NCBI GenBank assembly: GCA_964398775.1
Contig: CAYNND010000006.1
Location: 3,890-67,889 of the forward strand
DNA length: 64,000 bases
Source: an uncultured Candidatus Saccharibacteria bacterium
GTDB lineage: Bacteria > Patescibacteriota > Minisyncoccia > Phycocordibacterales > UBA2100
Reading direction: 5' to 3'
Shown: one piece after another, positions 1 to 64,000 of the stretch
Numbering within the stretch: position 1 is the first letter of the stretch
Layout: each line of letters begins with the position of its first letter
Position numbers and translations under genes: made by a program
Notes under the pieces: generated by a model
Database searches by the model: none
The model's input: only the letters and a program-made list of their open reading frames with translations
Told to the model about the DNA's origin: nothing

Positions 1-20
1 CTGCGGCATCAGAAGGTACG

Positions 21-791
21 GTGCAGCGTCGCTTCAAAGTCGTGGCTGCGCTCTATCAACAAATATCTGAACCACTCAACAGAAAAAAACTGAATGAAGT
101 AAGTAACGACATCGTGCCACCACGCTTCGATTCAATTCCTGAAGAGCGATTGTTTAGTATCGAAAAGTCTGAGCACGGTATCACGCGCGAACATAGGCAG
201 CGATGGTACTTCTATCCTGATAGTGATGGTGTCACGACGTATCGATATACTGAGCGCACGCTACTCCAAAAAGGTTTTGTGTTGGCGTCGAGCACTGATG
301 ACCCATACAGTGTCTTTACTCGCACGAAGCAGGGCGTAACTGTGACGCTATATATGAATAAGCCGTATACATGGGCGCATGAAGGTAACACACAACTTGA
401 TGAAGTGTTGAGCGGTGTGCCACTCCATGGCGCAGCGCTTCGCTCTCATACACCTCGAGCAGCTGAATTTTTTGCCGCACTTGCTGCGAGTAAGCATGAT
501 GCACTCAGTTTCATCTTCCTTGGTTCGTGTAATGGCACGCAAGACATACAGCGAGCAGCAACTCTGACAAAAGCAGAACATCCAATACATATGATCGCTT
601 CAGAAAAAGAAGGCAAGTTAATCAGCAATGCACACTTGCTTGGGTATATTCTTGATGATGTGCAGCATCGTCGAGTGTTGGTATGGGATACGCTTTGGCA
701 TCGTGCGGGTATGAAAACTAAAGATATGAATTACCAAAAACCTTCACTCAACATTCCACTATTATTCACGTATGCAATGAGGCAAAAATAA
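21..791 (+). CDS. hypothetical protein. Probably 5'-partial: the frame is open back to the window start.
   Basis: Long ORF ends at 791 and is followed by a stem-loop/T-run terminator. No stop codon between position 3 and 21 in frame. No recognisable motif. Confidence 0.45.
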   Translation: MQRRFKVVAALYQQISEPLNRKKLNEVSNDIVPPRFDSIPEERLFSIEKSEHGITREHRQRWYFYPDSDGVTTYRYTERTLLQKGFVLASSTDDPYSVFTRTKQGVTVTLYMNKPYTWAHEGNTQLDEVLSGVPLHGAALRSHTPRAAEFFAALAASKHDALSFIFLGSCNGTQDIQRAATLTKAEHPIHMIASEKEGKLISNAHLLGYILDDVQHRRVLVWDTLWHRAGMKTKDMNYQKPSLNIPLLFTYAMRQK

Positions 792-792
792 A

Positions 793-816
793 GCCGCACG
801 CGCGGTTTTTTTGCCA
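793..816. terminator. bidirectional intrinsic terminator
   Basis: aaaGCCGCACGCGCGGttttttt: GC stem flanked by an A-run and a T-run. Sits between convergent ORFs (21-791 + and 853-1128 -). Confidence 0.5.
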
Positions 817-852
817 GGGGGCCGTTTTCCTTGCGGAGCGTACCCCCTTCTG

Positions 853-1128
853 TCATGTTCTCGGGGCTGCATCAGCAGTTTGTCTCGACTTTCGCCGCTG
901 GAGCGCAACTTGTACGCACGAAGCCCTTGCGGACTCGAGCGCCTGGAGCGACGTTCCGGGTGTCGGGACGAAGGTGTGGTCGTGGACGGTATAATGCACA
1001 CCTTGGTATAACCCTTTCTGCGCGATGCATCCAAGGAAGAATCTCCACTCTTCCTCGGCGTCCTGGGCGTTAACCCAGCCGATAGGCAACAGTGCGGTGA
1101 GGAGAACCGCGGCTTTGAGCGTGCGCAT
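853..1128 (-). CDS. small secreted protein (about 92 aa) with a Sec signal peptide. An alternative ncRNA reading is given in findings.
   Basis: From the internal Met: MRTLKAAVLLTALLPIGWVNA|QDAEEEW..., a classic n-h-c signal with an AxA site. GGAG 13 nt upstream of the ATG. Region is unusually GC-rich (about 60-65%). Confidence 0.4.
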   Translation of the reverse strand: MRTLKAAVLLTALLPIGWVNAQDAEEEWRFFLGCIAQKGLYQGVHYTVHDHTFVPTPGTSLQALESARASCVQVALQRRKSRQTADAAPRT

Positions 1129-1334
1129 GGCGCAGCCCTTTCTCCCAGGACAAGGCCCCCTGGGTGGGGAGGAAGCTCGGGTGAGCAACCTCGAAATATC
1201 TTCAATTTGAATGCATTTCGAGTGCGCTCTTCAGCATCATGACATGAAACTTTAAATCTTTCAAGTCAAGCTTAGTTTACTGGTTTGGGGATAAACAACG
1301 ACATACTTAGACACTTAGGTAGTAAAATATTGTA

Positions 1335-3881
1335 ATGATAGAAAAAATAAGTGTTGTTTTTGCTGTAATAACAATGCTTATTTTCACTGTAGCTCATGCG
1401 GCTCTCCCCGATATAACCACTACAACCGTAAGGCCCGCACCAGTCACTTCACCACTTGTGCCTGCTCCTGCACCAGCAGCATCTGACAAGAACAAAGAAG
1501 ACGATGTTGCTAAAAAACGCAGAGAATGCGACTCGCAACTTCAGGTTGCGCAGAAAAAATGCGCTGATGATAAAAAATTAAAGACAGTTGATGCTGGTAA
1601 GCTCAAATTAGCGTGTGAAAATGGTACGATACCAGAACGACATCGTCTTACAACAAGTACTGCTAAAGCAAACAAAGATGAGAAGGCGCCAATTAATTGT
1701 GTGACGCAAGAGTCTGAGAAAAAGAAACTTAAAGGTAAGTGTAATTGTAAAACGGGCTCTACATCTTCTTCACTTATCGACGAGTCCCTCGTAAAAGCTG
1801 CAAAAATTAATTGTTATGGCGTTGAAAATAAAGTTGTAACGATATGTAATGAGGATGACAGTAAGCTCTGCGAACAACGTGCGCGCATGAGTGGTGTACC
1901 AGAAAAGGATATTCCCAGTCAATGCGCAAGGCGTATTCAGGTTGCAAGTAATACCACCGGTACGATGACGGATGCTTCACCTGGAGCCCCAGATGATAAA
2001 AAAAAGGAAAAAGATATTTTAAAAACTACAACGGCAGCAGCTGCTCCACCCGCTCCAGCTGCAAAACCTGAACAACCAAAGATAGATAAAACTGGAACAG
2101 GGGTTGCCCCAGCACCACAGCAACCTCCAAGAGATATCACGAGAACAACCACTGCGGTATCTGCGCAGTCAGTGCAGCAGCCAGCTCAACAAACCCCAAG
2201 AGATGTCACAAGAACAACCACAGATACAGCAGCTCCATTTGTTGCTTCAAATCAGCAAGGTCCTGCTGCTCAAACACCGTCAGCGCAAACCCCATCTGCA
2301 CCAGCTGCACAACAGGCTCCAGTACAGCAGCCATATCAAACAGGAAACCAGCAGCAACAGCCAACCGGAGTTCAAACAGGGAGGCAGCAGCGTGATTATG
2401 CTTCACCACAGCGCGACTATAGCTCAGCACCTCGAGTGGCACAGGCGACCCCACAACGTGAATCATGGCTCAGTTCGTGGCTTTCCCCTCGACAAGAGTC
2501 ACAAGCGCCACAACAAGCTCCCGTTGTAATCAACAACAATAATGCGCAGCCATGGTTCATAGCAGAAATGAAGCGCATGGAGGATGCGCGACTTAAAGCT
2601 GAGCTCGAAAAGAAGCAGATTGCTGATACCCTAAAACGAGAAGCAGAGGCAAAACAAAAAGCTGAAAAAGAAAAAAAGCTCGCGAAGAATACATCTGCCA
2701 CTAAGTTATCAAAAACGCAGAAGAATACTGAAGAGTCAGTGTCAGATATTGACCCGCAAACAACATTTCTAAAGGCGCTTATGGATGCCCCGTCTCTTGA
2801 GGAGGTGGCAAAGCAGTACGAAGAGGAACAACAAAAAGAACGGGAAGCGTATGCAAAGGAGCAAACAAAGACGACAACGATTGCGCAGCGCCCTGCACCG
2901 ACGCAGCCGTCAGCTGAAGTGAAAGAAACGAAAGTGGTAATTGAGGAAAAGATTGAGCAAAGGCAGCGTGTTGCACAGCAGACACAGCGGCGTGTTCAGC
3001 CAACGTACTCGGACATTGCGCCATTTACGCAAGACGCTCAAAATGCAAAAGGTGAAAATAATGTACCACAGAAAAGTAGCCTCGTAAGCATGCTTGACCA
3101 AGAGGCAATCAAGAAAGGTATACCTGCGCCTCGTATTCAGGAGATTCCACTCCCTGAGAAAATTGCGTTTACTCGAACGTCATACACAGTCGTTGTCCCG
3201 ACCATACGTCAGACCATCAAGACAATTATGCGTGCATATGAGAAAGGTGAACTGAGTCAGCTTGAGCGAGACAGGCATGCGACACAACTTGTTGCCCTCT
3301 CAGAGCAATTGGCGGGTTCGGCGTACGGAGCTGACTTCGACACTACACAGGTTCTCAATGACGCAGCACGTGCGACAGAGTTGACAGCTTTCATGATTGC
3401 TGAGCATGCAGATAATAAAGCAATCAGTGATTCTTTGTATGGCGTCTTTGCGACACTCACTCCACTTACAAAATCAGAACCTGTCGCGCTCACTCCTCCA
3501 ACTGGTTCTCTGAAAGAATGGTCTGAACAACACTTCGCGCTCATTAAGTACAAGATTGAAACTGCGATGGAGGATACACAGAGCGAAAAAGCAAAAGAAC
3601 TGTATAGTAAAGCGCTGAGTTTGGTGAAGTCTGCAGAATTGTATAAAGATAGTGATCAGCAATACTGGAACTCTTCAGCAGACATAAAAGAAGCCGTTCG
3701 AACATTGAGTCTTGCAACAGCTCTTGATAGGGCAAGTAAGGAACCAGCAACACTCGAAGATACTCAAACACAAGAGCAGAAATCAGCAGTACAAAAAGCA
3801 AAAACGCGAGAAGCACTCCTGAAAGATAAGGGACAAGAAAAGGGTATATGGGGCTCTTTCCTCAATATGCTAGGGCTGTAG
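1335..3881 (+). CDS. large secreted or surface protein. N-terminal signal anchor, a Cys-rich domain, a P/Q/T/A-rich repetitive linker, a KAEKE coiled-coil and a C-terminal globular region.
   Basis: 848-aa ORF. N-terminal hydrophobic segment MIEKISVVFAVITMLIFTVAHA. More than 14 Cys in the first 200 aa. Repeats PRD(I/V)TRTTT x2 and QRDYxSxP x2. Lys/Glu-rich heptad-like stretch. Followed by a terminator. Confidence 0.7.
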   Translation: MIEKISVVFAVITMLIFTVAHAALPDITTTTVRPAPVTSPLVPAPAPAASDKNKEDDVAKKRRECDSQLQVAQKKCADDKKLKTVDAGKLKLACENGTIPERHRLTTSTAKANKDEKAPINCVTQESEKKKLKGKCNCKTGSTSSSLIDESLVKAAKINCYGVENKVVTICNEDDSKLCEQRARMSGVPEKDIPSQCARRIQVASNTTGTMTDASPGAPDDKKKEKDILKTTTAAAAPPAPAAKPEQPKIDKTGTGVAPAPQQPPRDITRTTTAVSAQSVQQPAQQTPRDVTRTTTDTAAPFVASNQQGPAAQTPSAQTPSAPAAQQAPVQQPYQTGNQQQQPTGVQTGRQQRDYASPQRDYSSAPRVAQATPQRESWLSSWLSPRQESQAPQQAPVVINNNNAQPWFIAEMKRMEDARLKAELEKKQIADTLKREAEAKQKAEKEKKLAKNTSATKLSKTQKNTEESVSDIDPQTTFLKALMDAPSLEEVAKQYEEEQQKEREAYAKEQTKTTTIAQRPAPTQPSAEVKETKVVIEEKIEQRQRVAQQTQRRVQPTYSDIAPFTQDAQNAKGENNVPQKSSLVSMLDQEAIKKGIPAPRIQEIPLPEKIAFTRTSYTVVVPTIRQTIKTIMRAYEKGELSQLERDRHATQLVALSEQLAGSAYGADFDTTQVLNDAARATELTAFMIAEHADNKAISDSLYGVFATLTPLTKSEPVALTPPTGSLKEWSEQHFALIKYKIETAMEDTQSEKAKELYSKALSLVKSAELYKDSDQQYWNSSADIKEAVRTLSLATALDRASKEPATLEDTQTQEQKSAVQKAKTREALLKDKGQEKGIWGSFLNMLGL

Positions 3882-3931
3882 AAGCTTTACTCGCAGTATC
3901 ATCTATACTGACAAGCAACTCTGACTAACAC

Positions 3932-3953
3932 AAAACGCCCAAAGGGCGTTTTG
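3932..3953. terminator. bidirectional intrinsic terminator between the 1335-3881 gene and tRNA-His
   Basis: aaaaCGCCCaaaGGGCGtttt: perfect 5-bp GC stem, A-run 5' and T-run 3'. Confidence 0.55.
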
Positions 3954-3956
3954 TTC

Positions 3957-4032
3957 TGGGGTGGCCATCGGGAATCGAACCCGAATTAAAGGCTCCACAA
4001 GCCTCTGTGTTAACCGTTACACCATGGCCACC
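3957..4032 (-). tRNA. tRNA-His (anticodon GTG). The extra 5' G(-1) and the 3' CCA are genome-encoded.
   Basis: Reverse complement folds as a cloverleaf. Acceptor gGUGGCCA/UGGCCAC. D-stem GUGU/ACAC. Anticodon stem GAGGC/GCCUU with loop UUGUGGA. T-arm UCGGG-UUCGAUU-CCCGA, then C73-CCA. Confidence 0.85.
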
Positions 4033-4095
4033 AATGCGTGGATTTATAGCATTTTTTGCTACAAGTTACAATTTTTACAAAGTAACATCAAATGC

Positions 4096-4124
4096 TTGAC
4101 TTTTTAGATGAGATTTTTATTATA
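4096..4124 (+). promoter_or_regulatory. sigma70-like promoter candidate
   Basis: TTGACT, 16-17 nt spacer, TATTAT(A), upstream of ORFs at 4151/4197. Confidence 0.35.
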
Positions 4125-4196
4125 TTTTCGGAAGGGTATGTCTTCCAGGCATGAGGGAAACCTCAGATGATTATTTAGTAATATGTAATTATCGCT

Positions 4197-4586
4197 ATGG
4201 AATTGTATTCACAGGCAGTATCATTTATTGGTTTGCACGAAAAGAAGCTCCTATGGAGTATTGTAGCGTGCAGTGTACTCATAAATATCTATATGGGTTT
4301 GTACGTATGGCGCACCTCGGAGCCACATCCTGCATACATGGCTCCACCTGAACGTATGGCACCACGAGAAGAGCGATTGAATGCTCCGTATGGGTATCGA
4401 ACAGAAGTACGCACTGTTTACGACGGTGCCAATGCTCGCACATACACTGATTCAGTACCACTTACAGAAGCAGAAATACTGAACATGCGGGGGCGCATGC
4501 TTGAGCGTGACCGAATATTGCATGAGCATTTTAGAAAGCAGGAACAGTTATTCCAAGACTTGTGGAATTCATTTCCACGATGGTAA
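4197..4586 (+). CDS. hypothetical small membrane-anchored protein
   Basis: 129-aa ORF with one TM-like segment LLWSIVACSVLINIYMGLYVW. Start choice is uncertain: an overlapping 66-aa ORF at 4151 has a better SD. Confidence 0.35.
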   Translation: MELYSQAVSFIGLHEKKLLWSIVACSVLINIYMGLYVWRTSEPHPAYMAPPERMAPREERLNAPYGYRTEVRTVYDGANARTYTDSVPLTEAEILNMRGRMLERDRILHEHFRKQEQLFQDLWNSFPRW

Positions 4587-4597
4587 TAAGATAAAAC

Positions 4598-5047
4598 ATG
4601 AATAATACACCAACACACCGTGAACATAATCGTTCAATTTTCGACTCATTTTTTGACGATACGTTCTTTGAGCCAATGTTTACTGTCAGGCCGTTGCAAA
4701 CAATGCAGCGCATGCACACGTTCCCAAAGATTGACGTAGAGGAGCATGATCATGAATACGTAATAAAAGCGAACATCCCGGGTATTGAGCCAAAAGATGT
4801 TCACATTGAGGCAACCGAAGATGGTCTCTATATCTCAGGAACCTACTCGCGCGAGGAACGCAAAGAAGAAAAAGGCAAGCTGTCTCACTATGAACGGGAA
4901 TCCGGCTCATTTGCGCGACATATACCACTTGGTGCTGCTCTTAACAGCGATGGTATACGTGCACAGGCGAAGCATGGAGTCTATACAATCACAGTACCCA
5001 AGGCACAACATTCAAAAAAGAAAAAGATCGAGATTGAAACAGAATAA
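4598..5047 (+). CDS. Hsp20/alpha-crystallin family small heat-shock protein
   Basis: ACD-like motifs: VIKANIPGIEPKDVHIEATEDGLYISG...HYERESGSFARHIPL...GVYTITVPK. 149 aa. Confidence 0.8.
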   Translation: MNNTPTHREHNRSIFDSFFDDTFFEPMFTVRPLQTMQRMHTFPKIDVEEHDHEYVIKANIPGIEPKDVHIEATEDGLYISGTYSREERKEEKGKLSHYERESGSFARHIPLGAALNSDGIRAQAKHGVYTITVPKAQHSKKKKIEIETE

Positions 5048-5055
5048 CTAGCACT

Positions 5056-5433
5056 TTACTGCAATGCACGCCGTGTCATCGCGACATCGGCGTGCATTTG
5101 TTGTGTGAGTGTTTCGGCATCTTTAAATGTTGCGATATCACGGATAAATGCGACGTGTGTGCATGCAATGGGGGTGTTGTGTGGAGTAGGAGAAAGGTCT
5201 GTGACGTCGAGCAAATACACTTCGAGCTGTTCGGTCGTTATACCAAAGGTAATTGGAGGGCCGAAGTAGAGTGCTGCGGAATAGGTCGCTCCTTGCAATG
5301 TTACGCGCGCAGCATAAATACCTCTTTTTTCGTTGAGTAGTGCATCAGGAATCTCCATATTAATAGTTGGAAATCCAAGCGTTTTTCCTCTACCAAAGCC
5401 AGGTTTCGTAGTTGTGTTATAGGTAATCATCAT
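5056..5433 (-). CDS. monofunctional riboflavin kinase (RibF C-terminal-domain type)
   Basis: GFGRGKTLGFPTINM resembles the riboflavin kinase GxGRGxxLGFPTAN motif. 125 aa. Confidence 0.6.
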   Translation of the reverse strand: MMITYNTTTKPGFGRGKTLGFPTINMEIPDALLNEKRGIYAARVTLQGATYSAALYFGPPITFGITTEQLEVYLLDVTDLSPTPHNTPIACTHVAFIRDIATFKDAETLTQQMHADVAMTRRALQ

Positions 5434-6340
5434 GCGCAGTGTTGCTGACTTGTATCATGGCGTACAGGAGCACGATGGCTGCAATGTACTGAGTGAAGTG
5501 CAGTACTGAGTCATATAATACTACATCAATAATCACAGCGATAAGCGGGAATGCGAGTTCAAGAATCGTAGCAACGCGCACTGGAGTTTTCTCAAGTCCT
5601 TTGTAGTACAAAAAGAGTGCAACCATACCTGTAGAAAGCGCAATTGTGAGCAGAATGACGATATCCATACCTGTAACCGAGGCGAGTGATGAGACATGAC
5701 CCATTCCTACAATAAAAAATGGCGCAAAGAGGGCAGTGGCGATAAAACGAAGCGCAGTTGCGTTGACGGCTCCATGCATGAGGGTCAGTCTGCGAGAAAA
5801 CGCTGTGCTACTACCCCAGAGCAGCGCCGCACCAAGTGCAAATAATGCCGCAATCATTGTCCCGTCACCAGTGTTTAGATTTACAATGCCGAGTGGGAAT
5901 GTGACAAAAAATGCTGCAATAAGTGCCAGTGCTGCCCATGGCATAAAGTGCTTCGGCAGTGTTTCTTTAAGCACAATCCATCCAAAAAGTATTGCAAACA
6001 GAGGCTGGAGTTTCTGAAGAAGAAAGACTACGGAGAAAGGTATGAACTGTGTCGCGAGCAGTGCTTGCGTAAAGAACAATGTTCCCAAGATGCCCGAGAA
6101 GAGTGCTACACCCGCGATTAAGACAAGAGAAGTGCGGTCTAGATGTATTTTTCTTAAGCTGTTCCAGCAGAATAGTGCAATGAGGAGTGCGCCTATCCAA
6201 TGTTCAATTGAGATTATGGTTATAGCAGGGAGGTGATAGAGGCTGCGGCGGAGTATTCCATCAAGCGCCCAGAGCGCGGCGGCTGAAAGTATGAGTAGTG
6301 AGGAGTGGGAAATAAATGCGCCCCGTGTGTGAGATATCAT
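5417..6340 (-). CDS. EamA/DMT-family 10-TM transporter
   Basis: 307 aa, about 10 hydrophobic helices in two repeated halves. Overlaps the downstream gene by 17 nt. Confidence 0.55.
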   Translation of the reverse strand: MISHTRGAFISHSSLLILSAAALWALDGILRRSLYHLPAITIISIEHWIGALLIALFCWNSLRKIHLDRTSLVLIAGVALFSGILGTLFFTQALLATQFIPFSVVFLLQKLQPLFAILFGWIVLKETLPKHFMPWAALALIAAFFVTFPLGIVNLNTGDGTMIAALFALGAALLWGSSTAFSRRLTLMHGAVNATALRFIATALFAPFFIVGMGHVSSLASVTGMDIVILLTIALSTGMVALFLYYKGLEKTPVRVATILELAFPLIAVIIDVVLYDSVLHFTQYIAAIVLLYAMIQVSNTAHDDYL

Positions 6341-6375
6341 CGCGTAATTGTAGCTTGCGCATGCGTGTATACAAG

Positions 6376-8379
6376 CTATTTCTGTGGTGGGATACTTCGC
6401 GCGTCAAGTTCATACATGTAAGTCCCATCAGTTAGGAGTGTTGCATGCGGGTCGACAATAACAGGGATACCGGCCTCTCGAGCCATAATTGCGAGATGTG
6501 ACAATGTGCTGCCTGTCGTCGCGATAATACCTGTGATAGACGGAAAGTATTGGACAAGGTCAGGCGAAAGAGCTGTTGTGAAGAGAATGTACTCTTTCTT
6601 TTGAGCAGGAGCTTGTCTTAGGTATGTTTCATCAACTACCAAACCGCGAGCATACCCATGCGCAATGATGCGGACCGTAGTGTCTGATCCAAGTGGCACA
6701 GTGCTCAGTGTGAGTGACGGCACGATAGGTAGGGATTGTTCTCTGTATATCAGTCGCTCTCGCAGTAGTGATTCAATCGCAGCACCATTCTCCAATTCTT
6801 CAAAGAGCATGTATGGCGCAAGCTCATGTGGAATCGAACAAGTATCTGCGATGTGCTCAGCGAAATGACGTGTGTGATGCGCACACCATGCGCTCCCACA
6901 GCGCGCTTCTTCTCGGAGTGTCAGGAGTGCAGCGAGATTTTTTGCGAGCTCTCGCGCAGTGTGGTCGGTATGTGCATGGACTGGAGCAAAATGTCTCTCA
7001 TTTCGTTCTGCGTGCATAAATGTACTGAGGTCTTCGATTGCAAGTGAATTACCTTGTGGGTACCGAGCGCGAAGTGCATATGGTGCCTGAGGAATTTCGG
7101 CAACACAGAGTGGAATCGATGTCTCTTTTCCTTTGAGATGAGCTTTTAGTTTTGATTCGGCGACAAATGCTAATATATTTATTGTAAAAACAACTTGGTA
7201 CACCTCATGCAGGAGTGCAGTAAGTTCTTGCCAAGAATGTATCTCTGCTGCTTCGCAGCGAGAGAGTGCCGATGCGAGCATGTCGCTCTGTATGGTAAAC
7301 GCTTCTGCACCGGTATCAATACGAGCAAATGCAGCACTATTTGTATAGGTACTCCAAAACCCACGCAGCGATGCGACATGTGGCGTCAAATTCGAACTTC
7401 CAAAGTACGAATGAGAAGGGAAAAAACTCCGCAACTCAGCTTCTTTATCAGTATATAGATATACACCAACGCAGGTAAAAGGTTCTTTCATGCTGATCTG
7501 TACGCCCTGCTGTTTATACGCAGCTTGGATGGGACCACGTTCGCTGTACAAATACGAGAGGAGTGAGTATGTAAGTGGTACAGGGTGAGGGTATGTTTCT
7601 GCAGGACCTGAGCGCTCAAGGTATATACGCTCGCCGCGCTCTTTTTCAAGTTTCACATACAAGTCATGTAACGCTGCTGAGACGGTAGTGATGGGGCGTG
7701 TCTGTACGATATGTACGCGGACTCCGTCGTACACCCACTCAATATCTTGTGGGCACGCATATGTCGCTTCGAGAGAGAAACCAGTCGACACAATGGAGTG
7801 CATCCACGAAAATGGCAATTGCTTTGTGTTGTTTCGGTGGAAGGTACATTCAGAACTATCAGTACCTGAGACAACATGTGGTGTCGCACCTTTTGACCAT
7901 GCCATCATGCTCATCAAGCCGCCGCGTGGGTCGCGAGTGAATAAGACACCTGTGTAGTGCGGAGTAATATAAGGTTGTATGAGGAGAGAAAACGAGGTGA
8001 ATCCAGCAAGTTTTTCCTGTGCATCTGTAAGGACTGTCGTAAGCGCTTGCGCGATATCTGCAGGTGTCTGTGCAACAGCGCTTGTGAACTGCCCTGCATG
8101 CGCGTGCTCTGCGCCATCTTCATGCAAGCCACTTGAGCGTATAATACAGGGTGTGTGAATAGATTGGAGTAATGCCTCTGAGAGTTGAGTGATGCCAGTA
8201 GCAATTGATGGTTCGCAGAGCGCAACAAGGTTGCATGCGCTGACGCCAAATACGGGGAGGCCCATACCACTTTTCATGAGTGGCAAGAGTCGTGTTGTTT
8301 TTGGTCCAAAATCCTGTGGGTGCGTTTGGATTGCTGCAGCGTCTTCTATGAGTGGATTCATATATCTAGAGTGATTCAA
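6376..8379 (-). CDS. PEP-utilising enzyme family protein. N-terminal pyruvate-phosphate-dikinase ATP-grasp domain and a C-terminal phospho-histidine mobile domain.
   Basis: IRSSGLHEDGAEHAHAGQF and GVLFTRDPRGG are PPDK_N-like. C-terminus TGSTLSHLAIMAREAGIPVIV is mobile-domain-like. 667 aa. Confidence 0.7.
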   Translation of the reverse strand: MNHSRYMNPLIEDAAAIQTHPQDFGPKTTRLLPLMKSGMGLPVFGVSACNLVALCEPSIATGITQLSEALLQSIHTPCIIRSSGLHEDGAEHAHAGQFTSAVAQTPADIAQALTTVLTDAQEKLAGFTSFSLLIQPYITPHYTGVLFTRDPRGGLMSMMAWSKGATPHVVSGTDSSECTFHRNNTKQLPFSWMHSIVSTGFSLEATYACPQDIEWVYDGVRVHIVQTRPITTVSAALHDLYVKLEKERGERIYLERSGPAETYPHPVPLTYSLLSYLYSERGPIQAAYKQQGVQISMKEPFTCVGVYLYTDKEAELRSFFPSHSYFGSSNLTPHVASLRGFWSTYTNSAAFARIDTGAEAFTIQSDMLASALSRCEAAEIHSWQELTALLHEVYQVVFTINILAFVAESKLKAHLKGKETSIPLCVAEIPQAPYALRARYPQGNSLAIEDLSTFMHAERNERHFAPVHAHTDHTARELAKNLAALLTLREEARCGSAWCAHHTRHFAEHIADTCSIPHELAPYMLFEELENGAAIESLLRERLIYREQSLPIVPSLTLSTVPLGSDTTVRIIAHGYARGLVVDETYLRQAPAQKKEYILFTTALSPDLVQYFPSITGIIATTGSTLSHLAIMAREAGIPVIVDPHATLLTDGTYMYELDARSIPPQK

Positions 8380-9523
8380 TGTGTGCGATACCGACGACAG
8401 GTACTACGGAACCATCAGCACGTTTGACTGTGCCCGAAACAGTACGTCCATGGAGTTCACCAGCATAGCGTGTGCCTGAACTGAGTGAGAGTGTAAAAGG
8501 TACATCGAGTGAGGTTACCTCCCACGCAGTACTTTTTTCATTGAGTGCATTTCCTTGCACTGTCGCTCTGAAGCCTTTATACGCGGCACCATCAATTCGT
8601 TTTAGAAGGACCCACTGATGTGAAGTATATGCTGGAACTGGGTTGGTTACATCTGATCTATCGACAACATACGCATTTCCTTCGGTATCAAAAACTATAA
8701 ATTGTGTAGCAAGTCCGCGTACATCGTTGAAGCCTTCAAAATACACTTGCTTTGTGTAATCACGTGAGTAGACAGGGGAGACAAACACATATGCATCGAC
8801 ACTGACACCATTTACTTGTAGCTCGGCGGTCCCGATACTCGCTTCTTTAAAATAGAGTGGTGTATTTTTTTCCAAGAAGTCACCAGAAAGATTTTTGATA
8901 CGGGCATCTATGCGCTGCTCTTCTATGACTGCACTGAGGTCGATGCTATAGCGCGCTGACAAGTCTGGAGCTCGAGTTACTTCAAGGGTATGCAAGTATC
9001 CGACAGGGGCGATGGTGAGTGCATTCGTGGTACCTGCGGTGTACGCGCTATAGGTGCGTGTTCCAGATACAAATGCAGCGTAGTGATAGAACTCAAAAGA
9101 AGCTTCTTTCTCCCGCACATTTAAATCAAACTCAACTGCGAGTGGCTCAGCGGTGTTTTTTCCAATAAGCACAATACGCAAAGCGCTCATTTCTGGGCGT
9201 ACCCCTTCTTGCACATGAGGAACACTGACATGTGTTCGTGGTGGTTCTTGTTGTGAAAAGAGAAAAATAGACACGATGCCACCGATGAGTATCGCTGCAA
9301 TGCATACTTGCACTATCCAGAAACGAAATGAGTTAGCACGCATATATGTACTCAGTGACAGCCACATACCTGAAAGAATCACGCTTATGGCGACAAATGA
9401 TTGTGTGAGTGTCGAAGTTACTGAAAAAATAATATCAGGAGGGAGTACTGCGTGTGCCGGTGACGGGAGCAGTAGCAGTATGAGGAGTACAGAGGCAAAT
9501 GTGCGCATATGCCTAGTATACAA
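8366..9523 (-). CDS. hypothetical membrane protein. Signal peptide plus 2-3 TM helices, then an extracytoplasmic domain.
   Basis: 385-aa ORF. N-terminus MRTFASVLLILLLLPSPAHA. Sits directly downstream of trpA on the same strand. Confidence 0.5.
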   Translation of the reverse strand: MYTRHMRTFASVLLILLLLPSPAHAVLPPDIIFSVTSTLTQSFVAISVILSGMWLSLSTYMRANSFRFWIVQVCIAAILIGGIVSIFLFSQQEPPRTHVSVPHVQEGVRPEMSALRIVLIGKNTAEPLAVEFDLNVREKEASFEFYHYAAFVSGTRTYSAYTAGTTNALTIAPVGYLHTLEVTRAPDLSARYSIDLSAVIEEQRIDARIKNLSGDFLEKNTPLYFKEASIGTAELQVNGVSVDAYVFVSPVYSRDYTKQVYFEGFNDVRGLATQFIVFDTEGNAYVVDRSDVTNPVPAYTSHQWVLLKRIDGAAYKGFRATVQGNALNEKSTAWEVTSLDVPFTLSLSSGTRYAGELHGRTVSGTVKRADGSVVPVVGIAHIESL

Positions 9524-9536
9524 GATTTCGCATCGC

Positions 9537-10322
9537 TCACTTCATGCTCTGCACAGCGCGATGTACCTCCTTACTTCTATGTGCTTGCACAAGTTTTACA
9601 AACACAGAACCCGCGATAGCAATTGGTGCAAAGGCATGCACCGCACGGACATCATCTCGTGTGCTGATTCCGAAACCGATACCAATCGGGAGCTGCGTCA
9701 GGGCTCGCACAGTACTCAGGTAGTGTTTGACTCCATCAAGTGTTGCCTGTTTTCCGGTCGTTCCTTGTCGGGAGGTGCAGTATATGAATCCACTTCCAAG
9801 AGGGAGTATTTTTTTGAGGCGAGTTTTCGTAACTCCTGGCGAGATTACGGGGATGATGTGTATGTCATGTGCTCGAGCGGCTGAAACGATGCGAGACCCT
9901 TCCTCAGTATCGAGTGGTATATCAGGGATGATGAGTCCTGCAACGTGACTTGCGGCAGCATCTGCCACAAATGCCTCAATTCCATATCGAAACACTGAAT
10001 TGCCATAACACATGATAACGATAGGTGTTCTCGGGTGTCTGTGCCCAAATACATGTGCCATCTCAAAAGCATCAGCTGGAGCTGGTGCATGCTCGACAGC
10101 TATTTGGCATGCAGCAGCAATTGTTGGTCCGTCAGCCATAGGGTCTGAGAAGGGGATCTGCATTTCAAGGATGTCTGCGCCGCCACGAATCATGTCGTCT
10201 GCAATATGTGCAGAAGCATCTATGTCGGGGAAGCCCACTATCATATGTGTCATCAAGAGCTGCCCTTTTTTCTCTGCGAGGAGTTGCGTGAGGGTATTCA
10301 TATTAGTATCGAGAAAGTTCAT
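9537..10322 (-). CDS. trpA: tryptophan synthase alpha chain
   Basis: GADILEMQIPFSDPMADGPTI and a C-terminal GFGIST motif. 261 aa. Overlaps trpB by 20 nt. Confidence 0.9.
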   Translation of the reverse strand: MNFLDTNMNTLTQLLAEKKGQLLMTHMIVGFPDIDASAHIADDMIRGGADILEMQIPFSDPMADGPTIAAACQIAVEHAPAPADAFEMAHVFGHRHPRTPIVIMCYGNSVFRYGIEAFVADAAASHVAGLIIPDIPLDTEEGSRIVSAARAHDIHIIPVISPGVTKTRLKKILPLGSGFIYCTSRQGTTGKQATLDGVKHYLSTVRALTQLPIGIGFGISTRDDVRAVHAFAPIAIAGSVFVKLVQAHRSKEVHRAVQSMK

Positions 10323-11541
10323 CTGCTAAAAATGCCTTGAATGTGCCATCGCCATGTTCTCTTGCGAGAGTGAACAAATCTTTATCACCTCGACCAGAAA
10401 CATTGACCACAATCGTCTTTGTTTTTGAGAGGGTTGGTGCAAGCTTGAGTGCATACGCAAGCGCATGCGCACTTTCAAGCGCTGGAATAATTCCTTCGTT
10501 TCGCGCAAAAAACTCCACAGCAGCAAGTGCCTCAGTGTCTGTGGCTGTTGTAAGCTCAAGCCGCTTCGCTTCATAGAGCATCGCAAGGTCGGGGCCAAGC
10601 CCTGGATAATCAAGCCCAGCAGCGATACTGTGCGTCGGGGCAATCTGTCCATCTTTTGTTTGTAAGAACAGAGATTTGTATCCTTGGAAGATGCCTGGCT
10701 CTCCTGCAATTTTCCTGCTTGAATGCTCGCCAACTGCATTTCCTCTTCCTCCCGCTTCAACACCAATGAGTCGCACTTTTGTATGAGGAATGAATGCGTC
10801 AAATGCACCGATTGCATTACTACCACCTCCAACGCAAGCGATGACAGCAGCGGGGAGAGTGGCACCAGTGTGTTCTTTGAGTTGTGATTGTATTTCGCGC
10901 CCGATGATTGACTGGAAGTATCTGTTCATTTCAGGATATGGTTTCGGCCCGAGCACAGAACCAATCACATAGTGAGCATCTGCAAGGTGTTCCATCCAAT
11001 ACTTGAGCGCTTCGTTGACCGCATCTTTCAATGTTTTGCTCCCTGATTCAACTGAAATGACACGGGCACCCATGAGTTCCATAAAAAAAACATTTGGGCG
11101 TTGTCTGCGAATATCTTCTGCGCCCATAAACACTACGCACTTCATTCCAAGTTTTGCGGCGACGGTCGCTGTTGCGACGCCGTGCTGACCTGCACCAGTC
11201 TCTGCAATGAGTGTTGTTTTTCCGAGGGTGCGTGCGATGAGTGCTTGTCCAAGGCAGTGTGTAATTTTGTGAGCGCCCGTAATGTTCAGACCTTCATTTT
11301 TTAAATAAATGCGGGCACCTTTGCAATGTTTTGTTGCTTGTGCGGCAAAGGTAAGTGGTGTCGGGCGACCTGAAAAGTGTTTCAGTAGTTGTGCGTACTC
11401 TTTCCGGAATTGGGCTGAGCGCTGCGCTTTCTCAAATGTCTCTACAAGTTCTCTGAGGGGCTCATGCAACATTTCAGGAACATAGGCGCCACCATACTGT
11501 GGGTGTTGATTTTTTTTCCCGCTGACTGAGTGTTTTTTCAT
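10303..11541 (-). CDS. trpB: tryptophan synthase beta chain
   Basis: GRPTPL, the PLP-lysine context NITGAHKITH, ETGAGQHGVATA and GGGSNAIG. 412 aa. Confidence 0.95.
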   Translation of the reverse strand: MKKHSVSGKKNQHPQYGGAYVPEMLHEPLRELVETFEKAQRSAQFRKEYAQLLKHFSGRPTPLTFAAQATKHCKGARIYLKNEGLNITGAHKITHCLGQALIARTLGKTTLIAETGAGQHGVATATVAAKLGMKCVVFMGAEDIRRQRPNVFFMELMGARVISVESGSKTLKDAVNEALKYWMEHLADAHYVIGSVLGPKPYPEMNRYFQSIIGREIQSQLKEHTGATLPAAVIACVGGGSNAIGAFDAFIPHTKVRLIGVEAGGRGNAVGEHSSRKIAGEPGIFQGYKSLFLQTKDGQIAPTHSIAAGLDYPGLGPDLAMLYEAKRLELTTATDTEALAAVEFFARNEGIIPALESAHALAYALKLAPTLSKTKTIVVNVSGRGDKDLFTLAREHGDGTFKAFLADELSRY

Positions 11542-11547
11542 ATCTAT

Positions 11548-12327
11548 TTATACTACTAATGCGGCTTGTAATGAAGCAATATGTTCAGCAGGGTGCGATG
11601 ATTGCAATATTGATGCACCCACGAGTATGCCTCGCGCACCCGCTGCACGTACACGCGACACATCTGCAGCGTTCTGTATTCCAGATTCGCTGATGACTGG
11701 GATTGAGTGCGGGATAGTGGTGATCAGTTGTTCGGTTACCGACAGGTCAATGGTGAGCGTATCAAGGTTTCGATTGTTGATACCAATAATACGCGCGCCG
11801 CAACGGAGGGCTTTCTCCACTTCAAGTTCAGTATGCACTTCTACAAAATATCCAAGATTGCATGCAGTGCACGCTGCGATGCATGCAACAAGTTCTGCCT
11901 CATCAAGTACTGAGGCAATAAGTAAAACAGCATCAGCACTAGTCAACGCCGTTTCGTATATCTGGTAGACATCAACAACAAACTCCTTTCGTAAAATGGT
12001 TTGCGGGGCAAGAGCATGCACTTGCTCAAGCAATTCGAGGCTGCCACCAAAATACTTTGTATCTGTAAGTACTGATATGCAGTTAATCGTTGTTGGTGCA
12101 TACTTTTTCGCGACAGAAAGTGGGTCACTGGTGAGAGTCCCATGAGATGGTGATTTCGGTTTTATCTCACCAATGAGTACTCCTGTACTTTCAAATAGCT
12201 CAAAAAAAGGACGGCGGGGTCTGTACAAGTCGGTACGAGCCTGGAGTGTCTCAAGCGGCAGGCGCGCTTTGAGTGCTGCGACTTCTTCTTTTTTATGTGC
12301 GATGATTTCATCCAAGATGTTTGTCAT
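11548..12327 (-). CDS. trpC: indole-3-glycerol-phosphate synthase
   Basis: GEIKPKSPSHG, INCISVLTD, FVEVHTELE, IGINNRNL. 259 aa. Confidence 0.9.
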   Translation of the reverse strand: MTNILDEIIAHKKEEVAALKARLPLETLQARTDLYRPRRPFFELFESTGVLIGEIKPKSPSHGTLTSDPLSVAKKYAPTTINCISVLTDTKYFGGSLELLEQVHALAPQTILRKEFVVDVYQIYETALTSADAVLLIASVLDEAELVACIAACTACNLGYFVEVHTELEVEKALRCGARIIGINNRNLDTLTIDLSVTEQLITTIPHSIPVISESGIQNAADVSRVRAAGARGILVGASILQSSHPAEHIASLQAALVV

Positions 12328-12971
12328 ACTGTGTGTGCGTGACTGATAAATGTTCTCACTTTCTCCTCATCTTTTTCACCGGTTGCTCTGCAGACCCCTG
12401 AGCGAACGTCGACTGCATACGGGCGCACTTGCGCGATAGCTCCACGCACATTTTCTGGATTTAATCCGCCCGCAAGGATAACTGGAATAGATACCGTTCG
12501 CACGATGTCTGCGCTGACGCTCCAGTCGTGGGTAACCCCAGTCCCGCCGGTGGTGCCTTTCAGTGATGTATCAAGCAGGAGTGCATGTGCTGCAGCTTCA
12601 AAACTCTGTGCTCGTTCCACGCTGCTGCTATCTTGAACGTGGACGACAGCAATAAACTGCACGTAGGGGAATTGCACACGGAGCGTGCTGATATGTGCGG
12701 GAGTAATATGTGAGTGACATTGGACAACTGAAGTACCAGTTACAGATATAAGTGCAGCGATAGACTCAATACTTTCATGTGTGGTCACTATGACGCCCTG
12801 AACAAAGGGGGGCAGAGCAGTGAGTATGTCTCGAGCAGTCTCTGGAGTGACAAAATGCTTCTGTGATTCGGTATGCGGTCCAACAAGAATACCTACAGCG
12901 TCTGCACCGCTCCGTGCTGCAAGGAGTGCTTCATTAACACTTCGGTTACCGCATATTTTTATTCGAGTCAT
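12324..12971 (-). CDS. trpF: phosphoribosylanthranilate isomerase
   Basis: MTRIKICGN...GADAVGIL...LAGGLNPENV. 215 aa. 4-nt overlaps with both neighbours. Confidence 0.85.
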   Translation of the reverse strand: MTRIKICGNRSVNEALLAARSGADAVGILVGPHTESQKHFVTPETARDILTALPPFVQGVIVTTHESIESIAALISVTGTSVVQCHSHITPAHISTLRVQFPYVQFIAVVHVQDSSSVERAQSFEAAAHALLLDTSLKGTTGGTGVTHDWSVSADIVRTVSIPVILAGGLNPENVRGAIAQVRPYAVDVRSGVCRATGEKDEEKVRTFISHAHTV

Positions 12972-13990
12972 AGTGCAGAATATTTTTGTGATGCGCTGAT
13001 AAGTGACTCAAGTGCGTGCAGAGCGCGTCCAGTATCAATACTCTCGTGCGCGTGCGTAATACCTTGCGCGATTGAGTGTGTCACCCCTGCTGCATAGAGT
13101 CCTGCTGCTGCATTGAGTACAACTACGTCTCGCCGCGCACCAGTTTCACCACTGAGGATTGCACGCGTTATAGCTGCGTTTGCCACTGCATCACCACCAG
13201 TGAGGGCTCCTTTCTTCGGTTTTTTAAACCCAAGCTTTTGCGGGTCGATAGTAAGGCGCTTCACACGAGTCCGCTCGACGAGCACCGCATCTGTCGGAGC
13301 ACTCGTGCTCACCTCATCGAGGCCGTCGCGACTGTGAACGATAAGTGCTCGGGCGTATCCAAGTTTTTGAGCAACAGGTGCGAGTCTGTGGAGTCCGTTT
13401 ATGCTTGGGACACCGATGAGCTGTGTTCGTGTTCCTGCTGGGTTTGCAAAGGGGCCAAGGAGGTTAAAGAGTGTTCGTATACCAAGTGTTTTTCTGAGTG
13501 CTCCAACTTGTTTCAGTGCAGGATGAAAGAGTGGAGCAAATAGAAATACAATTCCCACTTCGCGGTACACTGCAGCTGCTAACTCTGGAGTCAGTTGCAC
13601 GTTCACACCTAGCGCTTCAAGTACATCAGCGCTTCCGCATTTGCTACTCGCTGCGCGGTTACCGTGCTTTGCAATGCAAACCCCTGCACCGGCAAGTACA
13701 AATGCTGCAGTTGTTGAAATGTTAAATGTATGTGCGCCGTCGCCACCAGTACCTACGATATCAAATGCGCCTGGAGCGTCGACTCGTTTCATGTGGTCGC
13801 GCAATGCATGAACTGCACCGACAATCTCTTCTGTCGTTTCTCCTTTCATGCGCAGCGCTGTAATGCATGCGCTTGCAAGTGCGCCGTCGACTGTCCCATC
13901 CATCAACGCACTGACAAACGAACGTATCTCTTTTGTAGAACAATCCGTATGTGCTACAAGCTGTGCGAGCAGTTGTTGTGTTGGGTTCAT
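12968..13990 (-). CDS. trpD: anthranilate phosphoribosyltransferase
   Basis: GTGGDGAHTFNISTTAAFVLAGAGVCIAKHGNRAASSKCGSADVLEALGV. 340 aa. Confidence 0.95.
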   Translation of the reverse strand: MNPTQQLLAQLVAHTDCSTKEIRSFVSALMDGTVDGALASACITALRMKGETTEEIVGAVHALRDHMKRVDAPGAFDIVGTGGDGAHTFNISTTAAFVLAGAGVCIAKHGNRAASSKCGSADVLEALGVNVQLTPELAAAVYREVGIVFLFAPLFHPALKQVGALRKTLGIRTLFNLLGPFANPAGTRTQLIGVPSINGLHRLAPVAQKLGYARALIVHSRDGLDEVSTSAPTDAVLVERTRVKRLTIDPQKLGFKKPKKGALTGGDAVANAAITRAILSGETGARRDVVVLNAAAGLYAAGVTHSIAQGITHAHESIDTGRALHALESLISASQKYSAL

Positions 13991-14586
13991 GAAAGTGATT
14001 GTATAAAATTGGTAAGCATCTGTTTGCCGCCTTCAGTTGCAAAAGATTCTGGATGAAACTGTATACCTTCAATTCGTCTTTCCTTGTGGCGAAGTCCCAT
14101 GATATCTCCCTCACTGGTCTCTGCGGTAATACTGAGGCACGCTGGAAGGGTAGAGCGTTCGGCGATAAGTGAATGGTACCGCATGACTTCTATACCTTGC
14201 GGTAGACCCGCAAAAACCCCAGCACTGTCATGGGAGATGGTGCTTGTTTTACCATGCATCGGAAGGGCAGCTCTGACGACATGCCCCCCACAGTAGTGTG
14301 CTATTCCTTGCATGCCGAGACATACGCCGAGAATAGGTACGGGGAAGTCTTCATCTGTCAGTACGTCAGCACACACACCAAAGTATGCACGATCACTCGG
14401 GTCACCTGGCCCGGGGGAGAGCACAACACCGTCGTAGCCGCGCTCTCGAATCTCATCGAGAGTGATGTCTGTATTACGGATGACATCCACACTACCAGTA
14501 CTATTTTTTGCGAGGAAAATCTCTCCAAAGTATTGGTAAAGGTTATACGTAAATGAATCGTAGTTGTCGATGATGAGTAGTTTCAT
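13987..14586 (-). CDS. trpG: anthranilate synthase component II (glutamine amidotransferase)
   Basis: MKLLIIDNYDSFTYNL...ILGVCLGMQ. Class-I GATase triad context. 199 aa. Confidence 0.9.
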   Translation of the reverse strand: MKLLIIDNYDSFTYNLYQYFGEIFLAKNSTGSVDVIRNTDITLDEIRERGYDGVVLSPGPGDPSDRAYFGVCADVLTDEDFPVPILGVCLGMQGIAHYCGGHVVRAALPMHGKTSTISHDSAGVFAGLPQGIEVMRYHSLIAERSTLPACLSITAETSEGDIMGLRHKERRIEGIQFHPESFATEGGKQMLTNFIQSLS

Positions 14587-14591
14587 ACGAT

Positions 14592-15947
14592 TTAGTTAAA
14601 AGTTTCGGTTAGAGTTTTTTTCATTGCAGCAAGTTTACGCACGATTTCTTCGTACTCATGCGCAGGCTCTGAGTCGTACACAATTCCACTACATGTCTGT
14701 GCATACGCGCGCGATTCATTAATAAATACCGAGCGCAGCGCGAGCGCAAACGTGCAGTCGCCGTTGAAACCAAACTGCCCGACGCCACCCCCGTATGGTC
14801 CGCGTGCCTCCTTTTCATTTGCTTCGATAATTTTCAGCGTCTCAACTTTTGGGGTGCCGCATATTGTTCCCATGGGGAAGTTACTCGCGAGTGCCGAAAA
14901 GGCATCTTCTGTAGGCTTGATGATGCCTGAAACTTCACTCGAGAGGTGTTGCACATGCGAAAAGCGTACTACCTTCATAAGGTCTCGCACACGCACCGTG
15001 CCAAACTGTGCGACACGGCCGATATCGTTTCTGTGCAGGTCAACGAGCATCACATGTTCTGCGCGCTCTTTTGGGTCATTCATGAGTGCACGTGCCAGCT
15101 GCTGGTCTTCTGCCTCATCTTTTCCGCGGCGTGTTGTGCCTGCAAGTGGCTTAGTTGTCATTTCTCCATCGCGCAGTGAGAACAATAACTCAGGAGAAGC
15201 ACCAATTATTTTTCGCTTCTGAAAAGAAAGATAATACATGAACGGAGAAGGGTTCACTTCGCGCAGTCGTTCGTAGATGCGTAGTGTGTCACCTGAGATG
15301 GTGTAGTGTGATTTCAAGCCAACTTCGCATTGAAATGTATTTCCAGCACGAATGTGTTCTTTCACTCGACCAACAATCTGTGCATGTTCATCTGCGGTCA
15401 GCTCATCACCATCAAAGGTGACTGCAAGTGGCGCAGGAGTGTATGTGTCAGCGAGTACTTCGTGCACGAGTGACTCACGGTCTCGTTCGTAGCAAAAGTA
15501 GAAGAGTTCATTCGTTGTTTTGTCATAGACGAGTCCATCGTCGTATGCGCCAAAGAGGAAGGTGGGGAAGTCAGGGTGAGTTTTCACAGGGACAGTTGGT
15601 TCAAAGTATTGGGTTGCCTCGTAGCCGAGATATCCCACAAGTCCACCACTGTAGTTTCGTGCAATCGTGTGCTCAGGCATCACTTTCCGGAGCGCGTCGT
15701 ATGCGTTAGTGACTGTATATGCAGTCCCATCAATAGAGAAATCAGTATTATTTCCGACAATGAGATGTTTCGGGTCAAAGCCGATGATTGAATAGCGAGC
15801 AAATCGTCCTTCCTCACCAAGAGACTCAAAAATGAAACTCGTGTCAAAGCGTCGCTCTATCTTTTTGAAAAGTTCAAAGAAATCGATATCGTCTGCAACT
15901 TTTCTGTACTGTGGTTTCTTGCCGAGTATGATGCGTGGTGGGTTCAT
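14592..15947 (-). CDS. trpE: anthranilate synthase component I
   Basis: Chorismate-binding C-terminus GTICGTPKVETLKIIEANEKEARGPYGGGVGQFGFNGDCTFALALR. 451 aa. Confidence 0.9.
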   Translation of the reverse strand: MNPPRIILGKKPQYRKVADDIDFFELFKKIERRFDTSFIFESLGEEGRFARYSIIGFDPKHLIVGNNTDFSIDGTAYTVTNAYDALRKVMPEHTIARNYSGGLVGYLGYEATQYFEPTVPVKTHPDFPTFLFGAYDDGLVYDKTTNELFYFCYERDRESLVHEVLADTYTPAPLAVTFDGDELTADEHAQIVGRVKEHIRAGNTFQCEVGLKSHYTISGDTLRIYERLREVNPSPFMYYLSFQKRKIIGASPELLFSLRDGEMTTKPLAGTTRRGKDEAEDQQLARALMNDPKERAEHVMLVDLHRNDIGRVAQFGTVRVRDLMKVVRFSHVQHLSSEVSGIIKPTEDAFSALASNFPMGTICGTPKVETLKIIEANEKEARGPYGGGVGQFGFNGDCTFALALRSVFINESRAYAQTCSGIVYDSEPAHEYEEIVRKLAAMKKTLTETFN

Positions 15948-16200
15948 AGAAGATATTAAAAATCGCCCTTATAAAATGACAAACATTCATTTTATAAGGG
16001 CGATTTTCACCGCGGTACCACCTTATTTGTTGCTCATCGACTCCATACTGCTATGACATCGATTATCTCTGTTACGGGAGCTCCCGAGTATTCACTTGTG
16101 CAACTACTACCATGCGCATGAAGCGCGATAGCGACCCAGTCTCCCGTACAGGTACTCCTGCGAGAGATCGCTATCAATGGCTATATCTATACATACTCTA
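15948..16200 (-). promoter_or_regulatory. T-box riboswitch leader (tRNA-Trp-responsive) with intrinsic terminator, upstream of trpE
   Basis: On the minus strand: conserved T-box sequence AAAUAAGGUGGUACCGCGGUG (+ coords about 16003-16025). Immediately followed by a long hairpin AAAAUCGCCCUUAUAAAAUGA...UCAUUUUAUAAGGGCGAUUUUU. Upstream Stem-I-like hairpin GAUAGCGA...AGAC-UGG-G-UCGCUAUC carries a UGG Trp specifier plus purine. AGAGA (GA-motif) upstream. -35/-10 candidate TTGACT...TATAGA further upstream. Confidence 0.75.
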
Positions 16201-16276
16201 TAGGGAGCAGCCCATGGAGTCAAGGTGCTCACAGGCTCGGTTTGTATTCACAGAAAGATAACGGTATGGTTCTTGT

Positions 16277-16981
16277 ATGAAAATCCATCGTTTCTTTATT
16301 GCAGATGACATCGTGGGTGCAACCTATGTCATCCAAGATGAAGATTTGGTGCATCAGATTACTCGTGTACTGCGTATCGGAACAGGGGAGCGCATTGCGC
16401 TTGTTGTTGGCGGTGGGAAACAGTTCCTTGCTGAGGTCGTTGAGACTGAGAAGCGTTTTGTAACAGTGCAGGTTTTGGAGGAACAGCAGGTCTGGGTCCC
16501 GAAACAACGCATAATTGTATGTCTCTCTGCGATACGGAAAGAGCGTTTTGAGTGGGCACTCGAAAAATGTACTGAAGTTGGTGTATCAGCAGTTGTGCCA
16601 CTTATTGCCGCTCGCAGTGAGCGTGGTGTTGTGCAACATGAGCGTGCGCAACGTATCATGCAAGAAGCAGCTGAGCAGTGTGGGCGTGGCGACATGCCCG
16701 AGCTTGGCACACCAGTCACGCTCGGAGATATGCTTCCAGAAGTTGGAGACGCATGTGTTGTCGCGTGTGATATGGGGGGCGGGCACTTCTCAGATGTGCC
16801 ACACATCGATACCGCAGATGTAATCTATCTCTGCATTGGCCCAGAAGGTGGGTGGAATGATGATGAGCGTGTATTGCTCCAATCCCATAATGCTGCTTTT
16901 GTATCCCTTGGCCCGACGGTACTGCGTGCAGAGACTGCAGCTGTCGCTGCGTGTGTTCTTGTACAACATGTTGTAGAATAG
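16277..16981 (+). CDS. rsmE: 16S rRNA (uracil1498-N3)-methyltransferase
   Basis: RFF...LRL...SERSV...AAEQCGR...GPEGGW...LGPTVLRAETAAV. 234 aa. Confidence 0.8.
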   Translation: MKIHRFFIADDIVGATYVIQDEDLVHQITRVLRIGTGERIALVVGGGKQFLAEVVETEKRFVTVQVLEEQQVWVPKQRIIVCLSAIRKERFEWALEKCTEVGVSAVVPLIAARSERGVVQHERAQRIMQEAAEQCGRGDMPELGTPVTLGDMLPEVGDACVVACDMGGGHFSDVPHIDTADVIYLCIGPEGGWNDDERVLLQSHNAAFVSLGPTVLRAETAAVAACVLVQHVVE

Positions 16982-16986
16982 CGCCC

Positions 16987-17985
16987 ATGCTTAAACATAT
17001 TCTCCCGGGAGGGTTTTTCTTTTACTCAGCGCTTGTGTCTGTCGGTGCTCTCCTTGTCATCTTATTTGGTTATGGTGTCGGGCTCTTCTTTACTGCCGCA
17101 CTCCTCGCACTCCTTGAAGTAACACTTTCTTTTGACAACGCTGTAGTGAACGCAAAGATTCTTAAAGATATGTCGCCCAAGTGGCAACAGCGCTTCCTGA
17201 CATGGGGAATTATCGTTGCCGTTGTAGGTACGCGTCTCGTTCTGCCGATCATAATCGTTGCAGTAGTTGCAGGGCTTTCGCCTATGGTTGTTACACAGTT
17301 GGCATTCTTTGATCCAAAAGAGTATGGTCATTTACTTCATGAATCACATCACACCATCTCAGCATTTGGCGCTGCATTTCTATTCATGGTAGCACTCAGA
17401 TATTTCTTCGATGAAAAAAAAGAAGTACACTGGATTGAGAGTATCGAGAAGCGCTTGAGTAAGTGGGGTAATATTGAGGCATTTGAAATTGGATTGGTAC
17501 TCCTCCTCCTTTTTATAGTTTCTTTCTTCATCCCAGAAGAACGCGGGCTCATACTCGGCGCAGGGATTATTGGTGTCGTGCTCTTCATATTTATGGAGGC
17601 AATTACACACATCTTAAGCTCAAATGTGAAAAGCGTCGCCCATTCAGGACTTGCAGGGTTTCTCTATCTTGAGGTGCTTGATACTGCTTTTTCGCTCGAT
17701 GGGGTCATTGCTGCGTTTGCAATTACAACAAATCTTGCAGTTATCGCTGTCGGTCTATGTATTGGTGCATACTTTGTCCGCTCAATCACCGTCTTCCTAG
17801 TTCGAGAGGGAACGCTATCACAGATAAAATATCTTGAGCATGGAGCTCATTGGGCTATTTTCGGGCTTGCTGCTTCTATGGTGCTATCGCTGCTCACGGA
17901 AGTTTCTGAGATTGTTGTTGCGGGTGTGGGGCTCGTCATCATTATGGCGGCCTACTATTCTTCAGTAAAAGAATATAAAAAATAA
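16987..17985 (+). CDS. TerC/DUF475-family integral membrane protein
   Basis: LEVTLSFDNAVVNA motif (TerC-like). Multiple TM helices. Start moved to the internal Met just after the rsmE stop. Confidence 0.55.
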   Translation: MLKHILPGGFFFYSALVSVGALLVILFGYGVGLFFTAALLALLEVTLSFDNAVVNAKILKDMSPKWQQRFLTWGIIVAVVGTRLVLPIIIVAVVAGLSPMVVTQLAFFDPKEYGHLLHESHHTISAFGAAFLFMVALRYFFDEKKEVHWIESIEKRLSKWGNIEAFEIGLVLLLLFIVSFFIPEERGLILGAGIIGVVLFIFMEAITHILSSNVKSVAHSGLAGFLYLEVLDTAFSLDGVIAAFAITTNLAVIAVGLCIGAYFVRSITVFLVREGTLSQIKYLEHGAHWAIFGLAASMVLSLLTEVSEIVVAGVGLVIIMAAYYSSVKEYKK

Positions 17986-18071
17986 AAGAATCTTTCTGCT
18001 CTGTGTACTTGTGCACATTTCAGTTTGGTGCTTGGTACTGTTGTGTATCAATACATACTATGATTTGAAGT

Positions 18072-19031
18072 ATGGACACCACCACAAGCACACCACCAAA
18101 TAATCACGAACGACCGCTCGTTATCTACTTTAGTGCTGGAGCAATGTCAGGAGTCTTTAGTGCAGGGTTTTCAAAAGTATTTGAAGATGCTGGGCTCAAA
18201 CAGCATGTGCACAGTGTCTACGGAAACTCAGCTGGCGCGCTGACTGCTGTATATTTTGTGTCAGGGCAAGAGGAACTGGGCGCGGGGCTCTACTGGGAAG
18301 ACCTCAATGAGGATAAATACATTCGCTGGAGCAGACTTCCTGGGTATGTGTTGAAATCCTTGAGTAATGCAATTTTTCGTACACGGTTTGAGCTATTGCC
18401 TGTGTTTGATATCGACTACATAGAGCGTATTGTGCTCACGAAACGCAAATGGGACTATGAAGCGATGGTGCGCTCCGGCATCGACCTTTATATGATTGCG
18501 TACAATTTAAATACTTCCCATCATGATTACCTTAAGATAGAAGCCGAGAAAGACATCGTCCCGTCACTTCGAGCAACGGGCGGTGGGCACCCAGCATATC
18601 CTCATGCGGAACGTATCCATGGAAATCTATATGTAGATGGAGGAACAATAGACGACGAGCGACGTATCATGCGTATGATAGAGCGCCACCCAGACAAAGA
18701 AATCATCTGCGTACTCAACAACCCAAAGTGGGTAGGGGGGAAGTTTAAAAATCTCGTTAATAAGCTCTCAATCGCGGCAGTCATGTTTCCTTTTTTTGGG
18801 CTGCGAGAGGCACGGAAGACCGCAAAGTCAGATTTCAGTAATATTGATGTTGAGCGTATGAAGGCTGCACATCCGTACTTACACTTCATCGCAAACGACC
18901 TGCCCGGCTATCAGATGTCTACAAAGGCAGAGGAACATGTGATGCTCTACAAGCGTGGGCAAGAACTTGCGCGCGAGTTCCTGCTCTCAAAGCAACTGCG
19001 CCGTGTCGGGCCCTCGGTTGCGCAAATCTAG
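18072..19031 (+). CDS. patatin-like phospholipase
   Basis: GxSxG nucleophile elbow YGNSAGAL and catalytic DGG (YVDGGTID). 319 aa. Confidence 0.75.
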   Translation: MDTTTSTPPNNHERPLVIYFSAGAMSGVFSAGFSKVFEDAGLKQHVHSVYGNSAGALTAVYFVSGQEELGAGLYWEDLNEDKYIRWSRLPGYVLKSLSNAIFRTRFELLPVFDIDYIERIVLTKRKWDYEAMVRSGIDLYMIAYNLNTSHHDYLKIEAEKDIVPSLRATGGGHPAYPHAERIHGNLYVDGGTIDDERRIMRMIERHPDKEIICVLNNPKWVGGKFKNLVNKLSIAAVMFPFFGLREARKTAKSDFSNIDVERMKAAHPYLHFIANDLPGYQMSTKAEEHVMLYKRGQELAREFLLSKQLRRVGPSVAQI

Positions 19032-19150
19032 CGCTTTTGCTTTTCTGTGGTGTAACTGGTACTATGGTGGTGTCCAAGGTACATGTGCGTTGCTCCTCGT
19101 GAGTCGCTGTCGAATGTAATTCTGGAAGTTAATAAATTGATATTGCATCT

Positions 19151-19441
19151 ATGGCGACAAAATTGTTCATAGGCAACCTCGCGTATAAGACAAACGACGA
19201 TAGTCTCAAGGCTCACTTTGCACAGTGTGGAAACGTAGTTTCTGCATCTGTAGTAATGGAGCGCGAGACTGGTCGTTCACGTGGCTTCGGCTTCGTGGAG
19301 TTTGCAACAGCAGAGGAGGCAACAGCAGCAGTCGAGAAGCTCAACGGAGTTGAGCTTGACGGCCGCGCGCTCAACGTCTCTGAAGCTCGCGAGCGAGCTG
19401 ACCGCCCAGCACGTGCTCCTCAGGGAGACCGCCGCTGGTAA
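19151..19441 (+). CDS. RRM-domain RNA-binding protein
   Basis: RNP-2 LFIGNL and RNP-1 RGFGFVEF. 96 aa with an Arg-rich tail. Terminator follows. Confidence 0.85.
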   Translation: MATKLFIGNLAYKTNDDSLKAHFAQCGNVVSASVVMERETGRSRGFGFVEFATAEEATAAVEKLNGVELDGRALNVSEARERADRPARAPQGDRRW

Positions 19442-19466
19442 TATCCTCTTCACAGAGAGTTATCAC

Positions 19467-19492
19467 AAAACCCCGCGCTCGCGGGGTTTTTG
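19467..19492 (+). terminator. intrinsic terminator
   Basis: aaaaCCCCGCGctcGCGGGGttttt. Confidence 0.6.
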
Positions 19493-19540
19493 TGTGGATA
19501 CGCACATAGCTCAAACAGGATACTGTGTCACACTACTCGG

Positions 19541-20458
19541 ATGAAACGTGAGCGAGTGAAAAAAACTCCGGAAAAAAAACCAACAACGAAGATTAAAAAA
19601 ACACGACGCACTCCAAAAGTTCCGAAGGTGCAACATAGTCGATGGGCTCATCGTATGAGTGTTGTTGTAGTTGGGGTTGTATGTGTTGGGTCGCTTGCCG
19701 CCGCTACATATGTATATGGTGCACGTCCGGCACTTTACACACTCAATATGCCACGGCTTGCAGCACTGCTACATACGAATGATGCTGATGTACTCATGGA
19801 GTTAGGGAATCGCTTCCTGAGTCCAGAATCATACAATCTTGCCAAAGCGCGCCAAGCATATGGGCGTGTGCTTACCATTGACCCAGCATACCCAGGAGCA
19901 AACTATCAAATCGGAAGAACGTATTTTCTCGTCGGTGACCATGCGCTTGCACTCATGTACCTCAGTGAAGAAGAGCGACTCAGACCGGAGTTCGGGAAGG
20001 TGCATTACATGAAAGGACTTGTATACGGTTACATGAAAAAGTTTGATGAAGCAGGTAGAGAATTTCGTGCGTTCATTGAATTCGATTCTTTTAATTGGGC
20101 TGGGTACAACGACCTTGCATGGGTATATTTTTCACAAGGGTACTATGAAGATGCAGAGGCAATCGCACGCGAGGGACTCGCTCGTGCATCAGGCAACCCA
20201 TGGCTGAACAACGCAATCGGCGTTTCGCTGCTTGCACAAGGGCGAGGTCCGGAAGCGGCGCTCTACTTTAAAGATGCGCGTACAGGATTTCAAAACATGA
20301 CAGCTGCAGAGTGGGGAGGTGCATACCCAGGTAATTCACCTGACGAACATGAGCGCGGACTTGCTGCATCATTGAGTGCAGTCGAACGTAATATCGAACG
20401 TGCCGAGTCAGCGCTCCTCCCCAGTGGAAAACCTGATATACAATCAAGTCAAGAATGA
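19541..20458 (+). CDS. membrane-anchored TPR-repeat protein
   Basis: Basic N-terminus, one TM (MSVVVVGVVCVGSLAAATYVY), then TPR-like helical repeats (AKARQAYGRVLTIDPAYPGANYQIGRTYF...). Start set to the internal Met. Confidence 0.55.
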   Translation: MKRERVKKTPEKKPTTKIKKTRRTPKVPKVQHSRWAHRMSVVVVGVVCVGSLAAATYVYGARPALYTLNMPRLAALLHTNDADVLMELGNRFLSPESYNLAKARQAYGRVLTIDPAYPGANYQIGRTYFLVGDHALALMYLSEEERLRPEFGKVHYMKGLVYGYMKKFDEAGREFRAFIEFDSFNWAGYNDLAWVYFSQGYYEDAEAIAREGLARASGNPWLNNAIGVSLLAQGRGPEAALYFKDARTGFQNMTAAEWGGAYPGNSPDEHERGLAASLSAVERNIERAESALLPSGKPDIQSSQE

Positions 20459-20474
20459 TACGCTAGAGTGAAGT

Positions 20475-22052
20475 ATGAAAACAAAGCACCATCGTGTGAA
20501 AAAAATTAGTAGCACGCTCTTGATTCCAGCTGGAATCGCGCTCGCATTAGTCCTGATGGTGCTCTACAAACCTGCAGATAGCACTTTTGTCGAGATTGGA
20601 TACACTGAGCAGTCACCACTCGGAGAGACAGGAGGTGAAATTATTCCTGCATCATGTCCTTCTCACTTGCACGATGCTCCAGTCAACTATGGTGCTACCT
20701 GTTATTCAGGGGCAAATGCATGTGGTCAAACAGCCACTGGAACGATTCAGTGTAATGGGGCATGTAGCGCTGCTACCCCAGGAGTTACAACTCCTACTGG
20801 TGCTACCTACGGTGCGGCATGTACTTCAGCAGCAAATGCATGTGGTCAGACAAACACAGGAACGATTCAATGTGATGGATATTGCAGTGTCGGACAACCA
20901 GCAAACCCTGTGGGGTATGGTAATGCATGCTCAGGTCCCGCGAACAGTTGTGGTAGTACCAACTCAGGAACGTTAACGTGCTCTGGTGGTAGTCCAACAC
21001 TCTACTGTACCGCAACATCAGCTCCAGCTGATCCAGTACTCCCCGCAACATGTGGCTGTGCAAGCCCACCTGTAAACTACGGTACAGCATGTACAAGTGG
21101 CGCAAATATCTGTGGATTTACGAATACGGGTACTATTCAGTGCAATAGCACCTGCAGCGCTACAACGCCATCTGACTCACTCTGCACAAGCACCTGTGGA
21201 AATGGTGTCTGTGATGCACATGAAACTGTCGGCAGCTGCCCAGCAGACTGTCCAGGTTCAGGAACACCACTCACAGGATGGGGATGGAGTGATAACATTG
21301 GCTGGATATCAGTGAACTGTTCTGACCTTGGGACTTGTGCGACGCGTAACTATGCGCTTCGAAAAAATACTTCAAACAAAATTGTCGGATACGCATGGAG
21401 TGAGAACATCGGGTGGATTAGTGCAAACGCGTCAGAGCTTGCAGGGTGCCCAAGTGGTTCGTGTGATGTCAGTGTCTCATCGCTTGGACGTGTGTCAGGA
21501 TGGATGAAGGCATTAAACGCAGCGGGTGGCTGGGACGGATGGATTTCACTCAATGGTACAAACTATCAAACTATGCTCGAGTCAGACAACATACTTTCAA
21601 ACTGGGCATGGGGAAGTGATGTAACGGGTTGGATTCTCTGGTCAGCACAACTTTCATGTGCGCAGACAGCAGGTGATTTCTGCTCGGGAGACTTGTGGCA
21701 GCATCGTCATCCAAACTGTACTGTGACAACGGTACTCGACTGTGCTCCAAGTACATGTTCAACAAGTACAAACCAGTGTGTCGTTATGCCACCACCATCT
21801 GCAATCACGGGACTTCGTGCGACGCCACAACTCGTCTCGCCAGGAGGTACATCGGTTATAAGTTGGAACATTAAGAACGCGACCTCATGTACAGTGAGCG
21901 GTAACGGCAACTCGTGGACTGGTGTGACCGGTACTCAGACAACCAACCCTATTAACACAGTCTCAACATATACACTCAGTTGTACTGGACTCGGAGGTAA
22001 CCTTACACAGACAGCAATCATCAAGTTTGCTCCGAAGTGGCAAGAGAAGTAA
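20475..22052 (+). CDS. secreted Cys-rich repeat protein with W-rich NIGWIS repeats and a C-terminal Ig-like domain
   Basis: Signal anchor. Four ~40-aa repeats (VN)YG(A/T)ACTSGANxCGQTNTGTIQC(N/D)GxCS. Four W(S)xNIGWIS-type repeats. C-terminus ...ISWNIKNATSCTVSGNGNSW...STYTLSCTGLGG is a beta-sandwich-like pattern. Confidence 0.6.
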   Translation: MKTKHHRVKKISSTLLIPAGIALALVLMVLYKPADSTFVEIGYTEQSPLGETGGEIIPASCPSHLHDAPVNYGATCYSGANACGQTATGTIQCNGACSAATPGVTTPTGATYGAACTSAANACGQTNTGTIQCDGYCSVGQPANPVGYGNACSGPANSCGSTNSGTLTCSGGSPTLYCTATSAPADPVLPATCGCASPPVNYGTACTSGANICGFTNTGTIQCNSTCSATTPSDSLCTSTCGNGVCDAHETVGSCPADCPGSGTPLTGWGWSDNIGWISVNCSDLGTCATRNYALRKNTSNKIVGYAWSENIGWISANASELAGCPSGSCDVSVSSLGRVSGWMKALNAAGGWDGWISLNGTNYQTMLESDNILSNWAWGSDVTGWILWSAQLSCAQTAGDFCSGDLWQHRHPNCTVTTVLDCAPSTCSTSTNQCVVMPPPSAITGLRATPQLVSPGGTSVISWNIKNATSCTVSGNGNSWTGVTGTQTTNPINTVSTYTLSCTGLGGNLTQTAIIKFAPKWQEK

Positions 22053-22082
22053 GTAAATCGAACGTACAGTTCGAACATAAGT

Positions 22083-22853
22083 ATGAAAAAATCTTTCTAC
22101 GTACTATTTTTCCTACTTCCATTTTCAGCACTCGCCTGGACGGGACCATCTGCAGCACCACCAGGGAACAATATCTCTGCACCAGTAAATACAAGTAGTG
22201 CAGATCAGTTCAAGCCTGCTGTAATGGGTGCAGATATTCTAAATATCACTGGGGCAAATCAGTACTTTAATTTTGGCAATACAACCGGTTCTGCAGGTTT
22301 TGGCTTTCGAAACAATGGCGGTATTGTCGAATACAAGCAAAATGCAGGACAAAACACTGCCGCAGGGTGGACCGAGTTTGGGCAGGGACGAGGGAGTCTG
22401 ATGAAGATACGACTCGCACAGTGTGGTGGCGGTTGCGCTAGTTATCATGCACTCAATACATGGATAAATGTCTCTGGATACGGATACACATGGTCTACCG
22501 CGCTCAACACAGACTCAAGTACATTTACGCATAACAATACAGGAACAATTACTGTCTCAAAGGCTGGTGTATATCGTGTACGAGTTGGCACTATGTTTGT
22601 CCCAACTACTGATGCTGCCTATGTTTACGGATGCCCGATTATAAATGGCTCTGCAAACTGTGGGCCGCTTGGCTCTGCTGAGGGGTTGCGCCACTCATAT
22701 CATCCAGCGGGCTGGTGGGGTCAGAATATTACGTCGTTTATTTTTGAACTTACTGCTGGTACGACCGTCGGGTATGGTTACTACACACCATACACACTTT
22801 CATACTGGGCGAACGATTCCTACACGTTTCTTGAAGTAACTCGAGTTAATTAA
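22083..22853 (+). CDS. secreted fibre/adhesin-like protein, paralog family member A1 (conserved N-module plus C-terminal domain type A)
   Basis: Signal peptide, then AWTGPSAAPPGNNISAPVNTSSADQFKP...NFGNTTGSAGFGFRNNGG. 256 aa. About 65% identical to the next gene. Confidence 0.7.
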   Translation: MKKSFYVLFFLLPFSALAWTGPSAAPPGNNISAPVNTSSADQFKPAVMGADILNITGANQYFNFGNTTGSAGFGFRNNGGIVEYKQNAGQNTAAGWTEFGQGRGSLMKIRLAQCGGGCASYHALNTWINVSGYGYTWSTALNTDSSTFTHNNTGTITVSKAGVYRVRVGTMFVPTTDAAYVYGCPIINGSANCGPLGSAEGLRHSYHPAGWWGQNITSFIFELTAGTTVGYGYYTPYTLSYWANDSYTFLEVTRVN

Positions 22854-22920
22854 TAATCATACTTGTATCATGCACACAAAACTTTATATAAAAAAATATA
22901 CGAAACAGGCACAGGGAATC

Positions 22921-23688
22921 ATGTTTATCCTGCTCGTTTCTTTTTTGGGCGCAGGTTTGGTAAGTGCATGGACTGGTCCAACAGCAGTACCTCCGAACAA
23001 CAACGTTGCTGCGCCAGTAAACGTAGGAGGGGCGAACCAGTCAAAACCAGGACTCATCGGCGCAAATATTTTCAATGTCTATGGTTCAGGACAGTACATA
23101 AACTTCGGCACTACCACAGGCTCATCAGGTTTTGGCTTCCGCAACAATGGTGGCATCATAGAATATAAACAAAGTGCAGGACAAAATACTGCAGCAGGAT
23201 GGACTGAAGTGGGGAAGGGCCGTGGTAGTTATGTACGTATCGCACTCAATTACTGTGGTGGCGGTTGTGGAAGCTACCATGCGCTCAACACTTGGGTGCG
23301 CGTGTCGAATTATGGATATACATGGACAACGTATACCAATACTGACACTGCAACATTCACACCAAACGGCACTGGCACCGTCACAATAAATAAAGCAGGC
23401 GTGTATCGTATTCGCCTCCAGACAATGATGATTCCAACCGCAAGCACTGCATGGACTGCATACGGATGTCCAATGATAAACGGAGTAGAAAACTGTGGAC
23501 CACTCGGAGCGGGTGAAGGATTAAAGCACGCATATTACCCAGCAGGGTGGTGGGGACAAAACATAACTGAATTCACTTTTGAACTTTCAGCTGGAAACAC
23601 AGTAGGATATGCATACTATATCCCTGTTGCGATGAGTTACTGGGCACACGATACGTATACATTCCTCGACATACTTCGTCTGAACTAA
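22921..23688 (+). CDS. secreted fibre/adhesin-like protein, paralog A2
   Basis: Start moved to the internal Met (MFILLVSFLGAGLVSAWTGPTAVPPNNNV...). Collinear with A1 over its full length, including the GCP(I/M)ING..NCGPLG...PAGWWGQNIT C-domain. Confidence 0.65.
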   Translation: MFILLVSFLGAGLVSAWTGPTAVPPNNNVAAPVNVGGANQSKPGLIGANIFNVYGSGQYINFGTTTGSSGFGFRNNGGIIEYKQSAGQNTAAGWTEVGKGRGSYVRIALNYCGGGCGSYHALNTWVRVSNYGYTWTTYTNTDTATFTPNGTGTVTINKAGVYRIRLQTMMIPTASTAWTAYGCPMINGVENCGPLGAGEGLKHAYYPAGWWGQNITEFTFELSAGNTVGYAYYIPVAMSYWAHDTYTFLDILRLN

Positions 23689-23693
23689 ATCGT

Positions 23694-24302
23694 ATGAATC
23701 GACTTATTCTCATAATTGTGAGTGGTATCGTTGCTGGTGGGGTTGTTTGGTATATTTTCTCTCACGGGATATCTACACCACAAAAATCTCAAACCACTTC
23801 GGCTGATACTATGACCATGGAAGCGGAAGTGAAGCGAGTACTTATGTTCATGCACCCACATATAACCGAAGAAGTTGCCGATGAGTACTTGGATGAACTT
23901 AAAACTTTAAACAAGCAATATGGGTATACTTCAGGTGGTGAGCCAAAAGGGGATATTGAGACGATGCGTGCGTATGCAGGAGCAGTCGAGGTAATCCAAA
24001 AAAAGTACAACATGATGCCGCAGGCAGATACCCAGGCAGCTCCAGCGTCAGGGTACCCGCAGCCACATCTTGCACCACAACAGACCGATACAATGTACAT
24101 GCCTCCGTCACAGATAGGTAGTCAGAGCACCACTACGCAGAGCCCTGCTCTGCAAACCGCAGGCTCGCAGAAACCACTCGGTCCAACTGCAAATCCAAAC
24201 AGTGGTGCGGCAAAGGGTGGTCCGGCGTCAACTCCACCACTAATCCAGCAAGACAATCTACCTCCAGCACCTCCTGTGCCTCCTCAAATGAGTAGTGAAT
24301 AA
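23694..24302 (+). CDS. membrane-anchored Pro/Gln-rich protein
   Basis: N-terminal TM LILIIVSGIVAGGVVWYIF, a helical segment, then a P/Q/T/A-rich tail ending PPAPPVPPQMSSE. 202 aa. Confidence 0.55.
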   Translation: MNRLILIIVSGIVAGGVVWYIFSHGISTPQKSQTTSADTMTMEAEVKRVLMFMHPHITEEVADEYLDELKTLNKQYGYTSGGEPKGDIETMRAYAGAVEVIQKKYNMMPQADTQAAPASGYPQPHLAPQQTDTMYMPPSQIGSQSTTTQSPALQTAGSQKPLGPTANPNSGAAKGGPASTPPLIQQDNLPPAPPVPPQMSSE

Positions 24303-24373
24303 AAAAACTGCTTCTATCTTGAAAGGTGTGCACAGAAAACATCTATGATGTTTTGACATGATACGATACATGC

Positions 24374-25636
24374 ATGTCTAAGCGTACTTTCTTATTGGTA
24401 GTACTGTCTTGCGCGATCCCTGTTGCACTCTTTGCCTGGACAGGACCATCAGCTGCACCACCAGGAAACAATGTCTCAGCTCCAGTGAACATCGGTTCAG
24501 CCGATCAGTTCAAACCAGGTATCATGGGGGCAAATATCATCAATATTTACGGCTCAAGTCAGTATCTTAGTTTTGGGAACACCACGGGAGCGAGCGGATT
24601 TGGTATCAGAAATAATGCAGGCTATTTAGAGTTCAAAAATAGTGGTGGTGCATGGAACCGCTTCGGCCCACCATTTACTGCAGGCTTAAGTGTGAGTGGT
24701 ACTCTCGGTACGCTCTATGGTGGCTCATATCGTATCAATGCAAACGGTGACAACGCAACAGGTGGAGGAATACTCATCGCAGACGATGGAGGCTTCTTTG
24801 ACTATAATGACGGGTGGGTTACATTTAACGGTTCAACAGGCATCAAGATTGCAGGAAATAATGGTGCGGCAAGTCAGGGCAATCAGCTACAGGTGAATGG
24901 AAGAATCGATGCAAATTCCTATGGAGGTAACGGGGGAATCATCTCATCAGGAAATTATGGTGGAACAGGAACCGCTGCATATTTTCCCTCAGGCATCTGG
25001 GCAAATGGTGCAAGTTCATGGCTCTATGGGACCATCTATACAAATGGACAGGTATACGATACTGCGGTTGGTACAGTGCGCGATGCGGGGGGTGGCTGGA
25101 TTCGTACCTATGGTGCAACTGGGTGGTACTCACAAACGTATGGAGGTGGCTGGCATATGTCCGACACGACATGGCTCAGAGCATACGGGAACAAAAATGT
25201 CTATACACCAGGCACAATCAGAGGTGATGCATCGCTCGACTCAAACAATCTCTGCGACCCTGCACACTCATATTGCTCAACGATATATGGTTTGTGGTAT
25301 GTGCATACGTACTACTATTCTGACAAACGGTTGAAAAAAGATATTAAAGATATGTCAGATGATTATGGTCTTGGAGCAATCATGAAGCTACGCCCTGTGC
25401 AATTTACATGGAAAGACAAAACTTCTTCAGAAAAACTTGGTCCACAAATTGGTCTCATCGCACAAGAAGTTGAACAAGTGATTCCTGAGGCTGTGGATAC
25501 TATGCCAAGTAAGGAAATTACTAACGAAGATGGCACGAAAGAAACAATTGAAAATCCAAAATCAGTCACGCATCAGAACCTTGTTGTACCGCTGATTAAG
25601 TATGCACAAGACTTAAAAGCACTCAACGATGTGTAA
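24374..25636 (+). CDS. secreted fibre protein with the conserved N-module and a C-terminal S74-type intramolecular chaperone (tail-fibre/endosialidase auto-processing) domain
   Basis: N-terminus FAWTGPSAAPPGNNVSAPVNIG...FGNTTGASGFGIRNNAG. Gly/Asn-rich middle. C-terminus YYSDKRLKKDIKD...LRPVQFTWKD...GLIAQEVEQVIPEAV matches the SDxRLKxNI / GxIAQEV..V.PE.V signature of the phage tail-spike chaperone domain. Confidence 0.75.
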   Translation: MSKRTFLLVVLSCAIPVALFAWTGPSAAPPGNNVSAPVNIGSADQFKPGIMGANIINIYGSSQYLSFGNTTGASGFGIRNNAGYLEFKNSGGAWNRFGPPFTAGLSVSGTLGTLYGGSYRINANGDNATGGGILIADDGGFFDYNDGWVTFNGSTGIKIAGNNGAASQGNQLQVNGRIDANSYGGNGGIISSGNYGGTGTAAYFPSGIWANGASSWLYGTIYTNGQVYDTAVGTVRDAGGGWIRTYGATGWYSQTYGGGWHMSDTTWLRAYGNKNVYTPGTIRGDASLDSNNLCDPAHSYCSTIYGLWYVHTYYYSDKRLKKDIKDMSDDYGLGAIMKLRPVQFTWKDKTSSEKLGPQIGLIAQEVEQVIPEAVDTMPSKEITNEDGTKETIENPKSVTHQNLVVPLIKYAQDLKALNDV

Positions 25637-25754
25637 CAGAAAAAATAGATGCCCCCAAGAAACAGGTCAGAGAGTTGCAGTCACGGTAGACATATACACA
25701 TATAGAAGCGTAGGAGTGACAGCCCCTGCGGGGAAAGTGCTACGATGGTAGGGT

Positions 25755-26477
25755 ATGCACCGAATCATCACTATTATTTGCGCTGTACTTTTTCCAGCAG
25801 CACTCTTTGCATGGACAGGTCCGACAGCTGCACCACCTGGAAACAACATCGCTGCGCCAGTCAACGTCGGCGGTACTGACCAGTTCAAGCCTGCAATTGT
25901 CGGCGCGAACATTGTCAACATTTACGGTTCAAACCAGTATTTGAACTTTGGTAACACAACTGGTTCAACAGGATACGGTATCCGCAACAACGGAGGGAAG
26001 CTCGAGGCAAAGAACTCAGGTGGCGCATGGATTAAGCTTATAGATAAGCCATGGTTTGTCGCAAGTGGCGATGGATACGGCTGGCAGGGACAATCAGCAG
26101 GTACGTGGCTCTACCCAACAACACTCACAACCTTACGAGGCAATGCAACCGCAAGTTACAACCCTGCAACGGCGCTCTTCACAGCACCTGAAGCAGGTCT
26201 CTATTTCTGTTTCTTCCAGGGGTATAAGAGTTATACAGCTGCAGGGTATCACCATACCATTTCAACATGTAATGGCACGGTCTGTAATGGTTTTGGTAGC
26301 TGGGACTATACACTCGCATCACAGGGGTATACCTCATATGACCAATCAACATCACAAATCTCTGGAATCTATAACCTCGCACTCGGGGAAACAATTGGCT
26401 TTCGTATGTACTCTGAACAAGCAAACAGCTACTCATACTACCCACCATACTCACGCACGGGATGCGCAAAATTGTAA
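25755..26477 (+). CDS. secreted fibre/adhesin-like protein, paralog B1 (conserved N-module plus C1q/TNF-like C-domain)
   Basis: FAWTGPTAAPPGNNIAAPVNVG...NFGNTTGSTGYGIRNNGG. C-domain FTAPEAGLYFCFF...YYPPYSRTGCAKL. 240 aa. Confidence 0.7.
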   Translation: MHRIITIICAVLFPAALFAWTGPTAAPPGNNIAAPVNVGGTDQFKPAIVGANIVNIYGSNQYLNFGNTTGSTGYGIRNNGGKLEAKNSGGAWIKLIDKPWFVASGDGYGWQGQSAGTWLYPTTLTTLRGNATASYNPATALFTAPEAGLYFCFFQGYKSYTAAGYHHTISTCNGTVCNGFGSWDYTLASQGYTSYDQSTSQISGIYNLALGETIGFRMYSEQANSYSYYPPYSRTGCAKL

Positions 26478-26917
26478 CTATGAGTAAAACACTATTCATC
26501 ACAATAGTCCTTATTGCAACGCTTGCAGGCGCGTGGTGGTTTTTAAGTACTGACTCAGGCTCATCGAGTATCATAGGAGTACCGGTTCACAAAGAGGAAA
26601 AAGCTGAACCACCAAACTTACCGAAGCCACCAAGTTTTGTTGAGCGAGTACTGAAGGACAATCCACATATTTCAAGAGAGACTGCAGAGCAATATGAAGC
26701 TGAGCGCATACAAACAAATGTCGCGCATCAAGAGTATCGTGTGCGCGTCTTAAAAGAAAAAAAAGTGAGCGACCCTGAGGAGATGATTGCAATTGAACAG
26801 GGTTTGGCACTTGAGCTGCAGGCACAATTTGAACAGCTTGAAGCAAAATACAATATCCATATGCAGCAGGGGAAGCCTGGTTTTATTGGGGCACCGATTC
26901 CGCCCCCACTCCCATAG
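26462..26917 (+). CDS. membrane-anchored Pro-rich small protein
   Basis: TM LFITIVLIATLAGAWWFL, a helical acidic middle, and a C-terminus GKPGFIGAPIPPPLP. The start may be the internal Met at about 26480. Confidence 0.5.
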   Translation: MRKIVTMSKTLFITIVLIATLAGAWWFLSTDSGSSSIIGVPVHKEEKAEPPNLPKPPSFVERVLKDNPHISRETAEQYEAERIQTNVAHQEYRVRVLKEKKVSDPEEMIAIEQGLALELQAQFEQLEAKYNIHMQQGKPGFIGAPIPPPLP

Positions 26918-26928
26918 TAGATGTATAT

Positions 26929-27702
26929 ATGAACAACAACAGCTATAGCACACTGATACGTACCATTTGCTCAGCAGTAGTCGCAGCGTTTTTGATTGCA
27001 ACCTGTGGGGTGCAGACGCTTGCTGCATGGACTGCTCCTACGGGAACACCGGGCAATAATAATGCAGCACCACCTGTAAATACCGGAACAGGGACTCAGG
27101 CAAAACCAGGCGTGCTTGGAGCAAACATTCTGAACATTTATGGTTCAAACTTGTATCTCAACTTCGGTAACCCAGACGGTGCAAGTGGTTTCGGTATTCG
27201 CAGTAACGCAGGTGTGCTCGAAGGTAAAGATTCTGGGGGAGCGTGGGGCAAGCTTATAGATAAGCCATGGTTTATTGCAAACGGCACTTCAGCAGTGTGG
27301 CAGTCTCAGGGTGCTGCGACTTGGCTCTATCCAACTGCGCTTGATAATAAAAAAGGTAATGCCGCAGCGAGTTTTAACTCAGCAACAGGGTACTTCACTG
27401 CTCCAGAGGCTGGAGTTTACCTCTGTTTTTTCAGTGGGTATAAGAGTTACTCCACTCCTGATGTTCACCACACCATATCTACATGTTCAGGCGGCCCGAG
27501 CTCAGTATGCAACAACTTCGGAAACTATGACTATACGCTTGCTTCACAAGGATATTCGGGCTATGACCAGTCAACATCACAGCTTATCGGACTCTACAAT
27601 CTCATTGCGGGTGAAAGCATCACATTCCGTATGTACTCAAGTGCGGGAAACAGCTATGCGTACTACCCACCGCAGAGTCGTATGGGCTGCGCTAAGCTGT
27701 AA
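26929..27702 (+). CDS. secreted fibre/adhesin-like protein, paralog B2
   Basis: AAWTAPTGTPGNNNAAPPVNTG... Collinear with B1 through FTAPEAGVYLCFF...YYPPQSRMGCAKL. 257 aa. Confidence 0.7.
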   Translation: MNNNSYSTLIRTICSAVVAAFLIATCGVQTLAAWTAPTGTPGNNNAAPPVNTGTGTQAKPGVLGANILNIYGSNLYLNFGNPDGASGFGIRSNAGVLEGKDSGGAWGKLIDKPWFIANGTSAVWQSQGAATWLYPTALDNKKGNAAASFNSATGYFTAPEAGVYLCFFSGYKSYSTPDVHHTISTCSGGPSSVCNNFGNYDYTLASQGYSGYDQSTSQLIGLYNLIAGESITFRMYSSAGNSYAYYPPQSRMGCAKL

Positions 27703-27753
27703 GACACACAGACCTCATTCGTCAGTAGTAGTATTAGGATATATACTTTCATT

Positions 27754-28551
27754 ATGGAAACATTTTTTGCAAACCCAATTATTCAGAAAGTAGGCATCGC
27801 AGCACTTGGTGCACTTGCGCTCCTCTTTGCAGTTCAGTCAATCACTGAGATAAAAGGCTGGAAGTTTATAGGCTCAGGCACAACAGCGACTAACACCATT
27901 GCTGTTACTGGTAAGGGAGAAATTTTTGCAGTGCCAGATATTGCACAATTTACCCTTGGTGTAACAAAAGAAGCGAAAGATGTAAAGGCTGCCCAAAAGG
28001 AGGCGACAGAAAAGATGAATGACATCATCGCGTACCTCAAATCAACGGGTATCGAAGAGAAAGATATAAAGACGATTAACTATTCTGCACAGCCAAAGTA
28101 TGAGTGGATACAGCCACCATGCCGCCCTGGAGAGTACTGTGGAAACGGACAAAACAAGCTTGTCGGATTTACCGTATCGCAGACACTCCAAGTAAAAGTT
28201 CGAAAGGATACAGATAAGGCAAGTGATGTATTGGGTGAAGCTGGTGCGCGCGGTGCAACTGAAATTGGCTCACTTGAGTTCATAAATGATGATGAGGACA
28301 AGCTCAAGGCAGATGCTCGAAGCAAGGCAATTGCTGACGCAAAACAAAAGGCAGATACACTCGCGCGCGAACTGGGAGTATCTATCGTACGCATCGTTGG
28401 TTTCTCTGAAGATGGGGGATACCAGCCTGTCATGTACAAAGCAGCGCGCATGGAGGCAGTAGCCATGGATGCCGGAGCACCAGCACCTGAGCTTCCTGTA
28501 GGTGAAAATAAGATTCTCTCAAATGTCACTGTGACATACGAGATCAGATAG
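27754..28551 (+). CDS. SIMPL/DUF541 (YggE/BP26-like) periplasmic protein
   Basis: N-terminal anchor, then GFTVSQTLQVKVRKDTDKASDVL...ADARSKAIADAKQKADTLARELGV. 265 aa. Confidence 0.7.
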   Translation: METFFANPIIQKVGIAALGALALLFAVQSITEIKGWKFIGSGTTATNTIAVTGKGEIFAVPDIAQFTLGVTKEAKDVKAAQKEATEKMNDIIAYLKSTGIEEKDIKTINYSAQPKYEWIQPPCRPGEYCGNGQNKLVGFTVSQTLQVKVRKDTDKASDVLGEAGARGATEIGSLEFINDDEDKLKADARSKAIADAKQKADTLARELGVSIVRIVGFSEDGGYQPVMYKAARMEAVAMDAGAPAPELPVGENKILSNVTVTYEIR

Positions 28552-28570
28552 ATAGATAGGTTTACGCAAG

Positions 28571-28596
28571 AAAAGCCCCGCGGTACGGGGCTTTTC
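28571..28596 (+). terminator. intrinsic terminator ending the 20475-28551 same-strand cluster
   Basis: aaaaGCCCCGcggtaCGGGGCtttt. Confidence 0.65.
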
Positions 28597-29021
28597 TATA
28601 TTGAAAATATAAAAGTGCTCGCGCGTTCTGGATTGAACCAGGGGCATCGCGCGAGCACTTGAGCACACGGACTCCTCCGTGCGCGGTGACCAGGTACTCA
28701 ACGGCGGAGCCGCATAGGTCACGAAAGTAGCATATCATTACGTGTAGAAAAATGCAGTTGACCACAAATATTTCACTGGTACGATGCTTCTCGGTCAATA
28801 GCGAGAGGGCCTTCAAATGGCAACGCGAAAACAGATGCGTCAGGTGACCATTTCACCCAGGTGGGGTGGCCACGTGCGGACGCCAAAAGTGCAGCAACCT
28901 GTAGATTGGTATACCCACCTCGAGTGGTGGTACTACCGTCTCGGGCTCTTTGCGGCGTCAGTATGTCGCATCTTCGTTTGAGACCAGTCGAGGGCGCGTT
29001 CGCGTGCCCTCGACACCCTAT

Positions 29022-29050
29022 TTGACTTACTCGAAAAGCAAGGTATTATA
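29022..29050 (+). promoter_or_regulatory. sigma70-like promoter for secE-nusG-rplK
   Basis: TTGACT, 16-nt spacer, TATTAT, about 50 nt upstream of the secE ATG. Confidence 0.45.
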
Positions 29051-29101
29051 CAGCTATACAGGGCCGCGAGGCCTTTTAAAATTGCTTTATAAACAAATAC
29101 T

Positions 29102-29287
29102 ATGAATAACCTCATTCAATATTTCAAAGAGACTCGAGCAGAGCTCGATCACGTCAACTGGCCAACACAGCGCACGACACTTATCTATACCGCGCTCGTT
29201 GTGGCGTTTTCTGCAATCGTCGGTGTGTATCTTTCACTCCTTGATTACGGTTTTACGTTCGGACTCGATAAGTTCTTGATTCAGTAG
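29102..29287 (+). CDS. secE: preprotein translocase subunit SecE
   Basis: 61 aa, single C-terminal TM. ...ELDHVNWPTQRTTLIYTALVVAFSAIVGVYLSLLD. Precedes nusG. Confidence 0.85.
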   Translation: MNNLIQYFKETRAELDHVNWPTQRTTLIYTALVVAFSAIVGVYLSLLDYGFTFGLDKFLIQ

Positions 29288-29318
29288 CACACATTAGTAC
29301 TCACTAAGTAATTTCACT

Positions 29319-29861
29319 ATGGCACTGCAAGCAATCAACGAGCGACACTGGTACGTCATCCACACCTACTCAGGATATGAGGAGGCGGTAGGTCGTAACT
29401 TGCGTCAGCGCATCGAGACGATGGGCATGAAGGATAAGATTTTTAACGTTGTAGTCCCGACAGAGAAGAAGATAAAGGTAAAGGGCGCAAAGCGCATTGA
29501 GGAGCGTGAGCGTGTCTACCCTGGATATGTACTTGTGGATATGATTGTAGACGACAACTCGTGGTATGTCGTGCGCAATACCCCTCGCGTTACAGGGTTC
29601 GTCGGCTCTGGGACACAGCCAGTGCCACTCTCTGAAGCAGAAGCGCAAGACCTCTTTAACCGCATGTCAGCTGACACTCCGACGCACGATATTGACTTGC
29701 AGCCAGATGACTCAGTCATGATTGTTGATGGACCATTTAAAGATCTGGAAGGGAAGGTTGGTGAGGTAAACGCAGCATCGGGCAAGGTGAAAGTGCTTGT
29801 GCCAATGTTTGGACGTGAGACCCCAGTTGAGCTGGACTTCCTCCAGGTGAAGAAGGTGTAG
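29319..29861 (+). CDS. nusG: transcription termination/antitermination factor NusG
   Basis: WYVIHTYSGYEEAV (NGN domain) and a C-terminal KOW FKDLEGKVGEV. 180 aa. Confidence 0.95.
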   Translation: MALQAINERHWYVIHTYSGYEEAVGRNLRQRIETMGMKDKIFNVVVPTEKKIKVKGAKRIEERERVYPGYVLVDMIVDDNSWYVVRNTPRVTGFVGSGTQPVPLSEAEAQDLFNRMSADTPTHDIDLQPDDSVMIVDGPFKDLEGKVGEVNAASGKVKVLVPMFGRETPVELDFLQVKKV

Positions 29862-29948
29862 TTGAATTTTTCCGGAAAATAGGTAGTATAACCCCATCAA
29901 ACGAAGCTTCTACCGTTTGTTGATTTGTAATCAATAACTTAAGCGTAT

Positions 29949-30377
29949 ATGGCAAAGAAAATTGTTAAGCAGCTCAAGCTCCTTATCCCAGCGGGTAAGG
30001 CAACACCAGCGCCACCTATCGGTCCAGCACTTGGTCAGGCAGGTATAAACATTGGTGATTTCGTCAACAAGTTCAACGAAAAGACTCGTGACCGCATGGG
30101 TGACACACTTCCAGTTGTCATCATGGTCTATGAAGATCGCTCATACGACTTCATTGCAAAGCAGCCTTCAATGACTGCGCTCATCAAGAAGGAGCTCGGT
30201 ATTGAAAGTGGCTCGGGCAAGAACACGCAGGTGAAAGTTGGTAAGCTCACAAAGGCAATGATGAAAAACATTGCTGAAAAGAAGATGCCAGACTTGAACA
30301 CTCCAGACATCGAGCAAGCTATGCGCATCGTTGCAGGGTCTGCACGCTCAATGGGTGTTGATACTGAAGCGCTCTAA
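29949..30377 (+). CDS. rplK: 50S ribosomal protein L11
   Basis: MAKKIVKQLKLLIPAGKATPAPPIGPALGQAGINIGDFVNKFN. 142 aa. Confidence 0.95.
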   Translation: MAKKIVKQLKLLIPAGKATPAPPIGPALGQAGINIGDFVNKFNEKTRDRMGDTLPVVIMVYEDRSYDFIAKQPSMTALIKKELGIESGSGKNTQVKVGKLTKAMMKNIAEKKMPDLNTPDIEQAMRIVAGSARSMGVDTEAL

Positions 30378-30390
30378 GCAAACAGAATAC

Positions 30391-30422
30391 AAAAAAAAGA
30401 CCGCACGAGCGGTCTTTTTTAT
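30391..30422. terminator. bidirectional intrinsic terminator
   Basis: aaaaaaaAGACCGCacgaGCGGTCTttttttatt, between convergent rplK and the dCMP deaminase gene. Confidence 0.65.
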
Positions 30423-31015
30423 TACTTAATTTTCATACTCCATTCATCTTGAAACAACCGCAAGCGTTCAGTTTGTCCAGGTGTACCTCTGTCAAACAAC
30501 TCTTTTGCATTCGGCAGCAAATAAATAGTTTTGACTCCGGCTTCCACTGCTTTCCCAGAGCATGGCTCGCACACCCACCATTGCCCGTATAAATATATCT
30601 CAGAGTCAGCAAGGTCCACTCCGTCACGCACTGCCTTGAGGATTGCGCATTGCTCGCTGTGGCGGTCGTGTTTGCATCCAGGGCACTTGTTGTAGTCGAC
30701 GTTTCCATCACTTTGCATGCGATCGCATGTTCCCGTCTGCGCGTGGTAGGTGATGTCATCCATACTCGCATCAGTCACTGTATCGCAAAGTTCACCTGCT
30801 ACACCAAGAGTAATTGTCCCATTTTTTGCGACTAGGGTAGAAGTTACAGCGCGCATTCCTGAAGCTGCCTGCAGTGCTTGGTGTTTCATTGCATGTATAA
30901 ATGCCCGCTGCATCATCGGGTGCGTCATCTCAGCCGCTTTGATACGCAAACCATCGGGAACTCGTACGTGAGCAGGCCAACCAAGGGTATTTCGCGGTTC
31001 TGAAGTCATGTCCAC
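30422..31015 (-). CDS. deoxycytidylate (dCMP) deaminase, cytidine/deoxycytidylate deaminase family
   Basis: Zinc-binding H(S)E...PC..C motifs: RHSEQCAILKA and CEPCSGKAV. 197 aa. Confidence 0.7.
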   Translation of the reverse strand: MDMTSEPRNTLGWPAHVRVPDGLRIKAAEMTHPMMQRAFIHAMKHQALQAASGMRAVTSTLVAKNGTITLGVAGELCDTVTDASMDDITYHAQTGTCDRMQSDGNVDYNKCPGCKHDRHSEQCAILKAVRDGVDLADSEIYLYGQWWVCEPCSGKAVEAGVKTIYLLPNAKELFDRGTPGQTERLRLFQDEWSMKIK

Positions 31016-31074
31016 ACTGTAATCTGTCCACTGTCAACTGTCCACTTTTTCACGGGGCTTGTATACTGAGTGCT

Positions 31075-31911
31075 ATGAACCGGTTTGACCAGACGTACCA
31101 AGAAATGCTCCGCTCAATTCTTGATACAGGAATACGAGAAAAAAATAACCGAACCGGACACGAGACAGCGGCACTCCCGGGACTCACGTTTCAGCATGAT
31201 ATAGAGAAAGATGGATTTCCACTACTCACACTTCGAAAGATTCCCACAAAGATGTTTATCGCTGAACAAGTCTGGTTTATTTCTGGAGCTCGAAAGCCTG
31301 CAGACTTTTTGCGAAAGTACACCAAGATATGGGACTTGTTTACGAACCCAGGAGACGTGGTCACTGTTGCGTACGGCTACCGCTGGAGGAAACATTTTGG
31401 ACGTGATCAACTCGGGCTCCTCGTGAAGCTTCTCGAGAGTGACCCATCGTCACGACATGGAGTGATTGTGACATGGGACCCAACATCAGATGGCTTAGGT
31501 GGTGTTGCGAAAAAAAATGTCCCATGTCCCTACACATTTACTGTCGGCATCATCGGTGGGCGACTGCATCTGCACAATGTGGTGCGCAGTAACGATATGG
31601 TGCTGGGCTGCCCAGCAGATGTAGCGGGATTTGCGCTGCTGCAGATGATCCTCGCTGAGCGTCTCGGAGTAAAGCCAGGCATCTATACGCATACGATTTC
31701 AAACGCGCATATATATGACAATCACTACGATGCGGCACGCGAAATGATACTGCGCCCAAACGTTCACGCGCCGATACATATTAAGATTCCTCAAGATGCA
31801 TTTTCTCGAGCTGAGATAAAAGATGATGCACTTGTGGAGGAGTTTCTCGAGCAGTTCGATAAACTGTACACACCACAGCCAGTCATTAAAGGTTTGCAGA
31901 TAGCGTTGTAA
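31075..31911 (+). CDS. thyA: thymidylate synthase
   Basis: RTG...FPLLT(L/T)K, WDP, the catalytic-Cys context VPCPYTFTV, and SNAHIYDNH. 278 aa. Confidence 0.85.
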   Translation: MNRFDQTYQEMLRSILDTGIREKNNRTGHETAALPGLTFQHDIEKDGFPLLTLRKIPTKMFIAEQVWFISGARKPADFLRKYTKIWDLFTNPGDVVTVAYGYRWRKHFGRDQLGLLVKLLESDPSSRHGVIVTWDPTSDGLGGVAKKNVPCPYTFTVGIIGGRLHLHNVVRSNDMVLGCPADVAGFALLQMILAERLGVKPGIYTHTISNAHIYDNHYDAAREMILRPNVHAPIHIKIPQDAFSRAEIKDDALVEEFLEQFDKLYTPQPVIKGLQIAL

Positions 31912-31931
31912 TTATTTTTTAAATTTATACC

Positions 31932-32573
31932 ATGGCAGTACTTACGAAGTCAGAAATTCTTGCACGAGTGAAAGAGGGAAGTATTGCATTTGGCCCAAAC
32001 CTCGATACGTTTCAAGTTCGGGCGCATTCGGTTGACTTACGCCTCGGGTACACATTTATCATCCCGAAGCTCGCTCGCATCACACCGCAAGGTCGCGAGG
32101 CGATTCGTGTTGTAGACCCACTAAAGACTGGCTATACGCAAGAATTTTTCGATGTCATTGAGCTTGAAGAAGGTCAGTATTTTGAACTCCTTCCTGGAGA
32201 GCATGTCTCTGTTTCGAGCCTTGAGTCTATAAAGCTCCCCGAGGATGTTATGGCAGTCTTGTATCCACGCTCATCAGTCTCGCGCCGTGGTCTTGCAGTT
32301 GATCTTACAGGAATAGTCGATGCAGGATACGAAGGCCAGCTCATGATTCCAATACGAAACAACACCAGTTCACAGGTCATTCGTGTATATCCAGGTGAGC
32401 GCTTTTGTCAGGTAGTGTTTGAGACACTCGAACAAGCGGTAGCGCCGATTGCGAGTCGTTACCATAAACGAGACATCGCAGATGGTGCGCAAAAAGACAG
32501 AGCCACAGAATCAAAGCTTATTGAAAAAGGGAAAATCCGAGAGTTGAAGACAAAGCACGCACAAAAAATATAA
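31932..32573 (+). CDS. dcd: dCTP deaminase
   Basis: VDLRLGYTF...LYPRSSVSRRGL...DAGYEGQLMIPIRN: dUTPase-fold dCTP deaminase motifs. 213 aa. Confidence 0.8.
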   Translation: MAVLTKSEILARVKEGSIAFGPNLDTFQVRAHSVDLRLGYTFIIPKLARITPQGREAIRVVDPLKTGYTQEFFDVIELEEGQYFELLPGEHVSVSSLESIKLPEDVMAVLYPRSSVSRRGLAVDLTGIVDAGYEGQLMIPIRNNTSSQVIRVYPGERFCQVVFETLEQAVAPIASRYHKRDIADGAQKDRATESKLIEKGKIRELKTKHAQKI

Positions 32574-32575
32574 AT

Positions 32576-33055
32576 ATGAAAATCTCGATGATTGCTGCGA
32601 TAGGGAAGAATCGAGAACTCGGCGCGGGGAATACATTACTCTGGCATATTCCAGAAGACATGCAATTTTTCAGGGAGAAGACAAAGGGTAAGCCAGTCAT
32701 CATGGGCTCAAAAACATTTGAATCCATCGGACACGCGCTCCCGGGAAGGCTTAACATCGTACTCTCTCGCGAGCCGAAACAATACGAGGGTGCGACCGTT
32801 GTTTCAACACTTCGTGATGCATACGCCTGCGCAGAACACTCGGGAGCTGAGGAGGTATTTAACATCGGCGGCGCAACAGTGTACGCACTCGGTATCAAGG
32901 ATGTACATACACTCTATCTCACGCACATTGATGCGACTTTCCCAGAAGCAGACGCTTTTTTCCCCTCATATGAACATCTGTTCAAGCGAATCAGAGGAAA
33001 AACATCAGGTAATGAGAAGTATTGCTATGAATTTGTAGAGTATGAGAGAGCATAG
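32576..33055 (+). CDS. folA: dihydrofolate reductase
   Basis: MKISMIAAIGKNRELGAGNTLLWHIPEDMQFFREKTKGKPVIMGSKTFESIG..LPGRLNIVLS. 159 aa. Confidence 0.9.
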   Translation: MKISMIAAIGKNRELGAGNTLLWHIPEDMQFFREKTKGKPVIMGSKTFESIGHALPGRLNIVLSREPKQYEGATVVSTLRDAYACAEHSGAEEVFNIGGATVYALGIKDVHTLYLTHIDATFPEADAFFPSYEHLFKRIRGKTSGNEKYCYEFVEYERA

Positions 33056-33449
33056 TAGTACTACCGCAGATACTCAGCGCCACTCCGCCGGAGGCAAGGC
33101 ATTTTTTACAGCGATGCGAGAGCTCAACCCAGACTGCAAGCTCATCAGTGAAAGTGGTGAGGAAGTTCTCTTTACTGTCGCTGTGCACAACGAGGTTGGG
33201 AGTGGTGAAGTGAGGATTCGTGCCTTGATGCGGGGCTCAGAGTGTGTCGTCGAATATATTCGATCAACCCCAGAAGGCAAAGGTCTTGCATCACTCGCTC
33301 TTGCTCAGTTTGAACACGTTGCTCGAAAGCTCGGTTACACACGCATCATTGCAGATACTGCCATGGCCGGCGCAACACATATGTGGAAGAGAAATGGTTA
33401 TGACTATGTAGGGGCAGCAACAGACATGATGAAGCGAATCAAAGAATAA
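33042..33449 (+). CDS. GNAT-family N-acetyltransferase (putative)
   Basis: 135 aa. C-terminal ...KGLASLALAQFEHVARKLGYTRIIADT resembles the acetyl-CoA-binding segment. Weak. Confidence 0.4.
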   Translation: MREHSSTTADTQRHSAGGKAFFTAMRELNPDCKLISESGEEVLFTVAVHNEVGSGEVRIRALMRGSECVVEYIRSTPEGKGLASLALAQFEHVARKLGYTRIIADTAMAGATHMWKRNGYDYVGAATDMMKRIKE

Positions 33450-33451
33450 AC

Positions 33452-33904
33452 ATGGATGATTTTCGAAGATCAACGCATATAACCAGAAATGCTGATGCAT
33501 ACAAACAGCATAATGAAGCATCAGCGCAACAATTTACACACAGTCTATCTGGGGCACTGCAACAAGTTGGATTCCCAGCCCTGACTGAACACAGCGCATC
33601 ACGCCTTGTGTATGGGCCTGCAGATGCATTTCATACCGCTCATACGGGTATGACACTGCGCACGGTGCCGCAGAGAGGTATCGTGTATGTAGACTATATA
33701 TCCGTGCATCCAGATGAGCGCGGTGCTGAGATGGGGAGGCGAGCCGTTGCCGCAGTCATTGCTGCTGCTCAGGAATCACACTTTAAGTATGTACGTGCCG
33801 CACGAGTCATGTTGGTTGCTGAAGACTTCTGGGAACACTGCGGTTTTCGTCGCGTCGAAGTACAACTTGACGGTAGTCGAGTCGATTATGAAAAAGCTCT
33901 GTGA
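33452..33904 (+). CDS. GNAT-family N-acetyltransferase (putative)
   Basis: 150 aa. ...VHPDERGAEMGRRAVAAVIAAAQESHFKYVRAARVML: Q/RxxGxG/A-like motif. Confidence 0.45.
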   Translation: MDDFRRSTHITRNADAYKQHNEASAQQFTHSLSGALQQVGFPALTEHSASRLVYGPADAFHTAHTGMTLRTVPQRGIVYVDYISVHPDERGAEMGRRAVAAVIAAAQESHFKYVRAARVMLVAEDFWEHCGFRRVEVQLDGSRVDYEKAL

Positions 33905-33913
33905 TATTCTGCA

Positions 33914-34249
33914 TTGATGAACTTCAATGAATATCAAATAGCTGCATCAAAAACAGCTGGCTATCCTGAGCCAGGCGGCATTCCTTTTATTTACCCGACA
34001 CTCGGACTTGCGGGCGAGGCAGGGGAAGTCGCAGAAAAAATAAAAAAAGTGATTCGAGATGAAGGTGGGGTAGTAACTGATGCAAAACGAGAAGAAATCA
34101 AAAAAGAACTCGGGGATGTACTCTGGTATGTGAGTGAAATCGCGCGGCAGCTTGGACTTGAACTTGGTGCTGTTGCTGCAGCAAACATTGAGAAACTTGC
34201 GTCTCGAAAAGAGCGCGGCATGATTCATGGTAGTGGTGATAACCGATAG
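33914..34249 (+). CDS. MazG-like nucleoside-triphosphate pyrophosphohydrolase (all-alpha NTP-PPase)
   Basis: LGLAGEAGEVAEKIKK...ELGDVLWYVSEIARQLGLEL: EExxE/D and ExxD motifs of the MazG fold. 111 aa. Confidence 0.75.
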   Translation: MMNFNEYQIAASKTAGYPEPGGIPFIYPTLGLAGEAGEVAEKIKKVIRDEGGVVTDAKREEIKKELGDVLWYVSEIARQLGLELGAVAAANIEKLASRKERGMIHGSGDNR

Positions 34250-34739
34250 TATGGAAGAACAACGACAGGGAGACGCGAGTACAGAGGAGCGCATCGACGA
34301 GATGCAGCTCACGACACTGAGTGGTGTAAATAAAGCGCGTATCCTTGAAATGAATGCGTTATTGCGTGGCGAGTCTGCTGCTGCTTCATACGAAGACCTT
34401 CTAGCGGAAATGAATGATGCGTCGCACAGGATTATTGGAGTGTATCAAGGAGAGACTATTGTTGGGATGATTGCGCTCCATGATGTTGGAGAGGGACATA
34501 TATGGATTCGTCACAATGTAGTACATCCCGATGCGGGACGACAGGGTATCGGCAAGCGCATGTTTCTTGAGGCGCTGAGTCGAGCGCAGAGGCTTGGAGC
34601 GCAAACTATTCATCTGCACTGCAAAAATATTCCTGAGCGAGATGCAGCGCGCAAAATATATCTGGATGCTGGCTTTACGAATATCACCAATGGTCCACTC
34701 GGTTCGCTTGATGAGTATGTGCTCATGGTACGCGCGTAA
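34227..34739 (+). CDS. GNAT-family N-acetyltransferase
   Basis: VHPDAGRQGIGKRMFLEALSRAQRLGAQTIHLHC...AARKIYLDAGF: canonical R/Q-x-x-G-x-G/A motif. 170 aa. Confidence 0.6.
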   Translation: MVVVITDSMEEQRQGDASTEERIDEMQLTTLSGVNKARILEMNALLRGESAAASYEDLLAEMNDASHRIIGVYQGETIVGMIALHDVGEGHIWIRHNVVHPDAGRQGIGKRMFLEALSRAQRLGAQTIHLHCKNIPERDAARKIYLDAGFTNITNGPLGSLDEYVLMVRA

Positions 34740-34776
34740 GTTGCACTTGGTCTGAGAATTGTTAGTCTTTCCCTAT

Positions 34777-36441
34777 ATGTCTATCCGTTCTCGCATAGAG
34801 ACTGCACTCAAAGAAAAGGTTGCTGCACTTGGGTTTCTTGATGTGACAATTACACTCACACACCCAGATGTACTCGCATACGGTGATTTTGCTACATCTA
34901 TCGCGCTTGCGCTCAGTAAGCAGGCAGGCAAACCACCGCGTGCTGTTGCAGAAGACATTGTACGCGACCTTACAGTAGATGGTGTTGTGCGTATTGAAAT
35001 TGCAGGCCCTGGGTTTATAAATTTCCACTTGAGTCCTGACTTTTTCGCCGCGTCACTTAATGAGATATCTACTGCGGCTGTGTGGGGGAGTACTCAAGCG
35101 ACTGAGAAAAAAGAGATTGTTGTTGAATACACTGACCCGAATCCATTCAAGGCATTTCATATCGGGCACTTGATGAGTAATGCAATCGGCGAATCAATCG
35201 CACGCCTGTTTGAGAGTCAGGGCGTGACTGTCTATCGAGCAAACTACCAAGGTGATGTCGGTATACACATTGCCTGTGCATTGTGGGGTATCAAACAGCT
35301 CGGTATTGATGCAGGTAACGGCGCTGAGCTCGGGCGCGCGTACAGTCACGGTGCGACAGCATACAAGAATGATCCGGCGGCAAAAGAAGAAATCAATGCA
35401 ATAAACAAAATTGTCTACGATAAGACTGACGAAACACTTAATGAACAATATCGTATCGGAAGACAGGCATCACTCGACCTCTTTGAGAAACTCTACGCGC
35501 TCCTAGGTACAAAATTCAATCGCTATTTCTTTGAGTCAGAGCTTGCAGAACATGGAAAGGAGATAGTACTTGCGCATCCACATGTATTTGAAGATTCAGA
35601 TGGTGCAAAAGTGTACAAGGGTGAAAAAGTCGGGTTACATACGAGAGTGTTTTTAAGCGCAAAAGGTTTGCCAATCTATGAGACCAAAGAGCTTGCGCTT
35701 GCATATGAAAAACAAAAGTATTTTCCAAACGCCGAGACCTTTTATGTCGTAACTGCAAACGAAATCACTGAATACTATAAAGTGGTCATCGCAGCAATGA
35801 AAGAGATAGACCCAGTGATAGCAGCAAAGATGCACCATGTACCGCATGGCATGATGCGACTCCCTGACGGGAAAATGTCCTCACGCACTGGGAACGTCAT
35901 TACTGGTGAGTCATTGCTAGCTGATTTGATAGAGGCGGCAAAGGCGCGTGCGGCGGAGTCGCGCGCGGAAAACCCCCAGCAGCTTGCTGAAGAAATCGCC
36001 GTAGCGGCGATTAAGTTTCAAGTACTCAGACAGGGAACAGGGAAAGATATTATTTTTGAGCAAGAAAAAGCACTTTCTCTTGAAGGTGATTCCGGTCCAT
36101 ATATTCAGTACGCACACGCGCGGTGCACTTCAATCCTCCATAAAGGGAAAGAAGCTGGATTTCTCCCTGCTGCAACAGTACATACTGACTTGAGTGATTT
36201 AGAGCGCACACTCTATCGATTCCCCGATGTAGTAGCGCGAGCAGCAGAGAACCTTGAGCCGCACCATGTTGCTCATTTTCTGACACATGTTGCAGGGCTC
36301 TTCAACAGTTGGTACGCACAAGTGCAAGTGCTCGATGACAGTGATGCGGTCCCACATAAACTTGCGATAGTGAGAGCGGTGCAACAGACACTCGCACAAG
36401 GGCTCCATTTCCTTGGTATAAAAGCACCTGCTCAGATGTAA
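34777..36441 (+). CDS. argS: arginyl-tRNA synthetase
   Basis: Class-I HIGH (FHIGHLMS) and KMSK-like (GKMSSRTGN). DALR anticodon-binding C-terminus ending in Met. About 554 aa from the internal start. Confidence 0.8.
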   Translation: MSIRSRIETALKEKVAALGFLDVTITLTHPDVLAYGDFATSIALALSKQAGKPPRAVAEDIVRDLTVDGVVRIEIAGPGFINFHLSPDFFAASLNEISTAAVWGSTQATEKKEIVVEYTDPNPFKAFHIGHLMSNAIGESIARLFESQGVTVYRANYQGDVGIHIACALWGIKQLGIDAGNGAELGRAYSHGATAYKNDPAAKEEINAINKIVYDKTDETLNEQYRIGRQASLDLFEKLYALLGTKFNRYFFESELAEHGKEIVLAHPHVFEDSDGAKVYKGEKVGLHTRVFLSAKGLPIYETKELALAYEKQKYFPNAETFYVVTANEITEYYKVVIAAMKEIDPVIAAKMHHVPHGMMRLPDGKMSSRTGNVITGESLLADLIEAAKARAAESRAENPQQLAEEIAVAAIKFQVLRQGTGKDIIFEQEKALSLEGDSGPYIQYAHARCTSILHKGKEAGFLPAATVHTDLSDLERTLYRFPDVVARAAENLEPHHVAHFLTHVAGLFNSWYAQVQVLDDSDAVPHKLAIVRAVQQTLAQGLHFLGIKAPAQM

Positions 36442-37404
36442 TTATGCGTACTTCGCTGCCGCGTGTGATGCACAGGCACGTATCATATCTTTAAGGAGTG
36501 GATGGTAAAACATTGGGCATCCAACTCTGAGCTCAAGCGTGTTGTTTTTGCCCACAGCTTTGACAATGTCTAGATGGTTCTGTGTTGCAGTTATCTGTCG
36601 TGTCACAAACAGATGACCTTCTGCATCTGTGCATAGGACAAGTGGGGATGGTTCAGAAATTATCGATTGTGTGGCACTATTGTAGAGCGACTCGACAGCT
36701 TGCGCGTGTGAGGCAAGAGGAAGCAAGTTGTTTAAGAGTGTGTACTCAATGATTTCCTTTTTCCGCGCGAATAGTTCTGGAGTTTCATTTGCAAACTGAA
36801 CAGCGGCTTCGGTAAATGCGTCGACATGGTCAGCAAACGCCGCAAGTGCGCCTTTTGTTGTCATTAACATGGGGAGGCTTGTGAGGGCAGACTCTTTCGC
36901 AGAAAATTGGAGCACTGTTCGCAGGAGTGTCTCAGTGTCATGACTGTTTAAGGCGTTTCCACTTCGCACAGCTTCATTGAAACTGAGCATGCATGCGCGG
37001 ATGCTGCGCTGATATGATTGCGGTAGTTTCTGTAGTGCCGCATCAAACTCAGCAGTGCTCAGACCTTTTCCCGAATAGGGTGCTCCAAAGATGACTGAAA
37101 GCGATGCATCGCCATGAGGGATGCCGTGCTGCTCTATATAGGCAAGCGCTGCCGCAGCGCGCTCTTTATACACAATACTATAAAAGGTGAACATGCATAC
37201 ATATGCACGTTGCTTTGGGTTCAGTGCGTGGAAGTCTTCATTACCAAGGAGCACGACAATGTCTGTATGTGGCTCGGGTGTGTTTTTCAGTGCCTTTGTT
37301 ACTGAGCCGATGAGGGAGAGTGTCCGTGCGTCGATGGTTGCTGCACGTCCAATCTGCTCGAGATGCGTTTTTGGGTCATGAAATGGGCATGCGCGTTCAT
37401 CCAT
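36442..37404 (-). CDS. hypothetical protein
   Basis: 320-aa ORF convergent with argS. No motif recognised. Confidence 0.4.
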   Translation of the reverse strand: MDERACPFHDPKTHLEQIGRAATIDARTLSLIGSVTKALKNTPEPHTDIVVLLGNEDFHALNPKQRAYVCMFTFYSIVYKERAAAALAYIEQHGIPHGDASLSVIFGAPYSGKGLSTAEFDAALQKLPQSYQRSIRACMLSFNEAVRSGNALNSHDTETLLRTVLQFSAKESALTSLPMLMTTKGALAAFADHVDAFTEAAVQFANETPELFARKKEIIEYTLLNNLLPLASHAQAVESLYNSATQSIISEPSPLVLCTDAEGHLFVTRQITATQNHLDIVKAVGKNNTLELRVGCPMFYHPLLKDMIRACASHAAAKYA

Positions 37405-37507
37405 ACACTTAATAGTACCAGAGAAAATAATTGATACAGGTGCATGGCTTCATTGCGGCTGTCCGTGCACGCGCTACACTGTTAGTATTATTGCTAGCAC
37501 GTATATT

Positions 37508-40500
37508 ATGAAAAAAGCGCTCGTATTAGTTATTTCACTGCTCACTATTACCTCATCAGCAGATGCGCTGCGTGTACGCCCGCAGACAGATGATATTCCT
37601 GACACAGGGAATGCATTGTACTGCCCGCAACTCTCTCAAACATTGAAACGAGGAATGCGTGACGCCTCCACCTACCCAGCAGGGCAGGTTTCAGAACTTC
37701 AAAACTTTCTTGCAGACTATTTTGAACTAAACGAGCAAGACGTAATCTCAGGCTTCTTTGGAAGAAACACACAGCGATACGTCATGAATTTTCAGCAAAA
37801 GTACGGACTTCCGGCGTACGGAATCGCTGGAACACTCACGCGGATGAAAATCGCTGAGATATGTACAAGTCAAACAGTACAACCTCCTGTATGCAATAAC
37901 TACCCCAAGCCTACCTGTGGTCCGAATCAAAAATTGCTTGAAGAATGGAATGATTATCGTGGATGTCCAACGGTTGGTCGCTGTGTAGATGTAGTAAATC
38001 TCGGTCAACCAAACGTGAGTATTTCAACACCCCGAACATCGTACATTACTGGCGAACCAGTCCTTGTCACAACAAAAGCGACACGCACTCTCGGGAATGA
38101 TTACGGTGCTGCAACTCCTGCAGAAGGATACAAAGTACTTGTCACTGTAACGTATCCAGAAGGTGCATTCATTACAAACTTCAACCCAACATATAACGCA
38201 AGTACAGGGTACTGGGAAGGCAGTTATGTTCCAAGCTATAACGGTGGTGCACACGTGATTCGAACTGAGTTGTACTGTACAAACAAATCATTACCGTGCG
38301 GTAGCTATATTGGTGTAACGACTGACCAAGTCATTACTTCTGCAAAGACGACAATTTCTGTCACGCAGGCAAGCTCAGTTCCGACATGTACAATAAGTAC
38401 TGATAAATCATCCTACCAGCTCAATGACACAATAACGTTTTCATGGACTTCTACAGGTGCTTCGTACGCGCAATTCCTCTCCGATACTTCTGGGAAAGAT
38501 GCTTTACAAGTACCTGGCGACAAGCTGCCAGCACAAGGTTCACAGCAAATACGCGCAACTGTCTATGGTAATCCATACGTGACATTAAAAGTTGTCGGAC
38601 CAGAAGGTCAGAGTGCGCTTTGCCAAAAAACAGTCTCTGTTACATATACCAACTCTGGACCACTGACAGTACAGGCATCACTTGCAGATCCAAAAGGTCT
38701 TGGACGTGAATCATTTCCATTTGGTGAACAACTTGTTATAAAATGGAATGTATCAGACCCGAGCGATGTTGAGACTGCAGGATGGGGGATATACGGAAAA
38801 TCAGAAACAAGCATTGAGCTTCACCCCGTAGATAATCCAACAGCTGCGAGTACCCGTGTTATACGTGTAGCTGAGACGGGCGTATTCCCACACACATTCA
38901 CCTGGAACGTCACACAAGAAGGACTCTTTGGTGACCGAGTCGCACCGGGGCGCTACTATATTTATGTAAATGTACCTTCAAAGAAACAGAGAGGGTATGT
39001 AGTAGGTGTGGCTGGTCCAATAGGAATAGGAGGTACGACAGCTTCAAATGGTATTACTGTCACCGCACCAAATGGTGGTGAGCAGTGGCAGCTCGGTAGT
39101 ACAAACTCAATCACCTGGTCACCGTATAGTTACAATCCCGACGTCAATCCCTCAAGGGATGTGAAGGCATACTTAGAGCAGAAAGACGCGTACGGTAATT
39201 TTGTCACCGTCGGGCGCATCACAGATTCGGGCAAGGCGTCAATTCATTGGAACGGGTACCTTGAAGATGACGTCGCACAGGGGTATGTAAATCACAGGAT
39301 GGCGAGACCAGGCAGTGGATACTATATCCGCGTTGTAAATAAAGTGACTGGAGCCTCTGACAGAAGTGACAATCCGTTCAGTATCATGCCGCAAGGGAGC
39401 ATAAAAGTGTCTGTAGAGATGCTGAGCTACCCTCCAGGCTCGCGAGTAGTATATGACCCGCAGTTCCATGAAGATGCACGCAATGTTGTAGAAATTACAG
39501 ACCAGAAATTGCTGAACTCATTTGGAAATTACACTGTTTCTTGGAGATCAACTGTAGCGGTGGGTACATGTTCTCTGATTTACCCTGGAAGAACTATGGC
39601 AGCAACTGGAAATACGCTGGATAAAATTGATAATCTTCCAACAAGCGGCACTCAGGCTATCAGTCTCTTTCATGACGGAAGACAGCCATTCTTCAGTGTG
39701 AGTGTTCATTGTGACCATGCGGCAACTGGTTCAGTTCAAGGCTCAAGTATAGGATATGTCTATATTAAGCCAATGTTTACTGCGCTCTCAATCACTGAGC
39801 CAAACGGTGGTGTTGTCAACGCTGACCAAGAGAGTACTATCAAGTGGACTTCTGCGGGGATTGCGCAGAATTCAATCGCGCTCTATAAAAATGATCAATG
39901 GTATAAGTGGATACTGCGAGATTACCCAGGTGGAAACAGTGGTACTTCATGGACCCCAAGAAACTACATTACTGATGCAGACATTGCATCAGGGTCAATC
40001 TGGAAGATATACATCACGGGGCAACGTTCAGATGGCACAGGATACCTTGATGATAAGAGCGATACACCGTTCTCATTTTCAAGTAGCACGATTCCAGATT
40101 CTATATCTCTGACGCAACCTGCTGCCAGCACGTTCTACACGCTCGGTCAGCCGATACCAATCGCGTGGAATATACCGGTCCCAAATGCACGTCAGAAGAC
40201 GCAGGTACTAGTGGAGCTGAAAGGAGTCAATACAACAGGAGGTAATGGTGGTGGTATATGGCAAAGCGCTGAAATACAAACAACCCCTGGTCAAACAAAT
40301 GGCTCATACGCGTGGCAGACTGGTGGTTATGGAGGGCTCAATGCTACAGGAACATACGCAGTAACTGTGTACTGGGTTGACTGTGAACCGCAAGGTTGTA
40401 CGTATAACTATGACCAACAAGGAGGTCTTGGTAGGAGACGTTATGCTCAGTCAAATCCTGTATACATCACTATCAATCCTGCCGTGAGCCAAGGGAATGC

Positions 40501-40591
40501 AGGAAGTAGCGCAGGTGGCGTTTCAGGAAGTACAGTAAATCCGTATGACCTGCTCTGGTCATTTAGTCCGGTGCGCATATTTGGTAATTAA
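37508..40591 (+). CDS. large secreted protein with a putative peptidoglycan-binding (PG_binding_1-like) domain and multiple beta-rich extracellular domains
   Basis: Signal peptide MKKALVLVISLLTITSSADA. GQVSELQNFLADYF...GFFGRNTQRYVMNFQQKYGLPAYGIAGTLT fits the PG-binding 3-helix domain. 1027 aa. Terminator follows. Confidence 0.6.
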   Translation: MKKALVLVISLLTITSSADALRVRPQTDDIPDTGNALYCPQLSQTLKRGMRDASTYPAGQVSELQNFLADYFELNEQDVISGFFGRNTQRYVMNFQQKYGLPAYGIAGTLTRMKIAEICTSQTVQPPVCNNYPKPTCGPNQKLLEEWNDYRGCPTVGRCVDVVNLGQPNVSISTPRTSYITGEPVLVTTKATRTLGNDYGAATPAEGYKVLVTVTYPEGAFITNFNPTYNASTGYWEGSYVPSYNGGAHVIRTELYCTNKSLPCGSYIGVTTDQVITSAKTTISVTQASSVPTCTISTDKSSYQLNDTITFSWTSTGASYAQFLSDTSGKDALQVPGDKLPAQGSQQIRATVYGNPYVTLKVVGPEGQSALCQKTVSVTYTNSGPLTVQASLADPKGLGRESFPFGEQLVIKWNVSDPSDVETAGWGIYGKSETSIELHPVDNPTAASTRVIRVAETGVFPHTFTWNVTQEGLFGDRVAPGRYYIYVNVPSKKQRGYVVGVAGPIGIGGTTASNGITVTAPNGGEQWQLGSTNSITWSPYSYNPDVNPSRDVKAYLEQKDAYGNFVTVGRITDSGKASIHWNGYLEDDVAQGYVNHRMARPGSGYYIRVVNKVTGASDRSDNPFSIMPQGSIKVSVEMLSYPPGSRVVYDPQFHEDARNVVEITDQKLLNSFGNYTVSWRSTVAVGTCSLIYPGRTMAATGNTLDKIDNLPTSGTQAISLFHDGRQPFFSVSVHCDHAATGSVQGSSIGYVYIKPMFTALSITEPNGGVVNADQESTIKWTSAGIAQNSIALYKNDQWYKWILRDYPGGNSGTSWTPRNYITDADIASGSIWKIYITGQRSDGTGYLDDKSDTPFSFSSSTIPDSISLTQPAASTFYTLGQPIPIAWNIPVPNARQKTQVLVELKGVNTTGGNGGGIWQSAEIQTTPGQTNGSYAWQTGGYGGLNATGTYAVTVYWVDCEPQGCTYNYDQQGGLGRRRYAQSNPVYITINPAVSQGNAGSSAGGVSGSTVNPYDLLWSFSPVRIFGN

Positions 40592-40668
40592 GACGACAAC
40601 CCCCGAACGGGGGTTGTTTCGTGATGGGGGTGCACCAATGTCCATTTTTTGCTACTATCCGTAGCATT

Positions 40669-43605
40669 ATGGCAGATACAAAGCCCCAACAAGCGGCAAA
40701 AGATATAGCTCCTGTTAAAAGCGAGACAGCACTTCGAGAAGAAGCACTCGTGCAGTACTGGAAGGAGCACAACATCTTTGAACGTTCTATTGAGAAGAAG
40801 GCACCGAAGGGAGACTTCGTCTTTTATGATGGACCACCGTTTGCAACAGGGCTGCCGCACATGGGGCACTTGCTTGCCTCATCATATAAAGATGCTGTTG
40901 GTCGCTACAAGACGATGCAAGGCTATCGTGTGCCGCGCCGATGGGGGTGGGACTGTCATGGACTTCCAGTTGAATCACTTGTTGAGAAAAAACTTGGACT
41001 GAAAACAAAAAAAGATATTGAGGTGCTTGGTGTTGAGAAGTTCAACGCAGAAGCGCGTGCATCCGTGACGCAGTTCGTCTCTGACTGGGAATGGTATGTA
41101 GACCGTATCGGCCGCTGGGTAGATTTCAAAAATTCATACAAAACAATGGACAACTCCTATATGGAGTCTGTCTGGTGGGCACTCAAGCGCTTGCATGAGA
41201 AGAAGCTGTTATATGAAGGTAACCGCGTCTTGATGTACTGTACGCATTGTGAGACGCCGCTCGCGAAGGCTGAGATTCAGATGGATAACACATATAAAGA
41301 TGTCATCGATGAAGCGGTAACTGTGAAGTTCAAGGTAAAAGAGCCGACAAAACATGGGCTTCCGGAAAACACATACATCCTCGCATGGACGACGACGCCG
41401 TGGACTTTGCCAGGGAACGTGGGATTGGCAGTCGGGGCTGAGATTGAATATGTTGTCGTGAAACAAGGTGCAGAACAATTTGTACTTGCAAAAGAGCTTC
41501 TAGAAAAGGTGCTTGGTAGTGATACTGCAATTACCGCTACCATAAAAGGTTCTGACCTTGTCGGCATCAAATACGAACCACTCTACACAGTCGCGGCAGT
41601 TGAGGCGCACACAGGAAAGAAGCATGAAGTACTCGCAGCTGATTTCGTCACGACAACTGATGGTACAGGAGTCGTGCACACTGCTGTTATGTACGGTGAA
41701 GACGACTACAATCTCGGAAAAAAGGAAGGACTACCAATGGTACAGCTCCTCACACAAAACGGTCACTACAACGAGAAAGCACCTGAGCTTGTGCGTGACA
41801 TGTTTTACAAAAAAGGAGGACGATACGTGCTTGAAGATTTGGAGAAGCGAGCGCTCGTGTTTAAAAAAGAAAACTATAACCACAGCTACCCACACTGCTA
41901 TCGCTGCGGCACGGCACTCATCTATAACGCTGTCTCTTCATGGTTCTTGGGCATCAATTCAATCCCTGAAGGTGGTACAAAGACCGTGAAAGAGCGCATG
42001 CTTGAAGAGAACAAGGAGATTGGATGGGTACCTGGACACCTCCGCGATGGGCGCTTCAATAACATCCTCGAAGGTGCGCCTGATTGGACGATTTCTCGAA
42101 ATCGTTTTTGGGCAACACCGCTTCCAATATGGCGCTGTACTGGATGTTCTGATATTGCTGTCATCGGATCAGTTGAGGAGCTCAGAACGCGGGCACAACA
42201 ACCAGTTCCAGAAGGGCAGGATTTGCACCGACCATACGTTGACGCATTCACGCTGACCTGCGAAGGGTGTCATGCAGAAATGAAGCGAACCCCTGAAGTG
42301 GTGGACTGTTGGGTAGAGTCAGGGTCAATGCCATTTGCAGAACTTTCATATCCACGCGAAAACAAAGACTTGTTCGAGAAACGTTTTCCTGGAGATTTCA
42401 TCACCGAGTACATCGCACAGACGCGCACATGGTTCTACTACACACATGCAATGGGCGTGATGGTCTTCGATACAAAAGCGTTTAAGAATGTGACTTCGAC
42501 AGGAACAATCCTTGCGGCAGATGGAGAGAAGATGAGTAAGAGTAAGGGTAACTATACAGACCCGAAAATAAATCTCGACCTATATGGAGCAGATGCATTG
42601 CGCTTCTACCTCATGGGTTCACCGGTGATGCAGGCCGAGGACACCAACTTCCGTGACGACGATTTGAAGGAGACACACAGTCGTATCATCAACATGCTCT
42701 GGAATTCGTACACCTTTTATTCGATGTATGCGAAAGATGTTCCTCAGGGAATTGATGTCACAAAATCACCAAATGTCCTTGATAGATGGATTCTCTCTCG
42801 ACTTTCTCAGGTGATTACTGAAGTAACGGTGTCACTTGATGGCTATGAGACGACCCCAGCATGCCGCTCTATCCGCAGTTTCGTAGAAGACTATTCAACG
42901 TGGTATTTGCGCCGCTCACGTGAACGCATCAAGGAAGAAGGGGATGATAAAGCATATGCACTTGCAACGATGCGTACGACACTCCTCACGCTTTCAAAAG
43001 TGATTGCTCCTGTCATGCCGTTTATTGCTGAGAGTATGTACCAAGGACTGAAAGGAAATGAAGAGAGTGTGCATCTTGATGTGTGGCCGCAACCACTCAT
43101 GACCGTGAGTACAACTCTGCATGATGATATGCAGGCAGCGCGAGTTGTAACTTCAGCAGCGCTCGAGGCACGCTCAGCAGCGAAGATAAAGGTACGACAA
43201 CCACTTTCTCGCCTTGTTGTCTCAAGTGAGCATTCACTTGCAAAAAGTTTTGACAAGGAGTCGCTCCTTGAAATCATCGCATCAGAAGTAAACGTGAAAG
43301 AGGTAACAATGGGGGACACAGGCACTGACATGGTTATGCTTGATGTTGTGGTGACAGCTGAACTCCAGGCAGAAGGATTTCTTCGTGATCTCATCCGCGC
43401 CGTGCAAGATTTCCGTAAACAAAAAGGCCTCAACCCAAGTGACCTTCCAACCCTCGCGCTCATGGTGACGGGTGACTCAAGGGTATTTGTAGAAACGTAC
43501 CGAGATGAGCTCATTAAGGCAACACACTTGAAGGACATTACATTTGTAGAGACAGCAGAAACGACAGTCACTGCCGGTACTTTGTCATTTGGTCTTTCCC
43601 TCTAG
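40669..43605 (+). CDS. ileS: isoleucyl-tRNA synthetase
   Basis: HMGH and KMSKSKGN class-I motifs. WTISRNRFWATPLPIW editing/CP1 motif. About 978 aa. Start set to the Met after the upstream terminator. Confidence 0.8.
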   Translation: MADTKPQQAAKDIAPVKSETALREEALVQYWKEHNIFERSIEKKAPKGDFVFYDGPPFATGLPHMGHLLASSYKDAVGRYKTMQGYRVPRRWGWDCHGLPVESLVEKKLGLKTKKDIEVLGVEKFNAEARASVTQFVSDWEWYVDRIGRWVDFKNSYKTMDNSYMESVWWALKRLHEKKLLYEGNRVLMYCTHCETPLAKAEIQMDNTYKDVIDEAVTVKFKVKEPTKHGLPENTYILAWTTTPWTLPGNVGLAVGAEIEYVVVKQGAEQFVLAKELLEKVLGSDTAITATIKGSDLVGIKYEPLYTVAAVEAHTGKKHEVLAADFVTTTDGTGVVHTAVMYGEDDYNLGKKEGLPMVQLLTQNGHYNEKAPELVRDMFYKKGGRYVLEDLEKRALVFKKENYNHSYPHCYRCGTALIYNAVSSWFLGINSIPEGGTKTVKERMLEENKEIGWVPGHLRDGRFNNILEGAPDWTISRNRFWATPLPIWRCTGCSDIAVIGSVEELRTRAQQPVPEGQDLHRPYVDAFTLTCEGCHAEMKRTPEVVDCWVESGSMPFAELSYPRENKDLFEKRFPGDFITEYIAQTRTWFYYTHAMGVMVFDTKAFKNVTSTGTILAADGEKMSKSKGNYTDPKINLDLYGADALRFYLMGSPVMQAEDTNFRDDDLKETHSRIINMLWNSYTFYSMYAKDVPQGIDVTKSPNVLDRWILSRLSQVITEVTVSLDGYETTPACRSIRSFVEDYSTWYLRRSRERIKEEGDDKAYALATMRTTLLTLSKVIAPVMPFIAESMYQGLKGNEESVHLDVWPQPLMTVSTTLHDDMQAARVVTSAALEARSAAKIKVRQPLSRLVVSSEHSLAKSFDKESLLEIIASEVNVKEVTMGDTGTDMVMLDVVVTAELQAEGFLRDLIRAVQDFRKQKGLNPSDLPTLALMVTGDSRVFVETYRDELIKATHLKDITFVETAETTVTAGTLSFGLSL

Positions 43606-44089
43606 TATGCATATAGCAACTGAATGGTTCTATAAGCCAGGAGAGAAAGCACCTGCAGTACTGAAACTGTTTCAGCGTGGGGAGGTGATTCCTGATGTGC
43701 GCCGCGCACGTGTTGTATGTTTTTGTAAAGGTAAGCTCGTTCTTGTATATGAATCAAGTAGTGCGGAGTGGAGCTTTCCTGGTGGAAAAGTGGAAGTGGG
43801 TGAAACAGCAGAGCAGGGAGCGACACGTGAAGTCTTTGAAGAGTCAGGGCGTAGTGTGAAGAGTATTACTCCACTTGGAGTACTTCAGTGCCTCCCGCCG
43901 CATGAGGACGTGCAGCGTCTTTGGTTTGCCGCTGAAGTAACAGAAGGTCCACTTGGTGCAATAGACGACCCTGCAGGAGAAGTTGCAGCTGTCATGGAGT
44001 GTGAACCACACGAGGTAAGAAAATACATTCCGTGGCTGCACAGTGTAGAGGACATAGTTTCTGCAGCGGAGCAACTCACGCGGCAGTAA
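43589..44089 (+). CDS. Nudix hydrolase
   Basis: Nudix box GGKVEVGETAEQGATREVFEESG. 166 aa. Overlaps the ileS end by 17 nt. Confidence 0.85.
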   Translation: MVFPSSMHIATEWFYKPGEKAPAVLKLFQRGEVIPDVRRARVVCFCKGKLVLVYESSSAEWSFPGGKVEVGETAEQGATREVFEESGRSVKSITPLGVLQCLPPHEDVQRLWFAAEVTEGPLGAIDDPAGEVAAVMECEPHEVRKYIPWLHSVEDIVSAAEQLTRQ

Positions 44090-44092
44090 GTA

Positions 44093-45247
44093 TTATTGTT
44101 CATCCTCTGTTGGAGCTTGTTTTTTTGTTGGGGTGATTGTGCAATTTGCTTTTGCGATAACGACTCTGTTGCGGCTACATCTGAGCTCGTATGTGGTTTT
44201 GCGAGTGGGGTGGATACTTACTGCACCGCGGAGTGCGCCTTTCGTTCTCCAGCGAGCATCAGCAGGTTTTGAGACTGCTCCTGATTTGGTAGAGCGACCT
44301 CCACATGAGAAGTGAATGCGGGTCTGTGAGCAATTCATTTTTGCGATAGTTTCGTCAGTACTCTCACTCCCTGCATTTGTGCTGCTTTTTGTGTCAGTTA
44401 CGTCAAATATGTTCTTTTGTTTGGGTTGGTTTCCAGAAGATACGCCAACACCTTTTGTTGTCGGATTTCCACTTTGTTCTGAAGGTTGTGTTCCTGTCTG
44501 TGCTGTGGCCGGTGCTGTTTGAGGGGTATTCGTATTTCCGAATGAACTAGGTTGTTGCTGTGTTGCAAGTGGTGCAGGTGCTACGCCTGGCGTGCAGTTA
44601 TATTTTCCGGAGGATGGATCGTACGAGCACTGCGCGCTGCCACTGTACGTGCACTGTGGGGCACAGCCGACGAATGGCATGTGCTGCTCAATTTTATTAT
44701 CGATGCCGAAATGATCTAAGTTCGGGTAGCGAACATTCGTAATCGGTGATGAGCCGCGAAGGTTTACTCCGGCATAACTTCCTGAGTTAGAAAAGAGTCC
44801 GACAGCTTGCACGACGTTACCAGGTACGGTCCCGGCAGAGCCAGCACTCGGGTCAGCGACAACAAGTGCGCTCACGCGGACATTTTGACCTGCAAGTTGG
44901 CGTGTCAGCTGTATGGCGCGGTTTGCTCCTGCAGAGTGTCCGACGATAGCTATCGTTGCGTTCGGATTTTGTGCACGACGCTGCATGATGTATTGGTATG
45001 CTTCACTGACTTGTGTGTGTTCATATACTGCGCCTCCGAATTTCTGTATAGCGCTATCGACACCATCAGATGGATTTCTACCGCCAGTGACTGAACGAAG
45101 CCCACGAAAGCCAACCATAATGTCCACTTTTTGCTGTCCCTGCGCATCGTTCGCACTTTCTGTTGCGTACGGGTATGTAGAAAATGCGATGCCGCACAGA
45201 GCGAGTACGCCCAGAAATACGCATGCCCGCACTCTCCTAGAAGTCAT
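44093..45247 (-). CDS. secreted alpha/beta-hydrolase (lipase/esterase-like) with a low-complexity linker and a C-terminal Ig-like domain
   Basis: Signal peptide, then GHSAG nucleophile elbow (ATIAIVGHSAGANRAI). S/T/Q/P-rich linker. C-terminus ...HFSCGG...TTYELRCS...ANCTI resembles the Ig-like tail of the 20475 gene. Confidence 0.5.
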   Translation of the reverse strand: MTSRRVRACVFLGVLALCGIAFSTYPYATESANDAQGQQKVDIMVGFRGLRSVTGGRNPSDGVDSAIQKFGGAVYEHTQVSEAYQYIMQRRAQNPNATIAIVGHSAGANRAIQLTRQLAGQNVRVSALVVADPSAGSAGTVPGNVVQAVGLFSNSGSYAGVNLRGSSPITNVRYPNLDHFGIDNKIEQHMPFVGCAPQCTYSGSAQCSYDPSSGKYNCTPGVAPAPLATQQQPSSFGNTNTPQTAPATAQTGTQPSEQSGNPTTKGVGVSSGNQPKQKNIFDVTDTKSSTNAGSESTDETIAKMNCSQTRIHFSCGGRSTKSGAVSKPADARWRTKGALRGAVSIHPTRKTTYELRCSRNRVVIAKANCTITPTKKQAPTEDEQ

Positions 45248-45335
45248 ATCTATAAGACTATCGTGGTCTGCGCATATTGATAGTATGTTATGCACAAAAA
45301 GTCTTACTCAGTTTCAGCGCTGTTTTTGGTATACT

Positions 45336-45884
45336 ATGTGTGTGGCATATCATACGTACACAACACGTTCCTACATACTGAGTGCTGGGCAATATAGCGA
45401 ACACGACGCACTCTATACGTGCATCACTGATGAGTTTGGTGTGCTCCGTGCGCGCGCTACAGGCGTACGTAAAGAGGATTCTAAATTGCGCTACTCGCTC
45501 CAAGTGGGCGCTTGTGTATCACTTTCGCTTGTACAAGGAAGGGCTGGGTGGCGCATCACCGGTGCGGTACTCATACACGAGCCATCAAGAGCAACCATTA
45601 CGCTGTTTGCTCGCCTTGGGAAATTAGCTGAGCGGCTCGTCCATGGACAGGAACGTAATGATGCACTCTTTGAAATATTTACTGCATGTAGGCAGGCGCA
45701 GGATGTGCGAAGTAGTGAACTCCTATTAGTCATACAGATGCTGGTTTCACTCGGCTATATACCGCCGTACATTATTGAAGGTATATTAGAAAAGCCTGAA
45801 ACGGAGCGTATCGCGTACATTGAGTCGCACCGCCCCATCTTATTGAAGACAGTAAACAATGCGCTCAACGCGAGCCATCTGTGA
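45336..45884 (+). CDS. possible DNA repair protein RecO (start uncertain)
   Basis: OB-fold-like N-terminus (SYILSAGQYSEHDALYTCITDEFGVLRARATGVRKEDSKLRYSL) and a helical C-terminus (LLLVIQMLVSLGYIP). No Zn-finger Cys. Weak. Confidence 0.35.
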   Translation: MCVAYHTYTTRSYILSAGQYSEHDALYTCITDEFGVLRARATGVRKEDSKLRYSLQVGACVSLSLVQGRAGWRITGAVLIHEPSRATITLFARLGKLAERLVHGQERNDALFEIFTACRQAQDVRSSELLLVIQMLVSLGYIPPYIIEGILEKPETERIAYIESHRPILLKTVNNALNASHL

Positions 45885-45927
45885 ACACAGGAGATAGGGG
45901 AGCGCGTTTCGTTGCTATACTACGAGT

Positions 45928-47886
45928 ATGCAGGATGACCTTCGGGGTGACCTCAACAATCAGTATGCAAATGCTGAATCGAAAACCAAAGCAGAGCACT
46001 TGAAAGAGCGGCTCTACTCGCGTGAGACTGAAGGTTTTTTGCCATGGCGTGCGCGAAAGAAGCTGGGGCTCGATAGACCGAAGATAGACACTGACTGGGC
46101 ACAACCGAAAGAACTCCCAATCGATTTCACCCCGAAGAAAACTTCCTCAGCAGGTATCGCAATGTTTTTTGCAGCATCACTCATCTTTCTTATCGTTGCT
46201 GGCGCCTTTGCGCTCAATTATGTACGAACAAGTTCAGCGACCGTCTCTGCGTCTGAAATTGATTTGCAGGTGACAGGCCCACAGACGATTCTTGCGGGAG
46301 AAGTAATAGAGTTGCAGATTGTTGCAGCAAATCGCTCAGAAGGAACGCTTGACCTGACCGACTTAGTGATCGAATACCCAAAAGGTGCGCGCTCTGCTTC
46401 TGATTTCACTCAGGACCTTGTTGCGGATCGTCTCCCGATAGGTCGTCTCTCACCGCGCAGTATCCGTCGCGGTACCATCCGTGCTGTGCTCCTTGGGAAA
46501 GATGGAGACAGGCAGCACATCAAGCTGGCGCTTGAGTATCGCGTGAAAGGCGGTGATGTGATTTATACGAAAGAGACAGAATATACAGTACTACTGACAG
46601 CGGGTGCACTCACCATTGCGGTTGATGCAAACAAAGAGGCGACAACGGGTCAAGAGACCGACCTGGAAGCGACAGTTACTTCGCACGCAGTGACGACGCT
46701 CCATGACGTCCTTTTGAAAGTGCAGTATCCATTTGGCTTTACCCAAACAGAAAGTGCACCGGAGGCAACGGCAGAAGGCATCTGGGAGCTCGGTGACTTT
46801 TTCCCTGGAGAGCAGCGTAAGGTACATATCCGTGGACGCATCGTCGGAGAAGATAACGATAAGCGCATCTTTAAGTTCAGCGCTGGAACGCGTATTAACA
46901 AAGAAAAAGTTGAACTTGAAACACCACTTATCGCATACAACCACTCACTTGCGGTGAAAGACCCATTCCTTGCAACTGAGCTGCTCATCAATGGAGAGCG
47001 ACCAGAATTATTTACCTTTCAGCCAGGAGTGCAGGCGCGTGGCGAGTTAAAGTTTAAAAATGCGCTCACTGTACCGATTACCGGCGCGACTATCGCGGTC
47101 ACACTGGGCGGTACTGCGCTCAACAAAGCGGGAGTGAAAGTGGAGCATGGATTTTATCGCTCTACCGACAGTATCATTTTGTGGGACCAGCAAAGCAGTG
47201 AGCAGTTGAAGAGCATGACGCCGGGGAAATCAGGAACATTGAACTTCACCATCCAGACACTTCCAGAGGAAGAGTTGCAGCACGTCGACAACCCATCGGT
47301 CACTTTTGATTTGCATGCGGCTGGACGACGCTTGACCGAAAAAGGAGTGCCGGAAAACATGCAGGCAACATCAAGCCATGTTGCAAAGGTGGGAACAAAA
47401 GTCACTCTGACTGCTGAAGGTAAGTACTTCACGTCACCATTTCCAAAGCGAGGACCACTACCGCCACGTGTTGAAGTCGAGACTATTTATGGCATTACGT
47501 TTGAGTTGAAAAATACAAGTAACCGTGTCGAAAACGCAGAGGTAACAGCTATCTTGCCACCAAATATACGTTGGACGGGAGTGCGCACTCCTGCTGCAGA
47601 AAATATTGTCTTTGATGACCGTCTCAACACTATTACATGGCATGTTGATTCCCTTATTTCCGGTGCAGGAGTTGCGGGTGAACCGTCACGCAGTGTTTCT
47701 TTTGCTATCGGACTGGTGCCAAGTGCGAGTCAGTTGAATGAAGAACCAGATCTTGTCCGCAGCATTCGCTTCAAGGGAGTCGATACATTTACTGGTGACC
47801 CTATCGACCAATCTATCACCAACGTCAACACACGCCTCACCGAAGATGGCTTCAATGAAAAATATGCTGATGTGGTACAACAGTAG
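45928..47886 (+). CDS. hypothetical N-terminally membrane-anchored large extracytoplasmic protein
   Basis: 652 aa. One TM (GIAMFFAASLIFLIVAGAFAL), then beta-rich repeats. Confidence 0.5.
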   Translation: MQDDLRGDLNNQYANAESKTKAEHLKERLYSRETEGFLPWRARKKLGLDRPKIDTDWAQPKELPIDFTPKKTSSAGIAMFFAASLIFLIVAGAFALNYVRTSSATVSASEIDLQVTGPQTILAGEVIELQIVAANRSEGTLDLTDLVIEYPKGARSASDFTQDLVADRLPIGRLSPRSIRRGTIRAVLLGKDGDRQHIKLALEYRVKGGDVIYTKETEYTVLLTAGALTIAVDANKEATTGQETDLEATVTSHAVTTLHDVLLKVQYPFGFTQTESAPEATAEGIWELGDFFPGEQRKVHIRGRIVGEDNDKRIFKFSAGTRINKEKVELETPLIAYNHSLAVKDPFLATELLINGERPELFTFQPGVQARGELKFKNALTVPITGATIAVTLGGTALNKAGVKVEHGFYRSTDSIILWDQQSSEQLKSMTPGKSGTLNFTIQTLPEEELQHVDNPSVTFDLHAAGRRLTEKGVPENMQATSSHVAKVGTKVTLTAEGKYFTSPFPKRGPLPPRVEVETIYGITFELKNTSNRVENAEVTAILPPNIRWTGVRTPAAENIVFDDRLNTITWHVDSLISGAGVAGEPSRSVSFAIGLVPSASQLNEEPDLVRSIRFKGVDTFTGDPIDQSITNVNTRLTEDGFNEKYADVVQQ

Positions 47887-47937
47887 TCTCTACAGGAGGA
47901 ACTAGATTCATAGATAAAACTATGCGACCATGGACAG

Positions 47938-48780
47938 ATGCATCCAGCTCCAGCTCCATCTTCATTTAAAAAAAAGATTATTATTGTTGCGCTCGTACTA
48001 CTCTCCTTTGGGATAGCACTTCTCGGGGCGACGGGGGAGACGGGCACATCTGCACTCGGTAAGTCGTGCAACGTTTCTGTTGTGCGCATCACAGGCTCGA
48101 TGGCAGTCTCACGGAAAGATGCGACGATTACTGTTCCTGCTGAAGGCGAGAGTTCACAATACACACCAGTTACATATGCGGATACTGTCGTCGAGCTGAT
48201 TGAGGCTGCGGAAGCAGATGATGACATGAAAGCGATACTCTATATTGTAAACTCAGATGGTGGTACGACGGTATCAGGTGAGTACATAGCAAACGCTATT
48301 ACCAGAAGCACAAAGCCAAACGTCGCGGTGATTCTCGAGCGTTCACTCTCAGCAAGTATGATGGCGATAGCACCAATACAAAAGATTTTCGCATCACCGT
48401 ATTCAAGTGTTGGTTCAATAGGTATCACCATGTCCTATTTCACTGAAGTTGAGAAAAATAAAAAAGAAGGCTATTCATTTGTGAGCCTGACATCAGTGCC
48501 AAGAAAAGATGTCGGTAACCCTGCACTCCCAGCCTCAGAAGATGATTTGAAATACATTCGCTCTATCTTAGAAGAAGACCAGAAGACTCTTGTCACGCAG
48601 GTCGCAGCGGCACGTAAAAAGCCGGTGGAACAGATTCAGGCTGTAGCAGATGGTGGCTACATCAGTGTCAAAAAGGCGCTTGAAGTTGGGCTGGTGGATG
48701 CACTCGGTGACATGACCGATGCAAAGAAGTATCTCACTGAAAAAATAGGGGAGGAGGTAGTACTGTGCGAAGAGCAATAG
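47938..48780 (+). CDS. sppA: signal peptide peptidase SppA (S49 family)
   Basis: N-terminal TM, then VVRITGSMAV...AILYIVNSDGGTTVSG...ILERSLSASMMAIAPIQKIFASPYSSVGSIGI (ClpP/S49 fold). Confidence 0.75.
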   Translation: MHPAPAPSSFKKKIIIVALVLLSFGIALLGATGETGTSALGKSCNVSVVRITGSMAVSRKDATITVPAEGESSQYTPVTYADTVVELIEAAEADDDMKAILYIVNSDGGTTVSGEYIANAITRSTKPNVAVILERSLSASMMAIAPIQKIFASPYSSVGSIGITMSYFTEVEKNKKEGYSFVSLTSVPRKDVGNPALPASEDDLKYIRSILEEDQKTLVTQVAAARKKPVEQIQAVADGGYISVKKALEVGLVDALGDMTDAKKYLTEKIGEEVVLCEEQ

Positions 48781-48831
48781 GATATTTTATACAATGCTTG
48801 CACCTTTTTGTGGCTCTAGTAGAGTACGGGG

Positions 48832-50205
48832 ATGACAACGTCAATGGAAAATATCATCTCACTCTGCAAGCGCAGAGGCTTTATATACCAAGGTTCTGAA
48901 ATATACGGTGGACTTGCTGGGACCTGGGACTATGGGCCACTTGGCGTAGCGCTGAAGAAAAATATTGAAAATCTCTGGTGGAAACGGTTTGTCCTTGACC
49001 GCGAGAATATCTACGGTGTCGATGCGGCGATCCTTATGAACCAAGATGTCTGGAAGGCGAGTGGTCACGTCGGCGGTTTCTCTGACCCGCTCACTGAGGA
49101 TTTGAAGACAAAGAAGCGCTATCGTGCAGATCACCTTCTTGAAGAAAACGGCATCGACCCGCGTGGCATGAACCTCGAGAAGATGGACGCTGTCATCAAG
49201 GAAAAGGGACTCAAGAGTCCCGAAGGAAACCCACTTGGTGATGTGCGTCAGTTCAACATGATGTTCAAGACGCATGCAGGTGCAACACAAGATGATGCAT
49301 CCATCACGTACCTCCGACCTGAGACAGCGGGCGGTATGTTTGTAAATTTTAAAAACATCATAGACTCATTCCACCCGAAATTACCGTTTGGTATGGCGCA
49401 AGTTGGAAAAGCGTTCCGCAATGAAATTGCGCCCCGCGATTTTATATTCCGTGTTCGTGAACTTGAGCAAATGGAGATTGAGTTTTTCGTAAAGCCTGAT
49501 GACTGGAAACCACACTTTGAAAGTTTCCAAAAAGAGCAGGTTGAGTTCCTCACCCAAGACCTCGGTCTGAACCCTTCGCACATCCATCAGGTGGAAATTG
49601 CAGCAGAGGACAGAGCGCACTACTCAAAGTGGTCAGTCGATACTGAGTTCGATTTCCCGATGGGACAGAAGGAGCTCCTTGGTCTTGCGTACCGTACTGA
49701 CTTCGACCTCAAGAGTCACACTGTTGCGAGTAAGGTGGACCTTTCATACTATGATGAGGAGACAAAGGAGCGATTTACACCACACTGTGTAGAGCCTACA
49801 TTCGGTCTCGGTCGTCTTATGCTCGCAGTGCTCTCAGATGCGTATTGTGAGGATGAGCAAAATGGCGAGAAGCGTGTGTACCTCAAGTTTGATAAAAAAG
49901 TTGCACCTGTTAAGGCAGCTGTCTTTCCGCTCCTGAAGAATAAGCCTGAGCTTGTCACAAAAGCACGCGAAGTGTATGGCGCATTGAAGAGACAGATTCC
50001 ACAGGTGATGTGGGATGACAATGGAAATATCGGTAAACGCTACCGACGGCAAGATGAGATAGGGACACCCTATTGTATCACTGTGGATTTTGATACGCTC
50101 GGGGAAAATCCTGAACATGCTGACACTGTCACGGTCCGTGACCGTGATACGGGTAAGCAAGAGCGAGTGCCGATTGCAAAACTAAAAGACTGGATAATAA
50201 ACTAA
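48832..50205 (+). CDS. glyQS: glycyl-tRNA synthetase, alpha2 dimeric type
   Basis: GFIYQGSEIYGGLAGTWDYGPLGVALKKNIENLWW...ETAGGMFVNF...FRNEIAPRDF: class-II motifs of GlyRS. 457 aa. Confidence 0.9.
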   Translation: MTTSMENIISLCKRRGFIYQGSEIYGGLAGTWDYGPLGVALKKNIENLWWKRFVLDRENIYGVDAAILMNQDVWKASGHVGGFSDPLTEDLKTKKRYRADHLLEENGIDPRGMNLEKMDAVIKEKGLKSPEGNPLGDVRQFNMMFKTHAGATQDDASITYLRPETAGGMFVNFKNIIDSFHPKLPFGMAQVGKAFRNEIAPRDFIFRVRELEQMEIEFFVKPDDWKPHFESFQKEQVEFLTQDLGLNPSHIHQVEIAAEDRAHYSKWSVDTEFDFPMGQKELLGLAYRTDFDLKSHTVASKVDLSYYDEETKERFTPHCVEPTFGLGRLMLAVLSDAYCEDEQNGEKRVYLKFDKKVAPVKAAVFPLLKNKPELVTKAREVYGALKRQIPQVMWDDNGNIGKRYRRQDEIGTPYCITVDFDTLGENPEHADTVTVRDRDTGKQERVPIAKLKDWIIN

Positions 50206-50242
50206 ACAATACTTCCCGAATCTGTCAATGTATGTGCAGAAA

Positions 50243-50267
50243 AGAGCGGATGTAAGCCGCTGTTTTT
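50243..50267 (+). terminator. intrinsic terminator after glyQS
   Basis: AGCGGatgtaaGCCGCTgttttt. Confidence 0.45.
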
Positions 50268-50367
50268 CAGTGGTACCCCTGAAGCGGATAGTGAGAGTTG
50301 ACTCTTGACGCAAGGAGGAGCAGGCTTCCGGGCGAAGTAAGCGCAAACAAAGCCTCGGGAGGGGCCC

Positions 50368-50460
50368 ATGATGGCAGACTTCAAGAAACATCCGATTGTC
50401 TCAATTGCAGCGGGGGCAGCACTCGCATTCCTCACAGCGATAGTGTTCAATCTGGTGTGA
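50368..50460 (+). CDS. candidate small hydrophobic peptide (30 aa)
   Basis: MMADFKKHPIVSIAAGAALAFLTAIVFNLV*. Strong SD GGGAGGGG 4-5 nt upstream. Followed by hairpin GGCAGC...GCTGCC. Below the ORF-track length cutoff. Confidence 0.35.
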   Translation: MMADFKKHPIVSIAAGAALAFLTAIVFNLV

Positions 50461-50635
50461 CTGACGGGCAGCATCCATGCGGAGGCTGCCCTGAATTTGT
50501 ATACGGCTGTAAGAAAGTCTGTGCTCCATCGTCTCCACAGTTAGCTCGGGTACGTGAGATGTTCTCATGTACAATGTCGAGATACGTACCCACATGGCGT
50601 ACCAATTTAGTATTCATTAGTTTTACATTCATTAT

Positions 50636-51508
50636 ATGAACAAGCACATACTTATTACAGCCGGCATCATGGTACTTGCAACTGCAGGTATTGCATCAGC
50701 TCAGACCGACACTGGCACACCAACTGCGCAGCCACCACAAAGTGCGCCGACAGTTGCTGCTCCAAACATGCCAGTACCTCCAGTACCACCACCTGCAAAT
50801 GGTAAGGCAAAGAAGCGCATGGAGGAGTTCCAGCAGAACAGACAGCAGCGTCAGGAAGATCGCGGCGAGCGTCGAGAAGATCGTAGAGAAGACCGACAGA
50901 AAGTACAGGAAGTTCGAAAAGACCTTCGTGACGACCGCGGTGAGTTCCGAGAGAAAGTTCGGGAAGGACGCGAGGATATTCGAGAGGAAGGAAAGGCAGT
51001 TCGTGAAGATATGAAGAATAAGATAAAAGCTGCAGAGACACCTGAGGCACGAAAGGCACTCAAAGACGAAATGAAGGACAAGCGAGAAGCACTTCAGGAT
51101 AAACGACAGGAGTTTCGTGGCAAGGTGAAAGAGGAGCGCAAAGAGTTTGTGAAAAAGCATCTTGATATCGCTGGACAACGCTTTGGTGGGGTCATCAACC
51201 AGTTCAACACTATCATTACGAAGTTGAATGAGTATGTTGCCAAGCGAAAGACCGAGGGAGCAAACACTGCAGATGCAGAGGCGGCGATAGCGGCAGCACA
51301 GACTACAGCAGGTACTGCAAAGACTGCGATAGCAAAGGTCAGTGAACTTTCTACGCAAGTTGGTACCGGCCAGGCTGATAAAGAGGGAATCAAGGCCGCA
51401 GTACAGGCAGCAAATGATGCTATCAAGGCAGCACATGCAGCACTCAAGACTGCAGGCGAAAAAGTTCGCGCATTGAAGCCAGCAACGACCACAACGACAA
51501 CACAGTAA
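50636..51508 (+). CDS. secreted Arg/Glu/Asp/Lys-rich repetitive coiled-coil protein
   Basis: Signal peptide MNKHILITAGIMVLATAGIASA. Imperfect repeats of (E/D)DR(G/R)E(R/F)RE(D/K). Ala-rich C-terminus and a TTTTTQ tail. 290 aa. Confidence 0.55.
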   Translation: MNKHILITAGIMVLATAGIASAQTDTGTPTAQPPQSAPTVAAPNMPVPPVPPPANGKAKKRMEEFQQNRQQRQEDRGERREDRREDRQKVQEVRKDLRDDRGEFREKVREGREDIREEGKAVREDMKNKIKAAETPEARKALKDEMKDKREALQDKRQEFRGKVKEERKEFVKKHLDIAGQRFGGVINQFNTIITKLNEYVAKRKTEGANTADAEAAIAAAQTTAGTAKTAIAKVSELSTQVGTGQADKEGIKAAVQAANDAIKAAHAALKTAGEKVRALKPATTTTTTQ

Positions 51509-51568
51509 TATTTACACAGCGTCGCGCTCCGCCTCTAGGCGGAGCGCGTACGTATATTTTCATAACCT

Positions 51569-51889
51569 ATGAACAACCGTATAGTACTTATCGCTGCCGG
51601 CACGCTCATCGTCCTCGGCGTTTTTGCGTTTTTGTTTAACACATTCATGTCTTCTCCGCTTGAGCCCGTCGAGACGACGACTCCTGATACGACAACAGAA
51701 GTGATGCCACAAGAGGCAACATTTGAAGATGGTACTGTCGATACGACAGCACTCATTGGTGGCGAAGCAGAGGGGAAGCCAATAACGAATGTTGCTGAGG
51801 CGGTCCAAGCAATCGACACTATGAACTTTGATGCACTCGATGCACAGCTTGCGGCAGACCTTGCTGATATTGAAGCATCGTTCGAGTAA
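51569..51889 (+). CDS. small membrane-anchored acidic protein
   Basis: TM IVLIAAGTLIVLGVFAFLF, acidic tail. Strong terminator follows at 51906-51934. Confidence 0.45.
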   Translation: MNNRIVLIAAGTLIVLGVFAFLFNTFMSSPLEPVETTTPDTTTEVMPQEATFEDGTVDTTALIGGEAEGKPITNVAEAVQAIDTMNFDALDAQLAADLADIEASFE

Positions 51890-51905
51890 GAACTCGATTC
51901 ATAAA

Positions 51906-51934
51906 CAAAAAGTGCCCTTTCAGGGCACTTTTTG
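51906..51934 (+). terminator. intrinsic terminator
   Basis: aaaaAGTGCCCtttcaGGGCACTttttg. Confidence 0.65.
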
Positions 51935-51952
51935 TACCCACCTTTCTGAGGT

Positions 51953-53017
51953 ATGATGCATAGCATGGATACACCGATGCAGATATCTATTACCTACGGG
52001 ACCATTGTAAAAACGATCCTGACACTGTTGGGGTTGTATGCGCTGTACATGCTCTCAGACCTGGTGTTAGTGGTCATAACGGCAATCGTTATTGCATCAG
52101 CAACTGAGCCAGGTTCACGATGGTTTATGAAGTATGGAATACCGAGGCTCTACTCGGTCATCGCCGTGTACGTGGCATTCATCGGTGTCTTTGTCTCTAT
52201 TGGGTATTTCTTTGTGCCGTCAGTGCTCAATGAGTTCTCGCATATGGTCGCATCACTCTCAAGCCCTACAGCTGCAGAAGCGGTAACCTTCGAGGCGCCA
52301 TTTTTTGGGACAGTATCACTGAGTGAAATCGCGATACAAATCAGAGAAGTATTTAAAGTCGTGTCCGAAAGTCCATTTGAAGCATTGAGTGCAATTTTTG
52401 GTGGCATCACTTCTTTTATTCTCGTAATTGTATTTTCATTTTATTTTGCTGTGCAAGAGCGGGGGATAGAAGACTTTTTGCGCATTGTCACGCCGTTGCG
52501 CTATGAGACATACATTGTCGGCTTGTGGAATCGCACAAAGGACAAGATCGGTCTCTGGATGCAAGGGCAGTTCATACTCGGACTAGTTATTGGTGTCCTC
52601 ACGTTTCTCTGCCTCTCATTACTCCAAGTGCCATACCCAGCACTGCAGTACACACTTGCGCTCGCAGTCATTGCTGGACTTTTCGAGATTATCCCACTTT
52701 TTGGTCCGACACTTTCTGCGATTCCTGCAATTGCTTTTGGGTTCATAGCGGGAGGTTTTCCGCTTGCGCTCATCATTGTCGTGCTCTACTTCATTATCCA
52801 GCAATTTGAAAACCACCTTATTTACCCACTTGTGGTTACAAAGGTGGTCGGTGTGCCACCAGTCATGGTCATCCTCGCACTTGTTATTGGTCTTAAGCTT
52901 GCTGGATTCTTTGGGGTATTGCTTGCTGTCCCGATGGCAGCACTCGTGCAGGAGATCATCTCAGACTGGGACAAGGGAAGACAGCTCGGCAACATACGAC
53001 CAACCTCTAACGCATAA
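51953..53017 (+). CDS. AI-2E family transporter (UPF0118/PerM-like)
   Basis: 8 TM. Conserved C-terminal region ...GLFEIIPLFGPTLSAIPA...IQQFENHLIYPLVV...PPVMVILALVIG. 354 aa. Confidence 0.75.
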   Translation: MMHSMDTPMQISITYGTIVKTILTLLGLYALYMLSDLVLVVITAIVIASATEPGSRWFMKYGIPRLYSVIAVYVAFIGVFVSIGYFFVPSVLNEFSHMVASLSSPTAAEAVTFEAPFFGTVSLSEIAIQIREVFKVVSESPFEALSAIFGGITSFILVIVFSFYFAVQERGIEDFLRIVTPLRYETYIVGLWNRTKDKIGLWMQGQFILGLVIGVLTFLCLSLLQVPYPALQYTLALAVIAGLFEIIPLFGPTLSAIPAIAFGFIAGGFPLALIIVVLYFIIQQFENHLIYPLVVTKVVGVPPVMVILALVIGLKLAGFFGVLLAVPMAALVQEIISDWDKGRQLGNIRPTSNA

Positions 53018-53020
53018 TCA

Positions 53021-54454
53021 ATGAAACATTTCTATATTACAACTACGATTCCATATGTAAACGCAGCACCGCATATTGGTTTTGCACTTGAAATCACTCA
53101 GGCAGATGCAATCGCCCGCTATAAGCGGCTCATGGGATACGATGTTTTTTTCAACTTTGGTTCCGATGAGCATGGGCAAAAGATTTGGCAAAATGCACAA
53201 GACGCTGGTGTTGACCCGCAAGCATATACTGATGAATACGCAGCAAAGTTTCAAGCGCTGAAAGAGAAATTGAACCTTACATATGATGCGTTCATTCGCA
53301 CAACAGACAGTAAGCATAAAGCTGCTGCCCAGGAGATGTGGCGTCGCTGTCTCGCAAAAGGTGACATCTACAAGAAAAACTATGAAGTAAAATACTGTAT
53401 CGGGTGTGAACTCGAAAAGACTGACTCAGAACTTATCGATGGGAAATGCCCACTGCATCCAAACAAGCCACTCGAGTTGCGCAGTGAAGAAAACTATTTC
53501 TTCAAACTCTCTGCATATCAAGACAAGCTTAAGGAGTTGTATACGCGGACAGACTTCGTTGTTCCTGATTTTCGGCTGAACGAAATACGTTCGCTCATCG
53601 ATGGCACCGGGCTGCAAGATTTTTCAATATCACGACTCAAGACAAAAATGCCATGGGGTGTTCCGGTGCCTGATGATGAGTCGCAGGTCATGTATGTCTG
53701 GTTCGATGCGCTGGTCAACTATATTTCTACGCTTGATTGGCCACAGGATGACGCGCGCTTTCGCCACTTCTGGACAGGGACCGCTGACAGTATCCAAGTC
53801 GCAGGGAAGGATCAAGTACGACAACAGGCATGCATGTGGCAAGCGATGCTTATGTCAGCAGAATTGCCACTCACCGGGCAGATATTCATACACGGTTTTA
53901 TCATGGGTGCAGGTGGACAGAAGATGAGCAAGTCATTGGGCAATGTCATCGACCCTATTACGATTGTCGATGAATATGGCGTAGATGCGTTGCGCTACTT
54001 CCTCCTGCGCCACATACACCCCACAGAAGACTCAGAATTCACCATGGAGCTCTTTAAGGAGGCATACACTGCAGGACTCACAAACGGCATCGGTAACCTC
54101 ACAGCGCGTATTATGAAGCTTGCAGAGCAGTATCTGAGTGCTCCGATAGAACATCCAGCGCCTGCAGGCTTTCCAGCTGAATTTACTACTGCACTCGAGC
54201 AATATCAGTTTAACGCTGCGGCTGAGTACGTCTGGGGACGCATTCAGGCACTCGACCAGAAGATTCACACTGAAGAGCCGTTCAAAGTTGTGAAAGTTGA
54301 TGCGGCTCGTGGTGCGGAGATGATTGCTGGACTTGCACGTGAGCTCTACGCTATTGCGCGACTTTTGCAGCCATTACTGCCGCAGACAAGCGATACGATT
54401 AAGGCAGCAGTACTCGCAAATAAGAAGCCAGAGAATATGTTCCCACGTAAATAG
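53021..54454 (+). CDS. metG: methionyl-tRNA synthetase
   Basis: [12 protein letters not shown] (HIGH), [12 protein letters not shown], and a CxxC...C pair in the connective peptide. 477 aa. Confidence 0.9.
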
Positions 54455-54461
54455 AACACCT

Positions 54462-55271
54462 ATGATTCAACCAAACTATTTTGATACGCACAGTCACATC
54501 CATTTTCCGCAATTTGATGCGGATAGGGCAGATGTGATTGAGCGCATGCAGCATGCCGGTGTCTGGACAGTGCTTGTTGCAACAAACGACGCGACATCGC
54601 GTTCAGCGATAGCGCTTGCTGAAAAATATTCATTCATGTTTGCAACGATTGGAGTGCATCCGACAGAGTTTGAGACATTTACAAAGACACACTATGAGGC
54701 ACTCGCTAAAAAGACAAAAGTGGTCGCAATAGGTGAGTGTGGGCTCGACTATTTCAGGAAAGACATCACAAACGAGTACATCACCGAACCGAAGCGTCAG
54801 CAAGACTTGTTTGAGTCACAGATTCGATTTGCACTTGAACATGAGAAGCCGCTCATGATGCACATTCGACCCTCATCTGGCTCTACAAACGCGCATGACG
54901 ATGCTCTGGCAATTCTTGAGCGCTATAGTAAAGAGTATGGTGAGAAGCTCCGCGGCACAGCACACTTTTTCACCTCTACTCCTGAGATGGCGAAGCGATA
55001 CCTTGAGCTTGGGTTTCATATTTCTATCCCGGGTGTTATTACCTTTGATAAGGACCTTGAGGAGACGGTGCGATATGCACCCATTGAACGTATTTTGTCC
55101 GAAACAGACTCTCCGTACGCTGCCCCTGAACCACACCGCGGTAAGCGTAATGAGCCAGTCTATGTGCAGCAGGTTGTACACGCAGTCGCGCGCATAAAAA
55201 AAATGACCGATGAAAAGACTCGTATGCAGCTGTTCGTCAATGCTGCGCGGCTCTTTGGTGTAACACTCTAG
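54462..55271 (+). CDS. tatD: TatD-family metal-dependent DNase/hydrolase
   Basis: FDTHSHIHF...IGECGLDYF...ETDSPYAAPEPHRGKRNEP. Start moved to the internal Met after the metG stop. Confidence 0.8.
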   Translation: MIQPNYFDTHSHIHFPQFDADRADVIERMQHAGVWTVLVATNDATSRSAIALAEKYSFMFATIGVHPTEFETFTKTHYEALAKKTKVVAIGECGLDYFRKDITNEYITEPKRQQDLFESQIRFALEHEKPLMMHIRPSSGSTNAHDDALAILERYSKEYGEKLRGTAHFFTSTPEMAKRYLELGFHISIPGVITFDKDLEETVRYAPIERILSETDSPYAAPEPHRGKRNEPVYVQQVVHAVARIKKMTDEKTRMQLFVNAARLFGVTL

Positions 55272-55388
55272 GAGCCTTACAGAGCGGCAGTTTGTAGAAT
55301 CTACGCCACTATGGTAGAGTGCCCGGCATTGCACGCCTCCACGCGCGCAATCGCACTTTCGGGTGCGTTTATAGGTTAATAAGTCACA

Positions 55389-55913
55389 ATGACGGAAGAC
55401 ACAACTCTTTCGTCTGAGGCTGAGGCGCAAGCTTCAGTATCGGATGAGCGCCGAGTTTACGAACTTGGCTACCTTATGGTATCCACGCTCTCTGAGGCAG
55501 AACGCGAGACAGTACTCGCGGATTTGCGCACAGAGGTGAGTAACCATGGAGGCACTTTTATTAGCGAAGGAGCACCGGTAGAGCATACACTTGCCTACAC
55601 GATGTTCACTCGCGACCGAGAGAAGAATGTTGCTCACGAGCAAGCATTTTTCGGGTGGATTAAGTGTGAGATTCCTGCAGCAGCTGCTGAGACAATCGCA
55701 GCATATGCACGAGCGCACAAGAAACTGATTCGCTCACTCTTCTTCAAGACAGTAAAGGAAGATACACGTGCAAATATCATCCCGGGGACACTCAAGGATG
55801 TGAAGCGCACAGGTACTATCAGTACTGGTCCTCGCACTGAAGAAGATAAGAAAGAGGTTTCAGAGGCAGAACTCGACAAAACTGTCGATAGTATCGTCGC
55901 TGACCTCGTCTAA
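55389..55913 (+). CDS. rpsF: 30S ribosomal protein S6 with N- and C-terminal extensions
   Basis: Position first in an rpsF-ssb-rpsR arrangement. Core RVYELGYLMVSTLSEAE...EHTLAYTM...SLFFKT is S6-like. 174 aa. Confidence 0.65.
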   Translation: MTEDTTLSSEAEAQASVSDERRVYELGYLMVSTLSEAERETVLADLRTEVSNHGGTFISEGAPVEHTLAYTMFTRDREKNVAHEQAFFGWIKCEIPAAAAETIAAYARAHKKLIRSLFFKTVKEDTRANIIPGTLKDVKRTGTISTGPRTEEDKKEVSEAELDKTVDSIVADLV

Positions 55914-55954
55914 TGCTGGGTTGCGTTTTACGGCGCAGCTCGTACACTTAGGGT

Positions 55955-56407
55955 ATGTATATCAACAAAGTCATTATCTACGGTAACCTCACTCGAGACC
56001 CAGAGCTCAAAGCACTTCCAAGTGGCAGCCACGTTGCAACATTTTCTGTTGCGACAAACCGCGTCTACAAGGATGCGCAGGGTGCCCGCCAAGAATCAAC
56101 TGATTATCACAACATTGTGGTATTCGGTCGACAGGCTGAGACTGCAGCGCAGTACCTGAAGAAGGGTGCAGGTGTGTTTATTGAAGGCCGACTCCAGACC
56201 CGTTCATGGGATAAGGACGGACAGAAGCAGTACCGCACTGAGATAGTGGCAGATAGAGTTCAATTCGGACCAAAGGGTGGTGTCTCAGGTGGTGCAAAGT
56301 CACAGAGCATCGCAGGCGATGAAGAAGCTGAGCCGACACCAAAGGGCCCGAAGAATGAAATTGCATACCCAGAAGACGAGATAAACCCAGACGACATACC
56401 GTTCTAA
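55955..56407 (+). CDS. ssb: single-stranded DNA-binding protein
   Basis: OB-fold N-terminus MYINKVIIYGNLTRDPEL. Gly-rich linker. Acidic tip ending DDIPF. 150 aa. Confidence 0.95.
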   Translation: MYINKVIIYGNLTRDPELKALPSGSHVATFSVATNRVYKDAQGARQESTDYHNIVVFGRQAETAAQYLKKGAGVFIEGRLQTRSWDKDGQKQYRTEIVADRVQFGPKGGVSGGAKSQSIAGDEEAEPTPKGPKNEIAYPEDEINPDDIPF

Positions 56408-56430
56408 ACATTTACCACTAAACTCGTATC

Positions 56431-56628
56431 ATGGCCGACTATTTCACAACGCATAACGTTCAGTTCATCGACTACAAGGATATCGAAATCCTTAAGAAAT
56501 TCATTGACCCACACGGCCGCATCATCAACCGTCGCCGCAGTGGACTGTCAGCGAAGCACCAGCGCCAGCTCACAGAAGCTATCAAGCGCGCACGATTCAT
56601 GGGACTCATCCCATTCATCATGTCGTAA
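56431..56628 (+). CDS. rpsR: 30S ribosomal protein S18
   Basis: FIDYKDIEILKKFIDPHGRIINRRRSGLSAKHQRQLTEAIKRARFMGLIPF. 65 aa. Confidence 0.95.
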   Translation: MADYFTTHNVQFIDYKDIEILKKFIDPHGRIINRRRSGLSAKHQRQLTEAIKRARFMGLIPFIMS

Positions 56629-56644
56629 CTCCTCTTGGAGACAC

Positions 56645-56677
56645 TAAAAAACCCCGAGCATGCTCGGGGTTTTTTGT
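56645..56677. terminator. bidirectional intrinsic terminator
   Basis: aaaaaACCCCGAGCAtGCTCGGGGTtttttg, between convergent rpsR and the 56693-57160 gene. Confidence 0.7.
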
Positions 56678-56692
56678 TGAACGAAAAGGGGA

Positions 56693-57160
56693 TTATGCCT
56701 TCGGATTCTTCATGTATCCTGCAGCTGCACCAGCGAGTACAGTAGTACCGACGCTAATCCAGAATGCGATGTTTGAAAGGATGCCAGTCAAGAATGGACC
56801 AATTTGGTCAGTCTGACCTTGGACAACAGCCTGCGGCACGATTTGTATGAGTGTAATTGCCATACTCATGACCGCGAAGAATGCTCCAAGGATAAGGCCA
56901 TTCTCCCAGCCAGCCTTCTGGTGAGAGAAGTACCAGAGAGCAGTGTAGTAGACAACAGCTGCTGCGATAGCAAGTGTAACTACCTGACCAATCATGTCAG
57001 GACTAGGAAGCTTTGAGATGATGAATCCCAAGATGCCACCCAAGATACCGATAATTGCGTTGTTGAATGCGTATGCTGCAAATCCAGCTTTAAGTGCTTT
57101 AACGAAGTTGAGTTCCACGATTAATATGTTAACTGATAACGTGTTCAGTAAGTATATCAT
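56693..57160 (-). CDS. hypothetical 4-TM membrane protein
   Basis: 155 aa, 4 hydrophobic helices. Confidence 0.45.
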   Translation of the reverse strand: MIYLLNTLSVNILIVELNFVKALKAGFAAYAFNNAIIGILGGILGFIISKLPSPDMIGQVVTLAIAAAVVYYTALWYFSHQKAGWENGLILGAFFAVMSMAITLIQIVPQAVVQGQTDQIGPFLTGILSNIAFWISVGTTVLAGAAAGYMKNPKA

Positions 57161-57249
57161 GCACAGAATGAGACGTGAATAACTCCATGTGTTCTTTTCC
57201 CCATACGCAAAAGCGCCCTGTTGGGCGCTTTTGGTGGGGTATAAACAGC

Positions 57250-57828
57250 TTATTTTGCTTTCGTGACACGCTCAACGTACTCACCATTTGTGGTGTTTAC
57301 TCTGATCACGTCACCTGTCTCAATGAAGAGCGGGGTAGAGACTGTCGCACCTGTCTCGACAGTGACGTTTTTGTTGCCGCCCTGTGCTGTGTCGCCCTTG
57401 ATGTTTGGGGGAGCTTCTGTGACTTTGAGGTCAACTTTCACTGGCATTTTCATCGCGAAGATGTTTTCTTCGTATGACATCATTTCAACTTCCATGTTCG
57501 GAAGGAGATACTGACCTTGGTCGCCAATAACATCGTCGTCAAGTTTGAAGCGGTTACCAGCATTTTTTGGATCACAGAACCACCACTCACCATTACGGTT
57601 ATAGATAAATTTACCAGGAAGTGTTTCAATCTCAGCAGCGTCAGCCTTATCTGTCTGCTGGAACGTATGTTCGATGACTGACCCGGTAATGAGGTTCTTC
57701 AGCTTAGTCTGGTTGACCGGCTTGCGCATCTGCTTTCTAAAAATCCATGAAGAGAGTACCACATATGGCTCATCGTCATGAACAATAACTTTCTTTGGTA
57801 AGATTTCGTTGTATTCAAGCATTGACAT
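57250..57828 (-). CDS. efp: elongation factor P
   Basis: KOW-like N-terminus (VVLSSWIFRKQMRKPVNQTKLKNLITGSVIEHTF). OB domains with C-terminus ...TGATVSTPLFIETGDVIRVNT. Start set to the internal Met, giving about 192 aa. Confidence 0.8.
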   Translation of the reverse strand: MSMLEYNEILPKKVIVHDDEPYVVLSSWIFRKQMRKPVNQTKLKNLITGSVIEHTFQQTDKADAAEIETLPGKFIYNRNGEWWFCDPKNAGNRFKLDDDVIGDQGQYLLPNMEVEMMSYEENIFAMKMPVKVDLKVTEAPPNIKGDTAQGGNKNVTVETGATVSTPLFIETGDVIRVNTTNGEYVERVTKAK

Positions 57829-57872
57829 AATGGTCGTGAGTATACCTACAGGGATTACAAAAGGCAATGACC

Positions 57873-58940
57873 CTACTCATCACCACCCGATGGGGCAGCA
57901 ACAGTTGTGAGAGAAGCCTTGATCTTCTCAAGCAGGTCTTGCGCCTCAGGTTTATGTTCTCGAAGCCATGTGCGTGCTGCATCGTACCCGCGTCCAAGTT
58001 TGAACTCACCAGCTTCATATGAACCAGAAGATGACTTCTTCACAAAACCAAATTTCTCACCAAGTGCGAGGAGCTCACCTTCTCGAGAGATACCTTCGTT
58101 GTACATAAGGTCGTACTCACTTTGTCGGAATGGGGCAGCGACCTTGTTCTTCACAATCTTTGCTCGGTGCCGACCTCCCATGATTTCATCGCCTTTCTTA
58201 ATCTGTGCGATACGGCGAACGTCGATGCGCACTGAGGTGTAGAACTTGAGCGCCTTGCCACCTGGTGTTGTCTCAGGGTTACCAAACATGACACCGATTT
58301 GCATACGGATTTGGTTGATGAAGATAACAACAGTCTTAGTTTTAGAAACAATTGCAGTGAGCTTGCGAAGCGCCTGACTCATAAGTCGCGCTTGCTTTCC
58401 GACATGCTGCGCACCCATGTCTCCTTCGATTTCGTCTTTCGGAGTAAGAGCAGCAACTGAATCGATGACAATTACATCCATCTTTCCAGAACGAACAAGC
58501 GACTCGACGATTTCAAGCGCCTGCTCACCAGTATCAGGTTGTGAGATGAGGAGCTCGTTGATGTTCACGCCGATTTTTGCTGAGTACTCCGGATCCATTG
58601 CGTGCTCTGCGTCAATGAATGCACAGACACCACCTTTTTTTTGTGCTTCCGCGACTACATGCAGCGCGAGTGTTGTCTTACCAGATGATTCAGGCCCGTA
58701 AATTTCAACGATACGTCCGCGGGGAAGTCCGCCAATGCCGAGTGCCCAGTCGATACCGATTGAGCCTGTCGAGATAGCATCAACATCAACCTTCGGCCGC
58801 TCGTTAAGTCGCATGATTGCCTCATCGCCAAAGCGACTCTTGATATCAGCAATCGTCGATTCTACCGCATGACCAGCACTTCCTGATTTTGTCCCAACAG
58901 TTTTCGGTGCAGCATCTTTTTTCTTTTTTTGCATTGCCAT
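57873..58940 (-). CDS. recA: recombinase RecA
   Basis: Walker [11 protein letters not shown]1/L2 loops. ...[29 protein letters not shown]. 355 aa. Confidence 0.95.
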
Positions 58941-59030
58941 GGTGATGATGTTCTAAACAAATAATAGTGACCTACGACAAGTGTGAGTATGTCTTTGACG
59001 GAGGTTCTGTTCGGTATTGTATCGACTCTT

Positions 59031-59429
59031 CTAGGGGTTGTCTATTGGTGGAGTTTCGGGTGTTTCAGGTGCTGTGGGTGCTGGCTCTGGTTGGGGGACA
59101 TGGTAGACATGTATGTGTTCTTCGTATGTCGAACCAAACCTATCCGATGCTTCGATGATGAATGTGTTGTCTCCCTCGACAAGCGCTGTTGTAAATCCAA
59201 ATGCCCCTTCGGTCGTGAGTGGAATTGAAAGTGAGTTAATGGTCACCATTTCTGCGCGCACAGCAGTTCCACTAATCGTAACGACAGGCGCTGCAACAGG
59301 TGACGGGATAGGAACGATCGTGACATGCGGCCCGCGGAGTGCGTTTCGCAAAGCAAATCCACTATAGAGAATCACACCACCGAAGATGAGGAGAAAGACA
59401 AGTCGTCGTATCAGTCGTTGTAAGTGCAT
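59031..59429 (-). CDS. hypothetical membrane-anchored protein
   Basis: 132 aa. N-terminal TM LVFLLIFGGVILY. Pro/Glu-rich C-terminus. Confidence 0.45.
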   Translation of the reverse strand: MHLQRLIRRLVFLLIFGGVILYSGFALRNALRGPHVTIVPIPSPVAAPVVTISGTAVRAEMVTINSLSIPLTTEGAFGFTTALVEGDNTFIIEASDRFGSTYEEHIHVYHVPQPEPAPTAPETPETPPIDNP

Positions 59430-59431
59430 AC

Positions 59432-61795
59432 TTATGATTCATCAGATGACTGTTCACTCTGCTGAGCGCCGATGACCTCACGAGGTTTTGCTCCATCTGC
59501 AGGACCGATAACTCCACGCTGTTCGAGTATGTCCATTAGGCGGGCAGCACGAGAATATCCGACGCGGAGTTTTCGTTGTAGATATGAAGTCGATGCCTTG
59601 CCAGCTTCCATGACAGCAGCTTTTGCATCTTCGTACATATCATCATCGCCACTGTCTTCACCCATCCCGCCTGAGAGTGCTGCCTCAGGTATGCCACCGA
59701 GACTTGCATCACCCGCACCTTCTGCAGTGAAGCCAAACGTAATATCGTCAGGGAGCCTCGACTCAAATTCTTTTGCGAGATACTTTACGATTGCCTTGAG
59801 TTCAGTCTCAGAAATGTACGGTGCTTGTATACGGACCGGCTTACTCATTTCTCCAGAGAGGTACAACATATCACCAGCTCCAAGCAAGTTCTCCGCGCCA
59901 CCCATATCAAGGATAGTTCGTGAATCAATTTGCGACGCAACCTGAAGCGCGATACGCGCAGGAATGTTTGCCTTAATGAGTCCGGTGATGACTTTCACTG
60001 ATGGGCGTTGCGTTGCGATAACAAGGTGTATACCAACAGCACGTGACATCTGCGCAAGACGTACGATAGCAGCCTCAAGTTCTCGTGGGTATGTTTGCAT
60101 GAGGTCAGCCAATTCATCGATAACAGTCACGATGTACGGCATTGCTTCAGGGAGTTGTTCTTCAGGTGAGGAAGCAACTTCGTCGCCAGTACCACTGTTG
60201 TCCTTTACTTGTATGTCCTTTACATCAGATTTCGCTTTCTTTGCAAGAGCAGGGTAATAGATATTCTGGTGGTACGAAGAAATGTCTCTAACGCTTTCTG
60301 CTTCAAGGACACTATAGCGTCTATCCATTTCTTTCGTGAGCCACTTCAAAGACAGTACTGCTTTCTTTGGGTCAGTTATGACTGGAGTAAGAAGATGTGG
60401 AATTTCATTATACACAGTGAGCTCAACTCGTTTCGGGTCAATCATGACAAAGCGAAGTTGGTCTGGTCCTGACCGATAGAGTAGGGAGACGATAAGGTCA
60501 TGAATTGTAACGGACTTTCCAGAACCTGTAGCACCAGCGATGAGTACATGCGGCATCTTTGCGAGGTTCGCGTAGTGTGCTGTCCCTGATATGTCCGAAC
60601 CGAGGGCAATCATCAATGGCTTCTTCGGATCTTTAAATTCGTCATTTGAAAGAATGCTCCCCATACCGAGCATTGTGCGTGATTGATTCGGTACTTCGAT
60701 TCCGACAAGTGCTTTTCCTGGTATTGGTGCTTCGATGCGAACAGGGGATGCAGCGAGCGCGAGTTCGAGGTTATTCTGGAGTGATACGATTCGTGAGAGG
60801 CGGACACCTTCAGCAGGCTTCAGTGCAAAACGAGTTACTGATGGTCCGATAGAAACTTCGTCCATTTCAACATCGATACCAAAGTTTTGAAGGGTACGTT
60901 TTATGATGTTTGCATTCGCCTTCACATCACCAACTGTTGGCTTGCCTTTGTTCTTTTCAAGAAGAGAAAGTGGGGGTGGTGTATAGTCGCGAAGAGGTTG
61001 AGTAAGGACAGGTATGACTGCCGCTTCCTCGTCTGCTACTTTGACTTGTTTTGCTCCACGTGTTCGTGGGCGTTCTGCTTCTTCTGATGGGACCTCCTCA
61101 GGGATATCTGCGACTGGTATCTCTGCCTCAGGTTCTGAAAGGTGTGATGAAATCTCGAGTGACTCAATGTCGTCCACTTCCTCGTCAGGGCGTGCGGTAA
61201 ACCATGATGGGAGTTTGAGTTGTGTATCAAAGATCAACATCAACGAGATAGTAATAAGAGCTAAGAGTAAGGTGACTGTTGCGGGGATTGCGATTGCTGC
61301 AATGAGGGGGTTTGTGACAACTGAGCCGACGAGGCCGCCACTCTTTGGAGAGATGGTGTGTATGAGAGAAAGGGAAGCAAAAAAGAAAATTCCAGTACCG
61401 ATGCCGCGCCAAAATGCTACACGCTGGGTGATGTCCTTAAAGAGAGCGACAGACCATAAGCAGAGTGAGACTGGTATGAGGGCGTAGCCAGTGCCAAAGA
61501 GGTATGTCAGGAACCCAAAGACAAGCTCACCGACATATCCTGCAAGACTAAATCCAGCAAGGGTGAAGAAGGTAGCAAACGCAAGGCATGCGACACCAGC
61601 TATGCCTCGTTTTGTCTGATCACGGAGCGCAGCTCGCTTCTCTTGCTGTACCTCCTTTGCGCTTTTACGTTTCTGTATCTTCCTTCGTCGCAAGCGCGGC
61701 TCTCCGACTTCATCAACGTCAGGCTCATCATGGATAATAGGGGGAAGTGGACTCTCCTTTAGTTTCGGTTCTGCACCTTTCTTTTTCTCAGCCAT
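59432..61795 (-). CDS. ftsK: DNA translocase FtsK/SpoIIIE
   Basis: 4-5 N-terminal TM helices. Walker A GATGSGKS. C-terminal gamma wHTH ...ASTSYLQRKLRVGYSRAARLMDILEQRGVIGP. Start set to the internal Met (MAEKKKG...). Confidence 0.9.
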   Translation of the reverse strand: MAEKKKGAEPKLKESPLPPIIHDEPDVDEVGEPRLRRRKIQKRKSAKEVQQEKRAALRDQTKRGIAGVACLAFATFFTLAGFSLAGYVGELVFGFLTYLFGTGYALIPVSLCLWSVALFKDITQRVAFWRGIGTGIFFFASLSLIHTISPKSGGLVGSVVTNPLIAAIAIPATVTLLLALITISLMLIFDTQLKLPSWFTARPDEEVDDIESLEISSHLSEPEAEIPVADIPEEVPSEEAERPRTRGAKQVKVADEEAAVIPVLTQPLRDYTPPPLSLLEKNKGKPTVGDVKANANIIKRTLQNFGIDVEMDEVSIGPSVTRFALKPAEGVRLSRIVSLQNNLELALAASPVRIEAPIPGKALVGIEVPNQSRTMLGMGSILSNDEFKDPKKPLMIALGSDISGTAHYANLAKMPHVLIAGATGSGKSVTIHDLIVSLLYRSGPDQLRFVMIDPKRVELTVYNEIPHLLTPVITDPKKAVLSLKWLTKEMDRRYSVLEAESVRDISSYHQNIYYPALAKKAKSDVKDIQVKDNSGTGDEVASSPEEQLPEAMPYIVTVIDELADLMQTYPRELEAAIVRLAQMSRAVGIHLVIATQRPSVKVITGLIKANIPARIALQVASQIDSRTILDMGGAENLLGAGDMLYLSGEMSKPVRIQAPYISETELKAIVKYLAKEFESRLPDDITFGFTAEGAGDASLGGIPEAALSGGMGEDSGDDDMYEDAKAAVMEAGKASTSYLQRKLRVGYSRAARLMDILEQRGVIGPADGAKPREVIGAQQSEQSSDES

Positions 61796-61960
61796 ATAGG
61801 GTGTATTGTAGCCTGAGAATAGGAAGCATGCATGCGACAAAACACAGGAAAGAGACAGGGAGGTAGCGAGCTGTTGCATATGGGACAGTCACAGTGTAGT
61901 GTGTCCCTATAGAGACAAGGACAGCTCAGATTCCATCCGAAAATAATCTAAAGGACATAT

Positions 61961-62782
61961 ATGAATCAAGTACAAAAAAATATAGACAAGTCTGAAAGTT
62001 ATATACGACAAAATGAGGTTGCAAATCCATTCGGTCAAAATGTCTCTTCGGCACTTCTCTATAAAAAGATTGAAAGAATCGTTGTCGCTACTACATACAT
62101 ACTTGCACAGATAAAAGACAATCAAACATTGCGCGACGAGGTGCAGGTAATTAATTCCCAGCTCCTCAAAGACGCAATTGTCCTTAAAGATGGATTTCGT
62201 GCGTCGGGTCAGAAGAAAACGAGTGGACTCCTTGGAACACTTCGCATGCTCATGACATACACAGATATACTTCGCGCATCAGGGTATATATCAGATAGTA
62301 ATCTTGAATTGCTGAAGGCTGCGTGTGGTCGTGTTGTTACTTTCGTACAATCCTCAGAGCAGTCACCACTCGCAGAAGCGCACGTGCTGGCCGAAGATTT
62401 GTTAGGTAAAGGACATGAGTATGTCCGAGAGGTTTCAGGTGAACAAGGAGTTGAGCGAGCAGAAAAGAGTGTCCCGTACATTGATGACGTCCCTGTACCT
62501 CGAATTTCGAAGCCCATGAGTGAAGTAAAGCAAAAGCAACATGCTGGTGGTGCAGGAAAGGCTCCTGCAAAGCAGGTATATACACCAAAGGGTAATAATG
62601 AGCGCAGAGGGGCGTTGCTTGCAGTCATTGATAGTCGTGGTGCAGTCACAATTCGCGACTTGGTCTCTGTAGTCCCCGACATTAGTGAGAAGACTATCCA
62701 GCGTGAACTGCAGGCGATGATAGTTGATGGACTGCTTAAGAAAGAAGGGGACCGTCGCTGGACGACCTATAGCCGAGTATAG
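61961..62782 (+). CDS. hypothetical protein with a C-terminal winged-helix-like segment
   Basis: 273 aa. C-terminus ...TIRDLVSVVPDISEKTIQRELQAMIVDGLLKKEGDRRWTTY is wHTH-like. Confidence 0.45.
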   Translation: MNQVQKNIDKSESYIRQNEVANPFGQNVSSALLYKKIERIVVATTYILAQIKDNQTLRDEVQVINSQLLKDAIVLKDGFRASGQKKTSGLLGTLRMLMTYTDILRASGYISDSNLELLKAACGRVVTFVQSSEQSPLAEAHVLAEDLLGKGHEYVREVSGEQGVERAEKSVPYIDDVPVPRISKPMSEVKQKQHAGGAGKAPAKQVYTPKGNNERRGALLAVIDSRGAVTIRDLVSVVPDISEKTIQRELQAMIVDGLLKKEGDRRWTTYSRV

Positions 62783-63150
62783 ACTTGACCGGTAGCCTCC
62801 TGTGCTGGAAACTGCGTGACTAAGGACCACTCCAGGACCTGCCTACAGGGCTCCTTGACACACCATCCATGCATGTTCTTGTATGTTGTTCGGAAAGACC
62901 AAGTTTGACTATACGTCTATATATTTGTATCCTTATGGAACCGGTTAGCGACTGGTTTGAGCCATTTCTAGAGGGGATACCTTTGGAGTGGTTTATTCGC
63001 GTAGCATATCGGTTGTCCACAAAGCCAGAGTAAACTTTGGTTTAGGGTAGAAAAACGTACTACAATAGTAGTGCGCTCTATCTATCAAGACAGGGCACAA
63101 CGTTCTTTGAAAACTAAATAGAGAATAAAAAAGCACGCTGTGCTCTGGAC

Positions 63151-63175
63151 TTGTTCCAGTTTTTCCGTTCGACTG
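63151..63175 (+). terminator. candidate intrinsic terminator inside a long non-coding gap
   Basis: CTGGActtgtTCCAGttttt, preceded by a second hairpin AGCACgctGTGCT. Confidence 0.35.
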
Positions 63176-63486
63176 ATTTTGTCCCACAATGGCGTAAGCC
63201 CACATACATACTATATGTATGGAGTCCTGCATCTCCGAAAGACACATTCATTCTTGTCAGCTACCCTTTCACACATTTCGTCTCACTCGCTCATGCAAGT
63301 GAGTGAGTGGAGTCAGTGGGAGGTGAGTTGTTGCAAATGGCTCGGTGCGTCAGATACACAGAGTCACTTGTATGTGCATGCCGTCGATACGTATGCACAA
63401 GCTCGGGCAACCGAGTTTACCAAATCGTGTTTATCAATTTTACAAAAGGGTGACGCGCAAGCGTTACTCCAAAATTATTCTGTATA

Positions 63487-64000
63487 TGAGTATCACAAAG
63501 ATCGCAGCTGCGGTCGCGGGTATTACACTCGCAGCTCTTGCTTCAACAGCAAGCGCACAGACCACAACTTGCTATTCGTTCACACTTAACCACAAGCTCG
63601 GCAACGTAGGTGGTGAAGTCATGATGGTTCAGAAGTTCCTCAACATGTCAGCAGCAACACAGGTTGCAGCAACAGGTGCAGGTTCAGCTGGCCTCGAGAC
63701 TACACGCTTCGGAGGTCTCACAAAGGCTGCTGTAGCAAAGTTCCAGGCTGCTAACGGTGTTTCACCGGTATCAGGTTACTGGGGCCCGCTTACACGAGCA
63801 AAGGCAAATGCACTTGAGGCAGCTCGCTGTGCAAACAACAACAACAGCAACAACAACACAACACCAGCAACTGGTGATGCGACACTTGCTGCTGCACCAC
63901 AGCCAGGTAACTCACTTGCACCAGCAGGTGCTGCTCGCGTACCGTTCACTAAGTTCACAGTTACAGCAGGTTCAACTGCAGTTACATTGAACTCAGTAAC
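63487..64000 (+). CDS. secreted protein with a putative peptidoglycan-binding domain. 3'-partial: it runs off the window.
   Basis: Open frame from the ATG at 63487 to the window end, absent from the ORF track because it has no stop. Signal peptide MSITKIAAAVAGITLAALASTASA. LGNVGGEVMMVQKFLN...GLTKAAVAKFQAANGVSPVSGYWGPLT is PG_binding_1-like. Asn-rich linker. Confidence 0.6.

Follow-up and report, generated by a model that had tools for sequence, protein, structure and literature searches.

A GC-rich island in a Patescibacteria genome as the probable gene of a small, fast-evolving exported protein on a highly structured mRNA

Introduction

The stretch of DNA considered here, 64,000 nucleotides long and hereafter called the window, comes from a Patescibacteria (CPR, Paceibacteria-like) bacterium and contains close to its left end a short block of unusually high GC content. 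Does this block encode a small secreted protein, or is it the gene of a structured RNA? The original prediction, made from the letters of the sequence, left the choice between the two. It described an exact inverted repeat that might close a structured RNA over a long range, several internal hairpins, and a minus-strand open reading frame (ORF) beginning with a signal peptide, and it reported no confident match to tmRNA, RNase P or SRP RNA. In this paper, the question is taken up through the composition and layout of the island, known RNA families, the orthologous loci of related genomes, the coding properties of the ORF and the folding of its transcript.

Composition and Layout of the Island

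An island of about 60–65% GC on a background of about 50% had been described, and this is borne out: the 380-nt block at 811–1190 has 61.3% GC and is the top block of the 64-kb window, in which blocks of that length average 47.7% (sd 2.8) and the second-highest reaches 56.1%. The locus is identical or nearly so in five independent assemblies, and is thus not a chimera. Among these assemblies the ORF carries a single SNP, 898 C>T, which is synonymous and lies at a third codon position, while a SNP at 801 (assembly L001) falls in the loop of the terminator; both island SNPs occupy unpaired positions of the predicted fold. The coordinates of the features are collected in Table 1.

Table 1. Features of the island and its borders, in window positions, with the details or evidence for each
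Feature	Position	Strand	Details and basis
Promoter-like site	1236..1264	-	TTGAAA, 17 nt, CATGAT, TG before -10; sigma-70-like scan
Predicted transcription start	near 1229	-	inferred
5'-terminal stem-loop H1	1183..1229	-	core CUCGAAAU/AUUUCGAG; inverted repeat and MFE structure
5'UTR arm of the 10-bp long-range helix	1154..1163	-	CCAGGGGGCC on the mRNA; pair probabilities 0.95–1.0 (partition function, 445-nt transcript)
GGGAG Shine-Dalgarno-like motif	1142..1146	-	13 nt before AUG; some of its bases pair with CCCAGG of the ORF in the fold prediction
ORF, small secreted-protein precursor (predicted)	853..1128	-	91 codons and stop; signal peptide, codon-position GC
Signal peptide, residues 1–21	1066–1128	-	predicted cleavage VNA/QD
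12-bp hairpin inside the ORF	1032..1059	-	CCGAGGAAGAGU-GGAG-AUUCUUCCUUGG; inverted repeat and fold
3'UTR arm of the long-range helix	814..823	-	GGCCCCCUGG on the mRNA; inverted repeat and fold
Probable bidirectional intrinsic terminator	790..812	both	CCGC 794–797 / GCGG 802–805 with A-U/G-U extension; T-run on each strand
AT-rich divergent control region common to the small gene and the 848-aa gene	1230..1334	.	sequence, gene layout

The inverted repeat is real and perfect over 10 nt, with CCAGGGGGCC at 814–823, GGCCCCCTGG at 1154–1163 and 330 nt between the arms, and these positions replace the 815–824 and about 1160–1169 given for it earlier. In 400 dinucleotide shuffles of 810–1200, a perfect repeat of at least 10 nt appeared somewhere in 7%, and in 0 of 400 did both arms lie within 60 nt of the two ends. 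Several internal hairpins are present as well, as had been stated, the 12-bp hairpin of the ORF being an example. The GGAG Shine-Dalgarno motif that had been proposed is found as GGGAG, rather far from the AUG; in addition, AAGGG is present 7 nt before the same AUG.

The elements said to bracket the island, a bidirectional terminator on one side and an AT-rich divergent stretch (1200–1334) on the other, are both in place. On the mRNA strand the terminator reads CCGC-GCGU-GCGG and then CUUUAUUUUU, and on the plus strand a T7 run comes after the same hairpin, so that a G+C-rich hairpin is directly followed by a U-run, as in intrinsic terminators, with a stem that is short. The only candidate in a terminator scan was an overlapping, weaker one at 802–825. 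A converging gene of 587 aa ends at 791 and probably shares this terminator, and the divergent neighbour is the gene of an 848-aa signal-peptide protein (1335–3881, plus strand).

Known Structured RNAs

When the whole window was compared with all 4227 Rfam models at the gathering score, the sole match was a tRNA-His at 3960–4031, and the island had none. At E<=10, the region 600–1500 gave only sub-threshold matches at chance level, none of them tmRNA, RNase P or SRP, the islands of the two related genomes described below likewise had no Rfam match, and ARAGORN found no tmRNA. Because no Rfam family matches it, the island is not a tmRNA, RNase P RNA or SRP RNA. Two RNase P-like motifs were picked out by eye on the minus strand, GAGAAAGGGC and ACAGAAGGGGG; this candidate was set aside, as the two strands that would have to form P4 lack complementarity.

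Orthologous Loci in Related Genomes

Orthologous loci were identified on two congeneric Patescibacteria contigs, L086 and L093, with a PEP-utilising enzyme and the Cob_adeno_trans alignment as synteny anchors. The 587-aa left neighbour did not serve as an anchor, as it is itself an orphan for which genome_contigs and metagenome_contigs gave no relatives, and FtsK, used in the same way, yielded taxonomic information alone. The flanking genes of L086 have 80–83% nucleotide identity to the window, and the adjoining Cob_adeno_trans gene of L093 has 97% amino-acid identity. Beside this gene, both contigs carry a GC island (57–61%) that holds an intact ORF on the same strand, of 101 aa in L086 and 95 aa in L093, and all three ORFs were also annotated as hypothetical proteins by the JGI and NCBI pipelines. 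The divergent arrangement recurs too, with a 920-aa protein in L086 and a partial ORF with a signal peptide in L093. The region from Cob_adeno_trans to tRNA-His is otherwise variable: the 587-aa gene is confined to the window genome, while L086 lacks HSP20 and a 129-aa gene. The more distant relatives L088–L092 and L094–L106 have no comparable ORF within the sequence available; in one of them, L094, tRNA-His follows 200 nt after the Cob gene, and the island was not seen in the 350 nt available there.

When the three loci are aligned, the promoter, the 5' hairpin, a hairpin after the stop codon and the terminator align, and the interior does not. The promoter region corresponds to GTGACA-17-TATGGT in L093 and to TGACAA-16-TATAAG in L086, and the promoter and 5' hairpin of the small gene in the window read CACTCGAAATG ... 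ATTTCGAG. The core of H1 is identical in L093 and the window; in L086, where MAFFT misregisters the 5' arm, the sequences read directly as CCCGAAUU/AGUUCGGG, that is, two pairs are changed and pairing is retained. Shine-Dalgarno-like motifs precede the AUG by 7 nt in L086 (GGGAG) and by 11 nt in L093 (GGGGA), and the terminator pattern CCGC-N3-4-GCGG with T-runs is conserved in both.

A Reading Frame for a Small Secreted Protein

The minus-strand ORF that was reported to start with MRTLKAAVLLTALLPIGWVNA/QD is present at 1128..853, with 91 aa and a stop rather than 92 aa. Its N-terminus and those of its two counterparts, MRTLK-AAVLLTALLPIGW-VNA/QD in the window, MVAR-VGVVTALMVTFGIV-ATAAA/QQ in L086 and MRTL-IVGAAAAGIAALSVL-APAYS/QE in L093 (the slash marks the predicted cut), have the features of Sec/signal peptidase I precursors as far as can be predicted from sequence: a positively charged n-region, an uncharged hydrophobic h-region of about 10–15 residues, and a c-region in which positions -3 and -1 are small, with no lipobox cysteine. 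All three combine a signal peptide of n/h/c layout that conforms to the -3/-1 rule, and Gln at +1, with a C-I motif 13–17 residues after this Gln and a second Cys near the C-terminus; the cysteines of the window protein are residues 34 and 71. In 20,000 dinucleotide shuffles per locus, a sense ORF of at least 70 aa with such an N-terminus arose in 0.005%, 0.06% and 0.015%, as judged by a rule-based signal-peptide test whose rule was written after the sequences had been seen, while sense ORFs of at least 70 aa regardless of N-terminus arose in 10–24%. The codon positions also share one in-frame pattern, with GC1/GC2/GC3 of.63/.50/.66 in the window and.64/.45/.66 and.70/.48/.63 in the other two; the GC3 of.63–.66 in the three island ORFs compares with.36–.46 in host genes. 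Intact orthologous ORFs with codon-position periodicity (91, 101 and 95 aa), all in the same orientation and flanked by the conserved promoter/5' hairpin on one side and the terminator on the other, are what is expected of a protein-coding gene, and a reading frame conserved at three of three loci is at odds with a generic structured non-coding RNA.

The proteins themselves have no relatives that ordinary searches can reach. Pfam and NCBIfam assign the window ORF to no family (the sole listing scored 11.9 bits against a cut-off of 251 bits), Pfam assigns none to the ORFs of L086 and L093, and Pfam and NCBIfam searches with ORFs in alternative frames (147, 80 and 66 aa) and with the neighbours gave nothing for the island. 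A word-indexed search of 5.8 billion proteins and a full HMMER search of 1.84 billion representatives each returned the window protein itself only, blastn and tblastn against plasmids and phages gave no match, and a search of the literature for comparable Patescibacteria proteins found nothing specific. Even among the three proteins no similarity was detectable by BLASTP (E=20, no alignment, and E=5.2), despite the 80–83% nucleotide identity of the congeners' neighbouring genes; a forced alignment gives 21–24% identity, with invariance confined to the C-I motif and a small number of further columns. Since similarity is not statistically detectable, the case for homology is built on synteny, on architecture and on the topology predicted. 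A single-sequence AF2 model of the window protein (pLDDT 72) has the elements H21-37 E44-47 E52-55 H61-87, and that of the L086 protein H34-47 E60-63 E68-71 H75-92, so that the order helix, beta-hairpin, helix is the same in both modelled proteins, with cysteines in helix 1 and helix 2. The ORFs thus form a small orphan family beyond the reach of ordinary homology searches, whose three orthologues are tied together by synteny, transcript ends, signal-peptide architecture and predicted topology.

Of the two possibilities first put forward, the secreted protein is supported by the ORF, the signal peptide, the C-I motif and the second Cys at two related loci, while a known structured RNA finds no support in Rfam or ARAGORN. 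Homologous loci had been expected to decide the matter through either conserved amino acids or compensatory base-pair changes. The frame is indeed kept at three of three loci, together with the codon-position GC pattern; the amino-acid sequence is not conserved, and only the 5' hairpin has changes that preserve pairing, the interior not being alignable across loci.

Folding of the Transcript

The sense transcript folds exceptionally well in all three genomes, with z-scores of -4.74, -5.21 and -4.29 for the window, L086 and L093, respectively, and 0 of 100 shuffles as good, as against -2.31, -1.13 and -1.79 for the antisense strand. Background windows of 391 nt have a mean z of +0.14 (sd 1.08, minimum -3.1, n=82), and an intergenic stretch at 28600–29060 also reaches about -5, on both strands. 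Permutation of synonymous codons gives z of -2.0, -3.3 and -2.5, and 3 of 20 control host genes reach -2 or below in the same procedure. For the ORF on its own, z is modest (-1.56, -2.79 and -0.61); the extreme values of the transcript therefore come from the hairpins of the untranslated regions, whose GC content is 57–70%, and from the contacts that these regions make.

The idea of a long-range helix closing a structured RNA has some substance as regards the strength of folding, and less so as regards the helix itself. Conservation of this helix is partial, and what it connects are the two untranslated regions, 5' and 3', of an mRNA rather than the ends of a ribozyme-like RNA. In the window, the helix of 10 bp has a probability of about 1; L093 has a different helix of 8 bp with a probability of 0.5–0.85; and in L086 a closing helix, from the 5'UTR to the 3' end of the ORF, occurs in the MFE structure only, no 5'UTR–3'UTR pair having a probability above 0.3. 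The duplex energy between the two untranslated regions is weakly above chance (z -1.5, +0.4 and -2.2). Alternatively, the 3'UTR arm of the window could pair locally with GGGGG at 844–848, which yields a 3' hairpin as in L086 and L093. In each of the three fold predictions, the Shine-Dalgarno motif and the AUG are to some extent base-paired.

Proposed Explanation and Its Alternatives

Taken together, these results answer the question in favour of a small exported-protein gene, and not of an unrecognised CPR RNase P, tmRNA or SRP RNA. The island is probably a stand-alone minus-strand gene for a small, very fast-evolving exported protein, carried on a hyper-structured and presumably stabilised mRNA. 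The gene would be monocistronic, with its own promoter at about 1264–1236 and a transcript of about 445 nt running from about 1229 to about 785, and its divergently transcribed neighbour encodes a large, variable protein with a signal peptide. The 91-aa precursor would be exported by the Sec pathway and cut by signal peptidase I after VNA21, which would leave a mature protein of about 70 aa, with Gln first, a predicted succession of helix, beta-hairpin and helix, and one Cys per helix; on the models, a disulfide between the two helix cysteines is likely. We take the protein to be a factor that acts at the cell surface or outside the cell and that may be under diversifying selection; the three sequences are too divergent for dN/dS. 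The transcribed body, untranslated regions included, is GC-rich and unusually well folded, the latter on the sense strand only, and its predicted architecture comprises the 5' stem-loop, a 5'UTR/3'UTR helix closing the coding region, a partly occluded Shine-Dalgarno motif and AUG, the 3' hairpin and the intrinsic terminator. This architecture may serve mainly to give a long-lived mRNA through protected 5' and 3' ends, and might also limit the initiation of translation. Most host genes seem to lack a Shine-Dalgarno sequence, and the lineage seems to use chiefly leaderless genes.

In a stronger form of this explanation, which we regard as unlikely, the high GC content and compact fold of the whole transcript are actively maintained by selection in a clade of Patescibacteria, whereas the secreted protein is free to diversify. 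In that case the RNA would be functional in itself, either as a translationally gated or exceptionally long-lived 'storage' mRNA or as a dual-function RNA, and it would be linked with a hypervariable factor of the surface or of host interaction as well as with the large divergent partner of that factor.

It is rather improbable that the island acts through a structured RNA of about 350–450 nt from the minus strand, either non-coding or with a dual function, to which the ORF is incidental or secondary. Such an RNA would account for a fold that is specific to the sense strand in three genomes (z -4.3 to -5.2 against -1.1 to -2.3 antisense), for GC-rich untranslated regions, for a 5' hairpin that survives changes on both sides of two pairs and for an amino-acid sequence that is wholly unconserved; moreover, GC-rich DNA easily yields long ORFs, as the 10–24% of shuffles with at least 70 aa illustrate. 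However, an ORF with signal peptide, Gln at +1, C-I motif and second Cys is found at all three loci against a chance of at most 0.06% per locus, the in-frame order GC1>GC2<GC3 holds in all three, and the predicted topology matches in the two proteins modelled. The RNA, for its part, has an interior that cannot be aligned and from which no common internal structure can be derived, no match in Rfam, and only a modest z over the ORF.

The composition of the island could instead reflect its origin, if it were DNA recently acquired from a high-GC donor, possibly a cassette swapped repeatedly at this locus. With 61% GC and a GC3 of.66 against 47.7% and about.40 in the host, an orphan protein, a variable region between Cob_adeno_trans and tRNA-His and three unrelated island interiors, the locus has features that fit this idea, which we nevertheless hold to be improbable. 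The orthologous spot is occupied in three species, with conservation of the promoter, the 5' hairpin, the hairpin after the stop codon and the terminator, all of native appearance, from which it follows that the island predates the divergence of these species; a gene of that age should have drifted to host composition unless its high GC were maintained. In addition, no donor was found among 5.8 billion or 1.84 billion proteins, plasmids and phages, and the sequence showed neither an integrase nor a target-site duplication nor anything like an attC site.

A module resembling type I toxin-antitoxin systems, in which a membrane-active small protein is encoded by a compact, inert mRNA closed from 5' to 3' as in hok or aapA1, is very improbable. 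The near-certain 5'UTR/3'UTR pairing over 10 bp in the window, the partly paired Shine-Dalgarno motif and AUG in three of three folds, the 5'-terminal hairpin and the hydrophobic N-terminal helix would suit it, but the products have 91–101 aa and are not hydrophobic peptides of fewer than 60 aa: a signal peptide that can be cleaved off precedes a hydrophilic domain with two Cys, for which a fold is predicted. Furthermore, a simple consensus scan of the three loci gave no sigma-70-like antisense promoter in or beside the island, the closing helix is not conserved, and there are no repeated copies. Finally, a MITE-like element bounded by 10-bp terminal inverted repeats, which the perfect repeat at both edges of the GC block (a placement seen in 0 of 400 shuffles) might suggest, is scarcely credible given flanks that differ (TTTG and GTGG) and show no target-site duplication, arms that are each single-copy in 64 kb, relatives whose islands sit at the same position without these repeats, and a unit that holds a conserved promoter, ORF and terminator.

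Comparison with Known Systems

If these interpretations hold, the gene for a small exported protein described here illustrates, in compact form, how quickly secreted or surface proteins can turn over in episymbiotic Patescibacteria, and how features at the level of the mRNA (composition, 5' hairpin and end-to-end pairing) can persist through changes of the coding sequence. It may also lend itself to the study of mRNA stabilisation in a lineage whose genes otherwise seem to be mostly leaderless and without Shine-Dalgarno sequences. With RNase P RNA, tmRNA and SRP RNA, the island shares a length of about 350–450 nt, a GC content high for its genome and a helix linking regions near both ends; it differs from them in having no covariance-model match, no tmRNA and a conserved reading frame with a signal peptide.

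Other parallels are found among structured mRNAs. The E. coli lpp mRNA and the ompA mRNA with its 5' stem-loop exemplify messages of high stability and extensive structure that encode small envelope proteins exported in abundance. Like these, the transcript of the island would be monocistronic and encode a small protein predicted to be exported by Sec, with a 5'-terminal stem-loop, internal hairpins and an intrinsic terminator, and the role proposed for its fold, mRNA longevity, is the same. The product here is not a lipoprotein, as it is without a lipobox, it has no sequence or family relationship to Lpp or OmpA, and it is hypervariable rather than conserved; the GC content of its transcript exceeds that of the genome by about 13 points. 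Long-distance pairing between 5' and 3' ends is known from the type I toxin mRNAs of hok/sok and aapA1/isoA1. The island resembles them in its predicted compact mRNA, with a 5'UTR–3'UTR helix, a partly sequestered Shine-Dalgarno motif and AUG, and a 5' hairpin, and departs from them in the excessive length of its protein, for which secretion and a fold are predicted, in that the consensus scan gave no antisense promoter, and in that the long-range helix is not conserved between species.

As regards the protein, a likeness is found outside the bacteria. In fungal plant pathogens, fast-evolving small secreted effectors that contain cysteines keep their fold and not their sequence (10.1101/2023.03.16.532886; PMC8715435), and Patescibacteria live on other cells (PMC13622651). 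Compared with effectors so described, the protein of the island is bacterial, single-copy and endowed with two cysteines only. It has in common with them a signal peptide followed by a small cysteine-containing domain, an organism that lives on other cells, and a similarity that is lost among close relatives while the predicted topology is kept.

The GC-Rich Island and Its Gene

The GC-rich island at about 811–1190 is a real gene, hitherto uncharacterised and annotated only as 'hypothetical protein'. Its mRNA is rich in GC and folds strongly, and its predicted product is a small secreted protein belonging to a new hypervariable family restricted to the genus. The original prediction, a small secreted protein or a structured RNA at 815–1330, described the locus accurately overall, with small slips in coordinates. 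The 380-nt block 811–1190 has 61.3% GC, against a mean of 47.7% (sd 2.8) and a runner-up of 56.1% for 380-nt blocks over the whole window, and GC drops at both edges, to 34–40% at 700–800 and 20–44% at 1176–1375. The predicted inverted repeat is present, CCAGGGGGCC at 814–823 being the exact reverse complement of GGCCCCCTGG at 1154–1163, as is the minus-strand ORF. Of 400 dinucleotide-preserving shuffles of 810–1200, 7% contained a perfect inverted repeat of at least 10 nt anywhere, and 0/400 had one arm no more than 60 nt from each end. Since five independent assemblies (two Logan, three JGI) recover the locus at 99.2–100% identity, the island is no assembly artefact; the one SNP among them that falls inside the ORF (898 C>T) alters a third codon position and is synonymous.

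Gene Neighbourhood and Orthologous Loci

The best relatives of the FtsK protein encoded in the window, with identities of 84%, 68% and at most 57% thereafter, come from Patescibacteria MAGs (Paceibacteria, Minisyncoccia and 'Taylorbacteria'-type records), which places the host among the CPR bacteria. Gene order was read from the window and from L001, a contig of the same strain that reaches beyond the window's left end.

Features of the island locus and of the orthologous ORFs in two congeneric contigs, L086 and L093 (window coordinates unless a contig is named)
Feature	Position	Strand	Remarks
Cob_adeno_trans gene		+	Left of the 587-aa gene
587-aa orphan gene	1–791 (C-terminal 256 aa); entire in L001 1298–3061	+	Between Cob_adeno_trans and island
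Small gene of the island	1128..853	-	Between 587-aa and 848-aa genes; 91 aa, begins MRTLKAAVLLTALLPIGWVNAQDAEEEW
848-aa signal-peptide protein gene	1335–3881	+	Right of island
tRNA-His	3957–4031	-	After 848-aa gene
129-aa gene, HSP20, flavokinase, EamA, PEP-utilising enzyme, trp operon			Beyond tRNA-His, in this order
L086 small ORF	11324–11629	Same relative orientation	Intact, 101 aa, begins MVARVGVVTALMVTFGIVATAAAQQKTQHF
L093 small ORF	5168–5455	Same relative orientation	Intact, 95 aa, begins MRTLIVGAAAAGIAALSVLAPAYSQERASL

The 587-aa protein has no homologue in 5.8 billion clusters and led to no relatives; these were reached through the PEP-utilising enzyme and by aligning the Cob_adeno_trans protein. 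L086 (JGI 3300079086), whose flanking genes have 80–83% nucleotide identity to the window, and L093 (JACCDR011275407.1) encode Cob_adeno_trans proteins 98% and 97% identical, respectively, to that of the window strain. In both, a 57–61% GC block adjoins this gene on a background of 47–48% GC, and in all three loci the small gene is divergent from a signal-peptide protein gene. In L094, a relative farther removed (66% Cob identity, 39% GC), tRNA-His lies 200 nt past the Cob gene, and the 350 nt of sequence available there show no island.

The stretch from Cob_adeno_trans to tRNA-His/flavokinase is a variable segment: L086 lacks the 587-aa gene, Cob_adeno_trans directly adjoining the small gene there, and lacks HSP20 and the 129-aa gene as well. 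In the 848-aa protein a signal peptide and a Cys-rich N-terminal part occur together with P/Q-rich low-complexity repeats and a region resembling a coiled coil; its gene aligns with the 920-aa counterpart of L086 in the C-terminal half only (2275–3880, 83% nucleotide identity), the N-terminal half being hypervariable. Elsewhere, 24374–25636 encodes a 420-aa protein with Shufflon_N (pilin shufflon constant region) and Peptidase_S74 (endosialidase chaperone) domains, an unusual pairing for a CPR genome.

Aligned as nucleotides, the three loci match only in the promoter region (TGACAA/TTGAAA, a 16–17-nt spacer and TATGGT/TATAAG/CATGAT), in the 5' hairpin, in a post-stop motif (TGA, 5–6 nt, then TGGG..CGC) and in the terminator (CCGC-N3-4-GCGG with T-runs after it). 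The transcription unit is thus orthologous at both ends; its interior is unalignable at the nucleotide level, and the body has either diverged past recognition or been replaced.

Evidence for a Secreted Protein

The Rfam scan proposed with the original prediction found no known RNA family that fits the island. At gathering score the sole match in the entire window is tRNA-His, and at E<=10 the region 600–1500 gives only chance-level sub-threshold matches, with tmRNA, RNase P and SRP absent. Neither the island ORF nor the alternative-frame ORFs match Pfam or NCBIfam, and blastn and tblastn of the island against plasmids and phages gave no match. Against 5.8 billion clusters (word-indexed search) and 1.84 billion representatives (full HMMER search) the protein finds only itself, and is therefore an orphan. 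By these searches, known RNAs and known protein families are excluded for the island. A MITE was rejected: target duplication is absent, the element is single-copy and the relatives lack the repeats.

Five kinds of evidence, namely ORF architecture, codon-position GC, predicted fold, the synonymous SNP and the gene calls, point to a protein rather than an RNA, and the sense strand also shows excess folding. All three ORFs, which JGI or NCBI gene callers also predicted, begin with an n/h/c signal peptide that obeys the -3/-1 rule (VNA|Q, AAA|Q, AYS|Q), with Gln at +1, a C-I motif 13–17 residues on and a second Cys 10–21 residues from the C-terminus. When each island body was shuffled 20,000 times with dinucleotides preserved, a sense ORF of at least 70 aa occurred in 10–24% of cases, and one with such an N-terminus in 0.005%, 0.06% and 0.015% (window, L086, L093, the order also of the locus values that follow), figures that are indicative only since the signal-peptide rule was written post hoc. 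In-frame GC by codon position is.63/.50/.66,.64/.45/.66 and.70/.48/.63, with a GC2 trough in all. AF2 without alignment predicts H21–37, E44–47, E52–55 and H61–87 for the window protein (pLDDT 72, pTM 0.59) and H34–47, E60–63, E68–71 and H75–92 for that of L086 (core pLDDT 66–80); the two models share the same element order, with one Cys in each helix. One result speaks against simple conservation: BLASTP detects no similarity between the three proteins (E=20, none and 5.2 for the three pairs), and forced alignments give 21–24% identity. With neighbouring proteins 84–98% identical, the small protein must therefore evolve extraordinarily fast.

Predicted Folding of the Transcript

The sense (ORF) strand folds far more stably than its shuffles, with z-scores of -4.74, -5.21 and -4.29 (0/100 shuffles as good in each case), against -2.31, -1.13 and -1.79 for the antisense strand; 82 same-length stretches of the window average +0.14 (sd 1.08, minimum -3.1). 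Permuting synonymous codons, which keeps protein and codon usage, lowers mRNA stability (native z -2.0, -3.3 and -2.5; 3/150, 1/150 and 2/150 permutations as stable as native), and 3/20 control host genes reach z<=-2 in this test. The ORF alone gives modest values (-1.56, -2.79 and -0.61), so that the extreme whole-transcript scores come from UTR hairpins and UTR contacts.

The predicted folds of the three loci each begin with a hairpin of 45–50 nt at the presumed 5' end. They further have in common a long-range helix, not the same in each, around the ORF, an AUG that lies within or next to a small hairpin, a partly paired GGGAG/GGGGA motif, and a strong post-stop hairpin followed by the terminator. 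Window and L093 share the 5' hairpin core CUCGAAAU/AUUUCGAG; in L086 (CCCGAAUU/AGUUCGGG) two pairs are altered and pairing is retained. The closing helix originally proposed for the inverted repeat forms with probability ~1 in the window but is not kept as such in the relatives: L093 has a different 8-bp helix (probability 0.5–0.85), and L086 a helix from 5'UTR to ORF end, present in the minimum-energy fold only. The best 5'UTR/3'UTR duplex scores z -1.5, +0.4 and -2.2 against shuffled UTRs, and the window's 3' arm could alternatively form a local post-stop hairpin as in the relatives.

Strong folding is not confined to the island, since intergenic 28600–29060, upstream of secE (29102–29287) and nusG (29319–29861), has z -5.07 (+ strand) and -4.27 (- strand). 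It is the second-richest 380-nt block (GC 56%), without a convincing ORF or an Rfam match at E<=1, and may be an unannotated structured RNA or a cluster of strong hairpins. The top outlier of the 20 control genes, 55300–55750 (leader and start of a 174-aa ORF, 55389–55913, +, S6-like by eye), folds at -174 kcal/mol (z -6.3), where synonymous-codon permutations give -144, possibly as a ribosomal-protein leader or autoregulatory structure. The lowest z of the background sample (-3.1 and -2.9 on the two strands) is that of 51501–51891, between ORFs 50636–51508 and 51953–53017.

Upkeep of High GC, Proposed Function and Known Systems

GC is also high outside the ORF, in the 5'UTR past the first hairpin (70%, 58%, 63%) and in the 3'UTR (59%, 57%, 61%); amino-acid composition therefore does not explain the island. 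High GC may be upheld by selection for RNA stability or by GC-biased repair, should this variable locus be prone to recombination; a third possibility, repeated replacement with DNA of high-GC donors, seems the least likely, because the transcript ends are conserved and native and no donor was found in the protein, plasmid and phage searches. The island is not the sole small GC-rich gene in the genome, as 19151–19441 encodes a 96-aa RRM-type RNA-binding protein (MATKLFIGNLAYKT) with GC up to 61% in 200 nt.

The unit comprises a promoter-like site and a long structured leader, followed by an ORF that carries an export signal and by a terminator. Its ends and ORF architecture are conserved, the folding excess is sense-specific and the whole transcribed body is GC-rich. 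We propose that the gene would yield a compact, long-lived mRNA, whose product would be exported by Sec and cleaved after residue 21, the mature protein forming a small helix/hairpin/helix domain stapled by a Cys34–Cys71 disulfide. Given its hypervariability and its pairing with a large, variable secreted partner, the protein would probably act at the cell surface, contacting host cells or phages. Most start codons in this genome are preceded by an AT-rich -10-like sequence rather than an SD (for example, at 16277, 18072, 20475, 24374, 31075 and 45928, hexamers such as TATACT, TATGAT and GATACG lie 6–10 nt before ATG), which suggests that leaderless or SD-independent initiation may be widespread here; the long structured leader of the small gene is atypical. 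The point deserving pursuit is that composition and fold are conserved while the protein diverges freely.

Type I toxin mRNAs resemble the fold predicted for the window transcript in their end-to-end pairing and occluded start, but differ in defining features: their toxin is of another size and nature, and a simple consensus scan found no sigma-70-like antisense promoter at the small-gene loci. The lpp and ompA-leader mRNAs are stable, hairpin-rich messages of small exported envelope proteins; the small gene is not related to them, but they are proposed as its nearest likeness in mode of working.

Follow-up and report, generated by a model that had tools for sequence, protein, structure and literature searches.

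Trp-specific T-boxes on trp operons are well known, including those of the Firmicutes. The distal platform of Stem I has been called essential for T-boxes acting on transcription, as it captures the tRNA fast enough (PMC7583486, section 6.2), whereas an intermediate or "ultrashort" Stem I without platform has been ascribed to the slower translational T-boxes of Actinobacteria, in which Stem II and the 21-nt Stem IIA/B pseudoknot become essential (PMC7583486). The class II T-boxes of ileS in Mycobacterium and Nocardia belong to this group (Sherwood et al., 2015; PDB 6UFG and 6UFM, both as presented in PMC7583486), and in TBDB the use of the class II model has been confined to Actinobacteria and class I hits (PMC7778990). 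The minimal glyQS T-boxes of Bacillus and Geobacillus, which are transcriptional, keep a long, platform-bearing Stem I and do without Stem II and the IIA/B pseudoknot. Outside the T-boxes, premature termination in the trp leader according to tryptophan supply is brought about by TRAP in Bacillus subtilis and by trpL in E. coli and Sinorhizobium. The leader described here is, with a probability that we put at roughly 0.85, a tRNA-Trp-sensing T-box that controls trpEGDFCBA by transcription antitermination.

The leader locus is the intergenic region between rsmE and trpE, 329 nt at positions 15948-16276 of a 64-kb window (the whole stretch of 64,000 nucleotides that was analysed), and coincides exactly with the interval under study. 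It is read on the minus strand, to which all leader features given below belong. The regulated operon trpE-G-D-F-C-B-A follows at 9537-15947 on the same strand, with the trpE ATG at 15947 and NCBIfam matches for 7/7 genes, while rsmE diverges from it on the plus strand (16277-16981). In the gene order of 9537-15947 trpF precedes trpC, and the pathway is complete. To our knowledge, members of the CPR/Patescibacteria are generally considered to lack amino-acid biosynthesis; the closest counterparts of the trp genes and of the leader in the window are all in MAGs labelled CPR/Patescibacteria. Neither rsmE nor the next two genes were found in the trp flanks of the relatives, and given these non-syntenic flanks the trp operon and its T-box leader may move as a cassette. 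The window is therefore assigned to the CPR only putatively, from the similarity of its operon and leader. Elsewhere in the window, an ORF of 420 aa (24374-25636, plus strand) combines a C-terminal Peptidase_S74 (endosialidase chaperone) domain with a Shufflon_N-like region, an architecture typical of phage tail fibres or pilus-tip proteins, and the large ORFs nearby (848, 525, 1027 and 652 aa) show no family match or a single minor domain match.

Relatives were gathered by a TrpE scan of species-representative genomes and metagenomes. The closest TrpE proteins are 57-70% identical to that of the window, with one at 95%, and stem nearly all from MAGs labelled Patescibacteria/CPR, including Kaiser-, Nomura-, Pace-, Levy-, Roizman- and Daviesbacteria, Saccharibacteria and the "Parcubacteria group"; the next tier consists of SAR116 alphaproteobacteria at 52-56% identity. 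Some loci (L002, L006, L007, L011 and others) carry a CPR-type trp operon under labels such as "uncultured Gammaproteobacteria", "Methylomirabilota" or "Nanoarchaeota archaeon", and the T-box leader is also present on the implausibly labelled contigs L002, L007 and L011; these labels probably reflect placeholder or mis-binned taxonomy. In 64 of 162 related loci, nhmmer and a corrected pattern, the pattern GGNTGGNACC being unsuitable, place a T-box core no more than 500 nt upstream of trpE; removal of duplicates and unusable entries left 42 usable non-redundant leaders. Two sub-architectures are found among the leaders. Group A, of which 19 leaders were aligned, includes the window, L083, L009, L010, L019 and L111, and most of its named members are Parcubacteria-type; Group B, likewise with 19 aligned leaders, is mostly Microgenomates-type. 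Pair counts were taken from alignments cut at fixed offsets from invariant motifs, since full-length MAFFT alignments misregistered the 3' strand of Stem I and Stem II; RNAalifold independently recovers the same helices. On one metagenome contig (L084), a match to the SAM (S-box) riboswitch (78-204, plus strand; 35.2 bits against a gathering score of 44.4, E = 3.6e-4) lies ~420 nt upstream of the trp T-box.

A sigma-70-like promoter (TTGACT, 17 nt, TAGAGT; 16195-16223) was found upstream of the leader by consensus scan, and an equivalent TTGACA-17-TAnnnT ends 8-13 nt ahead of the leader anchor in 15/19 Group A leaders. Given this spacing, the transcript would begin just 5' of the Stem I domain, and since the conserved promoter adjoins the leader in these 15 of 19 as well as in the window, a longer Stem I could not be accommodated upstream. 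The 253-nt leader folds better than 200/200 shuffles (z = -5.35).

In MFE folds, Stem I measures 43 nt (16130-16172) and is devoid of a distal platform. It consists of a lower helix (AGCGA/UCGCU), an upper helix (UCUCUCG/CGGGAGA) and an apical hairpin CAGG-AGUA-CCUG, so that its cap is a plain 4-bp hairpin with an AGUA loop. The specifier bulge CUGGG (5 nt, 16135-16139) contains the codon UGG at 16138-16136 followed by the purine G at 16135, in agreement with the preliminary description, which had placed UGG-G on the 3' side of a Stem-I-like helix (here 16172-16130) just before the closing stem. The same arrangement of a lower 5-bp and an upper 7-bp helix around an unpaired N-U-G-G-G bulge is found across the 19 Group A leaders, where 97.6% of the cells are paired and double changes occur in 9/12 pairs; the covariation of 0.626 compares with 0.232 in shuffles (0/500 reach it), and slid registers give at most 0.144. 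UGGG is invariant in 19/19 Group A leaders and UUGGA in the 19 Group B leaders. In the latter, Stem I is "ultrashort", a fully (100%) paired helix of 4 bp in which 4/4 pairs show double changes and whose 9-11-nt terminal loop carries the invariant UUGGA. A distal Stem I platform was found in no leader of Group A or Group B. Three relatives have a Stem I with an apical insertion (L019:2197-2280, L095:1234-1317 and L108:1089-1174); the inserted ~50 nt, CCCAGUUUUGGGACGUAGAUGCAACUUCUCAAAACUGGAG, are identical in two leaders of unrelated assemblies and related in the third, and in L095, the best-scoring of the three, the insertion gave no alignment to the platform motifs AGAGA/GGUGNRA. A perfect palindrome, CCGCCAG(C/T)(C/T)GGCGG, which forms a stable hairpin, occurs in 9 copies in 788 kb of related loci (L003:2143, L011:2126, L016:1791, L028:605, L108:1282, L111:1028, L116:1389, L131:1360 and L141:1295), 9/9 of them within a trp T-box leader or a short way upstream of one, at structurally varying sites, namely the Stem I apex, the linker ahead of the T-box and the Stem III apex. 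Variants with other loops are present in L003, L008, L091 and L101, and the window has no copy.

The Stem I domain appears to be closed by an outer helix, P0, formed between the 5' strand GCCAU (16177-16181) and the 3' strand AUGGU (16109-16113), the pairing running from 16177-16181 to 16113-16109. It is moderately supported, with 88% of the cells paired and a covariation of 0.34 against 0.24 in shuffles, a value that 2/500 shuffles reach, and it corresponds to the K-turn C-stem of relatives. Between P0 and Stem I lies a UGAU junction (16173-16176), the 5' half of a K-turn/GA motif that reads UUGAU in most of Group A and in all of Group B. In the window the 5' UGA is present at 16176-16174, and the 3' GA of the K-turn is replaced by the insertion of a 13-nt hairpin, GCGC-UUCAU-GCGC, between Stem I and the 3' strand of P0 (16114-16126, MFE), giving a three-way junction. 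L083, L010, L019, L088, L093 and L122 have an equivalent small hairpin, which is missing in the K-turn-type leaders L111, L135, L094 and L091; a canonical K-turn can be read by eye in L111 (GUC-UUU-GA-U...U-GA-GGC). The base of Group B leaders is of the K-turn type as well, with a covarying C-stem, and with a GUU bulge and tandem G-A positions assigned by eye.

Downstream of the Stem I domain follows a Stem II-like hairpin, AGUAG-UUGCACAAGUGA-AUACU (16087-16108), with the loop U-G-C-R-N-N-A-G-U-G, which is invariant in Group A. It is 89.5% paired across the 19 Group A leaders with double changes in 6/6 pairs and a covariation of 0.983 against 0.307 in shuffles (0/500), and it aligns to the Rfam Stem II in L010; its UGCR..AGUG loop differs from the S-turn consensus GAA/AGUA, and no purine string is evident. 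Directly adjacent is the Stem IIA/B pseudoknot CGGGAGCUCCCGUAACAGAGA (16066-16086), composed of IIA (CGG/CCG) and IIB (CUC/GAG) and containing an F-box-like CCGUAA at 16077-16072. IIA is invariant in the 19 Group A leaders, and IIB is 97.4% paired with two covarying pairs (U-A to C-G and C-G to U-A). A compact IIA/B pseudoknot of 21 nt that holds the F-box is a feature of Stem II-containing T-boxes (PMC7583486), and the pseudoknot in the window has the same length. Stem III (AUCGAU...GUCGAU, 16036-16063) shows double changes in 5/6 pairs across the 19 Group A leaders and precedes a conserved GAG (16035-16033), kept in most of these leaders and replaced by GAA or AAG in three. An ORF of 13-15 codons, M(RM)VVVAQVNTRELP, at 16074-16118 extends over both the Stem II-like hairpin and the pseudoknot; it lacks Trp codons and is probably fortuitous. 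Two relatives, L127 (1343-1400) and L131 (1340-1420), seem by eye to be reduced further to a K-turn, a Stem I that is short or ultrashort and carries UUGGA, ~25-35 nt of linker, the T-box and a terminator, with no Stem II, pseudoknot or obvious Stem III, and RF00230 leaves them blank at E <= 1.

An Rfam scan of the window at the gathering threshold returned no T-box and matched only a tRNA-His. At a permissive threshold, RF00230 matches 16186-15993 with 36.3 bits (E = 3.3e-6 locally and 1.9e-4 window-wide) and is the sole significant Rfam match to the leader, mapping the K-turn region, the IIA/F-box, the T-box and the antiterminator. Hence, the T-box model match expected by the preliminary description was obtained as regards significance, and failed as regards the gathering score of 93; a hit below threshold formally speaks against the assignment, yet the threshold is an inadequate measure here because the deficit stems from the naturally truncated Stem I. 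The alignment to the model is good at the T-box, at the antiterminator and at the IIA hairpin, CCGU included, while 75 Stem I positions of the model are replaced by 5 nt, and it is these ~75 missing positions that account for the low score. Leaders of relatives score 26-55 bits, and 8/27 loci scanned remain undetected at E <= 1, which leaves the whole leader family below the curated threshold. The permissive scan revealed no second T-box in the 64-kb window, and no T-box signal was obtained at this threshold for argS, ileS, the dimeric-type glyS and metG (34759-36441, 40621-43605, 48832-50205 and 53021-54454, all on the plus strand), so that predicted T-box control within this stretch is limited to the trp operon. 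A core-like match at 57032-57041 was rejected as a chance occurrence, as it sits inside a coding ORF.

Features that count against a T-box acting by antitermination are the sub-threshold RF00230 score, the missing distal interdigitated T-loop platform, the missing 3' GA of the K-turn and a Stem II-like loop off the S-turn consensus. The low score and the loss of 75 Stem I model positions could be taken as signs of decay, the leader then being what is left of a canonical T-box that no longer functions, and the operon being constitutively terminated or otherwise regulated. However, the same truncated architecture recurs across 42 non-redundant leaders, whose specifier never varies and whose helices all show compensatory changes, and even the relative whose TrpE is 95% identical to that of the window (L083) has compensated substitutions in Stem I and in Stem III, the latter reading ACGAG/CUCGU. 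A decaying relic would not covary, which makes such a remnant very improbable.

The tryptophan specificity suggested by the operon can be followed at both ends of the presumed tRNA. The preliminary description had proposed a Trp-specific T-box on the trp operon, and the seven downstream trp genes together with the invariant UGG plus purine in the relatives support this assignment. The alternative that the bulge specifies another amino acid deserves mention since UGGG and UGGA read one base later give the glycine codons GGG and GGA, and since the bulge of the window begins with the leucine codon CUG. Yet a U precedes GG in 38/38 leaders, UGG is without exception followed by a purine, in keeping with the T-box rule, whereas GGR is followed by a varying base, the C of CUG is unconserved (C, U or A), and the regulated genes make tryptophan. 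At the other end, the T-box bulge reads UGGC in 34 leaders and UGGU in the window and 8 others; neither A nor G occurs at the variable position of UGGN. Bacterial tRNA-Trp has the discriminator G73, and tRNA-Gly has U73. As UGGA never occurs in the bulge, pairing with the U73 of tRNA-Gly is not possible, while UGGC and UGGU are compatible with G73 or A73 and therefore fit tRNA-Trp. A specifier other than Trp is accordingly the most remote of the explanations considered here. In the organisms concerned, the UGGU of the window (16017-16020) and of 8 relatives implies either that the discriminator of tRNA-Trp is A73, as in the archaeal/eukaryotic type, or that G73 and U form a wobble pair. No tRNA-Trp gene was found in the 64-kb window or in the related trp loci, and the related loci are free of any tRNA gene. 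TRAP attenuation and leader-peptide attenuation were both considered and rejected, since the leader contains neither a TRAP-type triplet array nor a small ORF with Trp codons; the earlier preference for a T-box over these two mechanisms thus stands.

The T-box sequence reported in the preliminary description is present on the minus strand as AAAUAAGGUGGUACCGCGG at 16028-16010, and the mutually exclusive antiterminator that it called for can be drawn. With the 3' arm of the terminator excluded, the leader folds into AUAAGG[UGGUACC]GCGGU-GAAA-AUCGCCCUUAU (15994-16026; -8.2 kcal/mol), in which helix A1 (AUAAGG/CCUUAU) and helix A2 (GCGGU/AUCGC) flank the 7-nt bulge UGGUACC at 16020-16014. The antiterminator matches the RF00230 consensus, the T-box sequence is kept in all relatives, and in the 19 Group A leaders most of the element is invariant, and the ends of its helices covary. 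The long perfect terminator hairpin announced just downstream is likewise in place: 21 perfect base pairs and 2 further ones form a 23-bp stem with a 7-nt loop (15957-16009, MFE, -29.7 kcal/mol), built from the arms AAAAUCGCCCUUAUAAAAUGA (16007-15987) and UCAUUUUAUAAGGGCGAUUUU (15979-15959) and followed by a U-run at 15962-15958. The 3' half of the antiterminator doubles as the 5' arm of this hairpin, with an overlap of 11-16 nt, so that the two folds exclude each other, and the difference between -29.7 and -8.2 kcal/mol makes OFF the default state.

That this hairpin terminates transcription is the read-out that we consider highly probable, provided that the leader is a tRNA-Trp-responsive T-box. 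The same T-box might instead act on translation, or on both levels, as in the Actinobacterial ileS leaders, with the hairpin, which ends 10 nt ahead of the trpE AUG, blocking 30S loading on an mRNA without an SD sequence. Translational T-boxes typically have a short or ultrashort Stem I without platform (PMC7583486), 2-25 nt separate the U-run from the trpE start in the window and in most leaders, and an SD-like motif at -16 to -4 of trpE was found neither in the window nor in most of the 43 leaders. However, ~40/43 leaders possess a hairpin of -25 to -42 kcal/mol that overlaps the antiterminator and is directly followed by 4-7 U's, and U's right after a GC-rich stem are the signature of an intrinsic terminator and unneeded for sequestration. 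Moreover, the hairpin is 50-147 nt away from trpE in ~10 relatives, and its 3' arm contains no functionally spaced SD, the AAGGG being 15-20 nt from the AUG. The U-runs, the ~10 distant hairpins and the general lack of SD-like motifs hence favour transcription termination over SD sequestration, and a translational or dual read-out is unlikely. After the terminator of the window, an A/U-rich stretch (15948-15965) runs directly into the AUG.

What has been observed is the operon, the set of sequence elements, conserved and covarying among the leaders, and two folds that exclude each other; on this basis, control by transcription antitermination can be pictured as follows. The start of transcription would lie a few bases upstream of a compact decoding domain, which comprises the short Stem I, the Stem II-like hairpin and the 21-nt IIA/B pseudoknot. 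The leader would bind tRNA-Trp, whose CCA anticodon would pair with the UGG codon, followed by its purine, in the 5-nt bulge on the 3' side of Stem I. If the tRNA is uncharged, its 3' NCCA could pair with UGGU of the 7-nt bulge and stabilise the otherwise weak antiterminator (-8 kcal/mol), whereupon RNA polymerase would read into trpE; with a charged tRNA, or with none, the much stronger terminator (23 bp and U5, -30 kcal/mol) would form and transcription would stop 10 nt before the start codon. In this scheme the read-out is presumed to be transcriptional rather than translational. By analogy with the Actinobacterial ileS T-boxes, Stem II and the pseudoknot may compensate for the missing elbow-binding platform.

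With class I T-boxes (RF00230) the leader shares the 7-nt bulge UGGNACC, the competition of antiterminator and terminator, a specifier on the 3' side of Stem I whose codon precedes a purine, Stem III, a IIA/B pseudoknot that holds an F-box-like CCGUAA, and the agreement between codon and amino acid of the operon. It differs in a Stem I of 43 nt as opposed to ~85-110 nt, in the lack of the AG bulge, the distal loop and the interdigitated T-loop platform, in a specifier placed in a one-sided 5-nt bulge in lieu of an S-turn internal loop, in a K-turn that has become a three-way junction in the window, in family scores of 26-55 bits against 93, and in hosts labelled CPR/Patescibacteria. The Actinobacterial ileS T-boxes resemble it in their intermediate or ultrashort Stem I without elbow platform, in a specifier near or in the terminal loop (as in the Group B relatives), and in a Stem II region and a 21-nt IIA/B pseudoknot after the K-turn, both of which buttress the codon-anticodon duplex in ileS. 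In contrast to these, the leader ends in a hairpin and U-run terminator and not in an SD sequestrator, its specifier is Trp and not Ile, it precedes a biosynthetic operon and not an aminoacyl-tRNA synthetase gene, it belongs to another lineage, and its Stem II-like hairpin of ~22 nt has a UGCR..AGUG loop in place of an S-turn and a string of five purines. Compared with glyQS, which is also transcriptional, the window represents the opposite combination of elements; L127 and L131 resemble glyQS in having only Stem I, a short linker and the discriminator. Unlike TRAP and trpL, the leader contains no (G/U)AG array and no leader ORF with Trp codons, the sensor being the predicted tRNA-binding RNA itself. 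The leader thus has the core features of a T-box and is a putative tRNA responder, and it is filed under neither of the described classes because it scores below the class I gathering threshold, lacks the class I platform and has no SD sequestrator of class II.

What appears unusual is the union of an Actinobacterial-style decoding domain with a classical terminator, a Trp specifier and a biosynthetic operon in a different lineage. The preliminary description had mentioned neither the lack of the distal platform nor the Stem II-like hairpin and IIA/B pseudoknot nor the occurrence of the family in CPR-type genomes. A search of literature full texts returned no paper joining T-boxes with the candidate phyla radiation, Patescibacteria, Parcubacteria or Saccharibacteria, an absence that is no proof of novelty, and a 2024 perspective on Patescibacteria treats riboswitches only as prospective tools. 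Whether these leaders constitute an undescribed T-box class, spread across CPR/Patescibacteria, that senses tRNA-Trp and terminates transcription without an elbow platform, with a Stem I of 43 nt at the longest and, at the shortest, a 4-bp helix whose loop carries the codon, is a proposition that we regard as evenly balanced. As the family is missed at the curated threshold, T-box censuses based on RF00230 would under-count it.

In dozens of independent genomes, a Stem I without platform is combined with a terminator, which bears on the view that transcriptional T-boxes require the platform (PMC7583486, section 6.2). If the proposed reading is true, the platform would be no general requirement for co-transcriptional T-box function, and the leader, a small natural RNA of ~230 nt, makes this requirement directly testable. 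As far as the searchable literature shows, it would be the first natural riboswitch-type regulator described in Patescibacteria. The leader marks a complete tryptophan pathway, putatively under regulation, in a lineage commonly held to be incapable of amino-acid synthesis, and, if the reading holds, at least some of the ultra-small, "auxotrophic" bacteria would make and regulate their own tryptophan.

Follow-up and report, generated by a model that had tools for sequence, protein, structure and literature searches.

Adhesins of the Gram-positive type present Ig or PKD domains on repeat stalks, and the LPXTG/sortase, PEP-CTERM, PGF-CTERM, GlyGly-CTERM and MYXO-CTERM signals are outlined in the available descriptions as a motif followed by a transmembrane helix and then by a basic cluster. 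The protein presented here is encoded in a 64-kb window (the whole stretch of DNA analysed) by a complete ORF of 525 aa plus stop codon (20475..22052, forward strand) with an ATG start, and it contains 36 Cys and 16 Trp. In contrast to the Gram-positive-type adhesins, it has no LPXTG-type signal and a predicted N-terminal helix anchor, it has no Ig, PKD or Big match in Pfam, and its stalk repeats and barrel fall outside the described families; the Pfam profiles of PKD, bacterial Ig-like (Big) and fn3 domains were all unmatched. Like the tripartite signals, the protein carries a short motif that is conserved close to the C-terminus in secreted proteins, but it ends one residue past the conserved Glu and has no hydrophobic segment there. 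Its last 40 residues comprise an Ig strand and the peptide APKWQEK with no hydrophobic stretch, and the NCBIfam sorting-domain models did not match.

As judged from its sequence, the gene product is probably a Sec-exported, membrane-anchored and disulfide-rich surface protein of Patescibacteria (CPR). These ultrasmall bacteria are mostly uncultured, and the cultivated members live attached to other microbes. To our knowledge, host recognition and holding in Patescibacteria are nearly unexplored beyond the type IV pili of Saccharibacteria. Pfam, NCBIfam and PHROGs gave no match to any module of the target protein, and neither did the PDB sequences, whether the query was the single protein or the family profile. 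Pfam was also run on every relative, 78 of the W family and 56 of the Cys-repeat family (the two families introduced below), and none of its matches fell over the new domains. The families, the gene cluster and the terminal motif were found nowhere described in the literature searched.

Architecture of the fused protein

By sequence comparison, the protein is a fusion of two Patescibacterial families, both unnamed and defined in this analysis from homolog-search matches. The members of the PAxC/Cys-repeat family (about 300-450 aa) match only the N-half, i.e. the transmembrane helix, the PAxC motif and the Cys repeats, and those of the W family (about 300 aa) match only the C-half, consisting of the W barrel, a linker and the Ig domain. 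The Ig domain and the terminal signature end both parent families. The fused form was restricted to close relatives of the target (P0001-5 and L006). Full-length orthologs with 57-90% identity came from independent sources (P0001-3 and P0005), and the fused architecture is therefore not an assembly artefact. Each half has retained its own neighbour, a TPR gene with the Cys-repeat half and WTGP genes with the W half. At least 557 matches to the W family were confirmed in the species-representative genome collection, and among the best 80 of these loci nearly all were labelled as Patescibacteria lineages.

The N-half begins with a basic stretch, MKTKHHRVKK, and continues with a hydrophobic helix spanning about aa 14-31 (20475..20573, forward strand), a layout that recurs among the Cys-repeat family members. 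According to the positive-inside rule, the helix is a predicted signal-anchor with the N-terminus inside and the remainder of the protein outside, and it would hold the Sec-exported protein in the membrane. It is followed by the juxtamembrane PAxC motif, VEIGYTEQSPLGETGGEIIPASCPS (20586..20666, forward strand; PAxC at aa 58-61), which is kept across the family with the A5 consensus E.G.....P.G...G...PA.C.S. A lipobox at IPASC was ruled out, the Cys lying about 30 residues beyond the helix and Pro occupying position -3.

Four 35-aa Cys-rich repeats with the consensus NYGNACTSAANACGQTNSGTIQCNGSCSATTPANP were located at 20685..21179 on the forward strand. According to the HMM they span aa 71-105, 111-145, 147-187 and 201-235, and the domain E-values range from 1e-11 to 1e-18. 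In the self dot-plot, a check named beforehand by the sequence-only reading of the window, the internal repeats were recovered with 15-mer diagonals scoring 54-74 compared with at most 41 over 20 shuffles. That reading had counted four repeats with 5-6 Cys apiece; the four repeats stood, and the count was corrected to 4 Cys per 35-aa unit. In other proteins up to 10 Cys units are arranged in tandem. No Pfam family covered the Cys-repeat region among the 56 relatives. The N-half of the target had no Pfam match to thrombospondin type-1, EGF-like or other Cys-rich repeats, and the TSP1 matches in 2 of the 56 relatives fell in other domains. The repeats lead into a five-Cys mini-module, LCTSTCGNGVCDAHETVGSCPADC (21183..21251, forward strand), which was read from the sequence, is kept in the orthologs and had no database match. 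The target combines the features by which the family was delimited: an N-terminal helix, PAxC and four units where at least two were required. It also has an orthologous TPR neighbour.

Disulfide-knotted modules are plausible for this region, given the 4 Cys per unit and the even total of 36. The PAxC segment and the four repeats would most likely form a disulfide-stiffened stalk that carries the remainder of the protein off the membrane. This role is a guess: in the AF2 prediction the pLDDT of repeats R1-R3 was below 50, and R4 was a hairpin. YcaO and nitroreductase genes were observed near Cys-repeat genes in three genomes. The Cys repeats as YcaO (RiPP-like) substrates were ruled out; the window has no YcaO or nitroreductase gene, and the Cys-repeat proteins are of large size and bear a membrane anchor.

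The C-half opens with a Trp-rich beta-barrel of four hairpins (21264..21647, forward strand; strands at about aa 269-279, 302-316, 339-358 and 373-389). Four W(S)(D/E)NIGWIS-like repeats had been proposed from the sequence, and they were borne out in three ways. WSDNIGWIS (aa 271-279) and WSENIGWIS (aa 308-316) gave a dot-plot score of 68. The self-alignment of the W-domain profile (columns 15-59 against 94-130, P=5e-11) revealed an internal duplication, which supports the two degenerate W copies at the family level. AF2 confidently folded the four hairpins into one small closed beta-barrel. The W family is characterized by four G-W hairpins in which Trp and Gly columns are invariant. The target has these hairpins, and its residues in columns conserved to at least 90% are G268, W271, S272, G305, W308, G313, W314, W343, G355, W379 and G380. 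Two conserved loops are predicted to be closed by the disulfides C282-C288 and C325-C330. The barrel is continued by a beta-rich linker (21657..21779, forward strand) with confident AF2 strands and six Cys (C395, 403, 415, 423, 428 and 435), all at least 90% conserved within the W family.

The W barrel itself might be the business end of the protein, a lectin-like, ligand-binding or membrane-interface-binding module acting as a stand-alone adhesin, which we consider rather unlikely. The four tight hairpin turns, with invariant Trp on either side of each, would lie at one pole, opposite the stalk and the linker-Ig pole, where they could make up an aromatic crown for binding glycan, cell wall or membrane. 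In favour of such binding are the invariant G-W columns in each of the four hairpins, the strands of which are conserved on both faces, and the up-and-down topology of the model, which would bring the beta1-2, 3-4, 5-6 and 7-8 turns to the same end. The best structural matches of the barrel in the PDB are 8-stranded, and they are the ligand-binding or surface-displayed barrels of hemophilin, TbpB, fHbp, NHBA and avidins. Furthermore, aromatic-rich hairpin repeats often bind carbohydrate or choline. However, the carbohydrate- and cell-wall-binding repeat families of Pfam were unmatched, and a binding barrel leaves the strong linkage to the WTGP genes unexplained.

Gene neighbourhood and fibre-like partners

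The upstream neighbour (19490..20458, forward strand) encodes a protein that has a basic N-terminus, a transmembrane helix and a Pfam TPR domain, the last of which is predicted to face outward. Its orthologs lie directly upstream of Cys-repeat genes in L086-L088 (E-values of 1e-48 to 1e-52) and upstream of the Cys-repeat gene in L006 as well. Judged by homology and gene order in three independent genomes and the window, the TPR gene is a conserved partner of the Cys-repeat/PAxC half. The TPR protein was also considered as a receptor of the C-terminal tail. This is less convincing in view of L035, in which the TPR gene is paired with a 147-aa PAxC-motif protein that has no tail; the TPR protein may therefore recognize the N-terminal motif instead.

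Downstream, a cluster at 22083..27702 on the forward strand contains five WTGP-module genes (22083-22853, 22870-23688, 24374-25636, 25755-26477 and 26929-27702) and two genes of small transmembrane proteins (23694-24302 and 26462-26917). The WTGP proteins share a conserved N-terminal module of about 85 aa and have variable, phage-tail-fibre-like tips, with Peptidase_S74, Gp10_C and tail-fibre PHROGs among their matches. The 24374 product carries Shufflon_N and Peptidase_S74 (Pfam) and matches tail-fibre PHROGs at 1e-19, and the products of 25755 and 26929 match phrog_15750. The leaders of the WTGP proteins are of the ordinary Sec type, not prepilin.

The description of the target as the head gene of this cluster held at the family level. 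A WTGP gene was present within 8 genes of 54 of the 82 W-family genes, most commonly at the +1 position on the same strand (44 cases). The linkage was kept in the 57%-identical ortholog despite different flanking genes. The cluster is flanked by housekeeping genes, and EF-G/EF-Tu was the commonest flank of the W genes (22 loci).

The linkage is the sole tie of the target to the fibres. Since the conserved functional core, which would comprise the W barrel, the three-disulfide linker, the Ig domain and the free C-terminal peptide, is encoded beside the WTGP genes, it most likely acts with the WTGP fibres at the cell surface as a scaffold, adaptor or assembly partner. The core and the fibres would then serve attachment to a host or substrate. 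We tentatively favour a surface scaffold that acts together with the fibre-like WTGP adhesins, at somewhat less than an even chance, and the conserved position before the fibre-like genes makes the protein a candidate part of the attachment machinery of Patescibacteria. Against the scaffold, 28 of the 82 W genes had no WTGP gene within 8 genes (many such loci end at contig ends), the Ig-tail module occurs also on proteins without WTGP neighbours, and the promoter and terminator scans remained at the shuffle background.

Alternatively, the W-family and WTGP proteins could be accessories of type IV pili, for instance adhesins associated with the tip or base. A PilB-type ATPase gene was found a few genes from the W gene in 11 fetched loci. 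In L039, L054 and L073 the genes of a small transmembrane protein, the W protein, WTGP protein(s), PilB, PilC, three prepilin-like proteins and a PilX-like protein follow each other on one strand, and L052 has the same order minus the WTGP gene. One WTGP protein of the window matches Shufflon_N (E=7e-10), the constant region of PilV, a thin-pilus adhesin of R64, and type IV pili are presented in a preprint as driving host binding in cultivated Saccharibacteria (10.1101/2024.11.25.624915). However, the window contains no pilus genes, most loci have no PilB adjacency, and the 11 loci are phylogenetically related and hence not independent. The WTGP genes and PilB are moreover 322-675 nt apart, and the Sec-type leaders of the WTGP proteins do not fit prepilins. 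A pilus accessory is accordingly regarded as distinctly improbable.

The phage tail-fibre domains of the neighbours, including the GP38, Gp10_C and Gly_rich_2 matches near the W gene in L005, could also mark the cluster as the remnant of a prophage or tailocin, with the head gene encoding a phage structural or fibre-assembly protein. No W-family relatives were found among 2.9 million viral contigs, the target had no PHROG match to phage tail or baseplate proteins, and the viral structure library (BFVD) gave only Ig-level matches (TMq up to 0.30). All the proteins have secretion leaders, and the housekeeping flanks are free of capsid, terminase and integrase genes. A prophage origin is thereby largely refuted, leaving it barely credible, and with no viral-contig relatives and with housekeeping flanks the W family is cellular, not viral.

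The terminal Ig domain and its C-terminal signature

The target ends with an Ig-like beta-sandwich (21807..22028, forward strand) that has a conserved W464 and the Cys pair C472-C503; this agrees with the beta-sandwich pattern suspected from the sequence. As in the W family generally, this Ig domain with its Trp and Cys pair follows the six-Cys linker. The last residues, APKWQEK (22029..22049, forward strand), form the exact C-terminus and carry the family signature P-x-[FWY]-x-E-x-COOH. Among 1445 ORFs, the signature occurred at the exact C-terminal offset in 75, compared with 5-8 at other offsets. P at -5 was conserved in 158, the aromatic residue at -3 in 153 and E at -1 in 169 of 175 sequences. 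In the AF2 model the tail is a coil beyond the last strand, with pLDDT dropping from 86 to 71.

The signature was found on at least six architectures: W, Cys-repeat, CARDB-containing, fn3-containing, TSP1-containing and multi-Ig proteins. The Ig domain also forms long internal tandem arrays, which means that the domain by itself is not a sorting signal. The signature is missing from the internal Ig copies and from the Ig domains that end the proteins of the hydrolase family (see below), and it is thus not needed for the fold. The Ig-tail module was present on Cys-repeat proteins without WTGP neighbours as well, so the role of this module, at least, is broader. Seven ORFs bore the motif but matched none of the W, Ig, Cys-linker and Cys-repeat domains, a number equal to the background rate, and a C-terminal signal that stands apart from the Ig domain was ruled out on this count. 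Three 'SWLEI' proteins constitute one homologous PilX-like family.

The sequence-only reading had suggested a shared surface-display or sorting module on account of a tail recurring in a secreted alpha/beta hydrolase. The idea of a shared module held in its general sense, though on other evidence than the hydrolase: the terminal Ig domain with the exact signature is common to several otherwise different secreted proteins of Patescibacteria, and neither Pfam nor NCBIfam recognized a well-known unrelated domain in the target. The hydrolase is not among these proteins. Its ORF is 44093-45295 on the reverse strand, and its C-terminal domain (44117..44338, reverse strand) has a remote half-domain resemblance to the target tail and is not the same module. 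With the Ig-tail HMM the hydrolase was the best non-self match of 452 ORFs, yet at E=0.019 and 7.8 bits, and the profile-profile comparison gave P=7e-4 and a 26% probability over 27 columns. BLASTP between the target and the hydrolase tail found nothing, and the signature is absent from the hydrolase, the homologs of which finish in plain 'V.V.' strands. Tandem Ig-array proteins connect the two tails transitively. As far as these comparisons indicate, the two tails are at most distantly related members of one broad Ig class.

The Ig domain with P-x-aromatic-x-E-x-COOH might, in a refinement of the sequence-only idea, constitute a generic sorting or retention signal for secreted proteins of Patescibacteria, the free C-terminal peptide of which would be read by a receptor or an enzyme that keeps the protein at the cell surface or processes it there. 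The position fixed at the exact C-terminus, the coiled tail of falling pLDDT, the variety of architectures and the independence of the Ig fold from the signature all agree with such a signal. In addition, most short W-family proteins have a signal peptide only and would need retention at the cell. On the other hand, the signature is not tripartite (neither a hydrophobic helix nor a basic cluster follows the motif), no candidate processing enzyme linked to it was found, and the background count of domain-less ORFs suggests that the motif may simply characterize a single domain subfamily. The target is already anchored by its predicted N-terminal helix, and it is the single carrier of the signature in the 64-kb window. 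A sorting signal is therefore doubtful, though it deserves consideration, and it is compatible with the surface scaffold and does not exclude it.

The boldest combination would join three statements: that in many Patescibacteria phage-derived WTGP fibres, carried or assembled by the W-barrel protein as a dedicated cellular partner, make up an undescribed host-attachment apparatus, that the Ig domain and tail represent a new non-tripartite class of retention or sorting signal, and that the target is a 'Rosetta-stone' fusion to the Cys-repeat/TPR module. That all three hold together seems fairly improbable. The widespread unannotated family, its pairing with variable fibre-like proteins and the C-terminal signature provide testable candidates for attachment and surface display. 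Three or four domain families could be added to the domain databases, resulting in a better annotation of the CPR 'dark matter'. If the target is merely a structural surface protein, the gain would be improved annotation and a clean gene fusion preserving both parental neighbourhoods.

Comparison with described systems

The known 8-stranded barrels (hemophilin, TbpB/fHbp/NHBA, OmpA/OmpW and avidins) share 3-11% identity with the W barrel and have no relation to it at the sequence level. The target barrel differs from them in its construction from four Trp-rich hairpin repeats, in its internal duplication and in its putative disulfide loops. The source lineages are generally considered to have no outer membrane. 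No Pfam match was obtained to CW_binding_1 or the Listeria GW modules, and the fold prediction yields a closed barrel, not a superhelical hairpin or SH3b-like fold.

The T9SS C-terminal domain of Bacteroidota (Por_Secre_tail) is likewise an Ig-like sandwich of about 80 aa at the extreme C-terminus of many unrelated secreted proteins, but it has no counterpart to the terminal peptide that defines the target family. The target had no Pfam or NCBIfam match to it (Por_Secre_tail/TIGR04183) at E-values up to 0.1, and a single weak Por_Secre_tail match (E=0.0098) was obtained among 56 relatives. Neither the examined loci nor the 64-kb window showed any T9SS genes.

A free, acidic and position-fixed peptide is also characteristic of the C-terminal TPR and PDZ ligands, such as the EEVD-COOH of Hsp70/Hsp90 bound by the TPR of Hop and PTS1 bound by PEX5. 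A TPR gene adjoins the target upstream, and the likeness may be read as an analogy only. The PDZ ligands are conserved at -2 and 0, whereas the target family is conserved at -5, -3 and -1. Finally, the WTGP proteins resemble the receptor-binding fibres of phages in having a shared N-terminal module and variable tips, and they differ from them in being chromosomal, in carrying Sec leaders and in having a non-phage partner, the W family.

Repeats and two-family architecture

The target gene at window 20475-22052 (+) is an intact ATG ORF encoding 525 aa with 36 Cys and 16 Trp. An identical, unnamed protein is present in NCBI on a 69.9-kb contig, and full-length orthologs of 90, 80, 76 and 57% identity, from independent assemblies, indicate that the architecture is genuine and did not arise in assembly. 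Sequence-level searches of Pfam, NCBIfam, PHROGs and PDB matched neither the target nor its whole families. The protein is built from undescribed domains and belongs to a large family, with the best genome matches nearly all from Patescibacteria. The sequence-only reading of this gene proved to be real and mostly well described.

Both repeat types of that reading were recovered by a self dot-plot (BLOSUM62). The Cys-repeat diagonals scored 54–74 per 15 residues versus at most 41 across 20 shuffles. An iterated HMM delimited the units, four in all, to aa 71-105, 111-145, 147-187 and 201-235 (E-values 1e-11 to 1e-18) and gave the consensus NYGNACTSAANACGQTNSGTIQCNGSCSATTPANP. Four repeats had been proposed correctly, but with 5–6 Cys per unit; each contains four. 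The four proposed W repeats consist of two near-identical copies, WSDNIGWIS and WSENIGWIS (dot-plot score 68), and two degenerate ones. The W-domain profile aligned with itself (columns 15-59 against 94-130, P=5e-11, 97% probability), showing at the family level that the degenerate copies too are real.

The AlphaFold2 model of aa 255-525, based on a 78-sequence alignment, was confident and all-beta (mean pLDDT 91.7). The W domain was obtained again, with pLDDT above 90, in a second model of aa 36-440 lacking the Ig domain, where the pLDDT was below 50 for Cys repeats 1-3 and 63–80 for a hairpin formed by repeat 4. Two disulfide loops, the six-Cys linker and the Cys pair and Trp of the Ig domain are conserved in the family. 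A direct binding role of the Trp-rich pole of the W barrel is conceivable, with perhaps one chance in several.

Judged by sequence, the target protein fuses two families. Of its 765 homologs, the majority are ~300 aa long and comprise the C-half alone (signal peptide, W barrel, linker, Ig). The N-half search resulted in a second family, Paceibacterota proteins of ~300–450 aa in which an N-terminal helix is followed by the PAxC motif in juxtamembrane position, 2–6 Cys repeats and, in most cases, the same terminal Ig. The fused form with four repeats was found only in near relatives of the target.

Terminal signature and hydrolase tail

Nearly every family member has P-x-aromatic-x-E-x as its exact C-terminus. 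Among 175 non-identical proteins ending in the Ig-tail domain, Pro at -5, aromatic at -3 and Glu at -1 were found in 158, 153 and 169, respectively. In 1445 ORFs from the fetched loci, [FWY]-x-E-x occurred 75 times at the precise C-terminus versus 5–8 times at each neighbouring offset. The motif was present on 51 of the 57 loci proteins with a terminal Ig-profile match and absent from internal Ig-domain copies. The terminal peptide was modelled by AlphaFold2 as a coil after the last strand, the pLDDT falling from 86 to 71. The signature was found on several architectures; in its variants the -3 position is V or I, or the protein ends in ...NW[KR]E[VI]AP. Motif-bearing ORFs in which none of the W, Ig, Cys-linker and Cys-repeat domains was matched numbered seven, which equals the background rate; a free-standing C-terminal signal was thereby rejected, and the signature appears to be a feature of a terminal-Ig subfamily. 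A retention or sorting role of the Ig-plus-tail module is a possible, though not the probable, explanation, and is compatible with the tethered-protein reading presented below.

A Cys-repeat subgroup (P0015, P0096, P0120, P0151, P0156, P0161, P0171, P0187, P0190) ends in ...NYNW[KR]E[IV]AP in place of Ig and P-x-aromatic-x-E-x. Its W-x-E-hydrophobic core is similar to the main signature apart from two additional residues, and in the three sequences read (P0015, P0096, P0120) the ending is preceded by a TSP1-like Cys-rich domain.

The suggestion that the target's tail recurs as a shared module in the alpha/beta-hydrolase-like protein at 44093-45295 (-) was not borne out. BLASTP of the two tails gave no match. 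With the Ig-tail HMM the hydrolase was the best non-self ORF of 452, yet with E=0.019 and 7.8 bits, the match spanning the 'TTYxLxC' strand and the last strand. An exhaustive phmmer search resulted in 30 relatives of the hydrolase tail, including tandem arrays whose matched stretches were also matched by the Ig-tail HMM, thus linking the two tails transitively. The profile-profile comparison gave P=7e-4 and 26% probability over 27 columns, and in homologs of the hydrolase the C-terminus is a plain 'V.V.' strand lacking the signature. The hydrolase tail would be at most a remote relative in the same broad Ig-like class. Its homologs (P0122-P0149) usually carry two C-terminal domains, 'WSC...SRG...TTYT.QC' followed by a canonical Ig-like one; the window hydrolase has the first only, then a Lys/Glu-rich end.

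Genomic partners of the two halves

In 86 loci, 54 of the 82 W-family genes had at least one gene with the WTGP module, a shared N-terminal module of secreted proteins, within eight genes, the commonest position being the next gene downstream in the same orientation (44 cases). In the 57%-identical ortholog the downstream genes are kept and the flanks differ. The five WTGP paralogs of the window (22083-27702, +; starting at 22083, 22870, 24374, 25755 and 26929) have in common a signal peptide and the ~85-aa module WTGPTAAPPGGNV.APVN.G..DQ.K.G.LG.N...V.GS..YLNFG.T.G..GYGIRNN.G.LE.KNSGGAW, of which 111 copies were found across 54 fetched loci and which belongs to no Pfam or NCBIfam family. The C-termini differ: Shufflon_N with Peptidase_S74 (tail-fibre PHROGs at 1e-19), Gp10_C, phrog_15750, Ig arrays and others; the window copies comprise two pairs resembling jelly rolls and a single tail-fibre-like protein with Shufflon_N/Peptidase_S74. 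The WTGP proteins look like phage receptor-binding fibres adopted by the cell and given secretion leaders. The W family had no relative among 2.9 million viral contigs, and its matches to viral structures were at the Ig level only. Its flanks are housekeeping genes, with EF-G/EF-Tu in 22 loci, and the window is ordinary chromosome (RecA, FtsK, tRNA synthetases). Repeatedly (L003/L009, L004, L035 and others) the W cluster is inserted into the otherwise conserved str/S10 ribosomal region, with fusA (EF-G) on one side and tuf (EF-Tu) on the other.

The best-supported reading is that of a tethered protein with a disulfide spacer and a core acting with the WTGP fibres. The basic N-terminus followed by 18 hydrophobic residues suggests a helix that would tether the protein, the Cys repeats would form a disulfide-bonded spacer, and the gene linkage points to the conserved core working with the fibres at the cell surface. 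A connection of the W and WTGP proteins to type IV pili is improbable. The order small TM protein, W gene, WTGP gene(s), PilB, PilC, prepilins and PilX-like protein in L039, L054 and L073, and the same order without a WTGP gene in L052, speak for it; however, a gap of 322–675 nt precedes PilB, and the window contains no pilus genes. The type IV pilus-like cluster, located just downstream of W-family and WTGP genes in these four loci (for example L054 9507-18771) and also in L044 and L055, comprises PilB, PilC and three prepilin-like genes, together with a gene for a large beta-helix protein that is PilX-like and ends ...SWLEI.

Two small single-helix membrane proteins are encoded inside the window cluster (23694-24302 and 26462-26917, both +); inspection by eye shows a '...PHI(T/S).E.A.(E/Q)Y...' segment common to both, with Pro-rich tails after it. 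In 12 other loci, the gene immediately before the W gene likewise encodes a small TM protein, of ~110 aa. In one genome (L005 10021-12442), thioredoxin, DsbD-like and redoxin genes, none of which occurs in the window, lie 1–3 kb from a W-family gene and may be relevant to oxidative folding of these Cys-rich proteins. Pfam (E up to 0.001) gave no family for the ORFs 1335-3881 (848 aa), 8366-9523 (-) (385 aa), 45928-47886 (652 aa) and 50636-51508 (290 aa).

Each half of the target retains its own genomic partner. Orthologs of the TPR gene at window 19490-20458 (+) (36–38% identity, E 1e-48 to 1e-52) lie directly upstream of Cys-repeat genes in three unrelated contigs having neither W nor WTGP genes. 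As the TPR gene pairs with the Cys-repeat half and the WTGP genes with the W half, the target lies precisely where two conserved gene pairs meet. In L035 (11695-12994) a 147-aa PAxC protein lacking Cys repeats and the terminal tail is encoded directly upstream of the TPR ortholog, which suggests that the PAxC motif is the conserved partner and weakens the alternative of the TPR protein as a receptor for the target's tail. The TTG at 19490 probably lies ahead of the true start of the window TPR gene, since an ATG at 19538 opens with MKRERVKK. In L086-L088 (about 800-7950) the TPR gene is preceded by a conserved block of PQQ-propeller, AMMECR1, small ORF, nitroreductase and YcaO genes, none of which is in the window. 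An AI-2E transporter/Met-tRNA-synthetase-like gene pair (window 51953-54454, +; L086 14021-16717; L088 13567-16262) is found in the relatives ~5 kb downstream from the TPR and Cys-repeat genes, and in the window 30 kb off; this would fit a local rearrangement in the surroundings of the fused gene.

Comparison with known surface proteins

The gene context of the target leads to a specific, testable hypothesis of function, and the function is proposed only as such. The target-family signature differs from tripartite sorting signals in having no hydrophobic helix after it. The target itself is of a kind already known, the modular bacterial surface proteins.
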